Shown piece after piece: positions 1 to 59,791 of a stretch of DNA of 59,791 nucleotides. The notes under the pieces were generated by a model, which was not told where the DNA came from, did no database searches, and saw nothing but the letters and a program-made list of their open reading frames with translations. The translations under genes were made by a program, and so were the position numbers. Position 1 is the first letter of the stretch; each line of letters opens with the position of its first letter. This DNA is from an uncultured Eubacteriales bacterium (GTDB lineage Bacteria; Bacillota; Thermincolia; Thermincolales; CAZWUW01): the NCBI GenBank assembly GCA_964636895.1, contig CAZWUW010000005.1:1-59791 (forward strand), given 5' to 3'.

Positions 1-219
1 ACCGTACCAGGTATACTAGCCATCCTGGGCGGTGCTCTGGCCACCTACATGAATGGACAAGGACTGGCTCTGCTAAAAGTTGACCCTGAACTACTGGCCG
101 GACTGGTAGTGGGAGGCATCATCGGCATCATTTTTTTTCACGGCCAACCGGTAGGTCCGTTAATGGCCGCAGGCCTGACCGCATTATTTCTGAAAATCTT
201 CCAGTGGATATGGCGCTAA
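1..219 (+). CDS. DUF441 family membrane protein (3' partial)
   Basis: Frame 1 is open from base 1 to TAA at 217-219 (not in ORF track); hydrophobic, with ...[11 protein letters not shown]... matching the DUF441 C-terminal motif. Confidence 0.8.
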
Positions 220-638
220 GCCCGGTCGGCGCTATTTTGCATAAAAGTGCGCCAATTACCTGAAGGCACTTCCCTGCCCTGGGCAGTCATTAACGCGTCT
301 AACCCGGCGGCATATAAATAAACATATCCCCGCAAATCACTTCCCCCGGCAACGGCAACATCCCTGAGCACCCGTTCATATTCGTTATTTTGACCAGGTC
401 CGTAATAGTCTTCCAATTCATCCAGTTGTGCCAATACCCTTGTCATTTCTTTAACCGCAACCAGTTCACCGGTTACCCAACCCTCACCGTCCAGAGCTGC
501 AGGATATCCCACCGGCAAATGAAACAGTCTCCCTTTTATTTTAGCCGGCTGCATCGTAACAATATGCTCTGCAAGATAAAGGTCATGGTTTATGAAACCG
601 CTCATGAGAGTACCGTAAACAAAAATTCCGTCACACAT
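216..638 (-). CDS. gamma-glutamylcyclotransferase (AIG2-like) family protein
   Basis: FVYGTLM N-terminal motif, GYPA, LDELE..Y.R. Confidence 0.85.
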
Positions 639-1248
639 ACTGCTGTCCTTCCGTTCCTCTGAGTTTTCGGGAAACCTCCACCCCCAGCACCCAAAGCGCT
701 GCAGTAGTCAGATATAAAGGAGCGGCAGCATCAAACAAAATGTTGGCCTGAGGTGCAAATTCATCGTCTCCTGACCATAAAACAAAAGCCATCAGCAACT
801 TGGGAAATACAGGTATAACTATTCCCCAGTCACCCATTGCCAGCTCATAACCACCCAATTCTTTCGCCCGGCATATAAAATCAGCAGGCAGTGCTCCATA
901 TTTCCGGGCCAGAGGTTCAATGGCTTCCTGCACAAAGGGCTGATGGTGATGAGGGCCGTCAGGTAACTGAATAAATGATAACCAGCTACCCCGTGGTGCA
1001 AGCCCGGGGGCAAAGGTCAGATACTGCAGGATTAATGTTTTATCATTTTTCGAGATTATCTGCTCTACATTGCCTGGACAGGCAATGGCACCGTTGCTGC
1101 AATTTATCTGGTAAATACGGTTGCAGTAATCCAGCATCAGCATATTTTCACCGGCAGCAAATATTGCTCCGGTGTTTTTTGCCATTTCCGCGGGGTCCCT
1201 GGTCAAAAAATCTTTAACCGCCTCAGTATAAGCATTAATACTGCACAT
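631..1248 (-). CDS. DUF3786 domain protein (paralog 1)
   Basis: LILQYL, WLSF..LPDG, VFPK, W.GDDEF...ANILFD pattern. Confidence 0.8.
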   Translation of the reverse strand: MCSINAYTEAVKDFLTRDPAEMAKNTGAIFAAGENMLMLDYCNRIYQINCSNGAIACPGNVEQIISKNDKTLILQYLTFAPGLAPRGSWLSFIQLPDGPHHHQPFVQEAIEPLARKYGALPADFICRAKELGGYELAMGDWGIVIPVFPKLLMAFVLWSGDDEFAPQANILFDAAAPLYLTTAALWVLGVEVSRKLRGTEGQQYV

Positions 1249-1290
1249 ATTGCCTGCCCTCCAAATTAATCAAGCCCTGTTTCCCAGGGC

Positions 1291-1686
1291 TTATAAAAAC
1301 CGTAATAATTTATACTGGTTTTTTATCTGACCGGTCACAAAACTCCTGATTCTTTCCCGTCTGTACTGGGCCAGGTTAAAAAATTGCACCCCGGTAAGAA
1401 ATCCGGCATCTACCCGTTCAGATCGGACAACCCTGGCCAACATCCGTTCCACGCCGGTTTCCGGCAATTCAACGGCCAAACGGACAATCATATCTATCGG
1501 TAATAAGTAGGCGGATAGAAAACTAAGTCCGCCTTCACCGATATCCCGACCCTGCCCTAACCCTCTTTTACCGCTTAAATGAGCGACATTCCGCCGTTTA
1601 TATTTCATAACATAAAATTCCACGGAAAAATCCATTGGAATCCGGTAATGTGTCCGGGGGAACAAGCCTGTTTTTCTATAATTCAA
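1291..1686 (-). CDS. PilZ domain protein (c-di-GMP receptor)
   Basis: RxxxR (RTHYR), DIGEGG, ARVVR, GVQF; TTG start after GAGGTG. Confidence 0.75.
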   Translation of the reverse strand: MNYRKTGLFPRTHYRIPMDFSVEFYVMKYKRRNVAHLSGKRGLGQGRDIGEGGLSFLSAYLLPIDMIVRLAVELPETGVERMLARVVRSERVDAGFLTGVQFFNLAQYRRERIRSFVTGQIKNQYKLLRFL

Positions 1687-1816
1687 CTGACATCACCTCG
1701 TTAAACTAAGCTACTTACAATTTTATATAACTTTATCATTTAAATCCAGTAATTTTTTTTGTAATTTTACGAAAAGATATAAATGATTCGCAAACAATAC
1801 CTTAAGGTGTGAAAAA

Positions 1817-2992
1817 ATGTTTACTCTGATAAAAAACGGCAATGTCTTTAGCCCAAAAAACAGAGGCCGGCTAGATATCCTCATTGCCGCTGATAAGATT
1901 GCACTGATTGCGCCACATATTAATCCACCGGCCAACTTTATCAACATCAAGGTTATTGACGCCGAAGGGCTGACAGTGGTGCCCGGTTTTATCGATCAGC
2001 ACGTCCATATTATTGGCGGCGGCGGTGAGGGGGGGCCGGCCAGCAGAACCCCGGAAATCTTGCTGGGTGCACTTACTTCGGCCGGGATTACCACGGTGGT
2101 TGGATTGTTAGGTGCTGACGGGGTTACCCGCAGTATGCCGGAGTTAGTTACCAAGGCCAGAGCTTTGGAGCATGAGGGGATTACCACGTATATTTATACC
2201 GGCGCTTATCAGATTCCAACCAGGACAATAACCGGTAATGTCCGATCAGACCTGGTACTCATTGACAAAGTTATTGGCAGTGGAGAAATCGCAATTTCCG
2301 ACCATCGGTCTGCCCAACCTACCCTGCAAATGTTAATCAACCTGGCTGCCGAAGCACGTATTGGCGGCATGTTGGGCGGCAAAGCAGGTGTGGTTCATCT
2401 ACATCTTGGCGAAGGAAAGAACGGTCTGGATATGGTTTTTCAGGCCCTGAAACACAGTGACCTGCCGGTCAGCCAATTTGTACCCACTCATGTAAACAGG
2501 CTTAGTGAATTAATGCGGCAAGGTCAGAAATTCATTAAAATGGGCGGCATTATTGACCTAACTGCCGGGATTGAGCCGGGTGAAACCTCCCCGGATGCTT
2601 TAAATATTTCGGACAGTCTTATCCAGTTAAAAAAAGCCGGTTTGTCCCTAACTCAAGTTACCGTAAGTTCCGACGGCAACGGGAGTTTACCGCAGTTTGA
2701 TACCCGGGGAGAGCTTACCGGTATGTCTGTAGGTTCTGTAGGGGTGCTCTGGGCAGACGTAAAAAAGGCTATCAACATCGGTGCCGTTACATTTGAGGAA
2801 GGGCTCCGGTTAATAACCTCTAATGTGGCCAAAATCTTAAAAATATTCCCCCAAAAAGGAATTCTGGCTGCCGGCAGCGATGCCGACTTGGTTTTGTTAG
2901 ACAAACGGCTAACCATTACTAAGGTAGTAGCCCGCGGCAGATTAATGGTGGATAACGGAATGCCGGTGGTCAAGGGAACCTTTGAGACATAA
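1817..2992 (+). CDS. iadA: beta-aspartyl peptidase (isoaspartyl dipeptidase)
   Basis: PGFIDQHVHIIGGGGEGG, GEIAISDHRS, SSDGNGSLP motifs. Confidence 0.95.
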   Translation: MFTLIKNGNVFSPKNRGRLDILIAADKIALIAPHINPPANFINIKVIDAEGLTVVPGFIDQHVHIIGGGGEGGPASRTPEILLGALTSAGITTVVGLLGADGVTRSMPELVTKARALEHEGITTYIYTGAYQIPTRTITGNVRSDLVLIDKVIGSGEIAISDHRSAQPTLQMLINLAAEARIGGMLGGKAGVVHLHLGEGKNGLDMVFQALKHSDLPVSQFVPTHVNRLSELMRQGQKFIKMGGIIDLTAGIEPGETSPDALNISDSLIQLKKAGLSLTQVTVSSDGNGSLPQFDTRGELTGMSVGSVGVLWADVKKAINIGAVTFEEGLRLITSNVAKILKIFPQKGILAAGSDADLVLLDKRLTITKVVARGRLMVDNGMPVVKGTFET

Positions 2993-3490
2993 CTATTGCC
3001 CCATTCCTCCGCCACCGTCACCCTGCTGGTTGCCACCACCGCCCTGCTGGGTACCTTGCATCATTTTCATCATCGTCTGCTGAACCATGTTTCGCAGATT
3101 TTGTTGCACATCAGGTGTGGCCATGGCTTTATTGATTTGCTCCTGAATAACTTTCTGGCTTTCCGGCGATTTCAGGGCGTTTTTTAACTGCTCTTGAATT
3201 GCTTTACTAACCTTGGGGGCCTCAATGTTTTCCATCATTTTATTTTCCATCAGCTTATCTGCTTCCGGCGCTTTGAGCAAATCCTCCAGTTTTTGGCTAG
3301 CTACCGCTTCTTCAATGACCTTTTTCGTCTCTTCAGTTTTCATTTCTTCTTTTACCATGGTCTTAACATCATCTTTACTCACTTCCGGTTTTTTTTGCGG
3401 ACCGCCCATAGACAGGGAACAGCCGGTAACCATGGGCACAAAAGCTAAAATCATGGTAACAAGAATAATATTTCTGCCAACGCAACGCAT
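2993..3490 (-). CDS. spore germination lipoprotein, GerD-like
   Basis: Lipobox VTGC, helical K/E/Q/M-rich repeats, Gly/Gln tail; upstream GTATA-N18-CAATCTA resembles a forespore promoter. Confidence 0.6.
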   Translation of the reverse strand: MRCVGRNIILVTMILAFVPMVTGCSLSMGGPQKKPEVSKDDVKTMVKEEMKTEETKKVIEEAVASQKLEDLLKAPEADKLMENKMMENIEAPKVSKAIQEQLKNALKSPESQKVIQEQINKAMATPDVQQNLRNMVQQTMMKMMQGTQQGGGGNQQGDGGGGMGQ

Positions 3491-3563
3491 AAAGTCCTCC
3501 TCAGGCGTTTTTTCTTAGATTGCTTATCTGATGGGACTTTTATACACTTAATGAAAATATGTC

Positions 3564-4970
3564 TTATAACGGAATGGAAAAAGTAAACTTCGACCCCATA
3601 TTGGGTATACTCACAGCTTCTACTTTACCGCCGTGTTGCTCCACTATCCGCCTGGCAATAGCCAATCCAAGTCCGGTGCCTTCCGTTTCCCTGGTTCGGG
3701 CCTTGTCCACTTTATAAAAACGATCCCAGATATATGGCAATTCTTCCGCCGGAATTCCCTGACCCTGGTCTTCTACGGAAATTTTTACACCATCCGCTTC
3801 ATTAGTTACGGTAATAATGATTTTCCCATTGTTCGCCGAAAACCTGATGGCATTGTCCAACAAGTTGTTCATGACCTGCTGAATCCGGTCAGCATCACCT
3901 TTAACTTCCGGGATTTGCGACGTTATTTTTTGGATCACTTGCAAATTGCGTTCCATTAATGCCGGCCGGTGCTTTTTTAGCACAATTTCAATAATGTTCG
4001 CCAAGTCCAACCCTTCCGTTTTCAGCCTGACTATACCTGCCTCTATCCTTGACAGGTCAAGCAACTCATTGACCAGTCTGATTAACCGCATGGTTTCATC
4101 GTGCACAATATCAAGATACCTTTTCCTGGCTACCGGTGTCTTATCCTTCCCGTCCAGCATAGCCTCAATAAACCCCTGCATAGAAGTGAGCGGACTTCTA
4201 AGTTCATGAGAGACATTAGCCACAAACTCCCGGCGCATATTTTCATGGTGCTCAATCTGGGTTGCCATAAAGTTAAACGACCGTCCCAATTCTCCAATCT
4301 CATCATTAGACCGGGCCTTGACCCGCACATCAAACTTGCCTTCCGCTACCCGGTGCGCAACACGGTTCATCTCCTGTAATGGCTGAGATACTGATTTAGA
4401 AAAGAAATAAGCAACCAGGGTGGCGAATAGAATGGACACCACGGCAGAATAAATAAAAAGATTTTGCACCTTAGTCATAGTTAGGTCTATGCCGATTACC
4501 GGCGAATATAGAATTACTCCGCCAATTACCTGGCCCCTGTTTTTCACCGGCAATACCACCGATAATACCGTCTCGTTGTAAAAATGTGATACCCCTTCCC
4601 GGACACTGATTTGACCCCGCTGCAGGTTTTCGATATCTTTTTGTTCCAAAGTATCACCTTCATGTCGCAGATGATCTGCAGATGCAGTGATAACCGACCC
4701 TGTCCGGTCAATAACCCAAACCTCCGCCCCCATGTTCCGGTCGGCACTGTTAAGTAAATTTACCAGCATGGCCGGGTCGCGTTTTTCTAACAATAACGGT
4801 TTGATTAATTCCACAATATTATTACCTTTAACAATAAGTTCCGTCTGTTTATTGTAGATAAAATAGTTATTCAGCAAAAATGGCAGTAACAGGCCTAGTA
4901 CTGTGAGCACAGCCGCAATAACAAAAATATAAGTTAGCATCAATTTGCTAAATAGCCTGCTTTTAATCAT
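3564..4970 (-). CDS. HAMP-domain sensor histidine kinase (ResE/WalK-like)
   Basis: 2 TM segments, HAMP, SHELRSPL H-box, NLLDNA, DQGQGI, GTGLGL. Confidence 0.95.
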   Translation of the reverse strand: MIKSRLFSKLMLTYIFVIAAVLTVLGLLLPFLLNNYFIYNKQTELIVKGNNIVELIKPLLLEKRDPAMLVNLLNSADRNMGAEVWVIDRTGSVITASADHLRHEGDTLEQKDIENLQRGQISVREGVSHFYNETVLSVVLPVKNRGQVIGGVILYSPVIGIDLTMTKVQNLFIYSAVVSILFATLVAYFFSKSVSQPLQEMNRVAHRVAEGKFDVRVKARSNDEIGELGRSFNFMATQIEHHENMRREFVANVSHELRSPLTSMQGFIEAMLDGKDKTPVARKRYLDIVHDETMRLIRLVNELLDLSRIEAGIVRLKTEGLDLANIIEIVLKKHRPALMERNLQVIQKITSQIPEVKGDADRIQQVMNNLLDNAIRFSANNGKIIITVTNEADGVKISVEDQGQGIPAEELPYIWDRFYKVDKARTRETEGTGLGLAIARRIVEQHGGKVEAVSIPNMGSKFTFSIPL

Positions 4971-5659
4971 GTTTCCTGCACCTCAAATTTATAACCTAAT
5001 CCCCATACTGTATGGATATATGAGCCGGCATCCTCAACACTCTCCAGTTTCTTACGCAGTCTTTTAATATGCGAATCCACAGCGCGGGCATCCCCCTCAA
5101 AATCCCAGCCCCAGACTTGATCCAGAATCTGTTCCCTGGTGAATACTCGAGAAGGATTTTTGGCCATATGCCAGAGAATCTCAAATTCTTTGGGAGTTAA
5201 CTCAACAGTTTTACCGTTAACTTCCGCCTGGTGAGTATTGGCATTCAAATATAATCCGGTAAAATGTAACGTATTATCGTTTTCTTCCGCCGGCTGCCGC
5301 ATCCGGCGCAGCACGGCCTTTACCCGGGCCGCCAGTTCCCGCGGGCTGAATGGTTTGGTGATATAATCGTCTGCCCCCAGCTCCAAACCCAGAATTTTGT
5401 CTGTCTCCTCACCTTTTGCCGTAAGCATGATAATAGGCAAATTAAACTCTTCCCGGGTTTTTCGGCAAACATCCCAGCCGTTAACTTTAGGCAACATAAT
5501 ATCAAGTATCATAAGATGCGGTGGATTCTGTCTGATTTTTTGCATTCCTATTTCACCATCATAGGCAATGTCCACATCAAATTCATCTTCCAAATATAGT
5601 TTCACCAGTTCACATATATGCCGGTCATCATCCACGACGAGAATTTTATTTTTGGCCAT
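4967..5659 (-). CDS. OmpR/PhoB-family response regulator
   Basis: VVDDD, LDIMLP, KPFSPREL, winged helix TVWGLGYKF; start moved to ATG 5659 downstream of GGAGG. Confidence 0.95.
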   Translation of the reverse strand: MAKNKILVVDDDRHICELVKLYLEDEFDVDIAYDGEIGMQKIRQNPPHLMILDIMLPKVNGWDVCRKTREEFNLPIIMLTAKGEETDKILGLELGADDYITKPFSPRELAARVKAVLRRMRQPAEENDNTLHFTGLYLNANTHQAEVNGKTVELTPKEFEILWHMAKNPSRVFTREQILDQVWGWDFEGDARAVDSHIKRLRKKLESVEDAGSYIHTVWGLGYKFEVQET

Positions 5660-5945
5660 TTTCTCCACTGACCTCCACCACCATAGTCCCACTGTCTGTT
5701 TTGGTAAATCTGTAAAAACCGCTGGTAGCCACTGCTGCAACAGCCAATTCCTTTTTGACGTTTTCTAGGTTCCGGCAAAATAATTTTAATGCCAGACCAC
5801 AGCTGGCCGAAATCTCCCGGGGGGTAGGAATAACAACCAGTTCCACCTCTACTCCCACTAGGTGCTTCTCACCCAGTAGGGCACACTGAGTAGACGGAAA
5901 AGTTACTACACAATACTCTTTTGTCGTCAATAAATCACAAGACAT
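5646..5945 (-). CDS. DUF3343 family protein (putative Se/S carrier-like)
   Basis: TFPST..AL..EK and IPTPREISASCGLAL motifs. Confidence 0.8.
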   Translation of the reverse strand: MSCDLLTTKEYCVVTFPSTQCALLGEKHLVGVEVELVVIPTPREISASCGLALKLFCRNLENVKKELAVAAVATSGFYRFTKTDSGTMVVEVSGENGQK

Positions 5946-5956
5946 ATGCTACTCCT

Positions 5957-6370
5957 TTATTTAATCACGGCATTTTTGATAATTGAAAAAGTCTCAATAG
6001 AAATATGACTAGTCATTAATTTAAAAAAATGCTCCCAGGGATACCCGTGTTTATCCAAAATAGTCAAGTTCAAAATATATCTATTCCAAAAAGGAATCCA
6101 AAACAAAATATAATACGGTGACCCGGCTGCGCCTGACACCCACCGATTCCTTCCCGGTCTTAAAGTTTCCAACTTTACCTTAATAATTTTTTGTAATGGA
6201 ATCTGAAAACCGGCATCCTGATTGCCAAAAGGGGTATAGGAAAAAATTTTTTTATCAATTATAATATTGCCCTTATTACGGGGAAACCAAAAAAACATTT
6301 TTTTATTGGAAACAACATTACCGTAATAATCAGCCCTGACAATATATTTCTCTGCCAGTACATCAGTCAT
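5957..6370 (-). CDS. hypothetical protein (PH-like beta-rich, ~137 aa)
   Basis: Real start probably ATG 6370 after GGAGTGA; the upstream part of the 275-aa track ORF is antisense to the DGC. Confidence 0.5.
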   Translation of the reverse strand: MTDVLAEKYIVRADYYGNVVSNKKMFFWFPRNKGNIIIDKKIFSYTPFGNQDAGFQIPLQKIIKVKLETLRPGRNRWVSGAAGSPYYILFWIPFWNRYILNLTILDKHGYPWEHFFKLMTSHISIETFSIIKNAVIK

Positions 6371-6464
6371 GGACTTCACTCCAACTTTATATATATTTTT
6401 GAAGGTTTTTGGCGTTTTTTGGCGAATAAAAAAATAAACTGTGGTGCCCAACTGGAGGTATTCT

Positions 6465-7607
6465 ATGTCCAAAACAGCAAAAAAGCCAAAAATCTCCGCT
6501 ATCATCACCGATAAATCCAAAACCATTATAAACAGCCGGCTGGCAGCTTTGCAAAATAACCAGGAACTGTTGTCCCGGCTGGAACAGACCGTTTTTGAAG
6601 GTAAGCTGTTCCGAGAAATCAATACAGCTATTACATCCACATTTGAACTACAAGAAATTCTATCTCTAATTTTACAGGTGTTAACGACCCTTGTAAACAC
6701 CCAGGGTGTTTCTATTGTATTGGTTGAAGAGTCCGACGGTACCTTGCGGATTGCCGAACACCACGGATTATCGGATAAAGACATCGAGAATTTTTATATT
6801 TATTACGCCAGACTGCAAGACAGCATATTTCAAGATATTATGCAAAAAAGGAGTCCCCTTTTTTTTGACGGCTCAGAAGACTTGTCTATACCGCTGATTC
6901 TATCAGTACCGCTGGTTTCCCGACAGAAAGTCATCGGCTTTCTGAATATCCACTCTATGTACAAAGAAATGCAGTTAATTCCTGATAAAATCGAACTGGT
7001 ATATGCCCTGGCCAGCCAAGCTTCTATCGCTATCAGTAATGCCCAACTGTTTCGGGCGCTGCGGGAACAGGCTATAATAGACCCATGTACCAACCTGTAT
7101 AATTTTCGGTACTTTCAGCAAAAACTTGATGAAGAAATTAATATCTATAATTCCACAAAGGAGCCGTTATCTTTGATTATTCTGGATATAGACTACTTTA
7201 AAAAAGTCAATGATACCCACGGACATGTCTACGGCGACACAGTATTAAGAGAACTTGGCAACATCCTGAAAAGAAACGTACGGTCCGAAGATTCTGTTTG
7301 CAGATACGGCGGTGAGGAATTTGCTGTTATTTTTCCACACTGCTCTCAGGAAGTCACCTTGCGCATCGCCGAGCGTATCCGGACCCGAATTCAGGAGACT
7401 TCAACCAACGACCGCCGGGGCATTTTAAAAGACCCTATTACAGTCAGCATCGGGGTAGCCGGCTATACGCCTGAACTCAGTAAAACATCATTTATTCAGC
7501 GCGCCGACAACGCCTTGTATTATGCCAAAAAACACGGTCGCAACATGGTGGCCGAATACGATTCCGGACTGGAAGGTGAATATGCAAAATATCAGAAAAA
7601 GAAGTGA
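6465..7607 (+). CDS. GAF-GGDEF diguanylate cyclase
   Basis: GAF region, DIDYFKKVND, RSED I-site, RYGGEEF, ADNALY.AK..GRN; ATG 6465 after GGAGG. Confidence 0.95.
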   Translation: MSKTAKKPKISAIITDKSKTIINSRLAALQNNQELLSRLEQTVFEGKLFREINTAITSTFELQEILSLILQVLTTLVNTQGVSIVLVEESDGTLRIAEHHGLSDKDIENFYIYYARLQDSIFQDIMQKRSPLFFDGSEDLSIPLILSVPLVSRQKVIGFLNIHSMYKEMQLIPDKIELVYALASQASIAISNAQLFRALREQAIIDPCTNLYNFRYFQQKLDEEINIYNSTKEPLSLIILDIDYFKKVNDTHGHVYGDTVLRELGNILKRNVRSEDSVCRYGGEEFAVIFPHCSQEVTLRIAERIRTRIQETSTNDRRGILKDPITVSIGVAGYTPELSKTSFIQRADNALYYAKKHGRNMVAEYDSGLEGEYAKYQKKK

Positions 7608-7613
7608 TTTTTT

Positions 7614-7640
7614 GCAGGATTACCTAATTTTTAGTCGAAA
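7614..7640 (+). promoter_or_regulatory. sigma-H-like promoter of minC
   Basis: GCAGGA-N17-GAAA. Confidence 0.45.
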
Positions 7641-7676
7641 ATAATCAGTATCAAGTGTTGCGATAGGAGGGCTGAC

Positions 7677-8387
7677 ATGGCTAATGAGGTCATTAATATA
7701 AAGGGCACCAGAAAAGGCTTGGTGATTTGTGTTGATTCCACCCGCGATTTTGAGGAATTAAAATCTGTACTGCGGTCAAAAATTGAATCAGCCAGCGGTT
7801 TTTTTAAAGGAGCAAAATTCACCTTCCGCCTGGATAAAAACCCACTTTCTCTTGAAGAAGCCAAAGAACTGCAAGATATTTGTTGCCAGCACGGTCTGGT
7901 ACCGGATGAACATATTGACTGGCAGCCCTGTGCCTCCCCGGCACCTTTAATGCGCATGCCACAACAACTTCAACAGGCTGTTAAACCTGTTGTTACCAGA
8001 GCAACCGCCGCTAAATCGCTACCCACCATTGGGGTAAGCGAAAAAGAATTAACCGAGCCGGGTATGCTTTTCCAACAGGGTTTACGATCCGGACAAAAAA
8101 TTCATTACCGGGGCAACGTAATCGTTCTGGGTGATGCTAACCCTGGTTCGGAAATTACGGCTACCGGCGATATTGTGGTTATGGGTACTCTAAGAGGTAT
8201 TGCCCATGCTGGTGCCGCCGGCAATGAGGCGGCGCGGATTATGGCTTACCGGCTGCAGCCCACGCAACTTCGGATTGCCGGGAGAATATGCCGCCCGCCG
8301 GACAAAGACAGTGGCGGCCGGGAACCGGAAATAGCTCGGCTGGTTGCCGGACAGATGATGATTGAAGATTATACCGGCAAGTCATAA
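7677..8387 (+). CDS. minC: septum site-determining protein MinC
   Basis: IKGTRKGL, LRSGQ, GDANPGSEI.A.GDIVV.GTLRG.AHAG. Confidence 0.95.
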   Translation: MANEVINIKGTRKGLVICVDSTRDFEELKSVLRSKIESASGFFKGAKFTFRLDKNPLSLEEAKELQDICCQHGLVPDEHIDWQPCASPAPLMRMPQQLQQAVKPVVTRATAAKSLPTIGVSEKELTEPGMLFQQGLRSGQKIHYRGNVIVLGDANPGSEITATGDIVVMGTLRGIAHAGAAGNEAARIMAYRLQPTQLRIAGRICRPPDKDSGGREPEIARLVAGQMMIEDYTGKS

Positions 8388-8419
8388 AAAGAGACGGGAT
8401 GAAATTCCCGTCTCTTTTT
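8386..8419. terminator. bidirectional intrinsic terminator
   Basis: AAAAAGAGACGGGA-loop-TCCCGTCTCTTTTT between convergent genes. Confidence 0.85.
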
Positions 8420-8597
8420 AGCCGTCTAAATTAATCGCATTAGCAGGGCATTCTTCCGTACAAGCCCCGCAGTCTAGACAGTCATCCTTTCTGACAACAT
8501 TGGCTTTGCCGTCTTCCATCTCAAATACATCAGCCGGACAAACGTCTACACATGTTTCGCAGCCATCACATACATCAGGATTAATCTTCGGCCCCAC
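8418..8597 (-). CDS. 2[4Fe-4S] ferredoxin
   Basis: CDGCETCVDVCP and CLDCGACTEECP; GTG start after AAGGAGG. Confidence 0.9.
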   Translation of the reverse strand: MGPKINPDVCDGCETCVDVCPADVFEMEDGKANVVRKDDCLDCGACTEECPANAINLDG

Positions 8598-8765
8598 TTG
8601 ACATTCCTCCTTTTCCATTACCGTTTCTTTTAGCGCCCATTGCTTTGAGATAATTATACCGTTTAAAGCTGTCATTTCCCAAAGCAAGATTCTTGAACAG
8701 TCAAAAAAAGAGGTCTAACAGTCGCTCCCTGAATTAAAGATATTCCTGTAATATACAAAAAATGC

Positions 8766-8794
8766 AAAAAAAAGTTCCCCTGGCGGGGAACCTT
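8766..8794 (-). terminator. intrinsic terminator after small ORF
   Basis: GTTCCCC/GGGGAAC stem followed by a T-run on the minus strand. Confidence 0.7.
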
Positions 8795-8926
8795 TCACTT
8801 TTTCAATACGAGTACAAAAACTTCATCGCTGTTGTGATTATTGTTAAAATCCTTTTCAAAATTCATCAGCTTATCCACTTCCTGACTGGATAAATCAGCG
8901 ATGTTCATTTCGTTTAACTTATTCAT
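8795..8926 (-). CDS. small hypothetical protein, 43 aa (MNKLNEMNIADLSSQEVDKLMNFEKDFNNNHNSDEVFVLVLKK)
   Basis: G-rich RBS, own terminator, upstream GTATA-N15-GGGAAATATT sigma-F/G-like promoter; below ORF-track cutoff. Confidence 0.65.
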   Translation of the reverse strand: MNKLNEMNIADLSSQEVDKLMNFEKDFNNNHNSDEVFVLVLKK

Positions 8927-9072
8927 TCAATCTTCCCCCCTTTATAATTCTTAATTACTCTAAAGTAATATTTCCCCATGGCCTTAAAAAATATACCATG
9001 TTTTTCATTACATTAAATACATTCTGAAAACCAACACTAAGAATGGGTGCTCAACCGAAAAGGAGGAATGTC

Positions 9073-9267
9073 ATGACCAGGCGACGCGGCATTATGTCCG
9101 ATGACCTCAAGATGGAGTTTGCCAGGGAACTTGGTGTGTATGATATCGTTCAACAGGAAGGTTTCGGCGGTGTAACTTCCAGGGACTGCGGTAACATGGT
9201 GCGTTTGGCAATCGAAAAAGCCGAGCGCACGCTGGCAGACACCAGGCAAAATCCCCCGGTAACCTGA
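9073..9267 (+). CDS. small acid-soluble spore protein, SspF-like
   Basis: RRRGIMS..LK.E.ARELG, SRDCGNMVR.AIE.AE; ATG after AGGAGG. Confidence 0.85.
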   Translation: MTRRRGIMSDDLKMEFARELGVYDIVQQEGFGGVTSRDCGNMVRLAIEKAERTLADTRQNPPVT

Positions 9268-9322
9268 CGCACCCGCCAGGAGGAGTAATCCTCCTGGGTA
9301 ACATTATAAGTGAGGTGGTAAT

Positions 9323-9517
9323 TTGATTAACGAGGATATGGTGATTATGGACGTTTTGAGAAAATTCCCTGCCGCTCAGCAGGTTTTTAGCAAATACGGC
9401 CTGCGCTGTATGGGCTGACACGGTGTCGCCTATGAAACCGTCGGGCAGGCTGCCCGCGTTCACGGCATCCCTCTGGAGCAATTGCTGGGCGATCTGAAGA
9501 AACTTGGTGAAGAATAG
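9323..9517 (+). CDS. DUF1858 family protein with in-frame TGA (CxxU; candidate selenoprotein)
   Basis: TTG after GAGGTGG; MINEDMVIMDVLRKFP...GLRCMG[TGA 9416-9418]HGVAYETVGQAARVHGIPLEQLL..; family motif continues past TGA. Confidence 0.8.
9419..9470 (+). other. putative bacterial SECIS hairpin
   Basis: GGTGTCG/CGGCATC, TGAA/TTCA and CGGGCA/TGCCCG stems with a G-starting apical loop ~29 nt after TGA. Confidence 0.6.
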
Positions 9518-9520
9518 GAC

Positions 9521-9550
9521 GAATAGGATAAGCCTGCGCTTATCCTATTC
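9521..9550. terminator. intrinsic terminator between DUF1858 and methyltransferase
   Basis: GAATAGGATAAGC-loop-GCTTATCCTATTC. Confidence 0.75.
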
Positions 9551-9587
9551 TCTTCCATTCTCCTCAATTGTCCTCAATTTATTTTTC

Positions 9588-11657
9588 TTAATTTTCCTTA
9601 TCCACATTACTCAAAAAACTATTAATTACGGCAATCTGTTTTGTTTGCAGACCGTATAACTGAAATACCAGCCGGTCAATTTCATTAGCTATATTCTGAT
9701 TAACCGGTCCTTTTTGCAACATTTCGGCAAGCATGGTTATTTCGGCGGCCAGTTCACGGTCCTTATGCTCCGGAAGAATCGGCAAGCGGGCCAGGTAAGT
9801 GCTGTTAAACCGGTAATAACCACCTTGCAGGTGCACGGGCCAGTAAAGAATGCGATAATAAAAATCCATTAACTTGGAATTTAAGACAGCACATAAATAA
9901 AACAAGTTATAACTCTCATATAACCCATATACTACATCCTCTTCCCTGATATAATATACCCTGCCCAGGGCACAACCTTCCTCATCCACGGCAGCTTCAA
10001 TTTTCTTAGCCAGGCCGGAAATCACCAGTTTCCGACCGGTAAAAGAATGCCACTGTTTTTTTGTTGAGGCACCGGCCGGTATAAACCCTTCTGCACTGGT
10101 AATAGATTATTTATCTATACAACCTGAGTTTAAGAACTTCCTGTAGTTTGTTTTATACTTATCAGCTAACCGGTCATATGACTGCGCATCAATAACTAAT
10201 TTCGCAAAGCCGGTCTTAGCAATGCCGCATAGAATTTTTTGCACCGGTAAACGCCCTGGTATACGGGAAATTGTTTCCAACACCGGCCAGGTGGCCTGAT
10301 TTATTTTTGGTGTAATTATCATATCATCGAGATTGTGATAAAAGCTTTCAGGGATAATACAACTATTTTTTACGTGAGCCAATTGCTGCAGGTTTGTTAC
10401 TTCTCTGACGGCAACCTGTCCAGCCATATTTTTCCTGCCTTTTTCTATCACCTGGATTACTGGATACACCGCAGCATCTGCAAACACCTTCATTTCCGAC
10501 AAATCAATGAGCTGATGCAAATTATGCCGGGTCAATAATTCCGACCGCAGTTTCCGTCCATAATCGGCAGCTAAATACTTGTTGGAGATAATAAAACACA
10601 GCCGGCCGCCGTCATTTAGGATTTCCAGACCCTTCTCGATAAAGGGAACAATTATATCATACTGTCCATCAACAGTCCGGTAATGCTGATTAATGTACTT
10701 TTTTAACGGCAAAGGCAGGAGTTTATTGGAAATGTATGGAGGATTGCCTATAACCAGGCTAAATCCGGGATTGTAGCCCTGAAAAACTTCAGCAAATTCC
10801 TGCCGCCACTTTATGGTCAGGGCATCACCCAGCCGAATGTTTTTCTGTAATAATTTTTTGCTCTCAACTGCTTCCGAATACGACCCATAACTCAGGGCTA
10901 AACCAATAATAGTCAGGTCTACAGCGCGGGCATCACTGTCCGTCCCGTACAAATGAGCGATGGCGCCGGCAGCAGGGTTAACGCCAATGCAGGCCGGGAG
11001 TTCTGCATAGAATGCTATCAGTTCACGCATCACAGCAGTTAAAAAGGCTGCACTGCCACAAGCCGGATCAAGCACCCGAAACTCTGCCAAATCCTCCAGT
11101 AGCGCTGTAATTTCGGACGATGATTCACGGCGTACAGCTTGCTGCATTTTTAGCCTGTACTCGCTTAGTATTTGGCCCATAGTGAGCTCAACCATATAAT
11201 TCACAATTTCCGGCGGGGTGTAATATGAACCCTGCTTTTTTCTGACCATTGCACCGGATCCTTTTTTTGTTACGGGAACCGGCCTATCCAGCGCGATTTC
11301 ATGCACTGCACCCAATAAGGCCGCCGGATTAGGCCGGTATCTTATCCCTTGCCGGATTTCCCGGACTACAGTATCAGGTATCGGCAAATCCCGGTGGCGG
11401 TCGGTGAACCATGGCAGCAGTTGATTTACCTCACCCATGTAACGGCCAATAATGTTTTGCCAAAGCCGGTCATTTTCACCTGCATCCCCGTCCGGCTTAG
11501 GATCCAGCACCTCCGCCAGGGATTCATTTATTTTACCAGCGATCAGTAAAAAAATCAAAACATCTTCCGCCAGATAATGATTATCCGCTGTCAGAGATTC
11601 AAATATAAGCTTATAGCTATTTTTTAAAAAATTCCGGGCTGCTCCGTCCATTAGCAT
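9588..11657 (-). pseudogene. N6-adenine DNA methyltransferase (Eco57I/TaqI-like) interrupted by one in-frame TAA at 10107-10109
   Basis: GSYYTP, DPACGS, IGNPPY; the 516-aa and 145-aa ORFs are in the same frame with an open 27-codon link; C-terminal part has TaqI-C-like LNSKL..FYY. Confidence 0.75.
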
Positions 11658-11697
11658 CCTCTCCCTGACTAAAAAAAACAGGCTGCCCTGAGGTAGC

Positions 11698-12879
11698 CTA
11701 TAATTCTAAACCAAATTGGTTTTTTGCATGGCTCACTTTAACTACTTTGGCCGGTTCTTTACAATGCCTGGATATATTCAGAAGCATCCCCACTGCAACA
11801 AGTTTGAAAAACAAAGAGGATCCGCCATAACTGATAAAAGGCAGCGTTATTCCCGTGACCGGCATGGAAGATGTGGCTACAGCAATGTTCATCATGGCTT
11901 CAACCAAAATCACGGAGGTCAGACCGCAGGCCATTAAACTGCCAAAAGTATCAGGACAATTTTTGGCTACCCGATAAGCTCTGGCGGCAAATAACACAAA
12001 AAGCACAATAACCATCAAACCACCCAAAAAACCTGCTTCTTCCGTCAAAATGCTAAAAATAAAATCAGTATGTTGTTCAGGCAAATACTTATATTTTTGC
12101 AGGCTTTGACCCAGTCCAACGCCCAAAAAACCTCCGGAGCCAATAGCAAAAAGAGACTGAATAATCTGGTGCCCGGAATCGCTTCTATCCGCCCAGGGGT
12201 CCCAAAATGCAGTGAACCTGCGCATTCTGTAAGAAGCCGATAAAACTGCCGTAACAGCAATCACAATGCCCAGTGATGCCAGGCCAAATAAATGACTTAG
12301 CCTGACACCGCCGGCAAATAACATAATAAAAGCTGTAATGGCTACAGCCATAGCTGTCCCCATGTCTCTTTGCAACAGGATCAGACCCCATATAATACCT
12401 ATTACCAATAATACCGGTACTAATCCATCGTTCAACAACTTCATCTTCTGCTGCTTTTGACTCATAATCCTGGCTAAAACAAGAACCAGCAACAGTTTAA
12501 CCATTTCCGAAGGTTGAAATTTGAATCCGCCAAAATCAATCCAACTACGCGCCCCGTTCACTGGTTCAGTGAATAAGACCACAATTAACAGGATTATTGC
12601 CACAAAAAAACCTGGCAGAGCCATATTTCTGAGTTTGTAATAATCTACCCGGGTAGCCACAATTAAACCGACTAATCCTACCCCGAGCCAAATCAAGTGC
12701 CGGTAAAAATAGAAATATATATTATCTGTACCCTTGGCAGCTGTAACTGCGGAACTCGAGCTCAATACCATAATGATACCGATACCAACCAGTAATAATA
12801 CGGGAATTAGCATATACCAGTCAACAGGACCTTTTGGAGGGTTGGATCTATTCCCGGATAAACGACGTTTCACTGCCAT
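11698..12879 (-). CDS. SEDS family peptidoglycan glycosyltransferase (FtsW/SpoVE/RodA)
   Basis: GARSWI, QPSE, DMGT, YLPEQHTDFIF, LPFISYGGSS. Confidence 0.92.
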   Translation of the reverse strand: MAVKRRLSGNRSNPPKGPVDWYMLIPVLLLVGIGIIMVLSSSSAVTAAKGTDNIYFYFYRHLIWLGVGLVGLIVATRVDYYKLRNMALPGFFVAIILLIVVLFTEPVNGARSWIDFGGFKFQPSEMVKLLLVLVLARIMSQKQQKMKLLNDGLVPVLLVIGIIWGLILLQRDMGTAMAVAITAFIMLFAGGVRLSHLFGLASLGIVIAVTAVLSASYRMRRFTAFWDPWADRSDSGHQIIQSLFAIGSGGFLGVGLGQSLQKYKYLPEQHTDFIFSILTEEAGFLGGLMVIVLFVLFAARAYRVAKNCPDTFGSLMACGLTSVILVEAMMNIAVATSSMPVTGITLPFISYGGSSLFFKLVAVGMLLNISRHCKEPAKVVKVSHAKNQFGLEL

Positions 12880-12916
12880 AATTAATTCCCCTGCCCTAGA
12901 TGGATTTTATTTCTTA

Positions 12917-12944
12917 ATTCCACATGGAGAACAAAAAATCCTCT
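12917..12944 (-). promoter_or_regulatory. sigma-H-like promoter of SEDS gene
   Basis: AGAGGA-N18-GAAT. Confidence 0.5.
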
Positions 12945-12979
12945 CGAACCGGCGTGAATTATCCCCCATTTTCTAAATA

Positions 12980-15900
12980 TTAAAATTTGTCTCCATGCCG
13001 GTGACAGCCAGCAGTAAAACAATTAGTGGGCCATTGTTTGCGGTTCCCCATGTGCCCTTGGCCATGACACCCGCTGCAAAAAAACCTGGCGTCAGCACCG
13101 GTCTTTTTGCTTATGCCGTCAAGATAATTCCAATTGTAAATGAACATGCCCGGCCTGGTTAAAAGGTTATCCGGCGAATTAATCGTGGTTTTCAGGTGAT
13201 AAACATTACCGGCACCGTGTTGTTCATGACAGTTTCGGCATTCCAGTGTACGGCCCTGCTGTACTTGAGCAGTTGCATAGCCGAAGCCGAATACCGGGTC
13301 CTGAATGCTTTTGTTCGGGTTCGGATTGCCTTCCCCGTGCATATCTGCTTTGTTGTCAAAACGCAAATAGAACTTTTCAGCCACATTAGTAAGGCTTGTA
13401 GTAGACTGGATAATTCCCGGAGCGTAAGGCATGGTTTTTTCAGGACCGGGAAAATTTCCGTCATGACATTTTACACAAAAGCTATTCACTGTTCCTTGCC
13501 AAATTTTGTTAGGGGCATCCGGATCGGTAAGTTTAGCTTCCCTGGTAGTGGCATGCGGGTTATGGCAATTACTGCAGGTAATGGCGGCTTGCGTCGCCAA
13601 CTGCGCTTCGGCCCGGACGTCATGGGAGGCCTGCGAGTCGGCAGATGCTGTAAATTGTTCGGCATTATGACAGCGAAAACATAGATTTTCCCGGTCATGG
13701 AGAAGCAGCCGGTCATTGGCAGAGACATGCGGCCGGTGGCAGTTAAGACATTGAATACCGGTGCCGGACGGTGGCTGTGGTAAAACCGTTTTATGAATAC
13801 CGGCCTCAAACAAGGAGCTGACAACCCCGGTCTTAAGCGTGGTATCCCGCCCATGACAACTGTAACAAACTGCATTGCCGCGGAAATTGGTAGTATGCTC
13901 ATAATTATTCATTAACAGCTTGGCATACCTACGGCTGCCATCCGGCTTTTGTTCCTCATAATCAAGCCTTGGTTCATGGCAGCCGGTACATTTTAAAGAC
14001 CCCGGGATATCCGGGTAAATGTTATGATTGGTGCGTGCATTTATCTGTTCCCTGATTAAATCCTTCTGACTGGCGGAACCATCATGACAGGTAAAACATA
14101 GTTTTTGTACCGTTGTTGCTTTAATCTGCAATTCACCAAAACCAGTATGGTTTTTATGGCAAATAGCGCAAACAAAAGTATTTTTACTGCCGTCAAGATG
14201 CGGAGCAGCAGCAAAGGGTTTACCTTCCGGTCGGGCCCAGATTTCGGCTGACTTTTTGCCTTCCACACCATTGACATCAACCGCAGCAACCCGGTAATAA
14301 TAGCTTTGGTAATTATATACCGCCGTATCAACATAGGTATTGATCATAAAATCAAGGGGCACCGGATTCATTAAACTGTATGGACCGCCACTGGTTTCAG
14401 TCCGATAGACGTTATACCCGCCAAAAGATAGATTATTAACAGTATGCCAGTTCAGGTCTACCTGGGTATCACTGTTATATACAGAGATACCTACCGGTGC
14501 ATTCGGAATACCGGTTATCCCCTTATTAGCATAATCTGTTACCGCCACCCCATTCCAATCTGTGTAAGTTAGCGGAAAATTATCGCTTAAAGGTGAAGCC
14601 CCGGCATTGTTAAAGGCAGCTACCTGATAAAAATATGTATTATTAGGCAGCAGCCCAGTATCAACATAGTACGTATCGCCCTGCCGGGATGTTTGACCAA
14701 CCGGCATAAAATATCCGGTGGGAAAACTGCTGCGATAAACATAGTAACCCACGGCCGTGTTCACCTGCTGCCAACTGATACCCACAGACGTAGCATCCAA
14801 GCCCCTAACCACAACACTTGCCGGGGCCGGCGGGGCATAAGTAAAATCCTCTACTGTTGAAAAAACCCACGTTACCGGCGCCGGTAGCCGGTTACCGCTG
14901 ATATCGGCTACACCAGTACCCACATATACCTTAACCTGGCTATTGGCGCTAAAATTAGCCGCCGGCAAAAAAGAAACAGTATTTGTATGCCGGTTATAGG
15001 TAACCTGCCCGGACAAAGCATGATCATATATTTCCCCGTATACTGTCTCACTAACGGAGATATTTGCGGTGTTCATTGCGAATGGCTCCATGGGTTCATT
15101 GAAGGTAACGGAAATAATATCGGCTATCCCATTAGCCGCCGACCTGTCGGCCGGAGTGAACCCCAGTATGGATGGCGGGCTTCGATCCTCTTCCGTGGTA
15201 AATGTCCACGTATAGCCGGTCAGGGAGTTGCCTGCAGGGTCCTGTATACCGTTTGTCAGATTAACGATATATGAAGTATTATATTTTAACGGCCGGGCTG
15301 GTTTAAAAAAAGCTTGATTCAGTTGATGGTCATAAGCTACAACGCCTTCAACCCGGTATATGCTGTTATAAGCTGCGTTATTAACATTTTCATGGATAGT
15401 AAAAGTCGCCTCGTTAAGCGTACTTTCATTCACCGGTTCGCTAAAAACGGCGTCAACTGATGCTGTAACCGCAACCCCCGTCGCCGCGTCAACCGGTGCA
15501 ACGGTTACTACCCGGGGCGGAGTAATGTCACTGTCAACATAATTAACGGTGATATAAAAACTGTCTGCCACCACCAGGATATCATCAGCCGCCCCGATCA
15601 CATTGCGCTGCATTTTTAACTGCAGCAGAGCTATATCTGTCCACATCCATGGCTGGCCGGTAGCCGGATTGACCTCAGCGGTATATGTAAAAGTAGTTAG
15701 TTCCGGTACCTGCTGGGCCGACGCTGCTCTGGCCGAAAACCAACTGACCCCGCTATTGGGACTAAAAAGCAGTTCCCAGGTATCCGGACTCATCCCCGCA
15801 AAATCCCCCTGAGCTGCCACAACATAAGAAAAAGTGATAGCATTGATGATATTCCCGGGCCGGTTTAAACTATACCCGGTAGCAGTTAGGTCATCAACAG

Positions 15901-16126
15901 CACCGGCGGCCAGAGTCGCCACCTTGTTATCCGGCGCACCGGTAACATTGCCGACGTTAGTGGTAACAGTACTCCCGTCAATATACCCGGCGATACCGGC
16001 GGGAGCATAGTCGGTCCACATGCCGGCATACACTTTAGATATAAAGAATGTATTAAAAAGGTAACCCGTGAATACAGCCAGCATTAATATATAAGTTGTT
16101 TTTCCCTTGATCTTTTTACAGTTCAT
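12980..16126 (-). CDS. secreted multiheme c-type cytochrome with Ig-like (Big_5) x2 and fibronectin-III x2 domains; 10 CxxCH + 1 CX4CH
   Basis: Signal peptide; PP.V..V.P...FSEP Big_5 repeats; GY.VYRS..Y.D...YYY.V.A FN3 repeats; heme motifs counted by eye in the C-terminal ~400 aa. Confidence 0.9.
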   Translation of the reverse strand: MNCKKIKGKTTYILMLAVFTGYLFNTFFISKVYAGMWTDYAPAGIAGYIDGSTVTTNVGNVTGAPDNKVATLAAGAVDDLTATGYSLNRPGNIINAITFSYVVAAQGDFAGMSPDTWELLFSPNSGVSWFSARAASAQQVPELTTFTYTAEVNPATGQPWMWTDIALLQLKMQRNVIGAADDILVVADSFYITVNYVDSDITPPRVVTVAPVDAATGVAVTASVDAVFSEPVNESTLNEATFTIHENVNNAAYNSIYRVEGVVAYDHQLNQAFFKPARPLKYNTSYIVNLTNGIQDPAGNSLTGYTWTFTTEEDRSPPSILGFTPADRSAANGIADIISVTFNEPMEPFAMNTANISVSETVYGEIYDHALSGQVTYNRHTNTVSFLPAANFSANSQVKVYVGTGVADISGNRLPAPVTWVFSTVEDFTYAPPAPASVVVRGLDATSVGISWQQVNTAVGYYVYRSSFPTGYFMPVGQTSRQGDTYYVDTGLLPNNTYFYQVAAFNNAGASPLSDNFPLTYTDWNGVAVTDYANKGITGIPNAPVGISVYNSDTQVDLNWHTVNNLSFGGYNVYRTETSGGPYSLMNPVPLDFMINTYVDTAVYNYQSYYYRVAAVDVNGVEGKKSAEIWARPEGKPFAAAPHLDGSKNTFVCAICHKNHTGFGELQIKATTVQKLCFTCHDGSASQKDLIREQINARTNHNIYPDIPGSLKCTGCHEPRLDYEEQKPDGSRRYAKLLMNNYEHTTNFRGNAVCYSCHGRDTTLKTGVVSSLFEAGIHKTVLPQPPSGTGIQCLNCHRPHVSANDRLLLHDRENLCFRCHNAEQFTASADSQASHDVRAEAQLATQAAITCSNCHNPHATTREAKLTDPDAPNKIWQGTVNSFCVKCHDGNFPGPEKTMPYAPGIIQSTTSLTNVAEKFYLRFDNKADMHGEGNPNPNKSIQDPVFGFGYATAQVQQGRTLECRNCHEQHGAGNVYHLKTTINSPDNLLTRPGMFIYNWNYLDGISKKTGADARFFCSGCHGQGHMGNRKQWPTNCFTAGCHRHGDKF

Positions 16127-16206
16127 CAGGTTTCCCCCTGTTAATCAAAAATATATTAAAAAAACTATTATAATTTCTATTTATTGTTATTTTGTTGAAA
16201 AAATGG

Positions 16207-16243
16207 GGGAAAAGGTGTTAAAATGAAGCTAACACCTTTTCCC
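16207..16243 (-). terminator. intrinsic terminator after hexaheme cytochrome
   Basis: GGGAAAAGGTGTTA/TAACACCTTTTCCC inverted repeat with downstream T-run. Confidence 0.75.
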
Positions 16244-16268
16244 ATCCTCAGTTAGCCTGGGTTAGAAA

Positions 16269-17879
16269 TTAAGGTCTGACTCTGTAGTTTAGGAGAGTCT
16301 CATTGATGAACGGAGTACTATCAGATTCAGAAATCTTATCGTGGCAAGCCTGACATACGACACGGTCATCGGCCTTCAGCAAGCTGTTATCCATCCCGCC
16401 GTGTTTGGTATCTATGTCTTTGTTTTTGGCAGAGCTGCCGTGGACATAGTGGCAGGACTGACAAATGACAGTACCGGACCTCATCGGGGTCGTCTGGAAG
16501 CCTTCAATGGAAATATCAAATTTGTTTGCCCAGGGACCGTTCCTGGCATTATCATACCACCATGGATAACCTGCAGTTCCGATAGCATGTCGGAAGGCCT
16601 TGGTGTATGACCCGGACGTAACTCTGGCCGTAGAGCCGTTCATACCATCAGTAGTAAGCAAGTTAAAGCCAACACCGCCGCCCATGTTCTGATAAAAGTC
16701 ATAGTGGCAGGTGCCGCAATAGGTATTCATGCCATAAACATAGTTCACCACTTCGGTTGCGCTATACTTATTGGCAAAAGTCATTACGGTTGGCCGGGCC
16801 ATAATCGGCCGGAACTCAGCACGTAATGTTTTGTTGGCCGGAACGATATACGTATTAAATCTGACAATTGTATAGATAGGTTTCTGAGTTGCCAAATCGG
16901 AGTTATTTGCTATAGTGTTAAGCAGTACCGGTTGACTAATAGGCTGAGTGGTGCCGGGGATAATCTTTTGGGCGCTGCCATCCGCATTTTTGTCTACCTC
17001 GTATACAATAGGCTTGGCAGCCCCTTGCTCAGTTTTCCAGAGTCCGCTAAAGGTAGGCCCGATGATGCCGGCTTTGGGGTCGGCCTTCATCCGCCATATC
17101 TTGCCAAACTCCCAACCGGCTTGTCCAACGGTAAATGTACCGTCTTTGAAAATATTAAGGACTGTACCAGCCGGTACCGGTTCCAGCACACCAAAGACAT
17201 CGTCGTTGGCAGCAATGGTAATAGGCGCGCTCTCGAGCAGCCGGTCATTGCCTCTTTGGTTAACAATACCGGCCCATGCCCCGGTGCCGGTGAAGGCGGT
17301 AGCGGTAACAGTCTGACCATGCGGGTTATGGCAGTTGATACAGTCAAGGTTCCAATTCTTTTCCGGTGCACCACCGGGAGCCGTATCGCTTTCCAAGCCG
17401 TCGCGCATGTGACTGGTGACACTAACAGCAGCAGCAGCTGCATCCGGCAATTTATAGGTTTCAAAACCGCCGGCAGTACTGTTCTTTGTGCCTGCAACTA
17501 ATCCTGCCTGGACGTTATAGTTACTGGAGGTACCGTCATGGCAGGCATAGCAGAGGAAATAATTGCTGGTCCTTCTGATCAGTTTGGCCCCTGCGGCATC
17601 GTGTGTCCTGTGACACTCGGCGCAGGCAAAGGTATTAGTGGTAAAATCACCGTGGGGGTTGTAGCCGACTTGTGCACCGGCCTGGCCCAAAGCATTAAGC
17701 CCTTTATCAATGGCATTATTGGTGACCCGGCCATTATAGGCCTTGTCATATACTGTCGCGGTCGGATCCTGGGCGCTGTAGTCGACATAAAAGTCGCTGG
17801 GGACAGTTGCCCAGGCGGCCGCAGCCATGGCAAACACCATTATGACTGCCATAGCCAGCATCAGAGAAAATCTTTTCAC
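16269..17879 (-). CDS. secreted hexaheme c-type cytochrome, OmcS/CwcA-like motif pattern
   Basis: GTG start after AGAGGAG, signal peptide (AWA), six CxxCH: CAECHRTH, CYACH, CINCHNPH, CGTCH, CQSCHYVH, CQACH. Confidence 0.85.
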   Translation of the reverse strand: MKRFSLMLAMAVIMVFAMAAAAWATVPSDFYVDYSAQDPTATVYDKAYNGRVTNNAIDKGLNALGQAGAQVGYNPHGDFTTNTFACAECHRTHDAAGAKLIRRTSNYFLCYACHDGTSSNYNVQAGLVAGTKNSTAGGFETYKLPDAAAAAVSVTSHMRDGLESDTAPGGAPEKNWNLDCINCHNPHGQTVTATAFTGTGAWAGIVNQRGNDRLLESAPITIAANDDVFGVLEPVPAGTVLNIFKDGTFTVGQAGWEFGKIWRMKADPKAGIIGPTFSGLWKTEQGAAKPIVYEVDKNADGSAQKIIPGTTQPISQPVLLNTIANNSDLATQKPIYTIVRFNTYIVPANKTLRAEFRPIMARPTVMTFANKYSATEVVNYVYGMNTYCGTCHYDFYQNMGGGVGFNLLTTDGMNGSTARVTSGSYTKAFRHAIGTAGYPWWYDNARNGPWANKFDISIEGFQTTPMRSGTVICQSCHYVHGSSAKNKDIDTKHGGMDNSLLKADDRVVCQACHDKISESDSTPFINETLLNYRVRP

Positions 17880-17966
17880 GCCATTCACTCCTCTGTTTTT
17901 TTTATTTGTTAACCCGCAGGCATTATTATTCACCTCCCCTCCACCCAATTTGGGTTATACAAATCA

Positions 17967-19001
17967 TCAAAAACCATACACCGCCACCCGGTTATTGCCT
18001 TTATCAGCAATATAAATCCTGCCCTGGTCATCAATAGCAATATCATTTGCCACATAAAACTGGTCGTTTTCCGGGCCGCTGCTACCAAAAGCAAAAAGCT
18101 GCTTATTTTCCTCCAAATCAAAGACAGTGATAGTGTTGAGGATAGGACTGGCCACATACAACACACCCTTTGGGTCAATACCCAACCCCCGGGGGTTAAT
18201 CAAGGTAGTTGAGTTATTAGTTTGTCCTTCTTCACCTGCTTTTGTTTCTCCGGCCAGCAATTTGATAAACTTGCCGTTTAAATCAAAAATCTGCACCCGG
18301 TTATTGCCGGAATCAGAAATATAGATGCTGTCATCTTTGACCAGGACAGCGTTCGGGTATACCAGCTGGCCGATTTTATTGCCTTTGGTGCCGCCGATTT
18401 TAAATAGCTGCTTTCCTTGCTTATCAAATACCAGCAGGCTGTGCAAACCAGCATCAGTAATATAAACACGGTCAGCGGCAACAAAAATATTGGTGGGTAC
18501 CCGAAAAATCCTTTTTTTCCCTTCACCGCCAAAATACTTTTTAAAATTACCGTTCAAATCAAAAACGGCGACTCTGCCGTTATGCATATCGGCAACATAT
18601 AAATCCGTATTATCAGCCGCCAGGCCATAGGGGTAATTAAGTTTTCCCGCCCCGGCGCCAAATTTGCCAAAAGTAAACAGCGGCCTGCCCTTCATGTCAA
18701 ACACCTGAATCCGGTGATTACCGGCATCACTGACATACAGCCTGTTATTTGCGATTTCAACTCCCATGGGAGTTTTCATTTTACCTTTGGCATCTTCACC
18801 GTAAACGGCAAACAAAAACTTCGGTGATATGGGGCCAATTAACGGGACTGAAACGTAATTCAAAGCTGTCAGCGGATTTAAGCCAAAATAAGCCAGCATG
18901 CCAAAACAGAGTACACCGAAAGCAATTATCCCGGCAATTATTTTTTTAAGGGTCGGTTTCTTTACAAACTTTTCCGCAGTTGCTGTATTAACTGTGTTCA
19001 A
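17967..19001 (-). CDS. membrane-anchored NHL-repeat six-bladed beta-propeller
   Basis: N-terminal TM; repeated P.G....LYV.D.GN.R.QVFD..G units. Confidence 0.9.
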   Translation of the reverse strand: MNTVNTATAEKFVKKPTLKKIIAGIIAFGVLCFGMLAYFGLNPLTALNYVSVPLIGPISPKFLFAVYGEDAKGKMKTPMGVEIANNRLYVSDAGNHRIQVFDMKGRPLFTFGKFGAGAGKLNYPYGLAADNTDLYVADMHNGRVAVFDLNGNFKKYFGGEGKKRIFRVPTNIFVAADRVYITDAGLHSLLVFDKQGKQLFKIGGTKGNKIGQLVYPNAVLVKDDSIYISDSGNNRVQIFDLNGKFIKLLAGETKAGEEGQTNNSTTLINPRGLGIDPKGVLYVASPILNTITVFDLEENKQLFAFGSSGPENDQFYVANDIAIDDQGRIYIADKGNNRVAVYGF

Positions 19002-19016
19002 CTGGCACTACCTCCT

Positions 19017-19655
19017 CTATTTCAACGCCGCTAATGCGGCCTTTGCTTCCTCAAAGCCCGGATCCCTGCGTACAGCCTGAAAATAGTAATCCTTGGCCAT
19101 TTTTTTATTACCCAAGCCCTCATAAGCTTTACCAAGAAAGTAACGTGATTCGTTAGATACCGGTTCCAGATTTAATGCTTTGTTCAAAAACACCTGCGCA
19201 TTTTTATAATCGTTTTTCTTTAAATACGCCACGCCGATATTTAAAAATGATTGATAATGCCTGGGCGATTTGACGGTGATTCTTTTTAAACCCTTAATGG
19301 CTTCGTCATATTTTTCGGTATCAATATACACCAAACTCAGGTTATACAAAGCAGAAAGGTTTTCTTTATCAATTTTAAGAGCCTCTTTGAATGCTTCTTC
19401 GGCATCATTATATTGTTTTAACCGGTGATAACCGGCACCCAGTTCAATAAACTTTTCGGCAGTGCGGTATCCCTGGGCCACCTGTTTTTCCAGATCTTTT
19501 ACCTCCCTGGCCACCAGTGGCGACCGGTCATACTGCAGGCGCAACAAAACCAAGCCCAGGGCCATGTTTACAACAATCACTATTAACACGGTTAATAAGA
19601 TAACAGTTACCGCTTTTTTCATTGGCACTTGCTGAATTTCACCCGTTTTAAGCAT
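19017..19655 (-). CDS. membrane-anchored tetratricopeptide repeat protein
   Basis: N-terminal TM; four TPR-like repeats (LG..Y......A...F..AL..DP). Confidence 0.9.
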   Translation of the reverse strand: MLKTGEIQQVPMKKAVTVILLTVLIVIVVNMALGLVLLRLQYDRSPLVAREVKDLEKQVAQGYRTAEKFIELGAGYHRLKQYNDAEEAFKEALKIDKENLSALYNLSLVYIDTEKYDEAIKGLKRITVKSPRHYQSFLNIGVAYLKKNDYKNAQVFLNKALNLEPVSNESRYFLGKAYEGLGNKKMAKDYYFQAVRRDPGFEEAKAALAALK

Positions 19656-19931
19656 TTTTAGTCACCTCTCTCATTTGATTAATTGTGCGCAAATCTATCC
19701 GGAACAGATTATTCATCCCAGACCCCCTTCCAGTATTTATATATACCTCTACATCAAATATTTTACAGGAAGGATTAACAATAATTTGTCATAATAAAAC
19801 ACCGGAAGTAAAATATTTTTCTTCTTTTTTAAACATTTGTACTTTTTTTCACCACTGTATTCGACAAAACGACGAATATTAAAGGTGAAGGTGTCAGAAT
19901 TTTCTGATTTACGAGCATGGTAGTTGGCCCT

Positions 19932-19972
19932 AATCAAAAACCCTGAGACAAATGTCCCAGGGTTTTTGATTA
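19932..19972 (-). terminator. intrinsic terminator after 725-aa cytochrome
   Basis: AATCAAAAACCCTG...CAGGGTTTTTGATT inverted repeat. Confidence 0.7.
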
Positions 19973-22147
19973 TTTATACAAGATTTCAAAACGTCCGCCG
20001 GCCGGCAATGGAGTTGTCGCGGTATGCGTCTCACCTTTATACCATAGGACGGTACAGATCCGGTTAACTTTGGTAAAAGTCATACTAAAGTAATTTTTTG
20101 TCGTATCAGGTACAGGTGAAGACATTGTCCAGCCAAATTGGTTTAACTGCTCCTGGTAATATGCCGCTGCTGTAACAGTACTAATATCATTTCGCCTGCT
20201 GGAAATAACGATTTTGCCTCCCCCGGCGCTATACTCAACCGGCATCCATGTTTCACCACCCCAAATGGCGGCGGGTAAAGGCACTGTCCAGTCAAATCCG
20301 CTATGCAGCGGAATATCCAAAGGGATTTTTTCCACAAAATTAACATTGTGGGCCTGACCGTGACAAGCGCCACAGGAGGTGTTCAACGACTTGATGGCAT
20401 TTATAATTTCCGGACGGGTATTGCTGTGGCAGGTGGCACAATTATATTTACTTTGGGTAACAGGGTCCGTATATTTCTCATGTTCTCTGGTCAGGCTGCC
20501 GGCGTGACAGTCCCCACCGCAGGAATTGGCCACTGTATGTTTGCCGGCAATGTCGTGACCCTTGGTCCAGTTGGCAATGTAGCCGTCTCTGGCATGACAG
20601 GAGAAGCAGTCATTTTTCCTGAAATTAGTAATTACTTCAGCTCCATGTACTGAATGGCAACGGAGACAGGCGTTAGCATCACCGTCGTGACAGGATTGGC
20701 ACCTATCTACCCGGTGGGTTTTTATAGTATGGCAGCCCAGACATTCCTGCGAGGTCAAAGACCCCTGCATTTCGAGATTTGTCGTCACATAGAAAGACCA
20801 GTTGGCTTTTCCGGATACTCCATTGACATCATAGACCGTCATAGCCACGTTATGCATTATTTCATTTGTCAGATTGCTGCCCGGCATGTAGTAAACATTC
20901 CCGCTTGTGGTGCCGGTGGCGGTGTAGATGAAGGCAGGTATTTTTATGCCGTTGACAATTAGTTCAATTCTAGCCGGATCAATAGCCGCACTGGCGCTGA
21001 TATTGGCTGAAATACCAGGGCGCTGATTTGTCACATAGCTTTTCGGTGCCGGGGTCAGATTCATAATAAGCGGCGCGACCGCCTGGGCATCAATATTAAA
21101 AGTGGTATTGCTCGTGCTGCCGGTACCAAGCTTATCCTTAATGCTGATTTCCAGCGGATACGGGCCAAAACCCAGCCCATTGGCCTGATATGTAATCTTG
21201 CCTTTAGTCAGATCCTGCACCTGAACAACGTTCCCAGCACCATCAGATGCCCAAGTAGTATTAAAGGTAATGGTGGGCTGGACTACCTGAGCACCGATTT
21301 TCATGCTCAGTGAATTGGCGTCCAACTCGTCAGTATCGCTAACATTAACCTGAATCAGCGGATTGTTAACGGTTATTATGCTTCCGTCGGCCGGCGAGAG
21401 ATTGCTGAAAACCGGTGCCGTTACAGTGACGTTAAACCTCCAGGCCGCAATGACAACATGGCCTCCCATATCTTTGGCTTCCAGCGTGACATTATGACTG
21501 CCAGAGGTTAAGGGTATAGCAGGCGTATAGCTCACTTCACCGGTAGCACTGTTAAAGTTATGGGCAACCCTTGTACTGTTAACTGTCAAAATAATTGTAG
21601 CCGGATCGATGCTGCCATTGGGATCCTTAACAATTGCAGAAATCGTAGGACTATTTGTCAATACACCGCTATTGTCTGCCGGGGTTAAGTTTGCTATCAC
21701 CGGTGGCACCGCCACAGTAAATGACCATTGCGTAACAGACACATTATTTGCGTCATCATATACCTGAACCTGAACGGTTTGATTGCCGTCACTAAGATTA
21801 GCGGCCTGATATGAGATATCAGCCTCATTTTTATTAACTGCTTCCATTAATGCGCCAGTATCCGGGTCCATCACCCATGTTTTAGGTTGAGTCAAGTTGG
21901 CTGTTTTTATTTGGTTATTAAGATAAAACTTGAGACTGGCACCGTTAATGCCGTCAGTATCTGAGGCATGCACTTTTACTAACGGGTTAGCTGTTGTTAC
22001 AGTCGCTAAGTTAGCGGGACTTAGCGCCGAATAAGTCGGACCGGTAGTGGAAGCATTGGCTGGTACTCCAACTAACAGCATTAACAGGAGCACCAAACCA
22101 ATTAACATTACCCATTTCCTGCCTGCTTTATTCTGTTGTCTAATCAA
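19970..22147 (-). CDS. secreted multiheme cytochrome with four Ig-like repeats; 6 CxxCH + 1 CX3CH
   Basis: Signal peptide (ANA); four P.....L.PA....V....P.I repeats; CLGCH, CQSCH, CLRCH, CFSCH, CGGDCH, CATCH, CGACH. Confidence 0.85.
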   Translation of the reverse strand: MIRQQNKAGRKWVMLIGLVLLLMLLVGVPANASTTGPTYSALSPANLATVTTANPLVKVHASDTDGINGASLKFYLNNQIKTANLTQPKTWVMDPDTGALMEAVNKNEADISYQAANLSDGNQTVQVQVYDDANNVSVTQWSFTVAVPPVIANLTPADNSGVLTNSPTISAIVKDPNGSIDPATIILTVNSTRVAHNFNSATGEVSYTPAIPLTSGSHNVTLEAKDMGGHVVIAAWRFNVTVTAPVFSNLSPADGSIITVNNPLIQVNVSDTDELDANSLSMKIGAQVVQPTITFNTTWASDGAGNVVQVQDLTKGKITYQANGLGFGPYPLEISIKDKLGTGSTSNTTFNIDAQAVAPLIMNLTPAPKSYVTNQRPGISANISASAAIDPARIELIVNGIKIPAFIYTATGTTSGNVYYMPGSNLTNEIMHNVAMTVYDVNGVSGKANWSFYVTTNLEMQGSLTSQECLGCHTIKTHRVDRCQSCHDGDANACLRCHSVHGAEVITNFRKNDCFSCHARDGYIANWTKGHDIAGKHTVANSCGGDCHAGSLTREHEKYTDPVTQSKYNCATCHSNTRPEIINAIKSLNTSCGACHGQAHNVNFVEKIPLDIPLHSGFDWTVPLPAAIWGGETWMPVEYSAGGGKIVISSRRNDISTVTAAAYYQEQLNQFGWTMSSPVPDTTKNYFSMTFTKVNRICTVLWYKGETHTATTPLPAGGRFEILYK

Positions 22148-22432
22148 GTCTCCTCCCCCTTTCTGTACGTATTCTTAAATAATTCACCTCCCCTTTTGTG
22201 GTATTGGAAAAAATAACTTTTTTATATATTAAGTGTATTATATTTACTTTAAAAAATATGTTGAAACCTGTGTTTAAAATCCAAAAAAATTATCAGTAAA
22301 GAATTTACTTTATGTTTATTAAACCGACATATTTTGTATACATATTAAAATAAAATTAAGTACGGTGCCATTACGCACGCCACCAACAAAGCACATTTGG
22401 TTGTAGTTGCAGCGATCATCCCAGGAAATAAA

Positions 22433-22470
22433 AAAAGACCAGGTTGTCATCTAGACAGCCCGGTCTTTTC
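22433..22470 (-). terminator. intrinsic terminator after DUF3786 gene
   Basis: AAAAGACC.GG.TGTC/GACA.CC.GGTCTTTT hairpin. Confidence 0.7.
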
Positions 22471-22509
22471 ATATTAATTAGACCAATTAAGTCAATTATG
22501 AGAATTAGC

Positions 22510-23124
22510 TTATTTCGCCATTCCGGCCATTGCATAAACCACATTACTCGCCACCACCGCATAGTCTTCGGTAGGCAAATAGTTCGCGGCCGAAGCATCA
22601 AACAAAATATTACCGGTGGCCGGAAATTCATCGTCCGCCGCCCACAGCACATAAGTAATGGCCACTCTGGGCAATACCTGAATAGTTACACTGACATCCC
22701 CCAAAACCTGCTTAACTCCGCCCAGCTTTGCCGCAACTTGTAAAAAAAGCTCATGGTTTTGGCCAAAAACTTTTATCATCGGTTCAATCGCCCGCCGGTA
22801 AAAAGGGTCAATGTAAATAGCACCATCCGGCAGTTCTTTGAAAGAAATATACTTGTCCTGAACCGGTGCGCCGTTAGCAGTACAAAGGTAGTGCAGCAAC
22901 AGGGCCTGCTCCTTTAGCGGTACCTCACCCTCCTTCGCAGCATAACCGACAACAATCCCCGGATAAGTAACGGTGTAATCCTGACCCAAATATTTTAAGG
23001 TGATCACACCCAGGTCAGGATTCCAATGCGCTCCGCTGTTACGAGCCATTTCCGCCGGCTCTTTGGCTTTCATTTTGTTGCAGGCATATTCATAAGTAAC
23101 TTCCAGGTTATAATTCTTGGACAC
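22510..23124 (-). CDS. DUF3786 domain protein (paralog 2)
   Basis: LLLHYL, ISFKELPDG, LPRV, W.ADDEFP.TGNILFD...YLPTED. Confidence 0.85.
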   Translation of the reverse strand: MSKNYNLEVTYEYACNKMKAKEPAEMARNSGAHWNPDLGVITLKYLGQDYTVTYPGIVVGYAAKEGEVPLKEQALLLHYLCTANGAPVQDKYISFKELPDGAIYIDPFYRRAIEPMIKVFGQNHELFLQVAAKLGGVKQVLGDVSVTIQVLPRVAITYVLWAADDEFPATGNILFDASAANYLPTEDYAVVASNVVYAMAGMAK

Positions 23125-23305
23125 GGAACATCCCCCTTAACATGTTTTTCTCTAATCTTATTGTCCAGCCGAATCGTTTTTCCGTCACCTGCCCGGCTGA
23201 TCAAATCATGTCCCGTATATTATATCATATTATCAAAGCATAAGTATAAAAAAACATCAACAGGCGAAAAATGAAGATTGTAGAATAACGTCGGAGGTAC
23301 GATCA

Positions 23306-23683
23306 ATGAATTTGATGCTGCAAGCTGATTTGACAGTCTGGTTAAAGCTATTAGGCATTGGCCTGATTACAGGGCTTGTCAACGGTCTGCTGGGAATCGG
23401 CGGAGGCACTGTATTGATTCCCAGTATGGTGTTTTTGCTGAGCATCAGCCAGCACCAGGCCCACGGCACATCGCTGGCCGTTATTTTACCGACGGCCCTT
23501 GTCAGTGCTATAATATATGGCTTTAATGACGACTTAAATATAAAACTCTCTTTACAAGTAGCTTTGGGCGGCATCACCGGCGGCTATCTGGGTGCCAAGC
23601 TGATGAATCACATCCCGGCCCCTGCCCTGAAAAAATTCTTTGCTGTCTTTATGTTCCTGGCCGGCCTCAGGATGGCGTTATAA
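23306..23683 (+). CDS. sulfite exporter TauE/SafE family protein (half-size)
   Basis: GLLGIGGG, AHGTSL, G.LGA. Confidence 0.85.
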   Translation: MNLMLQADLTVWLKLLGIGLITGLVNGLLGIGGGTVLIPSMVFLLSISQHQAHGTSLAVILPTALVSAIIYGFNDDLNIKLSLQVALGGITGGYLGAKLMNHIPAPALKKFFAVFMFLAGLRMAL

Positions 23684-24042
23684 TGCTGGTCATGCTGATC
23701 GGTTTTTTTAGCGGTATATTAAGCGGGCTAGCCGTAGGCGGCGGAACATTATTAGTACCGGCCCTGATTTTTTTGCAGGATATCCCCCAGCACATTGCCC
23801 AGGGCGTCTCACTGGCTTCTTTTCTGCCAACGGCCACAGTTGCTGTAATCACCCATCAGCGCCAGGGCAATGTCCGGCCTAGACTGGCCCTGTTTTTGGC
23901 CGCTGGCGCAATAATCGGCGCTATTGGCGGTGCCATGTTGGCGGTTCAAATATCGGCGCCCATATTACAAAAAATTTTCGGCATGTTTTTAATGGCTATG
24001 GGTATCTGGGAATTTTGCGGCCAGCAAAAAAAGTGCCGCTAA
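23683..24042 (+). CDS. sulfite exporter TauE/SafE family protein (half-size)
   Basis: GLAVGGG, QH.AQG.SL; TAATG coupled to the previous gene. Confidence 0.85.
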   Translation: MLVMLIGFFSGILSGLAVGGGTLLVPALIFLQDIPQHIAQGVSLASFLPTATVAVITHQRQGNVRPRLALFLAAGAIIGAIGGAMLAVQISAPILQKIFGMFLMAMGIWEFCGQQKKCR

Positions 24043-24059
24043 CGGCCTATTCTCAAGCC

Positions 24060-24494
24060 CTAGCGGCACTTCGTACAATATCCAAAAAATTTTAGCTGGT
24101 GATCGACAACTTCAAAACCGCTGCGTTTGGCAATGGCCTCCTCCAATGAGTCCAGCAAGTCATCGGCAAACTCAGTAACCATGCCACAGCGGGTACAAAT
24201 CAAATGATGATGATGATGAATCTCATTTTGGGTAAACTCATACCGGCTGCGACCATCACCAAAATCCATACGCTGCAGCACTTCCATGTCTGCCAGTAAA
24301 TCCAGGGTCCGGTATACCGTAGCCAGACCAATGTCCGGATGTTTCTTTTTTAAAATTGAGTAAACATCCTCCGCACTTAAATGTTTTCCCTCATTATTCA
24401 TAAACACTTTGAGAATTTTTTGCCGCTGTGGCGTCAATTTGCATTCTTTGTCGTGGAATTTTTGGCGGATGTTATCCATCGTGTGCCGCATCAA
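24060..24494 (-). CDS. fur: ferric uptake regulator
   Basis: TPQR, HLSAEDVY, GLATVYRTL, HHHHLIC..CG, GYC..C. Confidence 0.9.
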   Translation of the reverse strand: MMRHTMDNIRQKFHDKECKLTPQRQKILKVFMNNEGKHLSAEDVYSILKKKHPDIGLATVYRTLDLLADMEVLQRMDFGDGRSRYEFTQNEIHHHHHLICTRCGMVTEFADDLLDSLEEAIAKRSGFEVVDHQLKFFGYCTKCR

Positions 24495-24523
24495 GCCACC
24501 ACCTTAAATATAACTTCCACCTA

Positions 24524-24553
24524 ATTATATTTGATTTGTGAAATTGTTGTCAA
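24524..24553 (-). promoter_or_regulatory. sigma-A promoter of fur
   Basis: TTGACA-N18-TATAAT. Confidence 0.7.
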
Positions 24554-24573
24554 TATCTACAACTCCTGCTTTT

Positions 24574-24765
24574 TCAACCGCATCCTGCTTTTTTAGCCGT
24601 ATCCCGCTTTTTTCCGCCACAACGCTTGCAGCCGCCGCTGCAGCCTGTTTTCAGCAGCAGGGTGAAACAACGCGGACAACGGATAGTTCGGGGGTCATAA
24701 ATACTATTTTGACACGTGGGGCAAAGCATAATTTTTTCCGTATTATCACAGCATTTATCCGGCAT
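24574..24765 (-). CDS. small Cys-rich protein downstream of feoB
   Basis: 63 aa, CC, CxxC, CxxC, CxxxCxxC; overlaps the feoB stop. Confidence 0.7.
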   Translation of the reverse strand: MPDKCCDNTEKIMLCPTCQNSIYDPRTIRCPRCFTLLLKTGCSGGCKRCGGKKRDTAKKAGCG

Positions 24766-26722
24766 AAGGCTTACCGCCGCCGGTCAGACTTTTGGTTGTG
24801 CCGGAAATTTTGGCAATCACCATAAGAAACACCAGCACACCAACAACTACGCCGAGAACGCCGGTTGCAGAACCCAGCAGATTATATAACTGATTTATTA
24901 TCCCACCAATCAGAAAAGCCAGCCCAAAGATAAGCGGCCACATAATCAGCGCCTCACGTCGCCCGCGCTCCTTAAAAATAATCAAGGTAGAGGCGATGCA
25001 CGGTACAAACAGAGTAATTGTAATTAATCCTACCACCACCTGAATACTGGTTAAATCCATCGAACTGAGGCCTGCCGCGCCAAAATCCCTGCGTACAAAG
25101 CCCATAATAAACACGGTGGCCGCTTCTTTAGGCAAACCCAACCATCCCGCAGTAAAGGGTTTCAGCAGGTTCTGCGCCCCCTGCAAAAGCCCGGTGACCT
25201 GTAAAATGCCGATTAACAGCGCACCGCCGGCAAATAACGGAGTTGCCTCCACCAGGAAGTTATAAGATTTTGTCATAGTTTTCTTTAAAACGTTTTCGAC
25301 GCGCGGCCAGCGTAAAGGCGGCAAATCAATGAGCAGATGGGTTGACTCACCCGGTAATATTTTGTTTAGCAATGTACCGGCCAACGCCAATACTGTAAAA
25401 ATTACTAAACCGTATAAAGCGAAATAAGTAGCGCTGACTTTGGTGAGCAGACCAGCAATAACCGCCATTTGGGCCGAACAAGGGATAGCCAGCCCCAGCA
25501 GAAATACCGCTATCCGCCGTTCCCGCACCGAACCCAGTAACCTGGTAACAATAGTAGCCAGGGTCACGCATCCGAAACCCAGAATCAATGGAATCACTGC
25601 CCTGCCGTTCAGGCCGATGCTTGACATAGCCCGGTCTGCCAGCGTGGCAATGCGCGGCAGGTAACCGGAATCCTCGAAAGCTGAAAGCGCAAGATAAAAA
25701 CCAATTACCAACGGCAGCAATAAACCTAAAATATATGTAACCGTCATCGTTAACACACCAAATTCGCCAATTAAAATTGTCCCCAGGGCAGTTTCTTCAG
25801 GAAAATAAGGATTCACCAATCCACGGATAAACGGCTCGTACTGGCCCTGCATAATGACCTCCTCAGTCAGGCCCACCACATCACCGGCAATAAAAACACC
25901 AATAAATTCATACATGGCAAATAAAAATAAAGCAAGGATGGGAATTCCCGTGACCGGCTGAATCATCCACCGGCCCAATTTGGTGCCAAAACTTGCACCC
26001 TGATTGCTTTCCGTAACCACGTGCCCCACAATATCATTTACCCTGGCCCGGCGCTGCAGATAAATCTCTTCCCGTTCATCGCCAGGTTGTATTCCGTGCC
26101 GCTCCGCAACTATCGGGTCACCCTCCAAAATTAACAGGGCTTCCGCCTGGCTGCCTACCCGGTCATACAGCAAGTGCAGCTTTTTATGCAGTACCGGGTC
26201 AATATGACCATGTCGGGCACTGCTTATTGCCTCCTGCAGTTCCTTGAGCCCCTTTTTTTGCACGGCCACCGTGGGCACTACCGGTACCCCCAGTAAATCA
26301 CTGAAAAGGTCAACATCTATTTTGCGGCCCTGTTTTTCGGCCTCATCCAGCATGTTAAGCGCCACCAGTACCGGTACGCCCGTATCAATAATCTGTTGGG
26401 TCAGAAACAGATCCCGCTCCAGGTGGACAGCATCAACAATATTAATTACCACGTCAGCACCCAGGATAATATCCCGGGCAATTTTCTCTTCGTCATTAAA
26501 TGATGAAATCCCATATACTCCTGGTGTGTCAATAACCACATCCTGACCGTACTTGCCGTAGGATATCTCTAGTGTAGTACCCGGATAGTTGGAAACATCA
26601 ACATATAATCCGGTCAGGGCGTTAAAAAAAACTGATTTACCCACATTTGGGTTGCCGGCCAATACTATTTTTTTAGCATCCGGCGGAATATTAAATTTTA
26701 TGCCTATGTCATGACAGTGCAT
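24755..26722 (-). CDS. feoB: ferrous iron transporter B
   Basis: GNPNVGKS, NYPGTT, DTPG, NMLD, EDSGYL.R, IPCSAQ; ATG 26722 after GGAGG. Confidence 0.95.
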   Translation of the reverse strand: MHCHDIGIKFNIPPDAKKIVLAGNPNVGKSVFFNALTGLYVDVSNYPGTTLEISYGKYGQDVVIDTPGVYGISSFNDEEKIARDIILGADVVINIVDAVHLERDLFLTQQIIDTGVPVLVALNMLDEAEKQGRKIDVDLFSDLLGVPVVPTVAVQKKGLKELQEAISSARHGHIDPVLHKKLHLLYDRVGSQAEALLILEGDPIVAERHGIQPGDEREEIYLQRRARVNDIVGHVVTESNQGASFGTKLGRWMIQPVTGIPILALFLFAMYEFIGVFIAGDVVGLTEEVIMQGQYEPFIRGLVNPYFPEETALGTILIGEFGVLTMTVTYILGLLLPLVIGFYLALSAFEDSGYLPRIATLADRAMSSIGLNGRAVIPLILGFGCVTLATIVTRLLGSVRERRIAVFLLGLAIPCSAQMAVIAGLLTKVSATYFALYGLVIFTVLALAGTLLNKILPGESTHLLIDLPPLRWPRVENVLKKTMTKSYNFLVEATPLFAGGALLIGILQVTGLLQGAQNLLKPFTAGWLGLPKEAATVFIMGFVRRDFGAAGLSSMDLTSIQVVVGLITITLFVPCIASTLIIFKERGRREALIMWPLIFGLAFLIGGIINQLYNLLGSATGVLGVVVGVLVFLMVIAKISGTTKSLTGGGKPYAG

Positions 26723-26773
26723 ACGCTCTGCCTCCGTTCCTTTTGAGCTAATAAATACATTCACAAACTGCCG

Positions 26774-26995
26774 CTAACTAACCAGTTCCACTTTTATCCG
26801 GCTGGCCAAACCTCTGCCAACGGCAATCTCCTGGTTGTTTTTGCGCAATACTACCGGACCGGCCGGTAAAATTTCCTCACAACATACAATTTCACCTTCC
26901 GCTATGCCGAACCTAATGGCCTGCGCTCTAACCATACTGTCGGCGATGGATAATATTTTGATAGTCTGCCCGCGACGGCAATTATTAAGAAACAT
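26774..26995 (-). CDS. feoA: ferrous iron transport protein A
   Basis: RFGI.EG, GPVV, IAVGRGLA; directly upstream of feoB. Confidence 0.9.
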   Translation of the reverse strand: MFLNNCRRGQTIKILSIADSMVRAQAIRFGIAEGEIVCCEEILPAGPVVLRKNNQEIAVGRGLASRIKVELVS

Positions 26996-27014
26996 ATGTA
27001 ATCCCTCCTCCTAG

Positions 27015-27066
27015 AATGATAATCATTTTCATTCGCTTTGTAATAAAAATTGAGAATGGTTCTCAT
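27015..27066. promoter_or_regulatory. two Fur boxes in the feoA leader
   Basis: AATGATAATCATTTTCATT (27015-27033) and TGAGAATGGTTCTCA (27051-27065). Confidence 0.8.
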
Positions 27067-27072
27067 GTTATT

Positions 27073-27101
27073 ATTTTACTCTTTAATCTTTTTCATGTCA
27101 A
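27073..27101 (-). promoter_or_regulatory. sigma-A promoter of feoAB
   Basis: TTGACA-N17-TAAAAT. Confidence 0.75.
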
Positions 27102-27143
27102 TACCCTACATGCGGATAACAAAAAAAAATTCCCTGCAGGGAA

Positions 27144-27311
27144 TCAGGTTTTATGCGTAATTGTTTTCATATATTTTACAATCAGCTCATCAAGCCTACA
27201 ACTGGCGCGGTATACTTCCGGATCGGAAAAAGGATTTTTCTTAGCCTGGGCAATGCTAATCATTTTTTCCCGGCTTAATAGAATATGATGTGCCAGTATC
27301 TTTTCCTCCAC
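27144..27311 (-). CDS. Spo0E-like aspartyl-phosphate phosphatase, 55 aa
   Basis: GTG after AGGGGGG; SREKM...DPEV..ASCRLDELIVKY resembles the SQELD.LI..Y signature; not in ORF track. Confidence 0.7.
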   Translation of the reverse strand: MEEKILAHHILLSREKMISIAQAKKNPFSDPEVYRASCRLDELIVKYMKTITHKT

Positions 27312-27446
27312 AGTGTTCCCCCCCTAGGCAGAGGTTTTGTTTTAGTCGCGCCACCTCTTTTTGGATTTATTAATATATACAGCAAAATGCATATTTTTAT
27401 TCGATAAAATAAACCGATGTTCTGACTGCATTTGTCGAATTACCTA

Positions 27447-28850
27447 CTATAAAATCTTACCTGCTACCCACTCTAACTGCGAGAGATTTCGACACTCAAA
27501 AACCTGATGGCAGAATTGACCGTAAATATGCAAAATACTATCCTCCCGCTCCCATTTCTCCGGCGGTTCCGGATTCAGCCAAATGATTTTTTTAACCAGC
27601 CCGCTGATTCTGGCCAAATAATCGGCATGGTCTCGGTGGTAATTGTTACGGGCGTCGCCAAGAATTATCAGCGTGGTTTTTTTGTTTAATATATTTCCGT
27701 GTTTTTCAAAGAAATCAATAAAAGCATCACCATAATTAGAAAAACCGGTTTTTGAAAAAAAGGCCTGATTATACATTTCACAAATGGCCTCAGCAACTTC
27801 ACGGTTACGAAAGTACGCAGTTACTTCATCAACTGTGTCTACAAATACAAAAGACCGCACATGGACAAAGCGGGACTGGATGGAGTAGACTAATTGCAGC
27901 ATAAACTCACTGAAAAGCCGGACCGAGCCGGAAATATCACAAAGCACTACAAGCTCTGGTTTGCTTGGCTTACGGTCCTTAAATGCCGGTTTAACAGGCA
28001 CCCCGCCGGTAGCCATGGATTTACGAATAGTACCTTGTAAATCAATTCTTCCCCTTTTGGCCCGCTTTTCCCGAAAAGATGCCCTGGACGCCAGCCGGTG
28101 CGCAAACTTACTGATTTTTTTCCGCATTTCAGCCACCTGAGGTTTGGCTAGCTGATAAAAAGCCAGTTGGTTAAGATTTTCCCTGGTCAGCAAAATACCT
28201 AACGCCCGCTCTCCAAAGGTGGCCAGTAAAGACTTTTCCACTTCCCGTTGCAGCCGTTCTTCCATATCAGCTAACCGGGACTGCCATTTCAGCCATGTTT
28301 CCTCGTCAACCTGGTCAAACATAAGTTCCAAGCGGTTGACCCCCATGTGCCATTCCAGAAAAATCTTCACCTGTTTTATAGTCTCCGTCATATCCAGGTG
28401 TTTTTCTTCCAACGGACCAAGCCTGGCTACAGCCTCACTGACCGCCTGAGCCATCATTTCCGGATTACCCAGTTTAATAATTTGCACCAGCCGGTCACCG
28501 GTAGGTATACCAGCTCGCATGTTACTCTGCCCCAACCCGGTGGATTTATCACCATTGCCCGGCATATTGTCACCGCAACAAGCCGGCTTTGCTTCCTGCA
28601 AATCTGCTTGTCCCGTTACTGTTAGCTTGTGACCGTAATAATCAGGGGCAAAAAAATATTCGAAAAGCTTTGCAAAAACCCTGTAATCTGCCTGGTCTTT
28701 TACCAGCGTGGCCAACAAGGTATGATAAAAAGTGTCCCGGTCCATGTTTAAACACTGCAGGCCCCGTAAACAGTCCAGCACTTCGGAGATTGATGTTTTT
28801 ACCCCGGCTTGCCGGAGCAAGCGGGCAAATTCAAGAATTTTTTCTTCCAT
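27447..28850 (-). CDS. VWA domain protein, CoxE-like
   Basis: F...LR.AG N-terminus, DISGSV MIDAS, GDARNN, WLNPE, ECRNL.QL. Confidence 0.9.
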   Translation of the reverse strand: MEEKILEFARLLRQAGVKTSISEVLDCLRGLQCLNMDRDTFYHTLLATLVKDQADYRVFAKLFEYFFAPDYYGHKLTVTGQADLQEAKPACCGDNMPGNGDKSTGLGQSNMRAGIPTGDRLVQIIKLGNPEMMAQAVSEAVARLGPLEEKHLDMTETIKQVKIFLEWHMGVNRLELMFDQVDEETWLKWQSRLADMEERLQREVEKSLLATFGERALGILLTRENLNQLAFYQLAKPQVAEMRKKISKFAHRLASRASFREKRAKRGRIDLQGTIRKSMATGGVPVKPAFKDRKPSKPELVVLCDISGSVRLFSEFMLQLVYSIQSRFVHVRSFVFVDTVDEVTAYFRNREVAEAICEMYNQAFFSKTGFSNYGDAFIDFFEKHGNILNKKTTLIILGDARNNYHRDHADYLARISGLVKKIIWLNPEPPEKWEREDSILHIYGQFCHQVFECRNLSQLEWVAGKIL

Positions 28851-28856
28851 CTGCTG

Positions 28857-29729
28857 TCACTCCGGTAATAAGCCAGAAATTTTTGGGATGGCTTTTTCAA
28901 TATCCTGCCGGTATTTCAATAATATATTCAGGGTATCTGCCACCACTTTTTCATCCAGACCAGCTGACCCCAACAGAACCAAAGTACGCGCCCAATCCAG
29001 AGTTTCAGATATACTGGGGGACTTTTTTAAATTCAACTTGCGCAGGGATTGTACAAACTGAACAATTTTACCTGCTAAACGTGCACTGATATCCGGTACC
29101 CGCAGCCGAACAATAGCAATTTCCCGCTCCAACGAGGGATAATCTATATACAGGTGAATACAGCGGCGTTTTAAAGCATCACCAAAATCACGGTAATTGT
29201 TACTGGTGAGAACCACAAAAGGGATGGAACAGGCTTTTACCGTACCCAGTTCGGGAATGGATACCTGGTAATCGGAGAGCGCTTCCAGTAGAAAGCTTTC
29301 AAACTCCTCATCGCTTTTATCCAGTTCATCAACCAGCAACACTACTGTTTCCGGTGCTTTGAGCGCTTTCAGCAGTGGGCGGGCCAGATAAAATTCTTCA
29401 GAAAAAATGCCGACCTTGGTTTCCTCCCAGTTCTTTGCAGTCAGGTGATTGGCCTGGATGCGCAATAACTGTTTCTGGTAATTCCACTCAAATAGTGCTT
29501 TAGACTCGTCCAGGCCTTCGTAACATTGCAGACGAATTATTTGTGTATGCAATGCTCCGGCCACTGCTTTGGCTAACTGAGTTTTTCCGACCCCCGCCGG
29601 TCCTTCTACAAGCAGCGGTTTTTGCAGCCTGGCCGCCAGAAAGACAGCCGTTGCAACCTTGTCATTGACCAGATAATCCTGTTTGGTTAGTTGATTTTTT
29701 ACTTCATTTATTGAATTAAACATACCCAC
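28857..29729 (-). CDS. MoxR-family AAA+ ATPase, CoxD-like
   Basis: EGPAGVGKT, RLQCYEGLD, DELDK, DALKRRC, ETLDWA. Confidence 0.92.
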   Translation of the reverse strand: MGMFNSINEVKNQLTKQDYLVNDKVATAVFLAARLQKPLLVEGPAGVGKTQLAKAVAGALHTQIIRLQCYEGLDESKALFEWNYQKQLLRIQANHLTAKNWEETKVGIFSEEFYLARPLLKALKAPETVVLLVDELDKSDEEFESFLLEALSDYQVSIPELGTVKACSIPFVVLTSNNYRDFGDALKRRCIHLYIDYPSLEREIAIVRLRVPDISARLAGKIVQFVQSLRKLNLKKSPSISETLDWARTLVLLGSAGLDEKVVADTLNILLKYRQDIEKAIPKISGLLPE

Positions 29730-29878
29730 ACCTCATTATTTGCCTTAACAATTCCGACGCACATTAAAAAGGCGCGCTGGCACGAAGCACCGGCGTTAGC
29801 CTTTTTTAAGGCAGGATATAATTATACTTTCCTACCTGCTAAAAACCACTAAACCAAAAGTTTAGTGGTTAATACAAA

Positions 29879-30175
29879 CTAAGATAACTTCCCAGGATCA
29901 AACACAGCCGTATAATGATCCCAATTGCATTCCCCGTCATTGTCCAGCCAGTGCTTAAAATACTCTAGCTTTTCCCTGCAGGGCCGGTACTCCTCGAAAA
30001 TTAAACCCACATCGTGAAAACTGACAAGATTATATAATATTTCTGTTGCTAATTGATCATCCGGTTCGCCCTGGGTGGCTATATAGTCATACGCCCAGTC
30101 GGAGACCTGCTCTTGGGTGAGCTCCCCGACCAGATACTGGTCGAGCACCATGCGCAAGGTATCTCTGGTGATCAT
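29879..30175 (-). CDS. hypothetical protein
   Basis: 98-aa ORF with GGAGGTG RBS and downstream hairpin. Confidence 0.7.
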   Translation of the reverse strand: MITRDTLRMVLDQYLVGELTQEQVSDWAYDYIATQGEPDDQLATEILYNLVSFHDVGLIFEEYRPCREKLEYFKHWLDNDGECNWDHYTAVFDPGKLS

Positions 30176-30229
30176 ACTAACACCTCCGTTTTTACGCCAT
30201 GATAATTATTACAACAGCCTCATTGCCTG

Positions 30230-31711
<1,482 letters not shown>

Positions 31712-31770
31712 TTATATTCTTATAATTATAGCACAGCATATTTAAATTAACTATGTAAAAAATATAATTT

Positions 31771-32160
31771 TTATTTAAAATAAAAATATATCTGACCATT
31801 GTCAATCCATTTGCGTAGTTTTTTCTTTAAAAATTCCCTGATTACTAAACGGGTTGGCGACAATAATACAAATAAACCGGCTATATCAGTGATTAATCCC
31901 GGCGCAAGGAGCAGTAAGCCGCCGGCCAGCACAAGCAATCCTTCAATCACTTCATTGCCGGGAATACGGCCTGCGGCCAATTCAACACGCACCCGCTGAA
32001 TAATCTGGAAGCCCTGAGTACGGGCCATGAAAGCACCGGCAATACCGGTACCAAAAATCAGGGCCAAGGTTGCCCATAATCCAATGAATTGACCCAACTG
32101 TATATAAATAATTACCTCTGTTACCGGAACGAGAATAAATAGAAGTAAAAGTTTACTCAA
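31771..32160 (-). CDS. fxsA: FxsA family membrane protein
   Basis: LFILVP..E, GRIPG, GGLLLLAPG.ITD. Confidence 0.9.
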   Translation of the reverse strand: MSKLLLLFILVPVTEVIIYIQLGQFIGLWATLALIFGTGIAGAFMARTQGFQIIQRVRVELAAGRIPGNEVIEGLLVLAGGLLLLAPGLITDIAGLFVLLSPTRLVIREFLKKKLRKWIDNGQIYFYFK

Positions 32161-32323
32161 AACACATCTCCCCCTTTGCTCCTAGATTCGATATTGTTAT
32201 CAGGATTCCTTTTAAAACAGCAAGGTTCTTTGTTAATTTTCACAGTATTCCCGTGATTATACCAAAAAACTGTTATATTAGCACCCATAATGGAGACAAT
32301 ACCAAAAAAGGGGGGGAAAAACT

Positions 32324-32533
32324 ATGGCCGACACAAAAAAACGGCAACAAAAAAATGAGCGCACGCCTAATATCAGTGTCCACTATTATACAGACCCCAT
32401 TTATGGCAGTGGCTCAATTTACGGATTTGAAGAATACGCAGAAGATAGCAACACCGATAAATGCAAGCAGGATAAGGGAGATGCCCTGGATGAACCGTTG
32501 GAAAGCTGGGGCTGGGTTAATAATGTGGATTAA
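32324..32533 (+). CDS. hypothetical small acidic protein
   Basis: 69 aa with AAGGGGGG RBS. Confidence 0.55.
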   Translation: MADTKKRQQKNERTPNISVHYYTDPIYGSGSIYGFEEYAEDSNTDKCKQDKGDALDEPLESWGWVNNVD

Positions 32534-32543
32534 GACGTGTGTC

Positions 32544-32768
32544 TTAATCCTGGCCCACTGTCGAACCTAACCCCTTCCTTTCAAAATGATCCCGCAAATA
32601 GTAAATGGTTTTTTCCGTAACGCCAAAATCGTTGGCAATTTCCATATCCGACTTTTGATTTTTCAGACCTTCGATAAAGCGGTCAAAATCGATGCCTACC
32701 TCATCTGTCATCTCCTTCAAACTTGGGCCGGCAGACCATGGCACCCGGCTGCGCAAAAATTCTTCCAC
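32544..32768 (-). CDS. small protein with HTH-like segment
   Basis: AGGAGG RBS; SDMEIANDFGVTEKTIYYLR. Confidence 0.65.
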   Translation of the reverse strand: MEEFLRSRVPWSAGPSLKEMTDEVGIDFDRFIEGLKNQKSDMEIANDFGVTEKTIYYLRDHFERKGLGSTVGQD

Positions 32769-33015
32769 TATAGTTTTCCCTCCTGTACTGTTTTTCTTAT
32801 TTTAACCAAACAGCAGGGAAAATAACCATTACCAAAATCCACCTGATGACAAGCCTGTCCTTATCAAGTATAATAGCCCTTAGCTTCTTACAAAATAAAC
32901 GCGCATTTCTGCTGCACCGCATAAGAAATGGTAAGATTTACTTGCAGGTATAAGTAGAGAAATGTCGTAATTTACGTAATAAGACAAGTTTATATTAAGT
33001 TTCAGTCACCTGTAT

Positions 33016-33122
33016 ATCGCTTAATTCATTTGAAACGGGGGAACCAAGTTCCTGGGGTGAAGCCATCTAATGGCCGGGCTATTCTTCATGTCCGAACCCG
33101 TCAGCTAACCTCGTAAGCGTTC
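33016..33122 (+). ncRNA. cyclic di-AMP (ydaO/yuaA) riboswitch
   Basis: CGGGGGAACC...GGGGTGAA...CCGAACCCGTCAGCTAACCTCGTAAGCG consensus segments. Confidence 0.9.
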
Positions 33123-33187
33123 TGAAGGGAGGTGTTTTTTGCTTTCGTGCCGCAGTTAATAAATATATGTCGAAAGGAGCACCAAAA

Positions 33188-33916
33188 ATGCGTACTAGAA
33201 AATTATTGTCTCTGTTCGTGGTTACCCTGATGCTGTTTGCTACCGTTATAACTCCTGTCCAGGCGGCAGGTGTGTATGATAATACGAGGGCTTTATCCAA
33301 CCCCAGTTACGTTTCAGTGATGGATCTTGTAAAACAGATTCAGAGCGGTCAGACCGCACCGGCACCGACTCCTGACACTAAACCTGAAACCGCGCCCCCG
33401 GTAACCCCACCTGTTACTCAACCAGAAAAGCCGCCTGTAACTCAACCTACCCAACCTACCCAACCTGCCACGCAACCCGAAACTCAGCCAACAACCCAGC
33501 CTGCAGCCCCGGAACAACAGGCTGTCTCTAATATTAGTGCTTTCGAAATGAAAGTAATAGAACTGGTTAATAAAGAAAGAACCAGTCGTGGGCTTAAAGC
33601 ACTTAAAGCCGATGTACCGCTGACCAAAGGTGCCCGGCTGAAGTCTCAAGATATGCGGGACAACCGTTACTTCAGTCACACCTCGCCAAAATACGGTTCA
33701 CCCTTTAAAATGATGTCTACTCTGGGCATCAAATGGCGGGCAGCCGGTGAAAACATCGCCTCCGGCTACCGCACACCGGAATCTGTGGTCAAAGGTTGGA
33801 TGAACAGCCCGGGCCACAAGGCAAATATCCTCAGCACCAAATGGAGTAAAATTGGCGTAGGCTATGCTAAAGGCGGCAAGTCCGGCCACTATTGGACCCA
33901 GTGGTTCACAAACTAA
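33188..33916 (+). CDS. secreted CAP/SCP domain protein (YkwD-like) with P/T/Q-rich linker
   Basis: Signal peptide; LVNKER, YFSHTSP, AGENIA, WMNSPGH.ANIL, YWTQWF. Confidence 0.9.
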   Translation: MRTRKLLSLFVVTLMLFATVITPVQAAGVYDNTRALSNPSYVSVMDLVKQIQSGQTAPAPTPDTKPETAPPVTPPVTQPEKPPVTQPTQPTQPATQPETQPTTQPAAPEQQAVSNISAFEMKVIELVNKERTSRGLKALKADVPLTKGARLKSQDMRDNRYFSHTSPKYGSPFKMMSTLGIKWRAAGENIASGYRTPESVVKGWMNSPGHKANILSTKWSKIGVGYAKGGKSGHYWTQWFTN

Positions 33917-33953
33917 GCTTTAACTCTATAGATAGCGCCCATACCGGGCGCAT

Positions 33954-33995
33954 AATACAAAACGCAGGTACGTTTCCGTACCTGCGTTTTGTATT
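33954..33995. terminator. bidirectional intrinsic terminator
   Basis: AATACAAAACGCAGGTACG/CGTACCTGCGTTTTGTATT. Confidence 0.85.
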
Positions 33996-35701
33996 TAAAC
34001 AAACAAATCAACCATGTTAAAGCTTTTTACATCCACCAAGCCTTTATCGGTAATTTTGAGATCCGGTATCACCGGCAAAGCTAAGAAAGCCATCGTCATA
34101 AAAGGTGCCTGCAGCTTACAGCCCATATTTTTCGCCGCTGCATGCAGGTTCTTGACTCTGGCCGCCACTTCAGTAGCCGCTAGGTCAGACATCAAACCGG
34201 CTATGGGCAGGGGCAATATCGCTTTAACCTCACCGCGGTCAACCACCACTTGACCGCCGCCGGTTTCTATCAGCTTATTAACCGCCAATTCCATATCCTC
34301 ATCAGCAATACCCACCACGACTATATTATGGCAGTCATGAGCTACCGTCGAGGCCAGCGCACCCGACTTCAGCCCAAAACCCCGAACCAGCCCCACACCT
34401 ACCCGGCCGGTGCCATGGTAACGTTCAACCACCGCAATTTTTAGAATATCCTGAACAATATCTGCCCCGATTTCACCATTTTTCTCTTTTACCGGCAAGC
34501 TATTACTACCACTAACGATTTGCCCCGGGATTACTTCTATCACCCTGGCCTTATCGCCTCTGGCCGTGATTTTAAAAGGCTCTGATGACAATTTAACATT
34601 CATGACCAAAACTGCCGGCAATTCATCCGGCTGCCCCTCCTGCAGGTATTTGCCTTTTTCAGCCACCAGTTGGCCCTTGCTGAACACATAATAAGGCCGG
34701 AAGCTTTCTAAGTTTTCCAGTACAACCAGGTCGGCCCTGTAACCCGGAGCAACAGCACCCAAATTACGCAAACCGAAATATTCGGCCGGATTGATGGTGG
34801 CCATACGGATTGCGGTTACCGGATCCAAGCCATAGTTGACTGCCCGCCGCAGTATATAATTCATGTGACCCTGTTCCAGCAAGTCTTTGGTATGCAAGTC
34901 ATCTGATACAAACATACAACGACGGGAGTTTTGCTCAGTAATAACTGGCAACAGGTCTGCCAGGTTCTTCGCCGTTGAGCCGTACCTGATCATCAGGAAC
35001 ATACCTGCCCGCAGTTTTTCCATAGCTTCTTTAACGGTAGTCACTTCATGCTCTGACCGGATACCGGCCCCTATATATGCATAGAGTTGTTTACCGGTAA
35101 GCCCGGGAGCATGCCCGTCAACTAGGATTTTATGATTAATGGCCAGTTTCTCCAATACTTCCGGTCTTCCCTGCACCACCCCGGGATAATTCATCATCTC
35201 AGCCAGTCCCAGTACCCGCTCATGAGCCAGCAGGCTTTTTATCTCCGCCGGCCCTATCACCGCCCCGGACGTTTCCATATCTGTTGCCGGCACACTCGAC
35301 GGAGCCATCACATAAGCGTTTAGCGGCAGTTTTTCTGTCGTTGCGAGTATATATTGAATACCGGAAACCCCCAGCACGTTGGCGATTTCATGCGGGTCAC
35401 AGACAACAGACCCTGTCCCGTTCGGAACTACCAGCCGGGCATATTCCGGCGGTGAAACCATGGAGCTCTCGATATGCACATGCCCGTCAATAAAACTAGG
35501 GGTTACAAACATTCCTCTGAGGTCAATAATTTCTTTGGCCCGGTAGTCTCCAAAACCCACTATTGTTCCTTGCCAAACGGCAATATTGACCATTATTATT
35601 TCACCGGTAAAAACATTAACCAACCTGGCGTTCTTTAACACCAGGTCGGCTTCACCGTCACCACGGGCAACCCGTAAAAACTCTTGTAAGGCCGTTATCA
35701 T
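33995..35701 (-). CDS. ade: adenine deaminase
   Basis: IDGHVHIESS, DPHEIANV.G, EMMN.PGV, DGHAP, STVAHD.HN, LALPVIP. Confidence 0.95.
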   Translation of the reverse strand: MITALQEFLRVARGDGEADLVLKNARLVNVFTGEIIMVNIAVWQGTIVGFGDYRAKEIIDLRGMFVTPSFIDGHVHIESSMVSPPEYARLVVPNGTGSVVCDPHEIANVLGVSGIQYILATTEKLPLNAYVMAPSSVPATDMETSGAVIGPAEIKSLLAHERVLGLAEMMNYPGVVQGRPEVLEKLAINHKILVDGHAPGLTGKQLYAYIGAGIRSEHEVTTVKEAMEKLRAGMFLMIRYGSTAKNLADLLPVITEQNSRRCMFVSDDLHTKDLLEQGHMNYILRRAVNYGLDPVTAIRMATINPAEYFGLRNLGAVAPGYRADLVVLENLESFRPYYVFSKGQLVAEKGKYLQEGQPDELPAVLVMNVKLSSEPFKITARGDKARVIEVIPGQIVSGSNSLPVKEKNGEIGADIVQDILKIAVVERYHGTGRVGVGLVRGFGLKSGALASTVAHDCHNIVVVGIADEDMELAVNKLIETGGGQVVVDRGEVKAILPLPIAGLMSDLAATEVAARVKNLHAAAKNMGCKLQAPFMTMAFLALPVIPDLKITDKGLVDVKSFNMVDLFV

Positions 35702-35739
35702 AGGTACCTCCTGAGTAAGCGGCACCAAACCGGTGCCCC

Positions 35740-36030
35740 TTAACGGTAATACTCCCGCACAATGTATTCAGGTATTCCGGCAATAAACCTTTCCAGCAAA
35801 AACATGATTACCGTTAAATCGTCCAACTGTCCTACGATGGGAAAGAAATCACTGATTAAATCTGTTGGCAACAAAAAATAAAACAGTGCTCCTCCGGGAA
35901 AGACTGCTTTTTGCCACCATGGCACACGATTATCCCAGACCAAACGCCATACCAGCGGTATAGACTTGGGCAGGTTTAACAGCATTTTCAGGCGGCCTGT
36001 TACAGAAGGATCAAAATAAACCATGGTCAT
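35740..36030 (-). CDS. DUF1232 (YkvA) family membrane protein
   Basis: D.RVPW..K, Y...P.DLI.DF.P..GQLDD. Confidence 0.85.
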   Translation of the reverse strand: MTMVYFDPSVTGRLKMLLNLPKSIPLVWRLVWDNRVPWWQKAVFPGGALFYFLLPTDLISDFFPIVGQLDDLTVIMFLLERFIAGIPEYIVREYYR

Positions 36031-36043
36031 TCACCTCTTACCG

Positions 36044-36670
36044 CTATTCTATGCACCTGAGATGGCCGGTGTCATTCAACAGACAAATAATTGCCCGGTC
36101 ATGATCATAAATCTCGATAATATTAACTGCTACATTATCCTGCTTGAACTTCCAGTAGCCTTTCAGGTCAACACCCAGTAAGGTGCCCACCACCACCCTG
36201 ATGATGCCGCCATGGACGGCAACCAGCACGGTCTGATCCCTGTGTCCGGCAACAATCCGGTTAATCCCGGCCATACTACGGTCAGCCACTTCCTGCAAGG
36301 ATTCTCCTCCCGGGATACGATGTGCCAGTGGGTCATCACGCCACTTTTTCATATCTTCATAATAATCTTTGACAATTTCTTTATAAGTCAGACCTTCCCA
36401 CAGGCCAAAATTGGTTTCCCGCAATTCTGGCAGCGGATAAACTTCCCGGCCATGCGGGCTGGCCACAATTTGGGCGGTCTCTAATGCCCGGGACAGGTCG
36501 CTGGCATAAAAAGCGTCAATCTTATCGCCGGCCAGGCGGTCTGCCAGTTTCTGAGCCTGCGCCCGCCCGATATCACTCAGTGGAATATCACGGTGACCTT
36601 GATAACGCAACGCTTTATTCCATTCCGTCTCCCCGTGCCGAACCAGGATAAGTTTAGTCATGTAAGACAA
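36044..36670 (-). CDS. cobC: alpha-ribazole phosphatase (histidine phosphatase)
   Basis: RHGET, SDL.RA, E..FG.WEG, HGG; cob operon context. Confidence 0.85.
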   Translation of the reverse strand: MSYMTKLILVRHGETEWNKALRYQGHRDIPLSDIGRAQAQKLADRLAGDKIDAFYASDLSRALETAQIVASPHGREVYPLPELRETNFGLWEGLTYKEIVKDYYEDMKKWRDDPLAHRIPGGESLQEVADRSMAGINRIVAGHRDQTVLVAVHGGIIRVVVGTLLGVDLKGYWKFKQDNVAVNIIEIYDHDRAIICLLNDTGHLRCIE

Positions 36671-36674
36671 TTAT

Positions 36675-37766
36675 TCATTCACTCCCTATAACTGATAATG
36701 CTGCCAGCAGCCGCTGGTTTTCCGCCCTGGAGCGTACAGCCACTCTAATATAGTAAGGGTCAAGATTCTTATAGGAACTGCAGTCCCTGATCAAAATACC
36801 CCGGCGGCCCAATCTGTCGGTTAGTTCCGCTGCAGTACACCCGGTACCACGGATATCTATGAATATATAATTAACTGTGGGCGGAAAAGATTTGAAACCG
36901 GCTATGCGGCCTAATTGTTCAAACAAAAACTGTTTTTCCTGTTGGATATATGCTATGCTCCGCTGTATGTGTTCTTCGTCCTGCAAAGAAACAACTCCTG
37001 CCACCTGAGCAAAACAATTGACATTCCAGGGGTCTTTATATGTTTTAAGCTGCTTTACCAGTTCCTGGCTGCCCATGGCAGCGCCTAATCTTAAGCCGGG
37101 GATGGCAAAAAACTTGGTCAAGGAGTATAAAATAAAAAGGTTCGGGAAGTCCCGAAGTAAGGAAACGGTAGAATACTTATCTCTTTCCGCTACAAAGTCT
37201 ATAAAAGCTTCGTCTACCACCACCATAATGTCCTGTGACTTGGCAGCCTGTAAAACTCTAATCATTTCATCTTTATTGAGCAAAGTCCCGGTAGGGTTAT
37301 TGGGATTACATAGCATAACCATTTGTACACCCGGCAGCAAAGCTGTTATTTCATCAGCCGAAAAATGAAAGCCTTTTTCTGCCGACAAAGGATAGTCCAT
37401 AACCGTTCCCCCGCCGGTAACCACAGCAATTTCATACTCACCGAAGGTCGGCTGCGGGAGTAAAACTTTTTTCGGCTGCAACACCTTCACCAGCAAATAT
37501 ATAAGCTCTACCGCCCCATTACCTGTGATAATATGTTCTGGCGCAAGATGCAGGTAACCGGCCAGTGTTTTAATCAATTCTGTGCAATCCGGATCCGGAT
37601 AATGAACCATTTGGGGTATGGCTGCATGAATCGCCCTAGCCACCAGTGGCGAAGGCCCCAACGGATTAATGTTGGCGCTAAAATCAATGATCTCCGCCGG
37701 TGCTAACCCATACTTTGCTGCTGCTGCCTGAATGTTTCCACCATGTATGTGTTGTAAGGCCGCCAA
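36675..37766 (-). CDS. cobD: L-threonine-O-3-phosphate decarboxylase
   Basis: HGGN, DFSANINPLG, NPNNPTG, SLTKFFAIPGLRLG; probable TTG start 37766. Confidence 0.9.
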   Translation of the reverse strand: MAALQHIHGGNIQAAAAKYGLAPAEIIDFSANINPLGPSPLVARAIHAAIPQMVHYPDPDCTELIKTLAGYLHLAPEHIITGNGAVELIYLLVKVLQPKKVLLPQPTFGEYEIAVVTGGGTVMDYPLSAEKGFHFSADEITALLPGVQMVMLCNPNNPTGTLLNKDEMIRVLQAAKSQDIMVVVDEAFIDFVAERDKYSTVSLLRDFPNLFILYSLTKFFAIPGLRLGAAMGSQELVKQLKTYKDPWNVNCFAQVAGVVSLQDEEHIQRSIAYIQQEKQFLFEQLGRIAGFKSFPPTVNYIFIDIRGTGCTAAELTDRLGRRGILIRDCSSYKNLDPYYIRVAVRSRAENQRLLAALSVIGSE

Positions 37767-38662
37767 AAGCTTTCCCCTCTTTCTGCTGCCGGAATTTCCG
37801 CTCCACCACCTATTAAAGAACAATCAATCAATTGAAAAGCCTTGTTATACATTAATAGTTTTTCCAGCAGGGCTGCTTTGTCAGTCAAATCCCGGTTATA
37901 TAAAATCCCCAAGACCGTTCCACTGTGCGCCGTATTAACCCCCAACGCATCAAAAGCCCTGGCGATGGCAATGATTTCATCCAGTTCCGGTTTATTAATA
38001 GTCTGCTGGTTAGCCAGAGCGCTCATTGTAGCTGCCTGCCCGATTTTATGCGCATCCCCTGTAGTCAGGCCTTCCTCCATGACTTTGAGAGCCTGGCGAA
38101 TAGTCTTTTCCTTTTGCCGGTTTAATGCCGGTAAATTGCCCCGGGCATTAAACTCCCCCGTGTCAACCGTCCCGCCGGTATCAATTACCATTATATTTAT
38201 TTCCGGCGGCTTGGCCATTTGACGATAATTTTTTCCGGCCACATGGTCAAACAAAACCAACCCGGGAAACATCAGGCCGTCCGTCGGCTCAATTGATAAC
38301 GCAATACGGGCAATATCCGCAGGCGCGATAAATTTTCCGACCGCTTCGGACGCAGCAACACAGGCGGCAGTTATGTCGGCGGTACTGCTGGCCATACCTT
38401 TGCCCACCGGTAAAGCAGATTGCACCCATGCTTCCGCCCCGCAATTTGGCAGACCCCAAAAAGCCAGTGTTTTGGCAATTGCCGCCTGTACCTTGCTGTA
38501 AGGTTGATTAACTGTAATGTCAGACTGACCCGGCTTTAATATAACCTCAACAGTAGAGTATAAATTGACCGGACAGGTAACATGTATATGCATATCGTTG
38601 AGCGTTCCCTGTAATAATTCGCCACATGTTCCCGGCGCCCTGGCCACACCCCGCATAATCAT
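37703..38662 (-). CDS. pduX: L-threonine kinase (GHMP family)
   Basis: PGTCGEL.QG, GKGMASSTAD, IEPTDG, AHSGT. Confidence 0.9.
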   Translation of the reverse strand: MIMRGVARAPGTCGELLQGTLNDMHIHVTCPVNLYSTVEVILKPGQSDITVNQPYSKVQAAIAKTLAFWGLPNCGAEAWVQSALPVGKGMASSTADITAACVAASEAVGKFIAPADIARIALSIEPTDGLMFPGLVLFDHVAGKNYRQMAKPPEINIMVIDTGGTVDTGEFNARGNLPALNRQKEKTIRQALKVMEEGLTTGDAHKIGQAATMSALANQQTINKPELDEIIAIARAFDALGVNTAHSGTVLGILYNRDLTDKAALLEKLLMYNKAFQLIDCSLIGGGAEIPAAERGESFWRPYNTYMVETFRQQQQSMG

Positions 38663-38680
38663 CCCCGCCTTCTTGAAAAG

Positions 38681-39274
38681 CTAATATTCAACTCCGCGCC
38701 TGCTGGCAATACCTTTTTTATAGGGATGTTTGATTTCCGTCATTTCAGTAACCAAATCAGCCAACTGCAATATTTCTTCCGGAATACCGCGGCCGGTCAA
38801 TACTAATTCCATTTTTGCCGGTTTCAATTTAATTAAATCTATTACCTGTTCAACGGTTACCAGCTTGTAACGCAGCGTATTTCCGATTTCATCCAGAATC
38901 ATCATGTCACAAGCCTCTGCCAGCATGTAATCCCGGGCTTCCTGCAAAGCAAAGCCGGTGTATTCCAAATCTTCCAGGTCTGCTCCCCGGTCTTTAATGA
39001 AGCAGTCGCCACAGGCATTACATTTTTTATAACCCTGCTTAATCAGTGAACCGATGCGGCAGCCGCGACCAAACTGGCTAATAGTAAACAGCGGTGACAG
39101 TTTATTAGCCGCCGTAAGTTCACCGGCATAACTGCGCCCTTTCATAAACTGAATCATATGCACGCGGAAGCCATGCCCGGCCGCCCGAAAGCCCAGACCC
39201 AGGGCGGCCGTAGTTTTCCCCTTACCCTTCCCGGTGTAAACATGGATTAACCCTAATTCATTTATTATCGGCAT
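38681..39274 (-). CDS. cobO: cob(I)yrinic acid a,c-diamide adenosyltransferase (CobA/CobO/BtuR)
   Basis: YTGKGKGKTTAALG, QFMKG, LDEI, LTGR, KHPY..G. Confidence 0.9.
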   Translation of the reverse strand: MPIINELGLIHVYTGKGKGKTTAALGLGFRAAGHGFRVHMIQFMKGRSYAGELTAANKLSPLFTISQFGRGCRIGSLIKQGYKKCNACGDCFIKDRGADLEDLEYTGFALQEARDYMLAEACDMMILDEIGNTLRYKLVTVEQVIDLIKLKPAKMELVLTGRGIPEEILQLADLVTEMTEIKHPYKKGIASRRGVEY

Positions 39275-40668
39275 CCTGATTCACCCTTTTTCTCTTTAAA
39301 CTCCCGGCATTTACCGGCAAAATGCTGGGCCAGGGATAAATCTGTAGCAAAGTGTAAGTGAACATATGTGGCCAAAATATTGTCCCTGGCGTACCCGTCA
39401 AGCACTGACTCACCCGTTTTATTGCGGATAAGTTTAACTGCATAAGAAAAATCAGACCCGGTCGGTACCAGCCGGGAATAGTGAAACTCATGCCCGCGGT
39501 AGGTAAACCCTTGCGGACCCAGCAGGTTATCGGTCAGATTTTCGGCAGTCACATAACCCATACCCACCAATTTTTGTTCCATCAGACACTTAGCCGGGAC
39601 GATCCCGGCCATAGGATACTCCTGCCCTTTAAAATCCCGGACGGCTTCCGTTAAATACATCAGGCCGCCGCACTCGGCATAAACAGGCATATTTTCCCGG
39701 CTGTATTTTCCTATTTCATCTAATATTGACCGGTTTTTTGCCAATTGCGCGGCAAAAACTTCCGGAAATCCACCGCCTATGTAAATACCATGGATATCCT
39801 CAGGTAATCTGTGGTCATGTAAAGGACTAAAGGGAACCAATTCCACATCATAAGATTCTAACACTGCCAGGCCATCCTGGTAATAAAAGGAAAACGCCTC
39901 GTCTCTGGCAATTGCCACCCGTACCTTGGCCTGCCCTGCGGACTTAAATGACAAATCTGCCTGCGCTTGTATGTCACCGGCACCTTTGGCGATATCAGCC
40001 AATAGGTCATAATTCATGCCTTCAGCTATTATATCCGCCAAAGCACCGATTCTTGCCGACAAATCTCCTCCCTCAACAGTAGGTACCAAACCCAGGTGGC
40101 GGGAAGGCAGTGCAAGATCAGCCTGTTTTCTGATAAAGCCAATAACCGGAATATCACAACTGGTTTCAATAGCTTCCCGAACGAGTTGCAGGTGCCGGTC
40201 ACTGCCAATGCGATTTAATATTACCCCGGCAATCCTGACCAACGGGTCCAGCTTCTGAAACCCCAGTACTACCGCAGCTGCACTGCGGGCCATAGACTTG
40301 ACATCCACTACCAGTATCACCGGACAATGCAAGAGCTTGGCCACTTGGGCCGAACTGCCGCTATCACTGACCCCTGAAGCGCCGTCAAAAAGACCCATTA
40401 CCCCTTCAATCACGGCAATATCGGACTGTACTGCCGAACGCAAAAACAATTTCTGTACAGTATGCTCACCCAGCATCCAGGTGTCCAGATTTCTTGAAAT
40501 ACTCCCGGTAGCTATATTATGATAGCTGGGGTCGATATAATCCGGCCCGACTTTGAATGGCTGTACCTTATAACCACTTTTGGTCAAGGCAGCCATGACC
40601 GCCGTAGTAATTGTTGTTTTGCCAACACCGCTGTGCGTACCGGCAATCATTAAGCTGGGGATGTGCAT
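39265..40668 (-). CDS. cbiA: cobyrinate a,c-diamide synthase
   Basis: SGVGKT, FKVGPDYIDP, EGVMGLFDG, SRHLGL, AECGG. Confidence 0.95.
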   Translation of the reverse strand: MHIPSLMIAGTHSGVGKTTITTAVMAALTKSGYKVQPFKVGPDYIDPSYHNIATGSISRNLDTWMLGEHTVQKLFLRSAVQSDIAVIEGVMGLFDGASGVSDSGSSAQVAKLLHCPVILVVDVKSMARSAAAVVLGFQKLDPLVRIAGVILNRIGSDRHLQLVREAIETSCDIPVIGFIRKQADLALPSRHLGLVPTVEGGDLSARIGALADIIAEGMNYDLLADIAKGAGDIQAQADLSFKSAGQAKVRVAIARDEAFSFYYQDGLAVLESYDVELVPFSPLHDHRLPEDIHGIYIGGGFPEVFAAQLAKNRSILDEIGKYSRENMPVYAECGGLMYLTEAVRDFKGQEYPMAGIVPAKCLMEQKLVGMGYVTAENLTDNLLGPQGFTYRGHEFHYSRLVPTGSDFSYAVKLIRNKTGESVLDGYARDNILATYVHLHFATDLSLAQHFAGKCREFKEKKGESGCR

Positions 40669-40688
40669 GAAAAAACCCTCTTTAATAT

Positions 40689-41672
40689 CTATTTTAACAC
40701 ATCAATTGTTATACTGATAAAAAAACCCGTAACCAACGCCAAAAAAGAAGTAATATACATAATCCAGATGGTCTCTATGATCTGTGACCCGTGCAGCGGG
40801 ACATGCGGCTTACCCATATATGCCCGCAGTGATTCCCGGCCGCCATAATAATTAAGACCGCCCAGCCTCACCCCCAGGGCACCGGCAACCACCGACTCCG
40901 GTATACCGCTGTTTGGACTGGGATGATCCTTGGCATCCTGCCGCCAGGTAGAGAACGCACGACCTGCATCTTTGCCGGCCATGACGGCGGCAATTAGCAT
41001 CAGTATACCGGTAAGCCGGGCCGGGATATAATTGGCAATATCGTCAACCCGGGCCGAAAACCAGCCAAATTGCCGGTATTTATCATTTTTATAACCCACC
41101 ATAGAATCCAGGGTATTTACCGCTTTATAAGCCATGGCCAGCGGCAAGCCGCCAATAAACGCGTAAAAAAGCGGGGCCACAATACCGTCCACAATATTTT
41201 CTGCAACTGTCTCTACGGTAGCCCGGACAATTTCGGGTTCATCCAGGTGCGCTGTATCCCGGCCTACAATCCAGCCCACTTTTTTCCTGGCCTCAGCAAT
41301 ATTACCGGCCAACAGTAACTGATAAATCTCATATGCCGCTTGGCATAGGCATTTCATAGCCAGGGTAGTGGACAACAGCCAGATACTGATTAGCCAGCCA
41401 AACCACTGCTGCCACTGCCAGGAAAAACGTACCAGCGCCCAGGTAAGAAAATATGTACCGCTTACAATAATTACTGTAAGCAATACTCCGCTGCCCCGCA
41501 ACCCAACAAGGGGCGCTGCGGCGCGGCGAAGGAATTTTTCCGTCAAATCAATGGCTTTCCCGATAATAATTACCGGATGGGGGATAGCCCTGGGATCACC
41601 GACTGCAAGGTCAATTAAAAAAGCAAAAACAATTTGCCAGGATAATGCTGTCAGCCCGTATGCTTCTATCAT
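40689..41672 (-). CDS. cbiB: adenosylcobinamide-phosphate synthase
   Basis: GDP...HPV, VGRDT, AEN..DG, NTLDSMVGY, SPNSG. Confidence 0.95.
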   Translation of the reverse strand: MIEAYGLTALSWQIVFAFLIDLAVGDPRAIPHPVIIIGKAIDLTEKFLRRAAAPLVGLRGSGVLLTVIIVSGTYFLTWALVRFSWQWQQWFGWLISIWLLSTTLAMKCLCQAAYEIYQLLLAGNIAEARKKVGWIVGRDTAHLDEPEIVRATVETVAENIVDGIVAPLFYAFIGGLPLAMAYKAVNTLDSMVGYKNDKYRQFGWFSARVDDIANYIPARLTGILMLIAAVMAGKDAGRAFSTWRQDAKDHPSPNSGIPESVVAGALGVRLGGLNYYGGRESLRAYMGKPHVPLHGSQIIETIWIMYITSFLALVTGFFISITIDVLK

Positions 41673-43216
41673 CCGGCCGAGGCCAGGCCAATGATTTCGT
41701 AAACCTTGTCAATATCCAGACTGGCTCTGACCACTTCAGCCAGCTTATCGAAATCCTTTTCTCTTTGCTCTTTGACGCTCATCACATTTTCCTCCGCCAG
41801 CGGCCCCCACCCTTTTTCCTGGCGAATCAGGTTCAGGATATGCCGCCGGAAAACATCATTATCAAAAATACCATGAATATAAGTGCCAAAAACTCGGCCA
41901 TCATTGTTTACCCCGCCGTCCAATACATCCACCGGTTTAGTGGAGCGTTCAGTGATGCGGAACCCATGCTCTACACTGGCAGCCAGTTTGGAGCGGCCCA
42001 TATGGATCTCATAGCCGGATACAGTTTGGCCCCGTACCCCAGCCAGAAAATAACCGTCACCAACAATCTCTGCCTGTACCTGGGTAGTAATTTTGTCAGG
42101 CTCAAAGGTGGTAACCATGTCAATCAGTCCAAGCCCGCGCATGGAATCAATTTCTGATTCTGTATGCTGCGGGTCATGCAGCTCCTGACCCAGAATCTGA
42201 TAACCGCCGCATATACCAATAACCGGTACACCTTCTCCGGCCAAAGCCGTAATCCGGGGTGAAAGGCCGGATTTTTCCAAGAAAACCAGATCGTGAATGG
42301 TGTTTTTGCTGCCGGGAATAATAATCAGGTCCGGCCGGCCCAGTTTGGAACCCTTATTTATGTACCTCAGTTGCACATCCGGCTCGTCTTCCAGCGGGTC
42401 AAAATCAGTAAAGTTCGATATATGCGGCAGATTAATAACTACTACGTCCAGCTTGTGCTCGACCCGCTCCCGGCCGGCCAGCAGCGTAGCTTCCGGAATG
42501 GTGTCTTCTTCCTGGACCCTAAAACCTTGAAAATACGGGACTACACCCAGGACCGGTATTCCAGTTTTTTGCTCCAGAAAATCAATCGCCGGTTGAAACA
42601 ACCGCACATCACCGCGGAATTTATTGATCACTACCCCGGCTACCCGGGCCCGGTCAGCCGGGTCCAGAAGTTCCAGCGTGCCTACTACCGATGCCAGGGC
42701 GCCGCCTTTATCAATATCCGCCACCAGCAGCACCGGGGCGTCAGCCATCCTGGCTATACGCATATTCACTACTTCCCGGGCCTGCAGGTTAACCTCTGCC
42801 GGGCTGCCGGCCCCTTCAATAACAATGATTTCAAAATCATTTTTAAGCTTTTGCAAAGATTCCTCAATTACCCCCAATGCTTTGAGGTTATAGTTTTCAT
42901 GGTATTCCATAGCCGACATATTGCCCAGCGGGCGGCCCAGCACTATTACCTGAGAAGACGCCTGTCCGGTAGGCTTCAGCAGCACCGGGTTCATCAGCAC
43001 GTCCGGTTCCAGGCCGGCAGCCTCCGCCTGCACCACCTGGGCCCGTCCCATTTCGCCGCCGTCTTTGGTAACATAAGAATTAAGGGCCATATTCTGTGAT
43101 TTAAAAGGCGCCACTTTATACCCATCCTGCAGAAATATACGGCAGAATGCCGCCACCAAAACACTTTTCCCCACATGAGAACCCGTACCCTGGAACATAA
43201 TACATTTATTATTCAC
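41669..43216 (-). CDS. cbiP: cobyric acid synthase
   Basis: QGTGS.VGKS, PFKSQNM, EGAGSPAE, ISNFTD, GICGGYQ, GTY.HG. Confidence 0.95.
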   Translation of the reverse strand: MNNKCIMFQGTGSHVGKSVLVAAFCRIFLQDGYKVAPFKSQNMALNSYVTKDGGEMGRAQVVQAEAAGLEPDVLMNPVLLKPTGQASSQVIVLGRPLGNMSAMEYHENYNLKALGVIEESLQKLKNDFEIIVIEGAGSPAEVNLQAREVVNMRIARMADAPVLLVADIDKGGALASVVGTLELLDPADRARVAGVVINKFRGDVRLFQPAIDFLEQKTGIPVLGVVPYFQGFRVQEEDTIPEATLLAGRERVEHKLDVVVINLPHISNFTDFDPLEDEPDVQLRYINKGSKLGRPDLIIIPGSKNTIHDLVFLEKSGLSPRITALAGEGVPVIGICGGYQILGQELHDPQHTESEIDSMRGLGLIDMVTTFEPDKITTQVQAEIVGDGYFLAGVRGQTVSGYEIHMGRSKLAASVEHGFRITERSTKPVDVLDGGVNNDGRVFGTYIHGIFDNDVFRRHILNLIRQEKGWGPLAEENVMSVKEQREKDFDKLAEVVRASLDIDKVYEIIGLASAG

Positions 43217-43223
43217 GCTGTAT

Positions 43224-43859
43224 TTACTCCTTTCTGTATCTAGCCCTGACCTGTCGCCCCAGCTCCGTTAAATCCAGTGGGATGCCTGCTACCACCAAAT
43301 ACGTTTCATCAGCAGCGCCGGCCATAATCTGATTGGCCCGGCCGACATTCTCCTGGTAACGCCGCCCTAACGGGTATGGCGAAACCAAGCTAAGCCCCAC
43401 CTCATTAGAAACCACTACCACGTGCGCTTTAACTGCTTTAGCTATATCAGCAACTCGCTCGACAGCCCCTGTGATTTCCCGGTCCATGGTAGCCGTCGCA
43501 GCCCGTTCCGGTGCCGGCGCAGGTTCCTTGTCACTGCCGGCTGACGTACCGTGTTCCTCGTCGGCTGCCCCGGCCAGCAGCAGGTTGCTTATGTATATGG
43601 TTAAACAGTCAAGTAATATAACTTCAGACTGCTCGCCCCAGTATTCAATAACCGCGCTTAACTGTTCCGGTTCTTCTACCGTCCGCCAGGACGCCGGCCG
43701 CCGCAGCCGGTGCAAAGCAATACGGTTAGCCATCTCATCATCACCGGCCCGGGCAGTGGCTATATAAGTTACATCTCTGCCCAGGGCGGCAGTAACCTCT
43801 TCAGCAAAAGCGCTCTTACCGCTTCTGGTTCCTCCGGTAACAAAAATCAGTTTACCCAT
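43224..43859 (-). CDS. cobU: adenosylcobinamide kinase / guanylyltransferase
   Basis: GG.RSGKS, YIAT, H...RP..W.T.E, LDCLT, VSNEVG; true start ATG 43859 (track ORF extends into riboswitch leader). Confidence 0.93.
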   Translation of the reverse strand: MGKLIFVTGGTRSGKSAFAEEVTAALGRDVTYIATARAGDDEMANRIALHRLRRPASWRTVEEPEQLSAVIEYWGEQSEVILLDCLTIYISNLLLAGAADEEHGTSAGSDKEPAPAPERAATATMDREITGAVERVADIAKAVKAHVVVVSNEVGLSLVSPYPLGRRYQENVGRANQIMAGAADETYLVVAGIPLDLTELGRQVRARYRKE

Positions 43860-44024
43860 TATATCCATCCCTTGTCTGCAATATAACTTTCCCGGCACAA
43901 TTCCCCGGCTTAAATGAAAAACAAAACACCCCCGGCCTTTGCCGAGGGATAATAAGCTAATTTCGCCGGTAATGTACGTCAGCGAAAAAACACCTCTACC
44001 CTTTCTCGCGAAGGACTCGATGGT

Positions 44025-44185
44025 CACCTTCGGGCCGGTATCCTGGCTCCCGGATCGCTGTTTGCTGCACTCCTTCCCCGGCTTGACGGCCGAGTGGCTT
44101 GCGTACAGTAACTCCCCGGTTACAGTGGCGGAGACCGCTCAGGATTTTAACCTGATTCCCAGTAAAACATCCGAAGGTATATGAA
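44025..44185 (-). ncRNA. cobalamin riboswitch
   Basis: GGGAATCAGGTTAAAATCCTG, CCGCCACTGTAA, GCCACT..GGGAAG, GAGCCAGGATACCGGCC; upstream of cobU. Confidence 0.92.
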
Positions 44186-44277
44186 GTTATTTTACTTATT
44201 AAAGTTATTCTACACCATGTATGGAATTACTTCAATAAAGAATTCATGTAAATTTAAACATGTGATATACTTTTTAT

Positions 44278-44838
44278 ATGAAAACAATTATTAAACGCTG
44301 CCGCCAATTCGCCCGTGCCCTTATGGCCCAATTGACACCGGCTGACCAGGCGCTGATCCAACAGATTCTAAATAAAAGCGAACAAAATCTCTTTTATCAA
44401 ATGGATACTGCCATTCAGCAGCACTGTGTCAATGTAGCCAACACTATTGCAGAACTGCTAACCCGCAAGGCCGAATTCGATGCGGCCGGACAAGCCGATA
44501 TAGACACAGAATTGCTTTTTAAAGCTGCCTTGCTGCATGACATTGGCAAATCCAACGGTGAGTTCACAATCATGGACAGGGTCTGGTATGTAATCATCCG
44601 CAAGGCATCCCGGCGTCTGGCCAAAAGAATTGCCAAAAAAGGACACGCCGGCTGGTTGGCCAGGCTCAGAAATGCCTTTTATATTCATACTTATCATGGT
44701 GAAATAGGATGCAAACTGGCCAGACGGCATGGATTCCCGGAACAGTTGGTGGCCCTAATCAGCCATCACCATAACCCGCAGCATACTACGGACTCCCTTG
44801 AACTCATACTTCTCCGGCAGGCTGACGAATTAAACTGA
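44278..44838 (+). CDS. HD domain protein
   Basis: H...VA, ALLHDIGK, H...G, HHH, AD. Confidence 0.85.
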   Translation: MKTIIKRCRQFARALMAQLTPADQALIQQILNKSEQNLFYQMDTAIQQHCVNVANTIAELLTRKAEFDAAGQADIDTELLFKAALLHDIGKSNGEFTIMDRVWYVIIRKASRRLAKRIAKKGHAGWLARLRNAFYIHTYHGEIGCKLARRHGFPEQLVALISHHHNPQHTTDSLELILLRQADELN

Positions 44839-44875
44839 AATTATATAATGTAATTTCCTGGATTATACAGCGCGA

Positions 44876-45538
44876 CTAATTATTCACTTGAGTACTGAGC
44901 GCATCAAAATCATATTGCTTTAATATTAACTCTTTAATCAGACTGCATAAAGCGGCAACGTCTTCAATATGCATCTGATTCGATATTGTGGGGTCAAACA
45001 GAAGCTGGCATGAAGACCGGATGTCCTCTTCCCCCTCCCAGAATTGGATTAATACAGGCACTCTGGGGCTGAAGTTAACAATAGCTGCTAAATCAGCTTT
45101 GGTCGCTACGGGAGTAAATCCTAGTTTAGATAAAGCAGTTTTTAACAAAGTCTTATCACAATCAGCAAAAAACCTAGCCAAATCCTCCAGGATGTTAGCT
45201 TTTATGTTAGGATAAAACACGTTGCCTTGTGGCAAGTCCCGGTAGGAAACCCACTCATTGTTGAGCGGCTTTGCTTTGGCGCAGGTTAAATAATTAAGCA
45301 AGATAAGTTCCCAAACAAATGATTGCAGCTTTTCATCAGTACCCTTGAAACATACTCGTCCATCAGGGTATGTGATCTCAATTCTCTGACCAAAGCTGTC
45401 AAAAGTAAAACAATTCCTTCCCGGATCAAATTGAAGCAAAGTCAACTTTGCAATCAAATCCGGTGAAATTTGTTGCAGCCTCTTCCGGCTTTGCTCAAAA
45501 GCAGGAGCATAAGAACCCTCTTTGGGGTTTTTTTGCAT
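44876..45538 (-). CDS. DUF3786 domain protein (paralog 3)
   Basis: ILLNYL, WVSYRDLPQG, PRVP, WEGEED...LLFD, HIED. Confidence 0.8.
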   Translation of the reverse strand: MQKNPKEGSYAPAFEQSRKRLQQISPDLIAKLTLLQFDPGRNCFTFDSFGQRIEITYPDGRVCFKGTDEKLQSFVWELILLNYLTCAKAKPLNNEWVSYRDLPQGNVFYPNIKANILEDLARFFADCDKTLLKTALSKLGFTPVATKADLAAIVNFSPRVPVLIQFWEGEEDIRSSCQLLFDPTISNQMHIEDVAALCSLIKELILKQYDFDALSTQVNN

Positions 45539-45577
45539 TTAGCGCACCTCACTTCGAATATGTATATCGGAACCGGG

Positions 45578-46203
45578 CTATCCTTTTTTCATCTGCTTAA
45601 TTATTTGTATATGTTCCAATCTTGCTTTTTCATCTGTTATATTAGCTTCTGATAGCATAACGTAAATCTTATCTATATCGCTTGTACTTATCCCCGGCAT
45701 ACGTCCTACGCCCAAAACCAAATGACTCTTTCTTGTAATGATCCTTGTTACTTCCGTATCGTATACGACCATAATATCGGATTCTGGCGTTCTCAAATTA
45801 AGGTCAACCCCGGTCAAGGTGCAGCGCCGGGTAAAAGAAATTAAGAATAATAACGGAGTTCCTTAAAATCACGCAGAATATTCTGTAAAGCCTTTAAGTG
45901 GGTATAATTTTGGCTAATCGGATTATATGGTTTAAGCTTTTTGGAACCACAGCAAACAGTCCAAGTCTTGTCATTTTTGTTCCCCAAAATAGCTCCATAG
46001 TAATTCTTTGTTTCTATCACAAACACTCCTGCGGAACAAATAACAACATGGTCAATCTGCGAGTAGCCCCCAGTCCTTTTAAACAGGAGGTCATTCAAGT
46101 AGCGATACTCTTTGGGTAGTTGGGAGAATTGGACATCGAGCTTGTATTCTCCTAACTCACCCTTTCTGTTTGACTTCCTTACTTTTTCGTTAGCATCACT
46201 CAT
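45578..46203 (-). pseudogene. NERD (nuclease-related domain) protein, frameshifted at ~45841
   Basis: G..GE, QIDHVVI, IETKNY.G, NP..QN..H; reading continues ISFTRRCTL.. in the -1 frame into the 79-aa ORF. Confidence 0.7.
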
Positions 46204-46259
46204 TTTTGACCTCCAATCAATTTGAAGTCTTAGATTATTTTACATCTAATCCTGTTTTT

Positions 46260-46769
46260 TCAGTTTAGCTCTTTCCACCCGTAAGCAACCAAATTTAGTC
46301 TGACCCCATTCAGTGTTAGTGTTTGAGCATCTATTTCGGCACCACCAAAATGTTCGTAAAATCCCCTTGATGGGTTTTCAGCTAAAATCCAGATAAGCAT
46401 TGAATTTATCCCTATTTGTATTAACTCTTTGACCATTTTTTCGATTAATAGGCGGCCAGTCCCTTTTTTTTGATAATTATCAAGGATATATATGGCATAT
46501 AGCTCACCTTTATAGTCTGAATTGCCTGACCTGGCCAACCCACCCAAAGCATAACCCACTATTTGGCCTGATTTATTCTCGGCTACATAGCCAAAAACTT
46601 TGAGTTTTTTATCGTTTAAAAACGCAGTTAATGCATCCACTTCCGTCACATGCGACAACTGCTCAAGAAAATCATCGGGAATGAGATTTTGATAAGTTGA
46701 CTGCCAACTGCTTATTTTTAAAGTGGCTATTGCGGAAATATCATGCAACTCTGCTTTTCTTATTTTCAT
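46260..46769 (-). CDS. GNAT family N-acetyltransferase
   Basis: SW..TY, GELYAIY, Q.KG.G, W.L..NP...FY...G. Confidence 0.9.
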   Translation of the reverse strand: MKIRKAELHDISAIATLKISSWQSTYQNLIPDDFLEQLSHVTEVDALTAFLNDKKLKVFGYVAENKSGQIVGYALGGLARSGNSDYKGELYAIYILDNYQKKGTGRLLIEKMVKELIQIGINSMLIWILAENPSRGFYEHFGGAEIDAQTLTLNGVRLNLVAYGWKELN

Positions 46770-46789
46770 CCCGAATCATCCCATCAATT

Positions 46790-47200
46790 CTAGATTGAAT
46801 GCTCCCTCACCCTGATTATCAGGTCAGCGAGCAAATGCGGTAACGGTTCAGATTTATACCCGGCAATTTCAAGGTCACCCCGCGTAACCGGCAGTAATAT
46901 TTTATGAGCGCGGCTGCTGGCAACAGCTTCCGCCATTTTGGCAGTAACCTCCCCCAGCATAGCATTTACCATTACGATACCTACAGTTCCGATGATTAAG
47001 TCTACGCGCCCGGTATTAAAGACAATGGCATTTTCTCCGGACGCGCCCTCATTGGCCCCGGCTTTAAGCATAGCAGCAGTTGCCAAGGCATTGGTACCCA
47101 GAGCTATAATTTCAAATTCTTCAGGCAGCCCTTTGCGCAGCTTCTCAACAATATGTTTGCCAATGCCGCCGCCTTGCCCGTCAATTACCGCAATGCGCAT
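46790..47200 (-). CDS. DUF3842 family protein
   Basis: VIDGQGGGIG, GTNA.AT..M.KAGA..GASGENA. Confidence 0.9.
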   Translation of the reverse strand: MRIAVIDGQGGGIGKHIVEKLRKGLPEEFEIIALGTNALATAAMLKAGANEGASGENAIVFNTGRVDLIIGTVGIVMVNAMLGEVTAKMAEAVASSRAHKILLPVTRGDLEIAGYKSEPLPHLLADLIIRVREHSI

Positions 47201-47222
47201 GACTTATACTCCCCTCTCCGGT

Positions 47223-48233
47223 CTAACATATCCGCGGTAGTTGTTCGCCAATCAGCATATCGACGATGCGGCTGCCACCTATGCTTGTCTGTAATACAAC
47301 TTTACCAGGATGTTTAGTGACCACTTCACCTATTATACAAGCCTCGCGGCCATATTTATGCTGCCGCATCGCGGCCACTACAGCATCAGCCTGATCCGCC
47401 GGTACTACCGCCAGCAGTTTTCCTTCGTTGGCCACGTAAAGCGGGTCAAAACCTAGGATTTCACAGGCCGCAAATACTTCATCCCTTACCGGAATAGACT
47501 TTTCGTCCAACACAATACCAACATTGCTCTGCTCTGCAATTTCATTCATGGTAGTTGCCACACCTCCCCTGGTGGGGTCCCGCAAAACGCGGATGTCCTT
47601 TGTTACCCGCAGCATCTCTGCCACTAAACCGTTTAGCGGAGCACAGTCGCTGATAATACGGTCCGGGAACTTCAGGCCCTGGCGCTCAGCCATGACGGCA
47701 ATTCCATGGTCGCCAACAAAGCCATTGATAATCACTTTATCACCCGGCCGGGCGTTATGCCCGGAAATATTAATCCCCTCGGGCACCAAGCCTATCCCGG
47801 CAGTGTTAATAAAAACCTTATCGGCGGCACCTTTTTCCACCACCTTAGTGTCTCCGGTAACTATTTGCACCCCGGCTTCGACGGCAGTTTTTTTCATGGA
47901 ATTAACAATTATCTCCAGTTCGTCTACCGGCAGACCTTCCTCAATTATAAAAGCAGTACTCAGAAATAAAGGCCGAGCACCGCCCATAGCCAAGTCATTC
48001 ACCGTTCCGCAAATTGCAAGCTTGCCGATATCCCCACCCGGGAAAAAAATCGGGTTAACCACAAAAGAATCCGTGCTAAAAGCCACCTTACGGCCCGCTA
48101 TGTCCAATTCCGCCCGATCATCAAGCTGTTCTAATACAGGGTTGTCAAAAGAGGGTAAAAACATGTCCTTAACCAGATCGTGTGAGAGCTTGCCCCCGCT
48201 ACCGTGGGCCAGCAATATTTTATCATACTTCAT
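47223..48233 (-). CDS. hypE: hydrogenase maturation carbamoyl dehydratase
   Basis: HGSGG, GTVND, GDTKVV, RDPTRGG, C-terminal PRIC. Confidence 0.97.
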   Translation of the reverse strand: MKYDKILLAHGSGGKLSHDLVKDMFLPSFDNPVLEQLDDRAELDIAGRKVAFSTDSFVVNPIFFPGGDIGKLAICGTVNDLAMGGARPLFLSTAFIIEEGLPVDELEIIVNSMKKTAVEAGVQIVTGDTKVVEKGAADKVFINTAGIGLVPEGINISGHNARPGDKVIINGFVGDHGIAVMAERQGLKFPDRIISDCAPLNGLVAEMLRVTKDIRVLRDPTRGGVATTMNEIAEQSNVGIVLDEKSIPVRDEVFAACEILGFDPLYVANEGKLLAVVPADQADAVVAAMRQHKYGREACIIGEVVTKHPGKVVLQTSIGGSRIVDMLIGEQLPRIC

Positions 48234-48235
48234 AA

Positions 48236-49327
48236 CTATTCCTCCCTGAGCCCGTATTTATAAAATGCCGCACAGGTGCCTTCCAGCGAAACCATACAGG
48301 CCCCCACCGGATTTTCCGGCGTACAGGCCCGGCCAAACAAACTGCATTGCGGCGGCACCTTTACCCCCCGCAGTACTTCCCCGCATATACAGCTGGGATG
48401 CTCAGCAGTCTGTTCTACTTTAATATCAAACTTATTAATGGCATCAAAAACCGTGTACTCAGGTCGAAAACGCAGACCGGTGGCCGGTATTTCACCAATG
48501 CCCCGCCAAACTGCGCTGCTGACTTCAAATACTTTATATAGCAGACTTAACGCATGTGCATTCCCTTCCTCGGGGACACCGCGTTTATACTGTACATCTA
48601 CCTGAGCCTGGCCTTTTTCAAGCTGCTCTACCAGCATTAAAATACCCTGCAGCAGGTCTAATGGCTCAAAACCGATAATCACGGCAGGAACACCGTATTC
48701 CTCCGCAATAAACCGATAGGGGCGAACACCGAGGATAGCGCTGACGTGGCCGGGACAAATCAAACCGTTGACACCTATTTCATTAGTGTCCAGTAAAGTC
48801 CGGATAGCCTGAGGTATAAGCTTCTGAGCACCGATTACCGAAAAATTGGTCAGTCCCTGCCGTTCTGCTGCCAATATCGCAGCAGCGATGGTAGGCGAAG
48901 TGGTCTCAAAACCGATACCAAAAAACACCACCTGCCGGTTCGGGTTTTCCACTGCCAGTTTTACAGCCTCCATGGTGGAATAAACTACCCTGATATCCGC
49001 CCCGGCAGCTTTTTCTCGGGCCAGGCTGGAGGAAGAGCCCGGCACCTTCATCATATCACCGAAGGTGGTCATTATGAGGCCCGGCACCCGGGAAAGGGCA
49101 ATTGCTTCATCAATATGCCGGTTTGGGGTTACACATACCGGACAGCCCGGACCGGAAATAAGAGAAACCGTTGGCGGCAGCACTTCCCTGATGCCATGAC
49201 GGAAAATAGCCACGGTATGGGTGCCGCAAACTTCCATCAGCTTAATATTCCGGGTTGATACCCGATGAATTTGATTAATTAACACCCGGGCCACTGCATC
49301 GTCCCGGAATTCCCTGATATATTTCAT
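48236..49327 (-). CDS. hypD: hydrogenase maturation protein HypD
   Basis: MEVCGTH, GPGCPVC, GFETT, PGHVS, CMVS.EG.C. Confidence 0.97.
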   Translation of the reverse strand: MKYIREFRDDAVARVLINQIHRVSTRNIKLMEVCGTHTVAIFRHGIREVLPPTVSLISGPGCPVCVTPNRHIDEAIALSRVPGLIMTTFGDMMKVPGSSSSLAREKAAGADIRVVYSTMEAVKLAVENPNRQVVFFGIGFETTSPTIAAAILAAERQGLTNFSVIGAQKLIPQAIRTLLDTNEIGVNGLICPGHVSAILGVRPYRFIAEEYGVPAVIIGFEPLDLLQGILMLVEQLEKGQAQVDVQYKRGVPEEGNAHALSLLYKVFEVSSAVWRGIGEIPATGLRFRPEYTVFDAINKFDIKVEQTAEHPSCICGEVLRGVKVPPQCSLFGRACTPENPVGACMVSLEGTCAAFYKYGLREE

Positions 49328-49368
49328 TCTGCGAACTCCTTGCATGTTTTTAGTATCCCAGGCATCCC

Positions 49369-49596
49369 TCAGGCATTTTCATATGCCATTAATTCCCTGA
49401 ATAAAGCCAAAGTCTTTTGCGCTTCTTCTTCATCAATCAACTGAATAGCGAAACCGGCATGCACCAACACATAATCACCTGTTTTGGCTTCCGGCACAAG
49501 CTCCAGGCTCACTTCCCGCTCCACCCCGGCCAGTTCTGCCAGAGCTACCAGGTCATCCTTTATTTTTATAATTTTCCCGGGTACAGCTAAACACAT
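49369..49596 (-). CDS. hypC: hydrogenase assembly chaperone
   Basis: MCLAVP, YVLVHAGFA. Confidence 0.97.
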   Translation of the reverse strand: MCLAVPGKIIKIKDDLVALAELAGVEREVSLELVPEAKTGDYVLVHAGFAIQLIDEEEAQKTLALFRELMAYENA

Positions 49597-51875
49597 AAAT
49601 TCCGTCTCCTTTCACCGGCTATAACTGCCTGACCAAGGGAAATCCCCCCGTCATTGACCGGTATTCTGCGATGCACATATACATGAAAATCATTTTCCCT
49701 TAATTTATCAAAAGTCATGGTTAAAAGCAACATATTTTGAAATACGCCGCCGCTAAGACAAACCCGTTCAATCCCCTCTATGCGGCGAATCAACCGGCAC
49801 ATCCGGACAATTATGGCACAAACTGTCACATGAAACCTGTAAGCAATATCGCTGACATTGGTCCCCTTGGTAACATCGCGGATAATCTGGCGCAGGGTTA
49901 TCGGTAAGTTTACAAGATAAATCCCGGCTTCCTCTTCAATATCAATATCATAAGGCGGCTGCATAGCATTGCCTGCCCGCAAAGCTAGTTGTTCCAGCTC
50001 CACTGCTCCCTGGCCCTCATAATTTACCACCGTCCGCAGGCCCAATATAGCCGACACAGCGTCAAAAAGCCGGCCCATACTTGACGTGAACGGCGCATTT
50101 ATTTTTTTTTCCACCATCGCCTGGACCAGCTCAAGCTTGCTCTCGTCAATGCCGTCAAGCAAACAGTATTCATTACGCCAATCCGGACCAAATGTCCGGG
50201 AAAGATAACTTACCGCCATGCGCCATGGTTCTCTAACCGCTCTAGCCCCGCCGGGCATAGGCACATAAGCCAGATGTCCCACCCTGCGGAAGTCCAGATA
50301 ATCGCTTACCAGAAACTCCCCGCCCCAGATGTGGCCATCGTTGCCATAACCAGTACCATCAAATGAAACACCAATAACCTTACCATCAAGGCCATGCTCC
50401 GCCATGCAGGCGGCCACATGGGCATGGTGATGCTGAATACCGATTAGCGGTATGCCGGCCTGCTCCGAGGCAAATTTTGTTGATAAATATTCCGGATGTA
50501 AGTCATGGACAATAACCTCCGGTTCTATGTCAAAAAGTTTTTTGTAAAGAGCAATCTCTTGTTTAAAAGCTGTCATAGTTTCCATGTTTTCCAAGTCACC
50601 GATATGATGACTCAAAAATGCATACCGGCCTTTGGTAAGACAAAATGTGTTTTTCTGTTCCCCGCCGCAAGCCAAAACCGGTACTATTTCCCGGTTCAGC
50701 ATAAACGGTGCCGGGGCATATCCGCGGGCCCGCCGCAGCACATAGTCCTGCTCCCGGAAAACCCGGGTCACCGAATCATCACAACGATGACTGATATCGC
50801 GGTTATGGGTTAGTATAAAATCGGCAATACCGCCTAACCTTGCCAGGGCATCCTCATCCCGGTATGCAATAGGCTCCTCGCTGACGTTGCCGCTGGTCAT
50901 TACCATGGCTGCGGGGCCTTCAGCCAACAGCAGAATATGCAAGGGCGTATAAGGCAGCATGATACCCAGATAATCATTATTCGGTGCCACTGCCTCAGCT
51001 AACGGGCAATCCGGCCGTTTTCGCAAAAGCACTATAGGACGACTGCTGCTGGTAAGCAGCGCTTCTTCCCGGGCTGTGACCAGACAATACTGCCGCACTG
51101 CGGCCATGTCTTGCACCATAACAGCAAAAGGCTTGTCCTCCCTTATTTTCCGCTGGCGTAAAGCTTTTACTGTCTCTTCCTGCATAGCATCACAGGCCAG
51201 ATGATAGCCGCCTAAACCTTTTACCGCCAATATCTTACCCGCCATTAGCTGCTCCTGAGCTGTTTTTAGCGGGTCTTCAACCATAAGTTGAATTCCTGCC
51301 CTGTCAATAAGCATTAACTGCGGCCCACAAACCGGACAGGCAATCGGCTGGGCGTGAAACCTGCGGTCAGCCGGGTCATTATATTCGGCAGCACAGTCCG
51401 GGCACATGACAAATCCCTGCATGGTTGTAAGTAACCGATCATAAGGCACGCCGGTAATAATGGTAAACCTGGGTCCGCAATTGATGCAGTTAATAAATGG
51501 GTACCGGTAGCGTCGATCTGCAGGGGACAACAGTTCCTGCCGGCAATCGGCACAGGTGGCGGTATCGGGTGTAACAGGTACTGGCCGGCCGGATGAAGCC
51601 GTGCTTTTTTTAATCTCAAAACTCCGGTAACCGGAAACAGGCAGTTGCTGCCACGAAATATTATCAATTACCGCCAGCGGTGGTGCGTTATTACTGATCT
51701 CGGTAATAAATTCAGTAATTTTTGCGGTGCTGCCTTGCACATCAATTTCCACACCCCATGAGGTATTGACCACATAACCGCGCAATTCATATTTTTCCGC
51801 CAGGGAGTATATAAAAGGCCGAAAACCCACCCCCTGTACAATACCCATAACTTCAATTAATTTTCTGCCCAACAT
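49587..51875 (-). CDS. hypF: carbamoyltransferase
   Basis: VQGVGFRP, two zinc fingers, HDLHP, QHHHAH, NDGGISLGQ. Confidence 0.97.
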   Translation of the reverse strand: MLGRKLIEVMGIVQGVGFRPFIYSLAEKYELRGYVVNTSWGVEIDVQGSTAKITEFITEISNNAPPLAVIDNISWQQLPVSGYRSFEIKKSTASSGRPVPVTPDTATCADCRQELLSPADRRYRYPFINCINCGPRFTIITGVPYDRLLTTMQGFVMCPDCAAEYNDPADRRFHAQPIACPVCGPQLMLIDRAGIQLMVEDPLKTAQEQLMAGKILAVKGLGGYHLACDAMQEETVKALRQRKIREDKPFAVMVQDMAAVRQYCLVTAREEALLTSSSRPIVLLRKRPDCPLAEAVAPNNDYLGIMLPYTPLHILLLAEGPAAMVMTSGNVSEEPIAYRDEDALARLGGIADFILTHNRDISHRCDDSVTRVFREQDYVLRRARGYAPAPFMLNREIVPVLACGGEQKNTFCLTKGRYAFLSHHIGDLENMETMTAFKQEIALYKKLFDIEPEVIVHDLHPEYLSTKFASEQAGIPLIGIQHHHAHVAACMAEHGLDGKVIGVSFDGTGYGNDGHIWGGEFLVSDYLDFRRVGHLAYVPMPGGARAVREPWRMAVSYLSRTFGPDWRNEYCLLDGIDESKLELVQAMVEKKINAPFTSSMGRLFDAVSAILGLRTVVNYEGQGAVELEQLALRAGNAMQPPYDIDIEEEAGIYLVNLPITLRQIIRDVTKGTNVSDIAYRFHVTVCAIIVRMCRLIRRIEGIERVCLSGGVFQNMLLLTMTFDKLRENDFHVYVHRRIPVNDGGISLGQAVIAGERRRNLCV

Positions 51876-51985
51876 AAATGCGGTCCTTTCCTGTTTAAAA
51901 GGCTTTACCGGCTAAAACTCCGGTGCCGGCATTTTTATGCAAACAAAAGATAAGCATCTCCCCGCATGGAAAGATGCTCCTAAAT

Positions 51986-52984
51986 CTATAATCCGGCGGC
52001 TTTTCTTACCATCGCCTGGTGCTGTCCGTCCACAACCGGCCGGCGGCTTTTTGTATACTCTGAGCCATGAGTCATGCTGCCTTTAAAATGAATGTCAAAA
52101 TGACCCGAAAAATCGTTATTTGCAATGGTTTCACTGCCATGCGGCATCCCGGCCATAGAGGCGGCAATTTTTTTGTCGCCCACCTTAAGCACAATGGCGC
52201 GCCGATCCCAGCTCCAACTGCCGCCGTAAATATTTTTCATGGTAGCGGCATCTGCTGAAGTCAGTGGCTCATTGTCGGCATGATTAGAACCGCCTTTGCG
52301 TTTAATGCGAAATGAGAGGCCGGTTTCAACGTCCGTAATGGTAGCAGTTTCACCTCTGGAAAAGAGATTTTTGGCAGTATCCCAGGACACCAATTCCCCT
52401 ACCGAACGCCCGCCGCTTCTGGAAGACGCTACCCGGATGGCTTTTCTCGGTTGCGGGGCCTCTTCCTTAACCTGCACCAGGTCTTTTAACCTTTTTTTCT
52501 TAATGTTCTCTTTAGGAGTCGCTATCTTTGCAACAATTTTGCCGGATACAGGCATTACCAACTGCTGGTCAAGCTGGAGATTGTCCGTTGTAAGGTTATT
52601 GGCGTATTTAATATTATCAACAGAAATACCGTATGCTAAAGCCAAATCATACAAAGTATCCCCGCTTTTTACGGTATAAATAAAGTCTCCGGCCGATTTT
52701 TTCGGCATTAACTGCTTATTGCCGGTTTCTGCTGCCTGTTCCTTCTTAAGCTGCAAAGCCAGCTCATTTTCTAAAACCGGCTTATCTGCTGCCGGAACCG
52801 CTTTTTTTATGTTTTCATCAATTGTATCAAAATTATTCTCTACTTGTGCAGACTGCGCTTGATTATTATTGTTATGCGTCTTTCCAGTTTTGTCCTGGGC
52901 GCTAAACACCGCAAAGACAATGATTCCTATTATAATAGCTAAGGTTGCAAGCGTTCTGACAACCTTTTGCATTTCTGGAATCAT
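51986..52984 (-). CDS. membrane-anchored LysM domain protein
   Basis: YTVKSGDTLY..A..YG LysM; C-terminal HAD.EP, W.RR, GMPHG, GHF..HF domain. Confidence 0.85.
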   Translation of the reverse strand: MIPEMQKVVRTLATLAIIIGIIVFAVFSAQDKTGKTHNNNNQAQSAQVENNFDTIDENIKKAVPAADKPVLENELALQLKKEQAAETGNKQLMPKKSAGDFIYTVKSGDTLYDLALAYGISVDNIKYANNLTTDNLQLDQQLVMPVSGKIVAKIATPKENIKKKRLKDLVQVKEEAPQPRKAIRVASSRSGGRSVGELVSWDTAKNLFSRGETATITDVETGLSFRIKRKGGSNHADNEPLTSADAATMKNIYGGSWSWDRRAIVLKVGDKKIAASMAGMPHGSETIANNDFSGHFDIHFKGSMTHGSEYTKSRRPVVDGQHQAMVRKAAGL

Positions 52985-53263
52985 CAGTTACCTCCTAAAA
53001 AACATATTTTTATCCTATTACATTATACCAGTTTATTACCTTTTTTAGCAACACTTTCTGAATTCGCTCCATAGTATTTACCAAGACATATAAACTATTC
53101 CTGACGATGACGATTTTCCAGACAATCTATCGAAAAAAGCATGTCATTTCAACAAAAAAAGAACCAAATGGTTCTTTTAGTCGAATTGTAAAAATCGTGT
53201 AAAATTTTCTGATTATTCACAAATATATGGTCACTGTTAATAAGTCTGTGGATAACTTTTTTG

Positions 53264-53542
53264 TCAATTTATATTTTCCAACCAACCTGATTTCTGCAAT
53301 TTTGTTTCCAGTTCCATAATCTGTCTGTTCTTGCGTAACAATGACTTGGCATACCTGCTGTTATTCAACTGCAGTTTCTTGTTTTCTCGCTCCAATTTGG
53401 CTAATGAACCCCATTTTTCTCTTTCAAGGCGTTCTATCAGATTCATCAATACCCGCCGACTAAAGCGCAAATGGTCAACCCGTTCTTCTAATTCTAGTAT
53501 TTTTTGTTCTAAATTGCGTACTGACTTACCCTCCACCGGCAT
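53264..53542 (-). CDS. hypothetical coiled-coil protein
   Basis: 92 aa with GGGAGG RBS; heptad pattern. Confidence 0.7.
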   Translation of the reverse strand: MPVEGKSVRNLEQKILELEERVDHLRFSRRVLMNLIERLEREKWGSLAKLERENKKLQLNNSRYAKSLLRKNRQIMELETKLQKSGWLENIN

Positions 53543-53588
53543 CCCTCCCAGAATCTTCTAACCATATTATATGCATAATTGCCGGTAA

Positions 53589-54761
53589 TTAGACGCAAAA
53601 TTTAAATTTCTGCCTGATACGTTCAATGGCTTCCTTTATTTTTTCATCCTGCTGAACCAGAGCAATTCTTACATAACCTTCACCATGTTCGCCAAAAGCC
53701 AAACCGGGTACAACTACTACGCCGGTTTGGTCAAGCAGTTCCCGGGCAAAGGCCACAGATGATGAATAGCCCTGTGGCAGCCTAGCCCAAACAAACATTG
53801 TGGCCGGGGGCTTATCCACCTGCCAGCCAATTTTTGCCAGCCCATTAATAAGCAAATCCCGGCGGTGCTGATAAGTCTTAATGTTCTGATGAATATTATC
53901 CTGTGGACCGGTTAATGCCGCAATCCCCGCCTCCTGTACCGGTAAAAATACCCCATAGTCTATATTTGATTTAATACGGGCCAGAGCCTGAACAGCTTCT
54001 CTGTTCCCCACCATAAAACCGAGACGGCAACCGGCCATATTATAAGTTTTGGATACTGAATGAAACTCCACCCCAACTTCTCTGGCTCCCGGTACTTCCA
54101 GAAAACTCATAGGCCGCAAGCCCTCAAAAGCCAGTTCAGAGTATGCCACATCATGGATAACTAAAATCCGATGACGGGTAGCAAAATCCACCACTCGTTC
54201 ATAGAATTCCCGGTTAGCTATTGCCGCCACCGGGTTACTGGGATAATTAAGAATCATTATTTTGGCCTGATGGGCTATTTCGTCAGAAATGCCAGCCAAA
54301 TCAGGCAGAAAATTGTTATCTGCTGTTAAAGGCATTGCATAAGGTTTACCGTCCGCCAGCACAATGGCAGCGTGATAAATGGGATAGCCGGGATCAGGAA
54401 TCAGGGCTATGTCCCCCGGGTCAATATAGGCTAATGGCAAGTGGCCCAGACCGTCCTGCGATCCCATTAAAACCAAAACTTCTTGCTCAGGGTCTAAATC
54501 TACCCCAAAGCGGTGCCGGTACCAGTCCGTGATGGCTGACCGAAGAGCTAAAGTTCCTTTTGACGTCGGATAACCATAATGTTCCAGATTCTCCATGCTA
54601 TTTAACAGTGCTTGCCGGATATGTGGTGCCGGTGGTAGGTCAGGACTGCCAATACCCAGGTTAATGATTTCAACTCCCCTGGCTGCAACTTTTTCTTTTA
54701 ATACATCAATTTCCGAAAATATTGCCGAAACTAATCCGGCAATGCGACGAGACTTGTCCAT
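53589..54761 (-). CDS. class I/II PLP aminotransferase (LL-diaminopimelate aminotransferase-like)
   Basis: LG.G.PD, PDPGYP, NYP.NP, D.AY, SKTYNMAG.R. Confidence 0.85.
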   Translation of the reverse strand: MDKSRRIAGLVSAIFSEIDVLKEKVAARGVEIINLGIGSPDLPPAPHIRQALLNSMENLEHYGYPTSKGTLALRSAITDWYRHRFGVDLDPEQEVLVLMGSQDGLGHLPLAYIDPGDIALIPDPGYPIYHAAIVLADGKPYAMPLTADNNFLPDLAGISDEIAHQAKIMILNYPSNPVAAIANREFYERVVDFATRHRILVIHDVAYSELAFEGLRPMSFLEVPGAREVGVEFHSVSKTYNMAGCRLGFMVGNREAVQALARIKSNIDYGVFLPVQEAGIAALTGPQDNIHQNIKTYQHRRDLLINGLAKIGWQVDKPPATMFVWARLPQGYSSSVAFARELLDQTGVVVVPGLAFGEHGEGYVRIALVQQDEKIKEAIERIRQKFKFCV

Positions 54762-54776
54762 AATAACCTCCCTTTG

Positions 54777-55739
54777 TCAGCGCAGAACTTTTTGCATCAG
54801 GCGCAGTGCGTTTCCGCTCAAAATGTTGTTTATTTCATCCTCAGTATATCTTCTTTCCTGCAAACCTCTCGTGATATTAGGATAATTAGCCGCATCCTCC
54901 AATCCCAGTGGGGTTTCACCGATGCCGTCAAAATCTGAGCCAATACCAATGCACCCTATACCGGCTAGACCGGCAACATAATCGATATGATCCAAAAACT
55001 GTTCCAACCCTGTACTTCCATTACTAATGAATTCTGGTGCAAAAGTCAGTCCCATTAACCCCCCATGGGCCGCCAAGGCCTTTATTTGTTCATCCCTAAG
55101 GTTCCTTGGGTGCGGACACAAAGCATAGCTGTTGGCATGGCTAACCATAACCGGGTCCCCTGATAAGCGCAGCACATCCCAAAAGCCGGCTTCAGCAATA
55201 TGAGCCAGGTCAATAATCATGCCCAGCCGGTTCATTTCGACCACTACATCACGGCCAAAAGTTGTTAATCCACCCCCGGTATGGCGTTCCCATATCCCGT
55301 CAGCGACTTCATTGCGCTGGTTCCAGGTTAATCCCATTGCCCTAACCCCTAAACGGTATAGGATTCTCAGCACCGCCAGGTCACCGGTCAGGGCTTCGCC
55401 CCCTTCTACTGCAAGAATTGCAATCAACCGGTTATTTTTCAATTCCCGGATAATCTGCCGCCAGGAAAGACCTGCCACTATTTGCAAACTGCAGGCATCT
55501 ATTTCGCGGTAAAAAACATCTATTAGTTGTAATAGTCTTTTTAATGACCTTTCCGGCTTATAAACAGATTGAATAAAAGCCGCAAAAAACTGCACTCTTA
55601 CATTGCCCATCATCAACCGGGGCAGGTCAACATGTCCGGTCAGACTCAACCTGGACAGCGACCTTTTACCCTCTGCCAAATCCAGCAATGTATCACAGTG
55701 TAAGTCAACAAACGTATAGCTTTTAAGGCTGGCCAACAT
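54777..55739 (-). CDS. membrane dipeptidase family (peptidase M19)
   Basis: DLHCDT, EG, LTWN, D..H, SHAN, RN..D, GSDFDG; start uncertain. Confidence 0.9.
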   Translation of the reverse strand: MLASLKSYTFVDLHCDTLLDLAEGKRSLSRLSLTGHVDLPRLMMGNVRVQFFAAFIQSVYKPERSLKRLLQLIDVFYREIDACSLQIVAGLSWRQIIRELKNNRLIAILAVEGGEALTGDLAVLRILYRLGVRAMGLTWNQRNEVADGIWERHTGGGLTTFGRDVVVEMNRLGMIIDLAHIAEAGFWDVLRLSGDPVMVSHANSYALCPHPRNLRDEQIKALAAHGGLMGLTFAPEFISNGSTGLEQFLDHIDYVAGLAGIGCIGIGSDFDGIGETPLGLEDAANYPNITRGLQERRYTEDEINNILSGNALRLMQKVLR

Positions 55740-55936
55740 TTCTCTGTTAATAGTGTAACCTCCCGTCATACAATTCAATTAATTATATGACGGAAAAACC
55801 TGTTTATTCATTTTGAACAAACAGGTCAAATGTTCTATACCGTTATGTCATTTACACTGTTGTTATGATGTTGCTTATTAAACCAACAGTATAATAAAAG
55901 CAAAATTACCAGGTGCCGGAAAACTGATTAAGCGTT

Positions 55937-56197
55937 TTATCTGGGTTCAACTATCAATTTGATAGCGGTTCTTTCTTCACCGTCAATCATAATATCGGTA
56001 AAGGCAGGGATACAAATCAGGTCAACTCCACTAGGTGCAACAAAACCTCTGGCGATCGCTACAGCTTTAACTGCCTGATTCAGAGCTCCGGCTCCGATGG
56101 CTTGAATTTCGGCACCTCCCCGTTCTCTGAGCACTCCTGCTAATGCGCCTGCAACAGAATTTGGATTAGACTTTGCGGAAACTTTTAAAACATCCAT
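55937..56197 (-). CDS. spoVS: stage V sporulation protein S
   Basis: LKVSAKSNPNSVAGALA...QAIGAGALNQAVKAVAIARG. Confidence 0.97.
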   Translation of the reverse strand: MDVLKVSAKSNPNSVAGALAGVLRERGGAEIQAIGAGALNQAVKAVAIARGFVAPSGVDLICIPAFTDIMIDGEERTAIKLIVEPR

Positions 56198-56257
56198 GTT
56201 CACAACCTCCTTAATTGTAGTGTCCTTTAAATAACCGCTATCTTTATAAACCTTTAT

Positions 56258-56284
56258 ATTCGATAATTAACTAAAAATTCCTCT
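56258..56284 (-). promoter_or_regulatory. sigma-H-like promoter of spoVS
   Basis: AGAGGA-N17-GAAT; spoVS is sigma-H dependent in B. subtilis. Confidence 0.65.
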
Positions 56285-56327
56285 TTTTGGTCATAATCTT
56301 TTTGAAAAGATTCGCACAATTGTCTTA

Positions 56328-57107
56328 TTACTCAAAATTAAAGACCCGTCTGATTTCCCTACTTACCCCAGTCAGTTCATCAATATCCACCACAATAGCA
56401 TTAAACTGATAGGGTCCGTCAGCTACCTCAAAACGGACCGGCATTTGCGAAATAAATTTTTCCAGTACCAGTTCCTTCTTAACTCCTATAATGCCATCCC
56501 GGGGGCCGGTCATACCTAAATCGGTTATATATGCGGTACCATCGGGCAATACAGTTTCATCAGCAGTCTGCACATGCGTATGCGTACCTACTACAGCGCT
56601 TACCCGTCCGTCAAGATACCTTCCCAGGGCTATTTTCTCCGAGGTGGCCTCAGCGTGAAAATCAACCAGGATAACCGGTGTTTCCCGGCGTATTTCCTCC
56701 ACTAACTTATCTGCCATCCTAAAAGGACAGTCCAGGTTGGACAAAAATATTCTGCCCGATAAATTAATGATTCCTACCTTAATATTATTTTCTGTCAAAA
56801 AAACCCGGGCTCCAACCCCCGGAGCACCGGGAGGATAATTTGCCGGGCGCACAATACGGTGTTCTTTATCAATAAAGGTATATATTTCTTTTTTATCCCA
56901 GACATGATTGCCCATAGTGAGTACATTAACACCACAATTCAATAATTCCAATGCAATTTCCCTGGTTAGACCGTTGCCGCCGGCAGCATTTTCGGCATTG
57001 GCAACAATAAAATCAATTTCCAGTTCGTTTTTTATCCCAGACAGAGTTTCCTTAACAGCCAGCCTACCAGGCTTTCCGACAACGTCTCCAATCATCAAAA
57101 TCCGCAC
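56328..57107 (-). CDS. ymdB: YmdB-like metallophosphoesterase
   Basis: GDVVG.PG, N.EN.A.G.G, GNH, DFHAEATSEK, GTHTHV. Confidence 0.93.
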   Translation of the reverse strand: MRILMIGDVVGKPGRLAVKETLSGIKNELEIDFIVANAENAAGGNGLTREIALELLNCGVNVLTMGNHVWDKKEIYTFIDKEHRIVRPANYPPGAPGVGARVFLTENNIKVGIINLSGRIFLSNLDCPFRMADKLVEEIRRETPVILVDFHAEATSEKIALGRYLDGRVSAVVGTHTHVQTADETVLPDGTAYITDLGMTGPRDGIIGVKKELVLEKFISQMPVRFEVADGPYQFNAIVVDIDELTGVSREIRRVFNFE

Positions 57108-57122
57108 TCAGAGGGCCTCCAA

Positions 57123-57647
57123 TCATTTATTAAAAACCAGTACCCGGCCTTCTTCGCGAAATGCAATCAAGTTACGCTCCAACGAAGCAGACTTCAGGTT
57201 TTCCAGCATATGTTCAATCAATTCTTCCTGCATAATAAGGTCTTCTTCCATCATATACTCATTTTGGTCTGCTACCAAATTCTGTTTAAAACATTTCTCT
57301 ACCACTTCAATAATCAGCGCAATTTCTTCCTGGGTCAGGGTATTGACATCCCTTCTTACTTCCAACATGGTGAAATTGTCACAGAACAAATGATTTACAT
57401 CAGCAATAATAATTTCTTTTCCCTCCAGATAATTATATGTATCAATTACCTGGATTAGTTCGGTTTTAAAATTAGTCAACTCTTTTTCATCCAACACCCG
57501 GGAAAAAATAAATGTGAATTTCAAATCCTGTTGTTTAGGGTCATAATTTATTGTACCCACCTCAGGATATCTCACAAGTATTGATATTAATAAGCCGATG
57601 CTGTCGGAATACTCGGTATCATGCTTGCTTTTCTTAACTAAACTCAT
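57123..57647 (-). CDS. conserved hypothetical protein between rny and ymdB
   Basis: 174 aa, AGAGGTGG RBS, upstream GCAGGA-N18-GAAT (57681-57708). Confidence 0.75.
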   Translation of the reverse strand: MSLVKKSKHDTEYSDSIGLLISILVRYPEVGTINYDPKQQDLKFTFIFSRVLDEKELTNFKTELIQVIDTYNYLEGKEIIIADVNHLFCDNFTMLEVRRDVNTLTQEEIALIIEVVEKCFKQNLVADQNEYMMEEDLIMQEELIEHMLENLKSASLERNLIAFREEGRVLVFNK

Positions 57648-57754
57648 TTATGCCACCTCTTTAGTGATATTGTATCATAGATTCTGTGCCTTTGCTCACA
57701 AATCCTGCTCAGGGATTAAGAATTATAAAAAAATATGGCTGCCAAAATATTGAA

Positions 57755-57778
57755 AACGACCTCTCGGAAGAGGTCGTT
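57755..57778 (-). terminator. terminator after rny
   Basis: AACGACCTCT/AGAGGTCGTT. Confidence 0.75.
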
Positions 57779-57784
57779 GTTTTC

Positions 57785-59326
57785 TTACTTGGCGTATTCA
57801 ATTGCTCTGGTTTCCCGGATAACCATAACTTTAATCTGACCTGGATATTCCAGTTCTTCTTCAATCTTTTTGACAATATCTCTTACCAAGCGAACGGAAG
57901 CCAAATCATCCAGTTTTTCGGGCTTTACCATCACCCGGACTTCACGTCCGGCCTGAATGGCAAAAGATTTTTCCACACCTTCAAAAGCATTGGCAATGCC
58001 TTCAAGTTTTTCCAACCGTTTAATATATGACTCCAGAGTTTCTCTACGAGCGCCGGGCCTGGCGGCGGAAATCGCATCGGCGGCCTGCACTAAAACGGCT
58101 TCAATCGTTTTGGGTTCTTCGTCACCGTGATGAGCGGCAACCGCATGAATAACTTCTGTAGATTCTTTATATTTTTTACACAGATCGGCACCAATCACTA
58201 CATGTGGACCTTCAACTTCGTGATCCACAGCCTTTCCTAAGTCATGCAGCAGACCGGCACGTTTGGCCAGCACCACGTCAACACCTAGCTCGGCAGCCAT
58301 TAATCCAGCCAGGTGAGAAACTTCAATAGAGTGCTTAAGAACGTTTTGACCGTAACTGGTACGGAACTTCAACCGGCCCAGCAATTTAATCAATTCCGGG
58401 TGAATACCGTGCACCCCTGTATCGAAGGTAGCCTGCTCGCCGGTTTCCCGTAATTGGACTTCTACTTCCTTCTGGGCTTTTTCCACCATTTCCTCTATCC
58501 GAGCCGGGTGAATCCTACCATCCAGAATAAGCTTTTCCAGTGCTAAACGGGCAACTTCCCGGCGAATAGGGTCAAATCCGGATAGAATAACCGCTTCCGG
58601 TGTATCATCAATAATCAGATCAATACCGGTAAGAGTTTCCAAAGTCCTGATATTTCGACCTTCACGGCCGATAATCCGACCCTTCATCTCATCGTTGGGC
58701 AATGCCACTACCGTTACCGTAGTCTCAGCAACATGATCGGCAGCACACCTTTGAATTGCTTGTGAAATAATGTTTTTGGCCTTCTTTTCGCCTTCTTCTT
58801 TTGCCTGGGTTTCTATTTCCTTAATCAACATCGCTGCTTCATGTTTAATTTCTTCTTCGATGTTCCGTAACAAAAGTTCCCTGGCCTCCTCAGAAGACAA
58901 GCCGGAAAGCCTTTCTAATTCTGTAACCTGTTTGGCGTGAATCTCCTGTAAGCTACTCTTTATGACATCGATATCATTTTCTTTTTTTGCCAGAGCATCT
59001 TCCTTGCGCTCGATGCCTTCGATTTTCCGGTCCAGGGATTCTTCTTTCTGCACCAAACGGCGCTCTTGCCGCTGTAGTTCATTACGACGTTCACGGTTCT
59101 CTTTTTCAACTTCGTTACGTAACTTCAGGACTTCTTCCTTAGCTTCCAGAACAGCTTCGCGCTTTTTAGCCTCAGCTGCTTTTTCCGCATCTTCCAGCAC
59201 TTTTTTGGCTGCCTCTTCAGCAGATGCAATTTTGGCTTCGGCCAATGCCCTTCTAACAAAATACCCGGCCACAAAGGCTACTACACCCGCTAATGCTGCA
59301 ATTAATACAATTTGTCCGGTGTTAAT
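57785..59326 (-). CDS. rny: ribonuclease Y
   Basis: N-terminal TM, coiled coil, KH ([12 protein letters not shown]), HD (LLHDLGK); start probably ATT 59326. Confidence 0.97.
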
Positions 59327-59595
59327 ATCATTCACCTCCAATTCTGTTTTTTCTTAGTCAATTTTTTTTAAAAACAAAGAAAAACCGAGTGAAACTAACT
59401 CGGTCGAACAGATCTTTTCTACCATTATATCGTTGGCTGGTTACGGGCATTGCAAATAACACTATAGCATATATATTCTTTTATATTATACGCAAATCCT
59501 CACAGCGGCCAATATAAAAATGAGGAATTAGATAATATATAAAGAAACCCGTAATAATGGTAGTAAAAATCTAATTCTAGTTTCTCCCAATGTAT

Positions 59596-59624
59596 ATTTT
59601 AAAGGTTTTTGGACTATCTGTCAA
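59596..59624 (-). promoter_or_regulatory. sigma-A promoter upstream of rny
   Basis: TTGACA-N17-TAAAAT. Confidence 0.65.
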
Positions 59625-59791
59625 GAAGGCGTCGCTCTTAGAATACCGATGTTTTTTCAATAGTATGATAGCCTCACTGGCAGCGTGAGCGTCTGTTTAT
59701 TCTAAACTCCCGCGAACCAAGCCCTGTTCAAATTTAAATAGCCTCTCGGCATTCGATGGCAGATGAAGGGAGAAATGTATCCAAAAGGGCT

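What the first reader, a model, noticed from the sequence alone, without database searches (positions are those of the whole stretch)
12980..22147. Candidate Gram-positive cytochrome nanowire / trans-wall electron conduit locus
Seen: five co-oriented exported or membrane-anchored genes (7-heme Ig cytochrome | TPR - NHL propeller - hexaheme | 11-heme Big_5/FN3 cytochrome), 24 heme motifs in total, inserted among housekeeping genes. Known: NHL propeller and TPR genes commonly accompany multiheme cytochrome clusters, and Thermincola uses wall-associated multiheme cytochromes for extracellular electron transfer. Inference: a polymerising hexaheme wire with a membrane-anchored assembly pair plus two stalked heme heads. 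No SLH/LPXTG anchor, quinol oxidoreductase or ccm/ccs genes are visible, so anchoring and electron input are unexplained.
Basis: partly seen in the sequence, partly recalled or inferred. Interest (0 to 1): 0.85.

Follow-up and report, generated by a model that had tools for sequence, protein, structure and literature searches.

The report
OmcS-like cytochrome cassette, Thermincola relative
A relative of the Gram-positive iron reducer Thermincola carries an inserted five-gene cluster whose core is a membrane-anchored TPR protein, a membrane-anchored NHL propeller and a six-heme cytochrome related to the Geobacter nanowire protein OmcS; the same three-gene core recurs across many Gram-positive bacteria and gives testable candidates for how they pass electrons through the cell wall.

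Summary
Five co-oriented minus-strand genes at 12980-22147 carry 22 CxxCH plus 2 variant heme motifs. All five are exported or membrane-anchored. They are inserted between DUF3786 and FtsW genes, which are adjacent in three genomes of the same order.

The hexaheme D belongs to a family whose profile matches OmcS (E 2.5e-26). D's model aligns best to OmcS (Z 12.1). D carries an extra Ig-like insert and has only two full-length relatives among 1.84 billion representatives.

TPR-NHL-hexaheme is a conserved cassette. It occurs 7 times in this genome and in 32 of 55 D-like genes of relatives. It also occurs in 69 of 79 named Bacillota loci (Thermincola, Neobacillus, Mesobacillus, Dethiobacter, Desulfosporosinus). 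Usually it forms c10-c12(NapC/NirT)-TPR-NHL-c6-c8.

A complex model supports NHL binding to D (0.64 against a best control of 0.00).

Polymerisation remains untested. It was already proposed for Thermincola CwcA in 2021, and NHL/TPR genes in Gram-positive multiheme clusters were noted in 2023. ResB/CcsA and NapC/NirT-type cytochromes lie elsewhere in the genome.

Verdict: a real, divergent variant of a known kind of system. Interest 0.55.

The parts
19970..22147 (-). A: secreted 7-heme cytochrome. It has a signal peptide, Ig-like (Big_13) repeats at about aa 33-460, a heme block at about aa 465-600 (6 CxxCH + CGGDCH) and a C-terminal 128-aa domain.
   Evidence: Homologues lie downstream of the hexaheme gene in Thermincola and Neobacillus loci.
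19973..20356 (-). C-terminal domain of A with a Mog1/PsbP/DcrB-like alpha/beta fold. It is shared with 5 paralogues in this genome and one Thermincola-titled protein.
   Evidence: Alignment A8. AF2 pLDDT 84, pTM 0.81. VIA-align: PA1624 Z 9.0, DcrB Z 6.8. Foldseek best E 0.02, DcrB.
19934..19969 (-). Intrinsic terminator-like hairpin plus U-run directly after A.
   Evidence: -25.3 kcal/mol, z -6.1, 0 of 200 shuffles as stable.
19017..19655 (-). B: protein with one N-terminal membrane anchor and an extracytoplasmic TPR domain (aa ~66-211). First gene of the B-C-D unit.
   Evidence: Eight cassette-type paralogues (211-232 aa) among 10 phmmer hits in the genome, B itself included.
17967..19001 (-). 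C: protein with one N-terminal membrane anchor and an NHL six-bladed beta-propeller (aa ~70-344).
   Evidence: Pfam NHL 5.3e-29, DUF5128 6.3e-18. Anchor. 101 of 103 homologues have an N-terminal hydrophobic segment. Predicted to bind D.
16269..17948 (-). D: secreted OmcS/CwcA-like hexaheme cytochrome. The true start is probably an internal GTG before VKRFSL.
17424..17558 (-). D aa 131-175: segment after heme 2 (CH-DGTSSNYNV...) that the model places on the face of the NHL propeller.
   Evidence: Interface list. Interface positions of D are more conserved than the rest, 0.48 vs 0.35, permutation p about 0.025.
16797..17228 (-). D aa 241-384: Ig-like beta-sandwich inserted between heme 3 and heme 4.
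   Evidence: Strands in the model. VIA-align matches to S-layer Sap, phage tail and pilin Ig-like domains, Z 3-5.
16207..16243 (-). Intrinsic terminator-like hairpin (15-bp stem) plus U-run directly after D.
   Evidence: -22.6 kcal/mol, z -5.8.
12980..16126 (-). E: secreted 11-heme cytochrome. It has a signal peptide, an N-terminal domain of no known family (aa ~35-195), a stalk of Big_5 x2 and fn3-like x2 (aa ~200-630), and a heme block at aa ~640-1048 (10 CxxCH + CFTAGCH).
   Evidence: (heme block matches the MtrA chain 6r2q_A, 7.3e-7). Homologous to the c8/c9 gene that follows the hexaheme gene in other Bacillota.
22237..22264 (-). Sigma-70-like promoter match upstream of A (TCAACA-16-TATAAT, 10 of 12).
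   Evidence: This is a consensus match only: 29 sites were found in the region against 21.3 expected.

Best explanation
The cluster is an inserted, divergent paralogue of an extracytoplasmic electron-transfer module found widely in Bacillota. Its conserved core is the B-C-D operon.

Shown by sequence and models:
- B is a membrane-anchored TPR protein.
- C is a membrane-anchored NHL beta-propeller.
- D is a Sec-exported six-heme cytochrome homologous to Geobacter OmcS and to the Thermincola wall cytochrome class (CwcA). Six CxxCH and six further histidines are conserved.

Inferred mechanism:
1. After export, heme is attached by the ResB/CcsA system encoded elsewhere in the genome.
2. The propeller face of C docks D through the conserved loop after heme 2, at the heme-1/2 end. 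This tethers D to the outer face of the membrane. B assists or stabilises this pair.
3. D relays electrons outward through the wall. I put about 40% on head-to-tail stacking as in OmcS, and the remainder on a single docked relay.
4. The separately transcribed A (7 hemes) and E (11 hemes) carry their heme blocks on Ig/FN3 stalks. They act as distal wall or surface partners.
5. Electron input must come from the NapC/NirT-type c10/c12 membrane cytochromes of the paralogous clusters, because the window has none.

The direction of flow (reduction of Fe(III) or an anode, or electron uptake) is not decided.
For: D is OmcS-like:
- A profile of 79 D-like hexahemes matches OmcS 6ef8_A at E 2.5e-26 over OmcS 8-406, with all six CxxCH aligned.
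- A profile of 103 NHL-linked Bacillota hexahemes, D included, matches OmcS at 3.3e-16.
- D's AF2 model aligns best to OmcS among 48,161 chains: Z 12.1, rmsd 4.3, 236 residues, model 96-539 against chain 3-407. The next match is MtrA at Z 6.2.
- 21 columns are invariant in 103 of 103 sequences. They include H99 and H116, and H116 aligns with the His that follows heme 1 in OmcS. H180, H454 and H503 are conserved at 90% or more.

The cassette is conserved:
- This genome has 7 co-oriented TPR-NHL-cytochrome triads.
- 14 of 14 NHL-family ORFs lie next to an ORF with 5 or more hemes. 12 of the 14 are directly upstream and co-oriented.
- In 40 loci of 13 related genomes, chosen only by likeness to D, 46 of 55 D-like genes have an NHL gene directly upstream, and 32 of 55 have TPR-NHL.
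- In 79 named loci, 73 have NHL upstream, 69 have TPR-NHL-c6, 67 have c12-TPR-NHL-c6 and 50 have c10-c12-TPR-NHL-c6.

Binding of C to D:
- The complex model scores 0.64 (three runs: 0.66, 0.64, 0.62). The best of 3 controls scores 0.00.
- That mark was reached by 58 of 80 solved complexes and by 2 of 110 mismatched pairs. These counts hold only roughly, because my own alignments were used.
- The runs share at least 76% of their contacts. The partner's pLDDT is at least 83.
- I know of no solved NHL-OmcS complex (recalled, not searched).

Context:
- No Omp85 was found in the genome. The control rings in 7 of 14 named genomes.
- ResB and CcsA are present, and the c10/c12 proteins match NapC/NirT.
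- E and A are homologous to the cytochromes that follow c6 in other Bacillota.
- Terminators bracket B-C-D.

Literature:
- CwcA was modelled on OmcS, was insoluble, and was proposed to stack across the peptidoglycan (PMC7911101, passages).
Against: - No expression or localisation data exist. No RNA holder was listed.
- A profile of the D clade alone (3 sequences) matches nothing in the PDB at E up to 1, as does D alone. The link to OmcS therefore runs through the wider family and the model.
- Foldseek gave no significant match. OmcS ranked 4th at E 0.51.
- The AF2 model is middling (pLDDT 67.3, no hemes).
- In the complex runs D's own pLDDT was only 46-55.
- Interface positions on the propeller are not more conserved than the rest (0.60 vs 0.57, p about 0.22).
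- D has no orthologue in 40 relatives (best E 6.1e-21). It has only 2 full-length relatives among 1.84 billion representatives. This copy could be a young or marginal paralogue.
- The cluster has no quinol-oxidising cytochrome. A, D and E have no recognised wall anchor.
- Nothing here tests polymerisation.
Confidence: 0.55

Rival explanations
1. D polymerises into a long OmcS-type nanowire that leaves the cell. B and C act as a dedicated assembly and anchoring machine. A and E are heads at the tip or surface.
For: - D is homologous to OmcS, and the His after heme 1 is conserved in 103 of 103 sequences. In OmcS one heme is ligated by a His of the next subunit (PMC12307469 passage; PMC7911101 passage). 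That this His is His16 is recalled, not from a call.
- CwcA was insoluble and was modelled as a polymer.
- A strong terminator lies right after D, as is common for abundant structural subunits.
- In the model C sits at D's heme-1/2 end. This would suit a base or nucleator.
Against: - Nothing here tests polymerisation.
- The genome has 7 cassettes, each with its own TPR and NHL. One machine for one wire would not need that.
- The His pattern is shared by the whole family, which includes 800-1500-aa fused forms that can hardly all be wire subunits.
- D has a bulky Ig-like insert not present in OmcS.
Confidence: 0.15
2. B and C are maturation or quality-control factors only. They would act as a CcmI-like TPR holdase for the apocytochrome and as a propeller chaperone that shields D's end until folding is complete. 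They would not be stable parts of the conduit.
For: - B and its C23 paralogue give weak matches to the CcmH/CycH TPR domain: 2.1e-6 and 2.4e-6, 28 bits against a cut-off of 42.
- System II (ResB/CcsA) has no TPR chaperone of its own (established knowledge, recalled).
- One-to-one pairing with each hexaheme fits client-specific chaperones.
- The OmcS companion cluster is reported to include folding and morphology factors (PMC13194489 passage citing Shen et al. 2025).
Against: - The TPR match is below Pfam's cut-off, and TPR families cross-match freely.
- The contacts predicted with an expected error under 8 A number 60-70 (of 107-119 in all) and spread over all six blades. This looks like a stable complex, although a model cannot tell.
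Confidence: 0.15
3. The module serves a redox task other than electron transfer to insoluble acceptors. Examples are reduction of soluble sulfur or nitrogen compounds or humics at the membrane surface, or electron uptake / Fe(II) oxidation.
For: - Related Gram-positive multihemes are tied to sulfur and Fe(II) metabolism in Dethiobacter (PMC10376724, passages).
- The family profile also gives weaker matches to octaheme nitrite reductases at 3e-6.
- Fur and FeoB lie next to the cluster.
Against: - All six hemes of D appear bis-His, with 12 conserved histidines and no obvious open catalytic site.
- The best structural and profile match is the electron conduit OmcS, far above the reductases.
- The long Ig/FN3 stalks of A and E suit reach rather than catalysis.
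Confidence: 0.1
4. This copy is a redundant, recently acquired paralogue with little or no function.
For: - It is inserted at a site that is empty in 3 genomes of the order.
- No orthologue was found in 40 relatives.
- It lacks the c10/c12 input genes of the usual operon.
Against: - All five reading frames are intact. Signal peptides, heme motifs and terminators are in place.
- The D clade keeps 54% identity over its full length in a second lineage, P0002.
- The stretch is held in runs of 3 studies (presence only).
Confidence: 0.05

Closest known systems
Thermincola ImdcA...CwcA cluster (TherJR_1117-1122 / Tfer_0070-0075): membrane decaheme, then the wall hexaheme CwcA
   Same: - CwcA is a six-heme, OmcS-like cytochrome of a monoderm, proposed to cross the peptidoglycan (PMC7911101, passages).
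- A genome of the window's order (G009) carries c10(355 aa)-c12-c17-TPR-NHL-c6(357 aa), co-linear with this genome's contig C25 cluster at 44-65% identity. One of G009's contigs matches a locus titled 'Thermincola ferriacetica' MAG.
- Four genes lie between c10 and c6, as between Tfer_0070 and Tfer_0075. The published CwcA is therefore very probably preceded by TPR and NHL genes too. This is inferred from gene numbers, heme counts and ImdcA's size, not checked against the record.
   Different: - D is only 24-30% identical to the hexahemes of relatives and has no orthologue in them.
- D has an Ig-like insert.
- The window's cluster has no NapC/NirT-type c10/c12. It has A upstream and the large E downstream instead.
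Geobacter sulfurreducens OmcS nanowire subunit and its osc (OmcS companion) cluster
   Same: - Six hemes in the same order, profile and fold likeness, and a conserved His after heme 1.
- Accessory genes beside the cytochrome gene are reported to act in folding (OscH), secretion (OscEFG) and morphology (OscD) (PMC13194489 passages citing Shen et al. 2025).
   Different: - Geobacter is a diderm host with outer-membrane secretion, whereas this host is a monoderm.
- I could not compare B or C with any Osc protein. No sequences were at hand and the paper is not held.
- My recollection that an NHL gene flanks omcS was not borne out: GSU2505 is listed as hypothetical (PMC10599522 passage).
- D alone does not match OmcS by sequence.
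Multiheme clusters of Dethiobacter alkaliphilus with NHL- and TPR-repeat genes
   Same: It is a Gram-positive with several multiheme clusters, each holding NHL and TPR genes. The authors suggest these help secretion or orientation of the cytochromes (PMC10376724, passages). Dethiobacter-titled loci show c12-TPR-NHL-c6 here (L085, L115).
   Different: In the passages I saw, the paper notes only the co-occurrence. They hold nothing on a fixed TPR-NHL-hexaheme order, OmcS likeness of the hexaheme or an NHL-hexaheme complex. I did not read the whole text, and the supplements are closed.
OmcE nanowire clusters of Desulfuromonadia
   Same: The smallest clusters hold two multiheme cytochromes, two beta-propeller lipoproteins and the nanowire subunit (PMC13712944, passages). 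This is a propeller-plus-wire-subunit pairing.
   Different: - OmcE is a tetraheme of another fold family: 7tfs_A matches D's model only at Z 3.6.
[quoted passage not shown]
MtrCAB / Pcc porin-cytochrome conduits
   Same: Chains of multiheme cytochromes carry electrons across an envelope layer. E's heme block matches the MtrA chain 6r2q_A at 7.3e-7.
   Different: The cluster has no porin, and no Omp85 was found in the genome.

Membership tests
OmcS-like hexaheme cytochromes | Six CxxCH motifs in the OmcS order | tested here: met
   D has 6 CxxCH. All six align with those of OmcS in the family profile alignment.
OmcS-like hexaheme cytochromes | Detectable sequence homology to OmcS | tested here: met
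   Met at family level: A2 profile (79 sequences, D first) 2.5e-26 and A7 profile (103 sequences) 3.3e-16. Not met by D alone or by its 3-sequence clade profile.
OmcS-like hexaheme cytochromes | OmcS fold and heme-chain scaffold | tested here: met
   VIA-align Z 12.1, rmsd 4.3, 236 aligned residues, top of 48,161 chains. Foldseek not significant, E 0.51. The model has pLDDT 67 and no hemes.
OmcS-like hexaheme cytochromes | Full set of bis-His ligands, including the His after heme 1 that in OmcS ligates a heme of the next subunit | tested here: met
   H99, H116 and H210 are invariant, and H180, H454 and H503 are conserved at 90% or more, in 103 sequences. H116 aligns with the His in OmcS ...CHTMH. 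That this is the inter-subunit ligand His16 is recalled.
OmcS-like hexaheme cytochromes | Polymerises into a conductive filament | not testable with these tools
   No heme-aware homo-oligomer model or experiment was possible.
Thermincola-type Bacillota operon c10-c12-TPR-NHL-c6-c8 | TPR and NHL genes directly upstream of, and co-oriented with, the hexaheme gene | tested here: met
   Gaps of 15 and 18 nt in the window. The same order occurs in 69 of 79 named loci.
Thermincola-type Bacillota operon c10-c12-TPR-NHL-c6-c8 | NapC/NirT-type membrane cytochrome(s) upstream in the same cluster | tested here: not met
   The gene upstream of B is A, a secreted Ig-domain cytochrome with no NapC/NirT match. 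c12 is present in 67 of 79 named loci and in this genome's C23 and C25 clusters.
Thermincola-type Bacillota operon c10-c12-TPR-NHL-c6-c8 | Big_5-bearing multiheme gene downstream of the hexaheme gene | tested here: met
   E matches the downstream c8/c9 proteins, for example L072 at 8.6e-35. E is larger and separated from D by a terminator.
Thermincola CwcA orthologue group | Orthology to the hexaheme of the c10-c12-c17-TPR-NHL-c6 cluster | tested here: not met
   That role is filled by this genome's C25 hexaheme, 44% identical to L161's c6. D is a separate, divergent paralogue.
NHL-repeat six-bladed beta-propellers (protein C) | NHL repeats forming a propeller | tested here: met
   PF01436 5.3e-29 with 4 stretches, PF17170 6.3e-18. 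Predicted contacts lie on all six blades.
Geobacter osc (OmcS companion) machinery | Homologues of OscD, OscEFG or OscH beside the cytochrome gene | not tested
   No Osc sequences were available and the paper is not held.
Porin-cytochrome conduits (Mtr/Pcc) | Outer-membrane beta-barrel sheath | tested here: not met
   The cluster has no such gene. Omp85 had 0 matches in the genome, which is 92.9% complete.
SLH- or sortase-anchored surface proteins | SLH domains or an LPxTG sorting signal in A, D or E | tested here: not met
   Pfam gives no SLH hit in them. None of the genome's 47 SLH matches lies on the window's contig C5. No LPxTG.

The most novel reading that the evidence does not exclude
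The membrane-anchored NHL propeller and its TPR partner are the monoderm machine that nucleates, caps and tethers OmcS-type cytochrome stacks. The propeller grips the conserved CH-DGTxSxY loop at the heme-1/2 end of the first subunit. Every paralogous cassette then roots its own wall-spanning heme wire. If so, the operon c10-c12-TPR-NHL-c6-c8 would make OmcS-type wires common in Gram-positives, including soil bacilli such as Neobacillus, Mesobacillus and Priestia. The window's Ig-decorated D would be a specialised wire with its own heads, A and E.
Probability: 0.2. Interest if true: 0.85.

Novelty: new variant of a known kind. Interest (0 to 1): 0.55.

Why it matters
How Gram-positive bacteria move respiratory electrons through a thick wall is still known mostly from models. 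How cytochrome wires are started and anchored is also largely open.

This locus, and above all the conserved triad it belongs to, names two concrete partners of the OmcS-like hexaheme: a membrane-anchored NHL propeller and a TPR protein. It also gives a predicted contact loop that can be changed and tested.

The same operon appears in loci titled as culturable bacilli. I found no paper holding both 'Neobacillus' and 'multiheme'. Genetic tests may therefore be possible in easier hosts than Thermincola.

For this window alone the gain is smaller. It is one divergent paralogue of a system whose wire hypothesis is already in print.

Tried and rejected
- D alone against PDB sequences found nothing relevant. 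The D-clade profile A1 also found nothing.
- Foldseek on D's model gave no match at E 0.001 or better.
- The first genome-contig scan, with A1, matched 42 pattern stretches, but none was a relative.
- A 31-sequence alignment (A3) was too diverse for a scan. I then used the closer A5.
- The Atlas search on A's C-terminal domain gave no usable hit.
- A's C-terminal domain has a Mog1/PsbP/DcrB-like fold. This does not explain wall anchoring.
- Sequencing runs: 7 rows in 3 studies hold the stretch or a part of it, all DNA. No RNA holder was listed, so I did not lay reads.
- Rfam found nothing inside the cluster.
- I considered an enzymatic role for the NHL propeller and set it aside. C has only 3 His, and the columns of the 103-sequence alignment conserved at 90% or more (3 of them invariant) are Gly, Pro, Phe, Tyr, Val, Asp, Asn and Arg, as in structural repeat motifs. 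This is weak evidence.
- My recollection that an NHL gene flanks omcS in Geobacter was not confirmed.
- My recollection that OscD is propeller-like comes from no call.
- I considered a porin-cytochrome reading and rejected it.
- Supplements of PMC7911101 (CwcA-OmcS alignment) and PMC10376724 (cluster tables) are closed. They may already show part of what is reported here.
- Papers: I saw only passages found by term, in PMC13712944, PMC10376724, PMC5815863, PMC13194489, PMC12307469, PMC7829351, PMC7911101 and PMC10599522. For PMC13748539 I saw the reference list only. Shen et al. 2025 and Carlson et al. 2012 I saw only as cited by others.
- The claims that the Neobacillus-type operon and the fixed triad are not in print rest on the searches only. 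'Multi-heme' with a hyphen was not searched.

Full report
WHAT IS THERE

The window is contig C5 of a 2.89-Mb, 143-contig genome estimated 92.9% complete. Five minus-strand ORFs fill 12980-22147:
- A: 725 aa
- B: 212 aa
- C: 344 aa
- D: 559 aa
- E: 1048 aa

A has 6 CxxCH plus CGGDCH, D has 6 CxxCH, and E has 10 CxxCH plus CFTAGCH. B and C have none. 22 of the 23 CxxCH in all six frames of the window lie in these three genes. A's odd motif aligns with ordinary CxxCH in its paralogues, so it is a real heme site.

Pfam gives Big_13 for A, TPR for B and NHL for C. It gives Paired_CXXCH_1 for D, and Big_5 x2, fn3 and Paired_CXXCH_1 for E. A, D and E start with signal-peptide-like segments. B and C each have one N-terminal hydrophobic anchor.

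The B-C and C-D gaps are 15 and 18 nt. Stable hairpins followed by U-runs lie right after A and right after D: -25.3 and -22.6 kcal/mol, with 0 of 200 shuffles as stable in each case. There are therefore three transcription units: A, B-C-D and E.

THE CLUSTER IS AN INSERTION

In three genomes of the same order (G002, G008, G009) the backbone runs FeoB-Fur-TauE-like-DUF3786 and then directly FtsW-methylase-MinC. The DUF3786 ORF ends about 100 nt before the FtsW ORF in G002, and by the other two loci's ORF coordinates the gaps are about 680 and 825 nt. In the window the 9.2-kb cluster sits exactly between DUF3786 (22510-23124) and FtsW (11698-12879).

In G001, of the window's own family, DUF3786 is followed by a 421-aa NapC-like multiheme gene and a 224-aa TPR gene before the contig ends. 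This site seems to take up cytochrome cassettes in this family.

WHO CARRIES IT

No Omp85 was found in the genome, while the same search rings in 7 of 14 control genomes. There are 47 SLH matches in other proteins. The closest named relatives of a conserved paralogue are records titled Thermincola, at 60-68% identity.

The genome is rich in multihemes. A plain ORF list gives 42 ORFs with 3 or more CxxCH, 363 motifs in all. ResB and CcsA lie in a cytochrome island on contig C12. The c10 and c12 cytochromes of contigs C23 and C25 match the NapC/NirT N-terminal region.

WHAT D IS

D is rare as a whole. Among 1.84 billion representatives, 666 proteins match at E 0.001 or better, but only 2 at 1e-30 or better: P0001 at 97% and P0002 at 54% identity. 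The rest match two three-heme modules, aa 95-215 and 375-540.

D alone finds nothing in the PDB, and nor does its 3-sequence clade profile. Wider profiles do:
- A profile of 79 D-like hexahemes matches OmcS (6ef8_A) at 2.5e-26 over residues 8-406, with all six heme motifs aligned.
- A profile of 103 hexahemes taken only from NHL-linked Bacillota cassettes matches OmcS at 3.3e-16.

The AF2 model of D (pLDDT 67.3, pTM 0.68) gave nothing significant with Foldseek, where OmcS ranked 4th at E 0.51. An all-against-representatives alignment put OmcS first: Z 12.1, rmsd 4.3, 236 residues, model 96-539 against chain 3-407. MtrA came next at Z 6.2.

Residues 241-384 form an added Ig-like sandwich. It matches S-layer, phage-tail and pilin domains at Z 3-5.

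Besides the heme motifs, H99, H116 and H210 are invariant in the 103-sequence alignment. H180, H454 and H503 are conserved at 90% or more. That gives twelve histidines for six bis-His hemes. H116 aligns with the His two residues after the first CxxCH of OmcS. From memory, that His is the one which ligates a heme of the next subunit in the filament. Two papers confirm that OmcS has such an inter-subunit ligand.

THE TRIAD IS A CONSERVED CASSETTE

Within this genome, phmmer finds 14 NHL-family ORFs. All 14 lie next to an ORF with 5 or more hemes, 12 of them directly upstream and co-oriented. Seven full TPR-NHL-cytochrome triads exist, on C5, C23, C16, C25 and C1 and twice on C12.

In 40 relatives no orthologue of D was found (best E 6.1e-21), but 14 of them have module-level matches. 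I fetched 40 loci from 13 of these genomes. They were chosen only by likeness to D's first module. In them:
- 46 of 55 D-like cytochrome genes have an NHL gene directly upstream on the same strand.
- 32 of 55 have TPR-NHL.
- 2 had no upstream gene within the locus.

A scan of species-representative genomes with orthologues of the C23 hexaheme returned 79 named loci. Their titles include Thermincola, Dethiobacter, Desulfosporosinus, Desulfitobacteriaceae, Neobacillus, Mesobacillus, Bacillus spp., Priestia megaterium, Anaerobacillus and Evansella. Among these loci:
- 73 have NHL directly upstream of the hexaheme gene.
- 69 have TPR-NHL-c6.
- 67 have c12-TPR-NHL-c6.
- 50 have c10-c12-TPR-NHL-c6.
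- 58 have a further multiheme gene downstream.

Some of these loci come from the same genomes as the first 40, so the two counts are not independent.

In the window's GTDB phylum, 35 of 401 sampled genomes (G000 included) match the hexaheme profile at 1e-20 or better. These include 12 of the 13 genomes searched from the window's order.

E is homologous to the downstream c8/c9 proteins (Big_5 plus hemes). A is homologous to further downstream cytochromes of Thermincola- and Neobacillus-titled loci. The window's cluster is thus a rearranged version of the usual operon. It keeps the TPR-NHL-c6 core and lacks the NapC/NirT-type input cytochromes.

DOES THE PROPELLER BIND THE HEXAHEME?

- The score was 0.64 (runs 0.66, 0.64, 0.62). 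The best of 3 controls scored 0.00.
- That mark was reached by 58 of 80 solved complexes and by 2 of 110 mismatched pairs. These counts hold only roughly, because my own alignments were used.
- The runs share at least 76% of their contacts. The partner's pLDDT is at least 83. D's own pLDDT in the complex was only 46-55.

The contacts on D are residue 111 (inside the first heme motif) and 131-175. That stretch is the conserved CH-DGTSSNYNV segment after heme 2. The contacts on C spread over all six blades, meaning one face of the propeller.

Interface positions on D are more conserved than the rest (0.48 vs 0.35, permutation p about 0.025). Those on C are not (0.60 vs 0.57, p about 0.22). This supports binding but does not show it.

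HOW IT MOST LIKELY WORKS

Shown: the domain make-up, the export signals, the family link to OmcS, the conserved gene order and the insertion.

Inferred:
1. C, held in the membrane by its N-terminal helix, docks D at its heme-1/2 end, with B helping.
2. D relays electrons outward. I give about 40% to OmcS-like head-to-tail stacking.
3. A and E, on Ig/FN3 stalks, act further out.
4. Electrons enter from the NapC/NirT-type cytochromes of the paralogous clusters.

Seven cassettes, each with its own TPR and NHL, point to cognate partners rather than one general assembly machine. A chaperone-only role for B and C, a non-EET redox role, and a nearly idle paralogue remain possible.

WHAT IS KNOWN ALREADY

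- Faustino et al. 2021 modelled the Thermincola wall hexaheme CwcA on OmcS (18% identity). They found it insoluble and proposed 4-16 stacked copies across the peptidoglycan, with heme 5 ligated in trans (PMC7911101, passages).
- A genome of the window's order, labelled Thermincola ferriacetica through a matching locus, has c10(355 aa)-c12-c17-TPR-NHL-c6(357 aa), co-linear with this genome's C25 cluster. The four intervening genes, the heme counts and ImdcA's apo mass of 41.7 kDa fit Tfer_0070...0075. CwcA itself very probably sits behind a TPR and an NHL gene. This is inferred.
- NHL and TPR genes inside multiheme clusters were noted for Dethiobacter (PMC10376724) and NHL propellers for Desulfovibrio ferrophilus (PMC5815863). 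Propeller lipoproteins were noted for OmcE clusters (PMC13712944).
- 'Bacillary hexahemes' of unassigned function were noted by Gavrilov et al. (PMC7829351).
- The OmcS companion cluster is known to me only through a citing paper.

I found no text on three points: the fixed TPR-NHL-hexaheme order across Bacillota, an NHL-hexaheme complex, and the operon in Neobacillus. The searches were limited and the supplements are closed.

VERDICT

The locus is a new variant of a known kind. It has a rare, Ig-decorated paralogue of the CwcA/OmcS class, a conserved TPR/NHL pair and two large stalked cytochromes, and it lacks its own input cytochromes. Interest 0.55.

Noticed in passing
L072-L144 (named loci), e.g. 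L079, L092, L125: A six-gene operon, c10(~460 aa)-c12(~390 aa, NapC/NirT-like)-TPR-NHL-c6(500-700 aa)-c8(600-800 aa), is present in many records titled Neobacillus, Mesobacillus, Bacillus sp. and Priestia megaterium S2. 50 of 79 loci have the full upstream part. No paper in the library holds both 'Neobacillus' and 'multiheme'.
   Followed up: partly
L153 10990-12945 (G001, same family as the window): At the chromosomal site where the window has its cluster (right after DUF3786), this relative has a 421-aa NapC-like multiheme gene and a 224-aa TPR gene before the contig ends. The site may be a hotspot for cytochrome cassettes.
   Followed up: partly
window 9588-11657 (-): The Eco57I/N6-methylase-like gene is split into two ORFs (145 and 516 aa). 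Both match one single ORF of about 680-695 aa in three relatives, so it may be broken here.
   Followed up: no
window 24060-26764 (-): Fur and FeoB (ferrous iron uptake) lie about 2 kb from the cluster. This order is part of the conserved backbone of the order, not of the insertion.
   Followed up: partly
window 33008-33136 (+) and 44016-44189 (-): A c-di-AMP riboswitch (102.8 bits) and a cobalamin riboswitch (91 bits), both complete.
   Followed up: no
G000 contig C12, about 4400-42000 (L022, L023): A roughly 38-kb cytochrome island. It holds two TPR-NHL-hexaheme triads, three further NHL-cytochrome pairs with 1081-2017-aa cytochromes, an SLH protein of 952 aa, and one ResB/CcsA pair confirmed by Pfam. 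A second pair of like-sized ORFs (465 and 276 aa) was not scanned.
   Followed up: partly
window 19973-20356 (-); L157-L160; L020 10547-10924; L068 9260-9637: A 126-130-aa C-terminal domain ending in ...GYRIEILYK is shared by A, five other multihemes of this genome and a Thermincola-titled protein. Its model has a Mog1/PsbP/DcrB-like fold (Z 9.0 to PA1624). Its function is unknown.
   Followed up: yes
window 631-1248 (-): A second DUF3786-like ORF (205 aa), 30-37% identical to the DUF3786 proteins of relatives.
   Followed up: no
L027, L029, L034, L036 (relatives): Some cassettes carry a 12-heme protein of 812-851 aa after TPR-NHL. These are D's best BLASTP matches (27-30% identity, E down to 1.7e-33) and look like two hexaheme units in tandem.
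   Followed up: no
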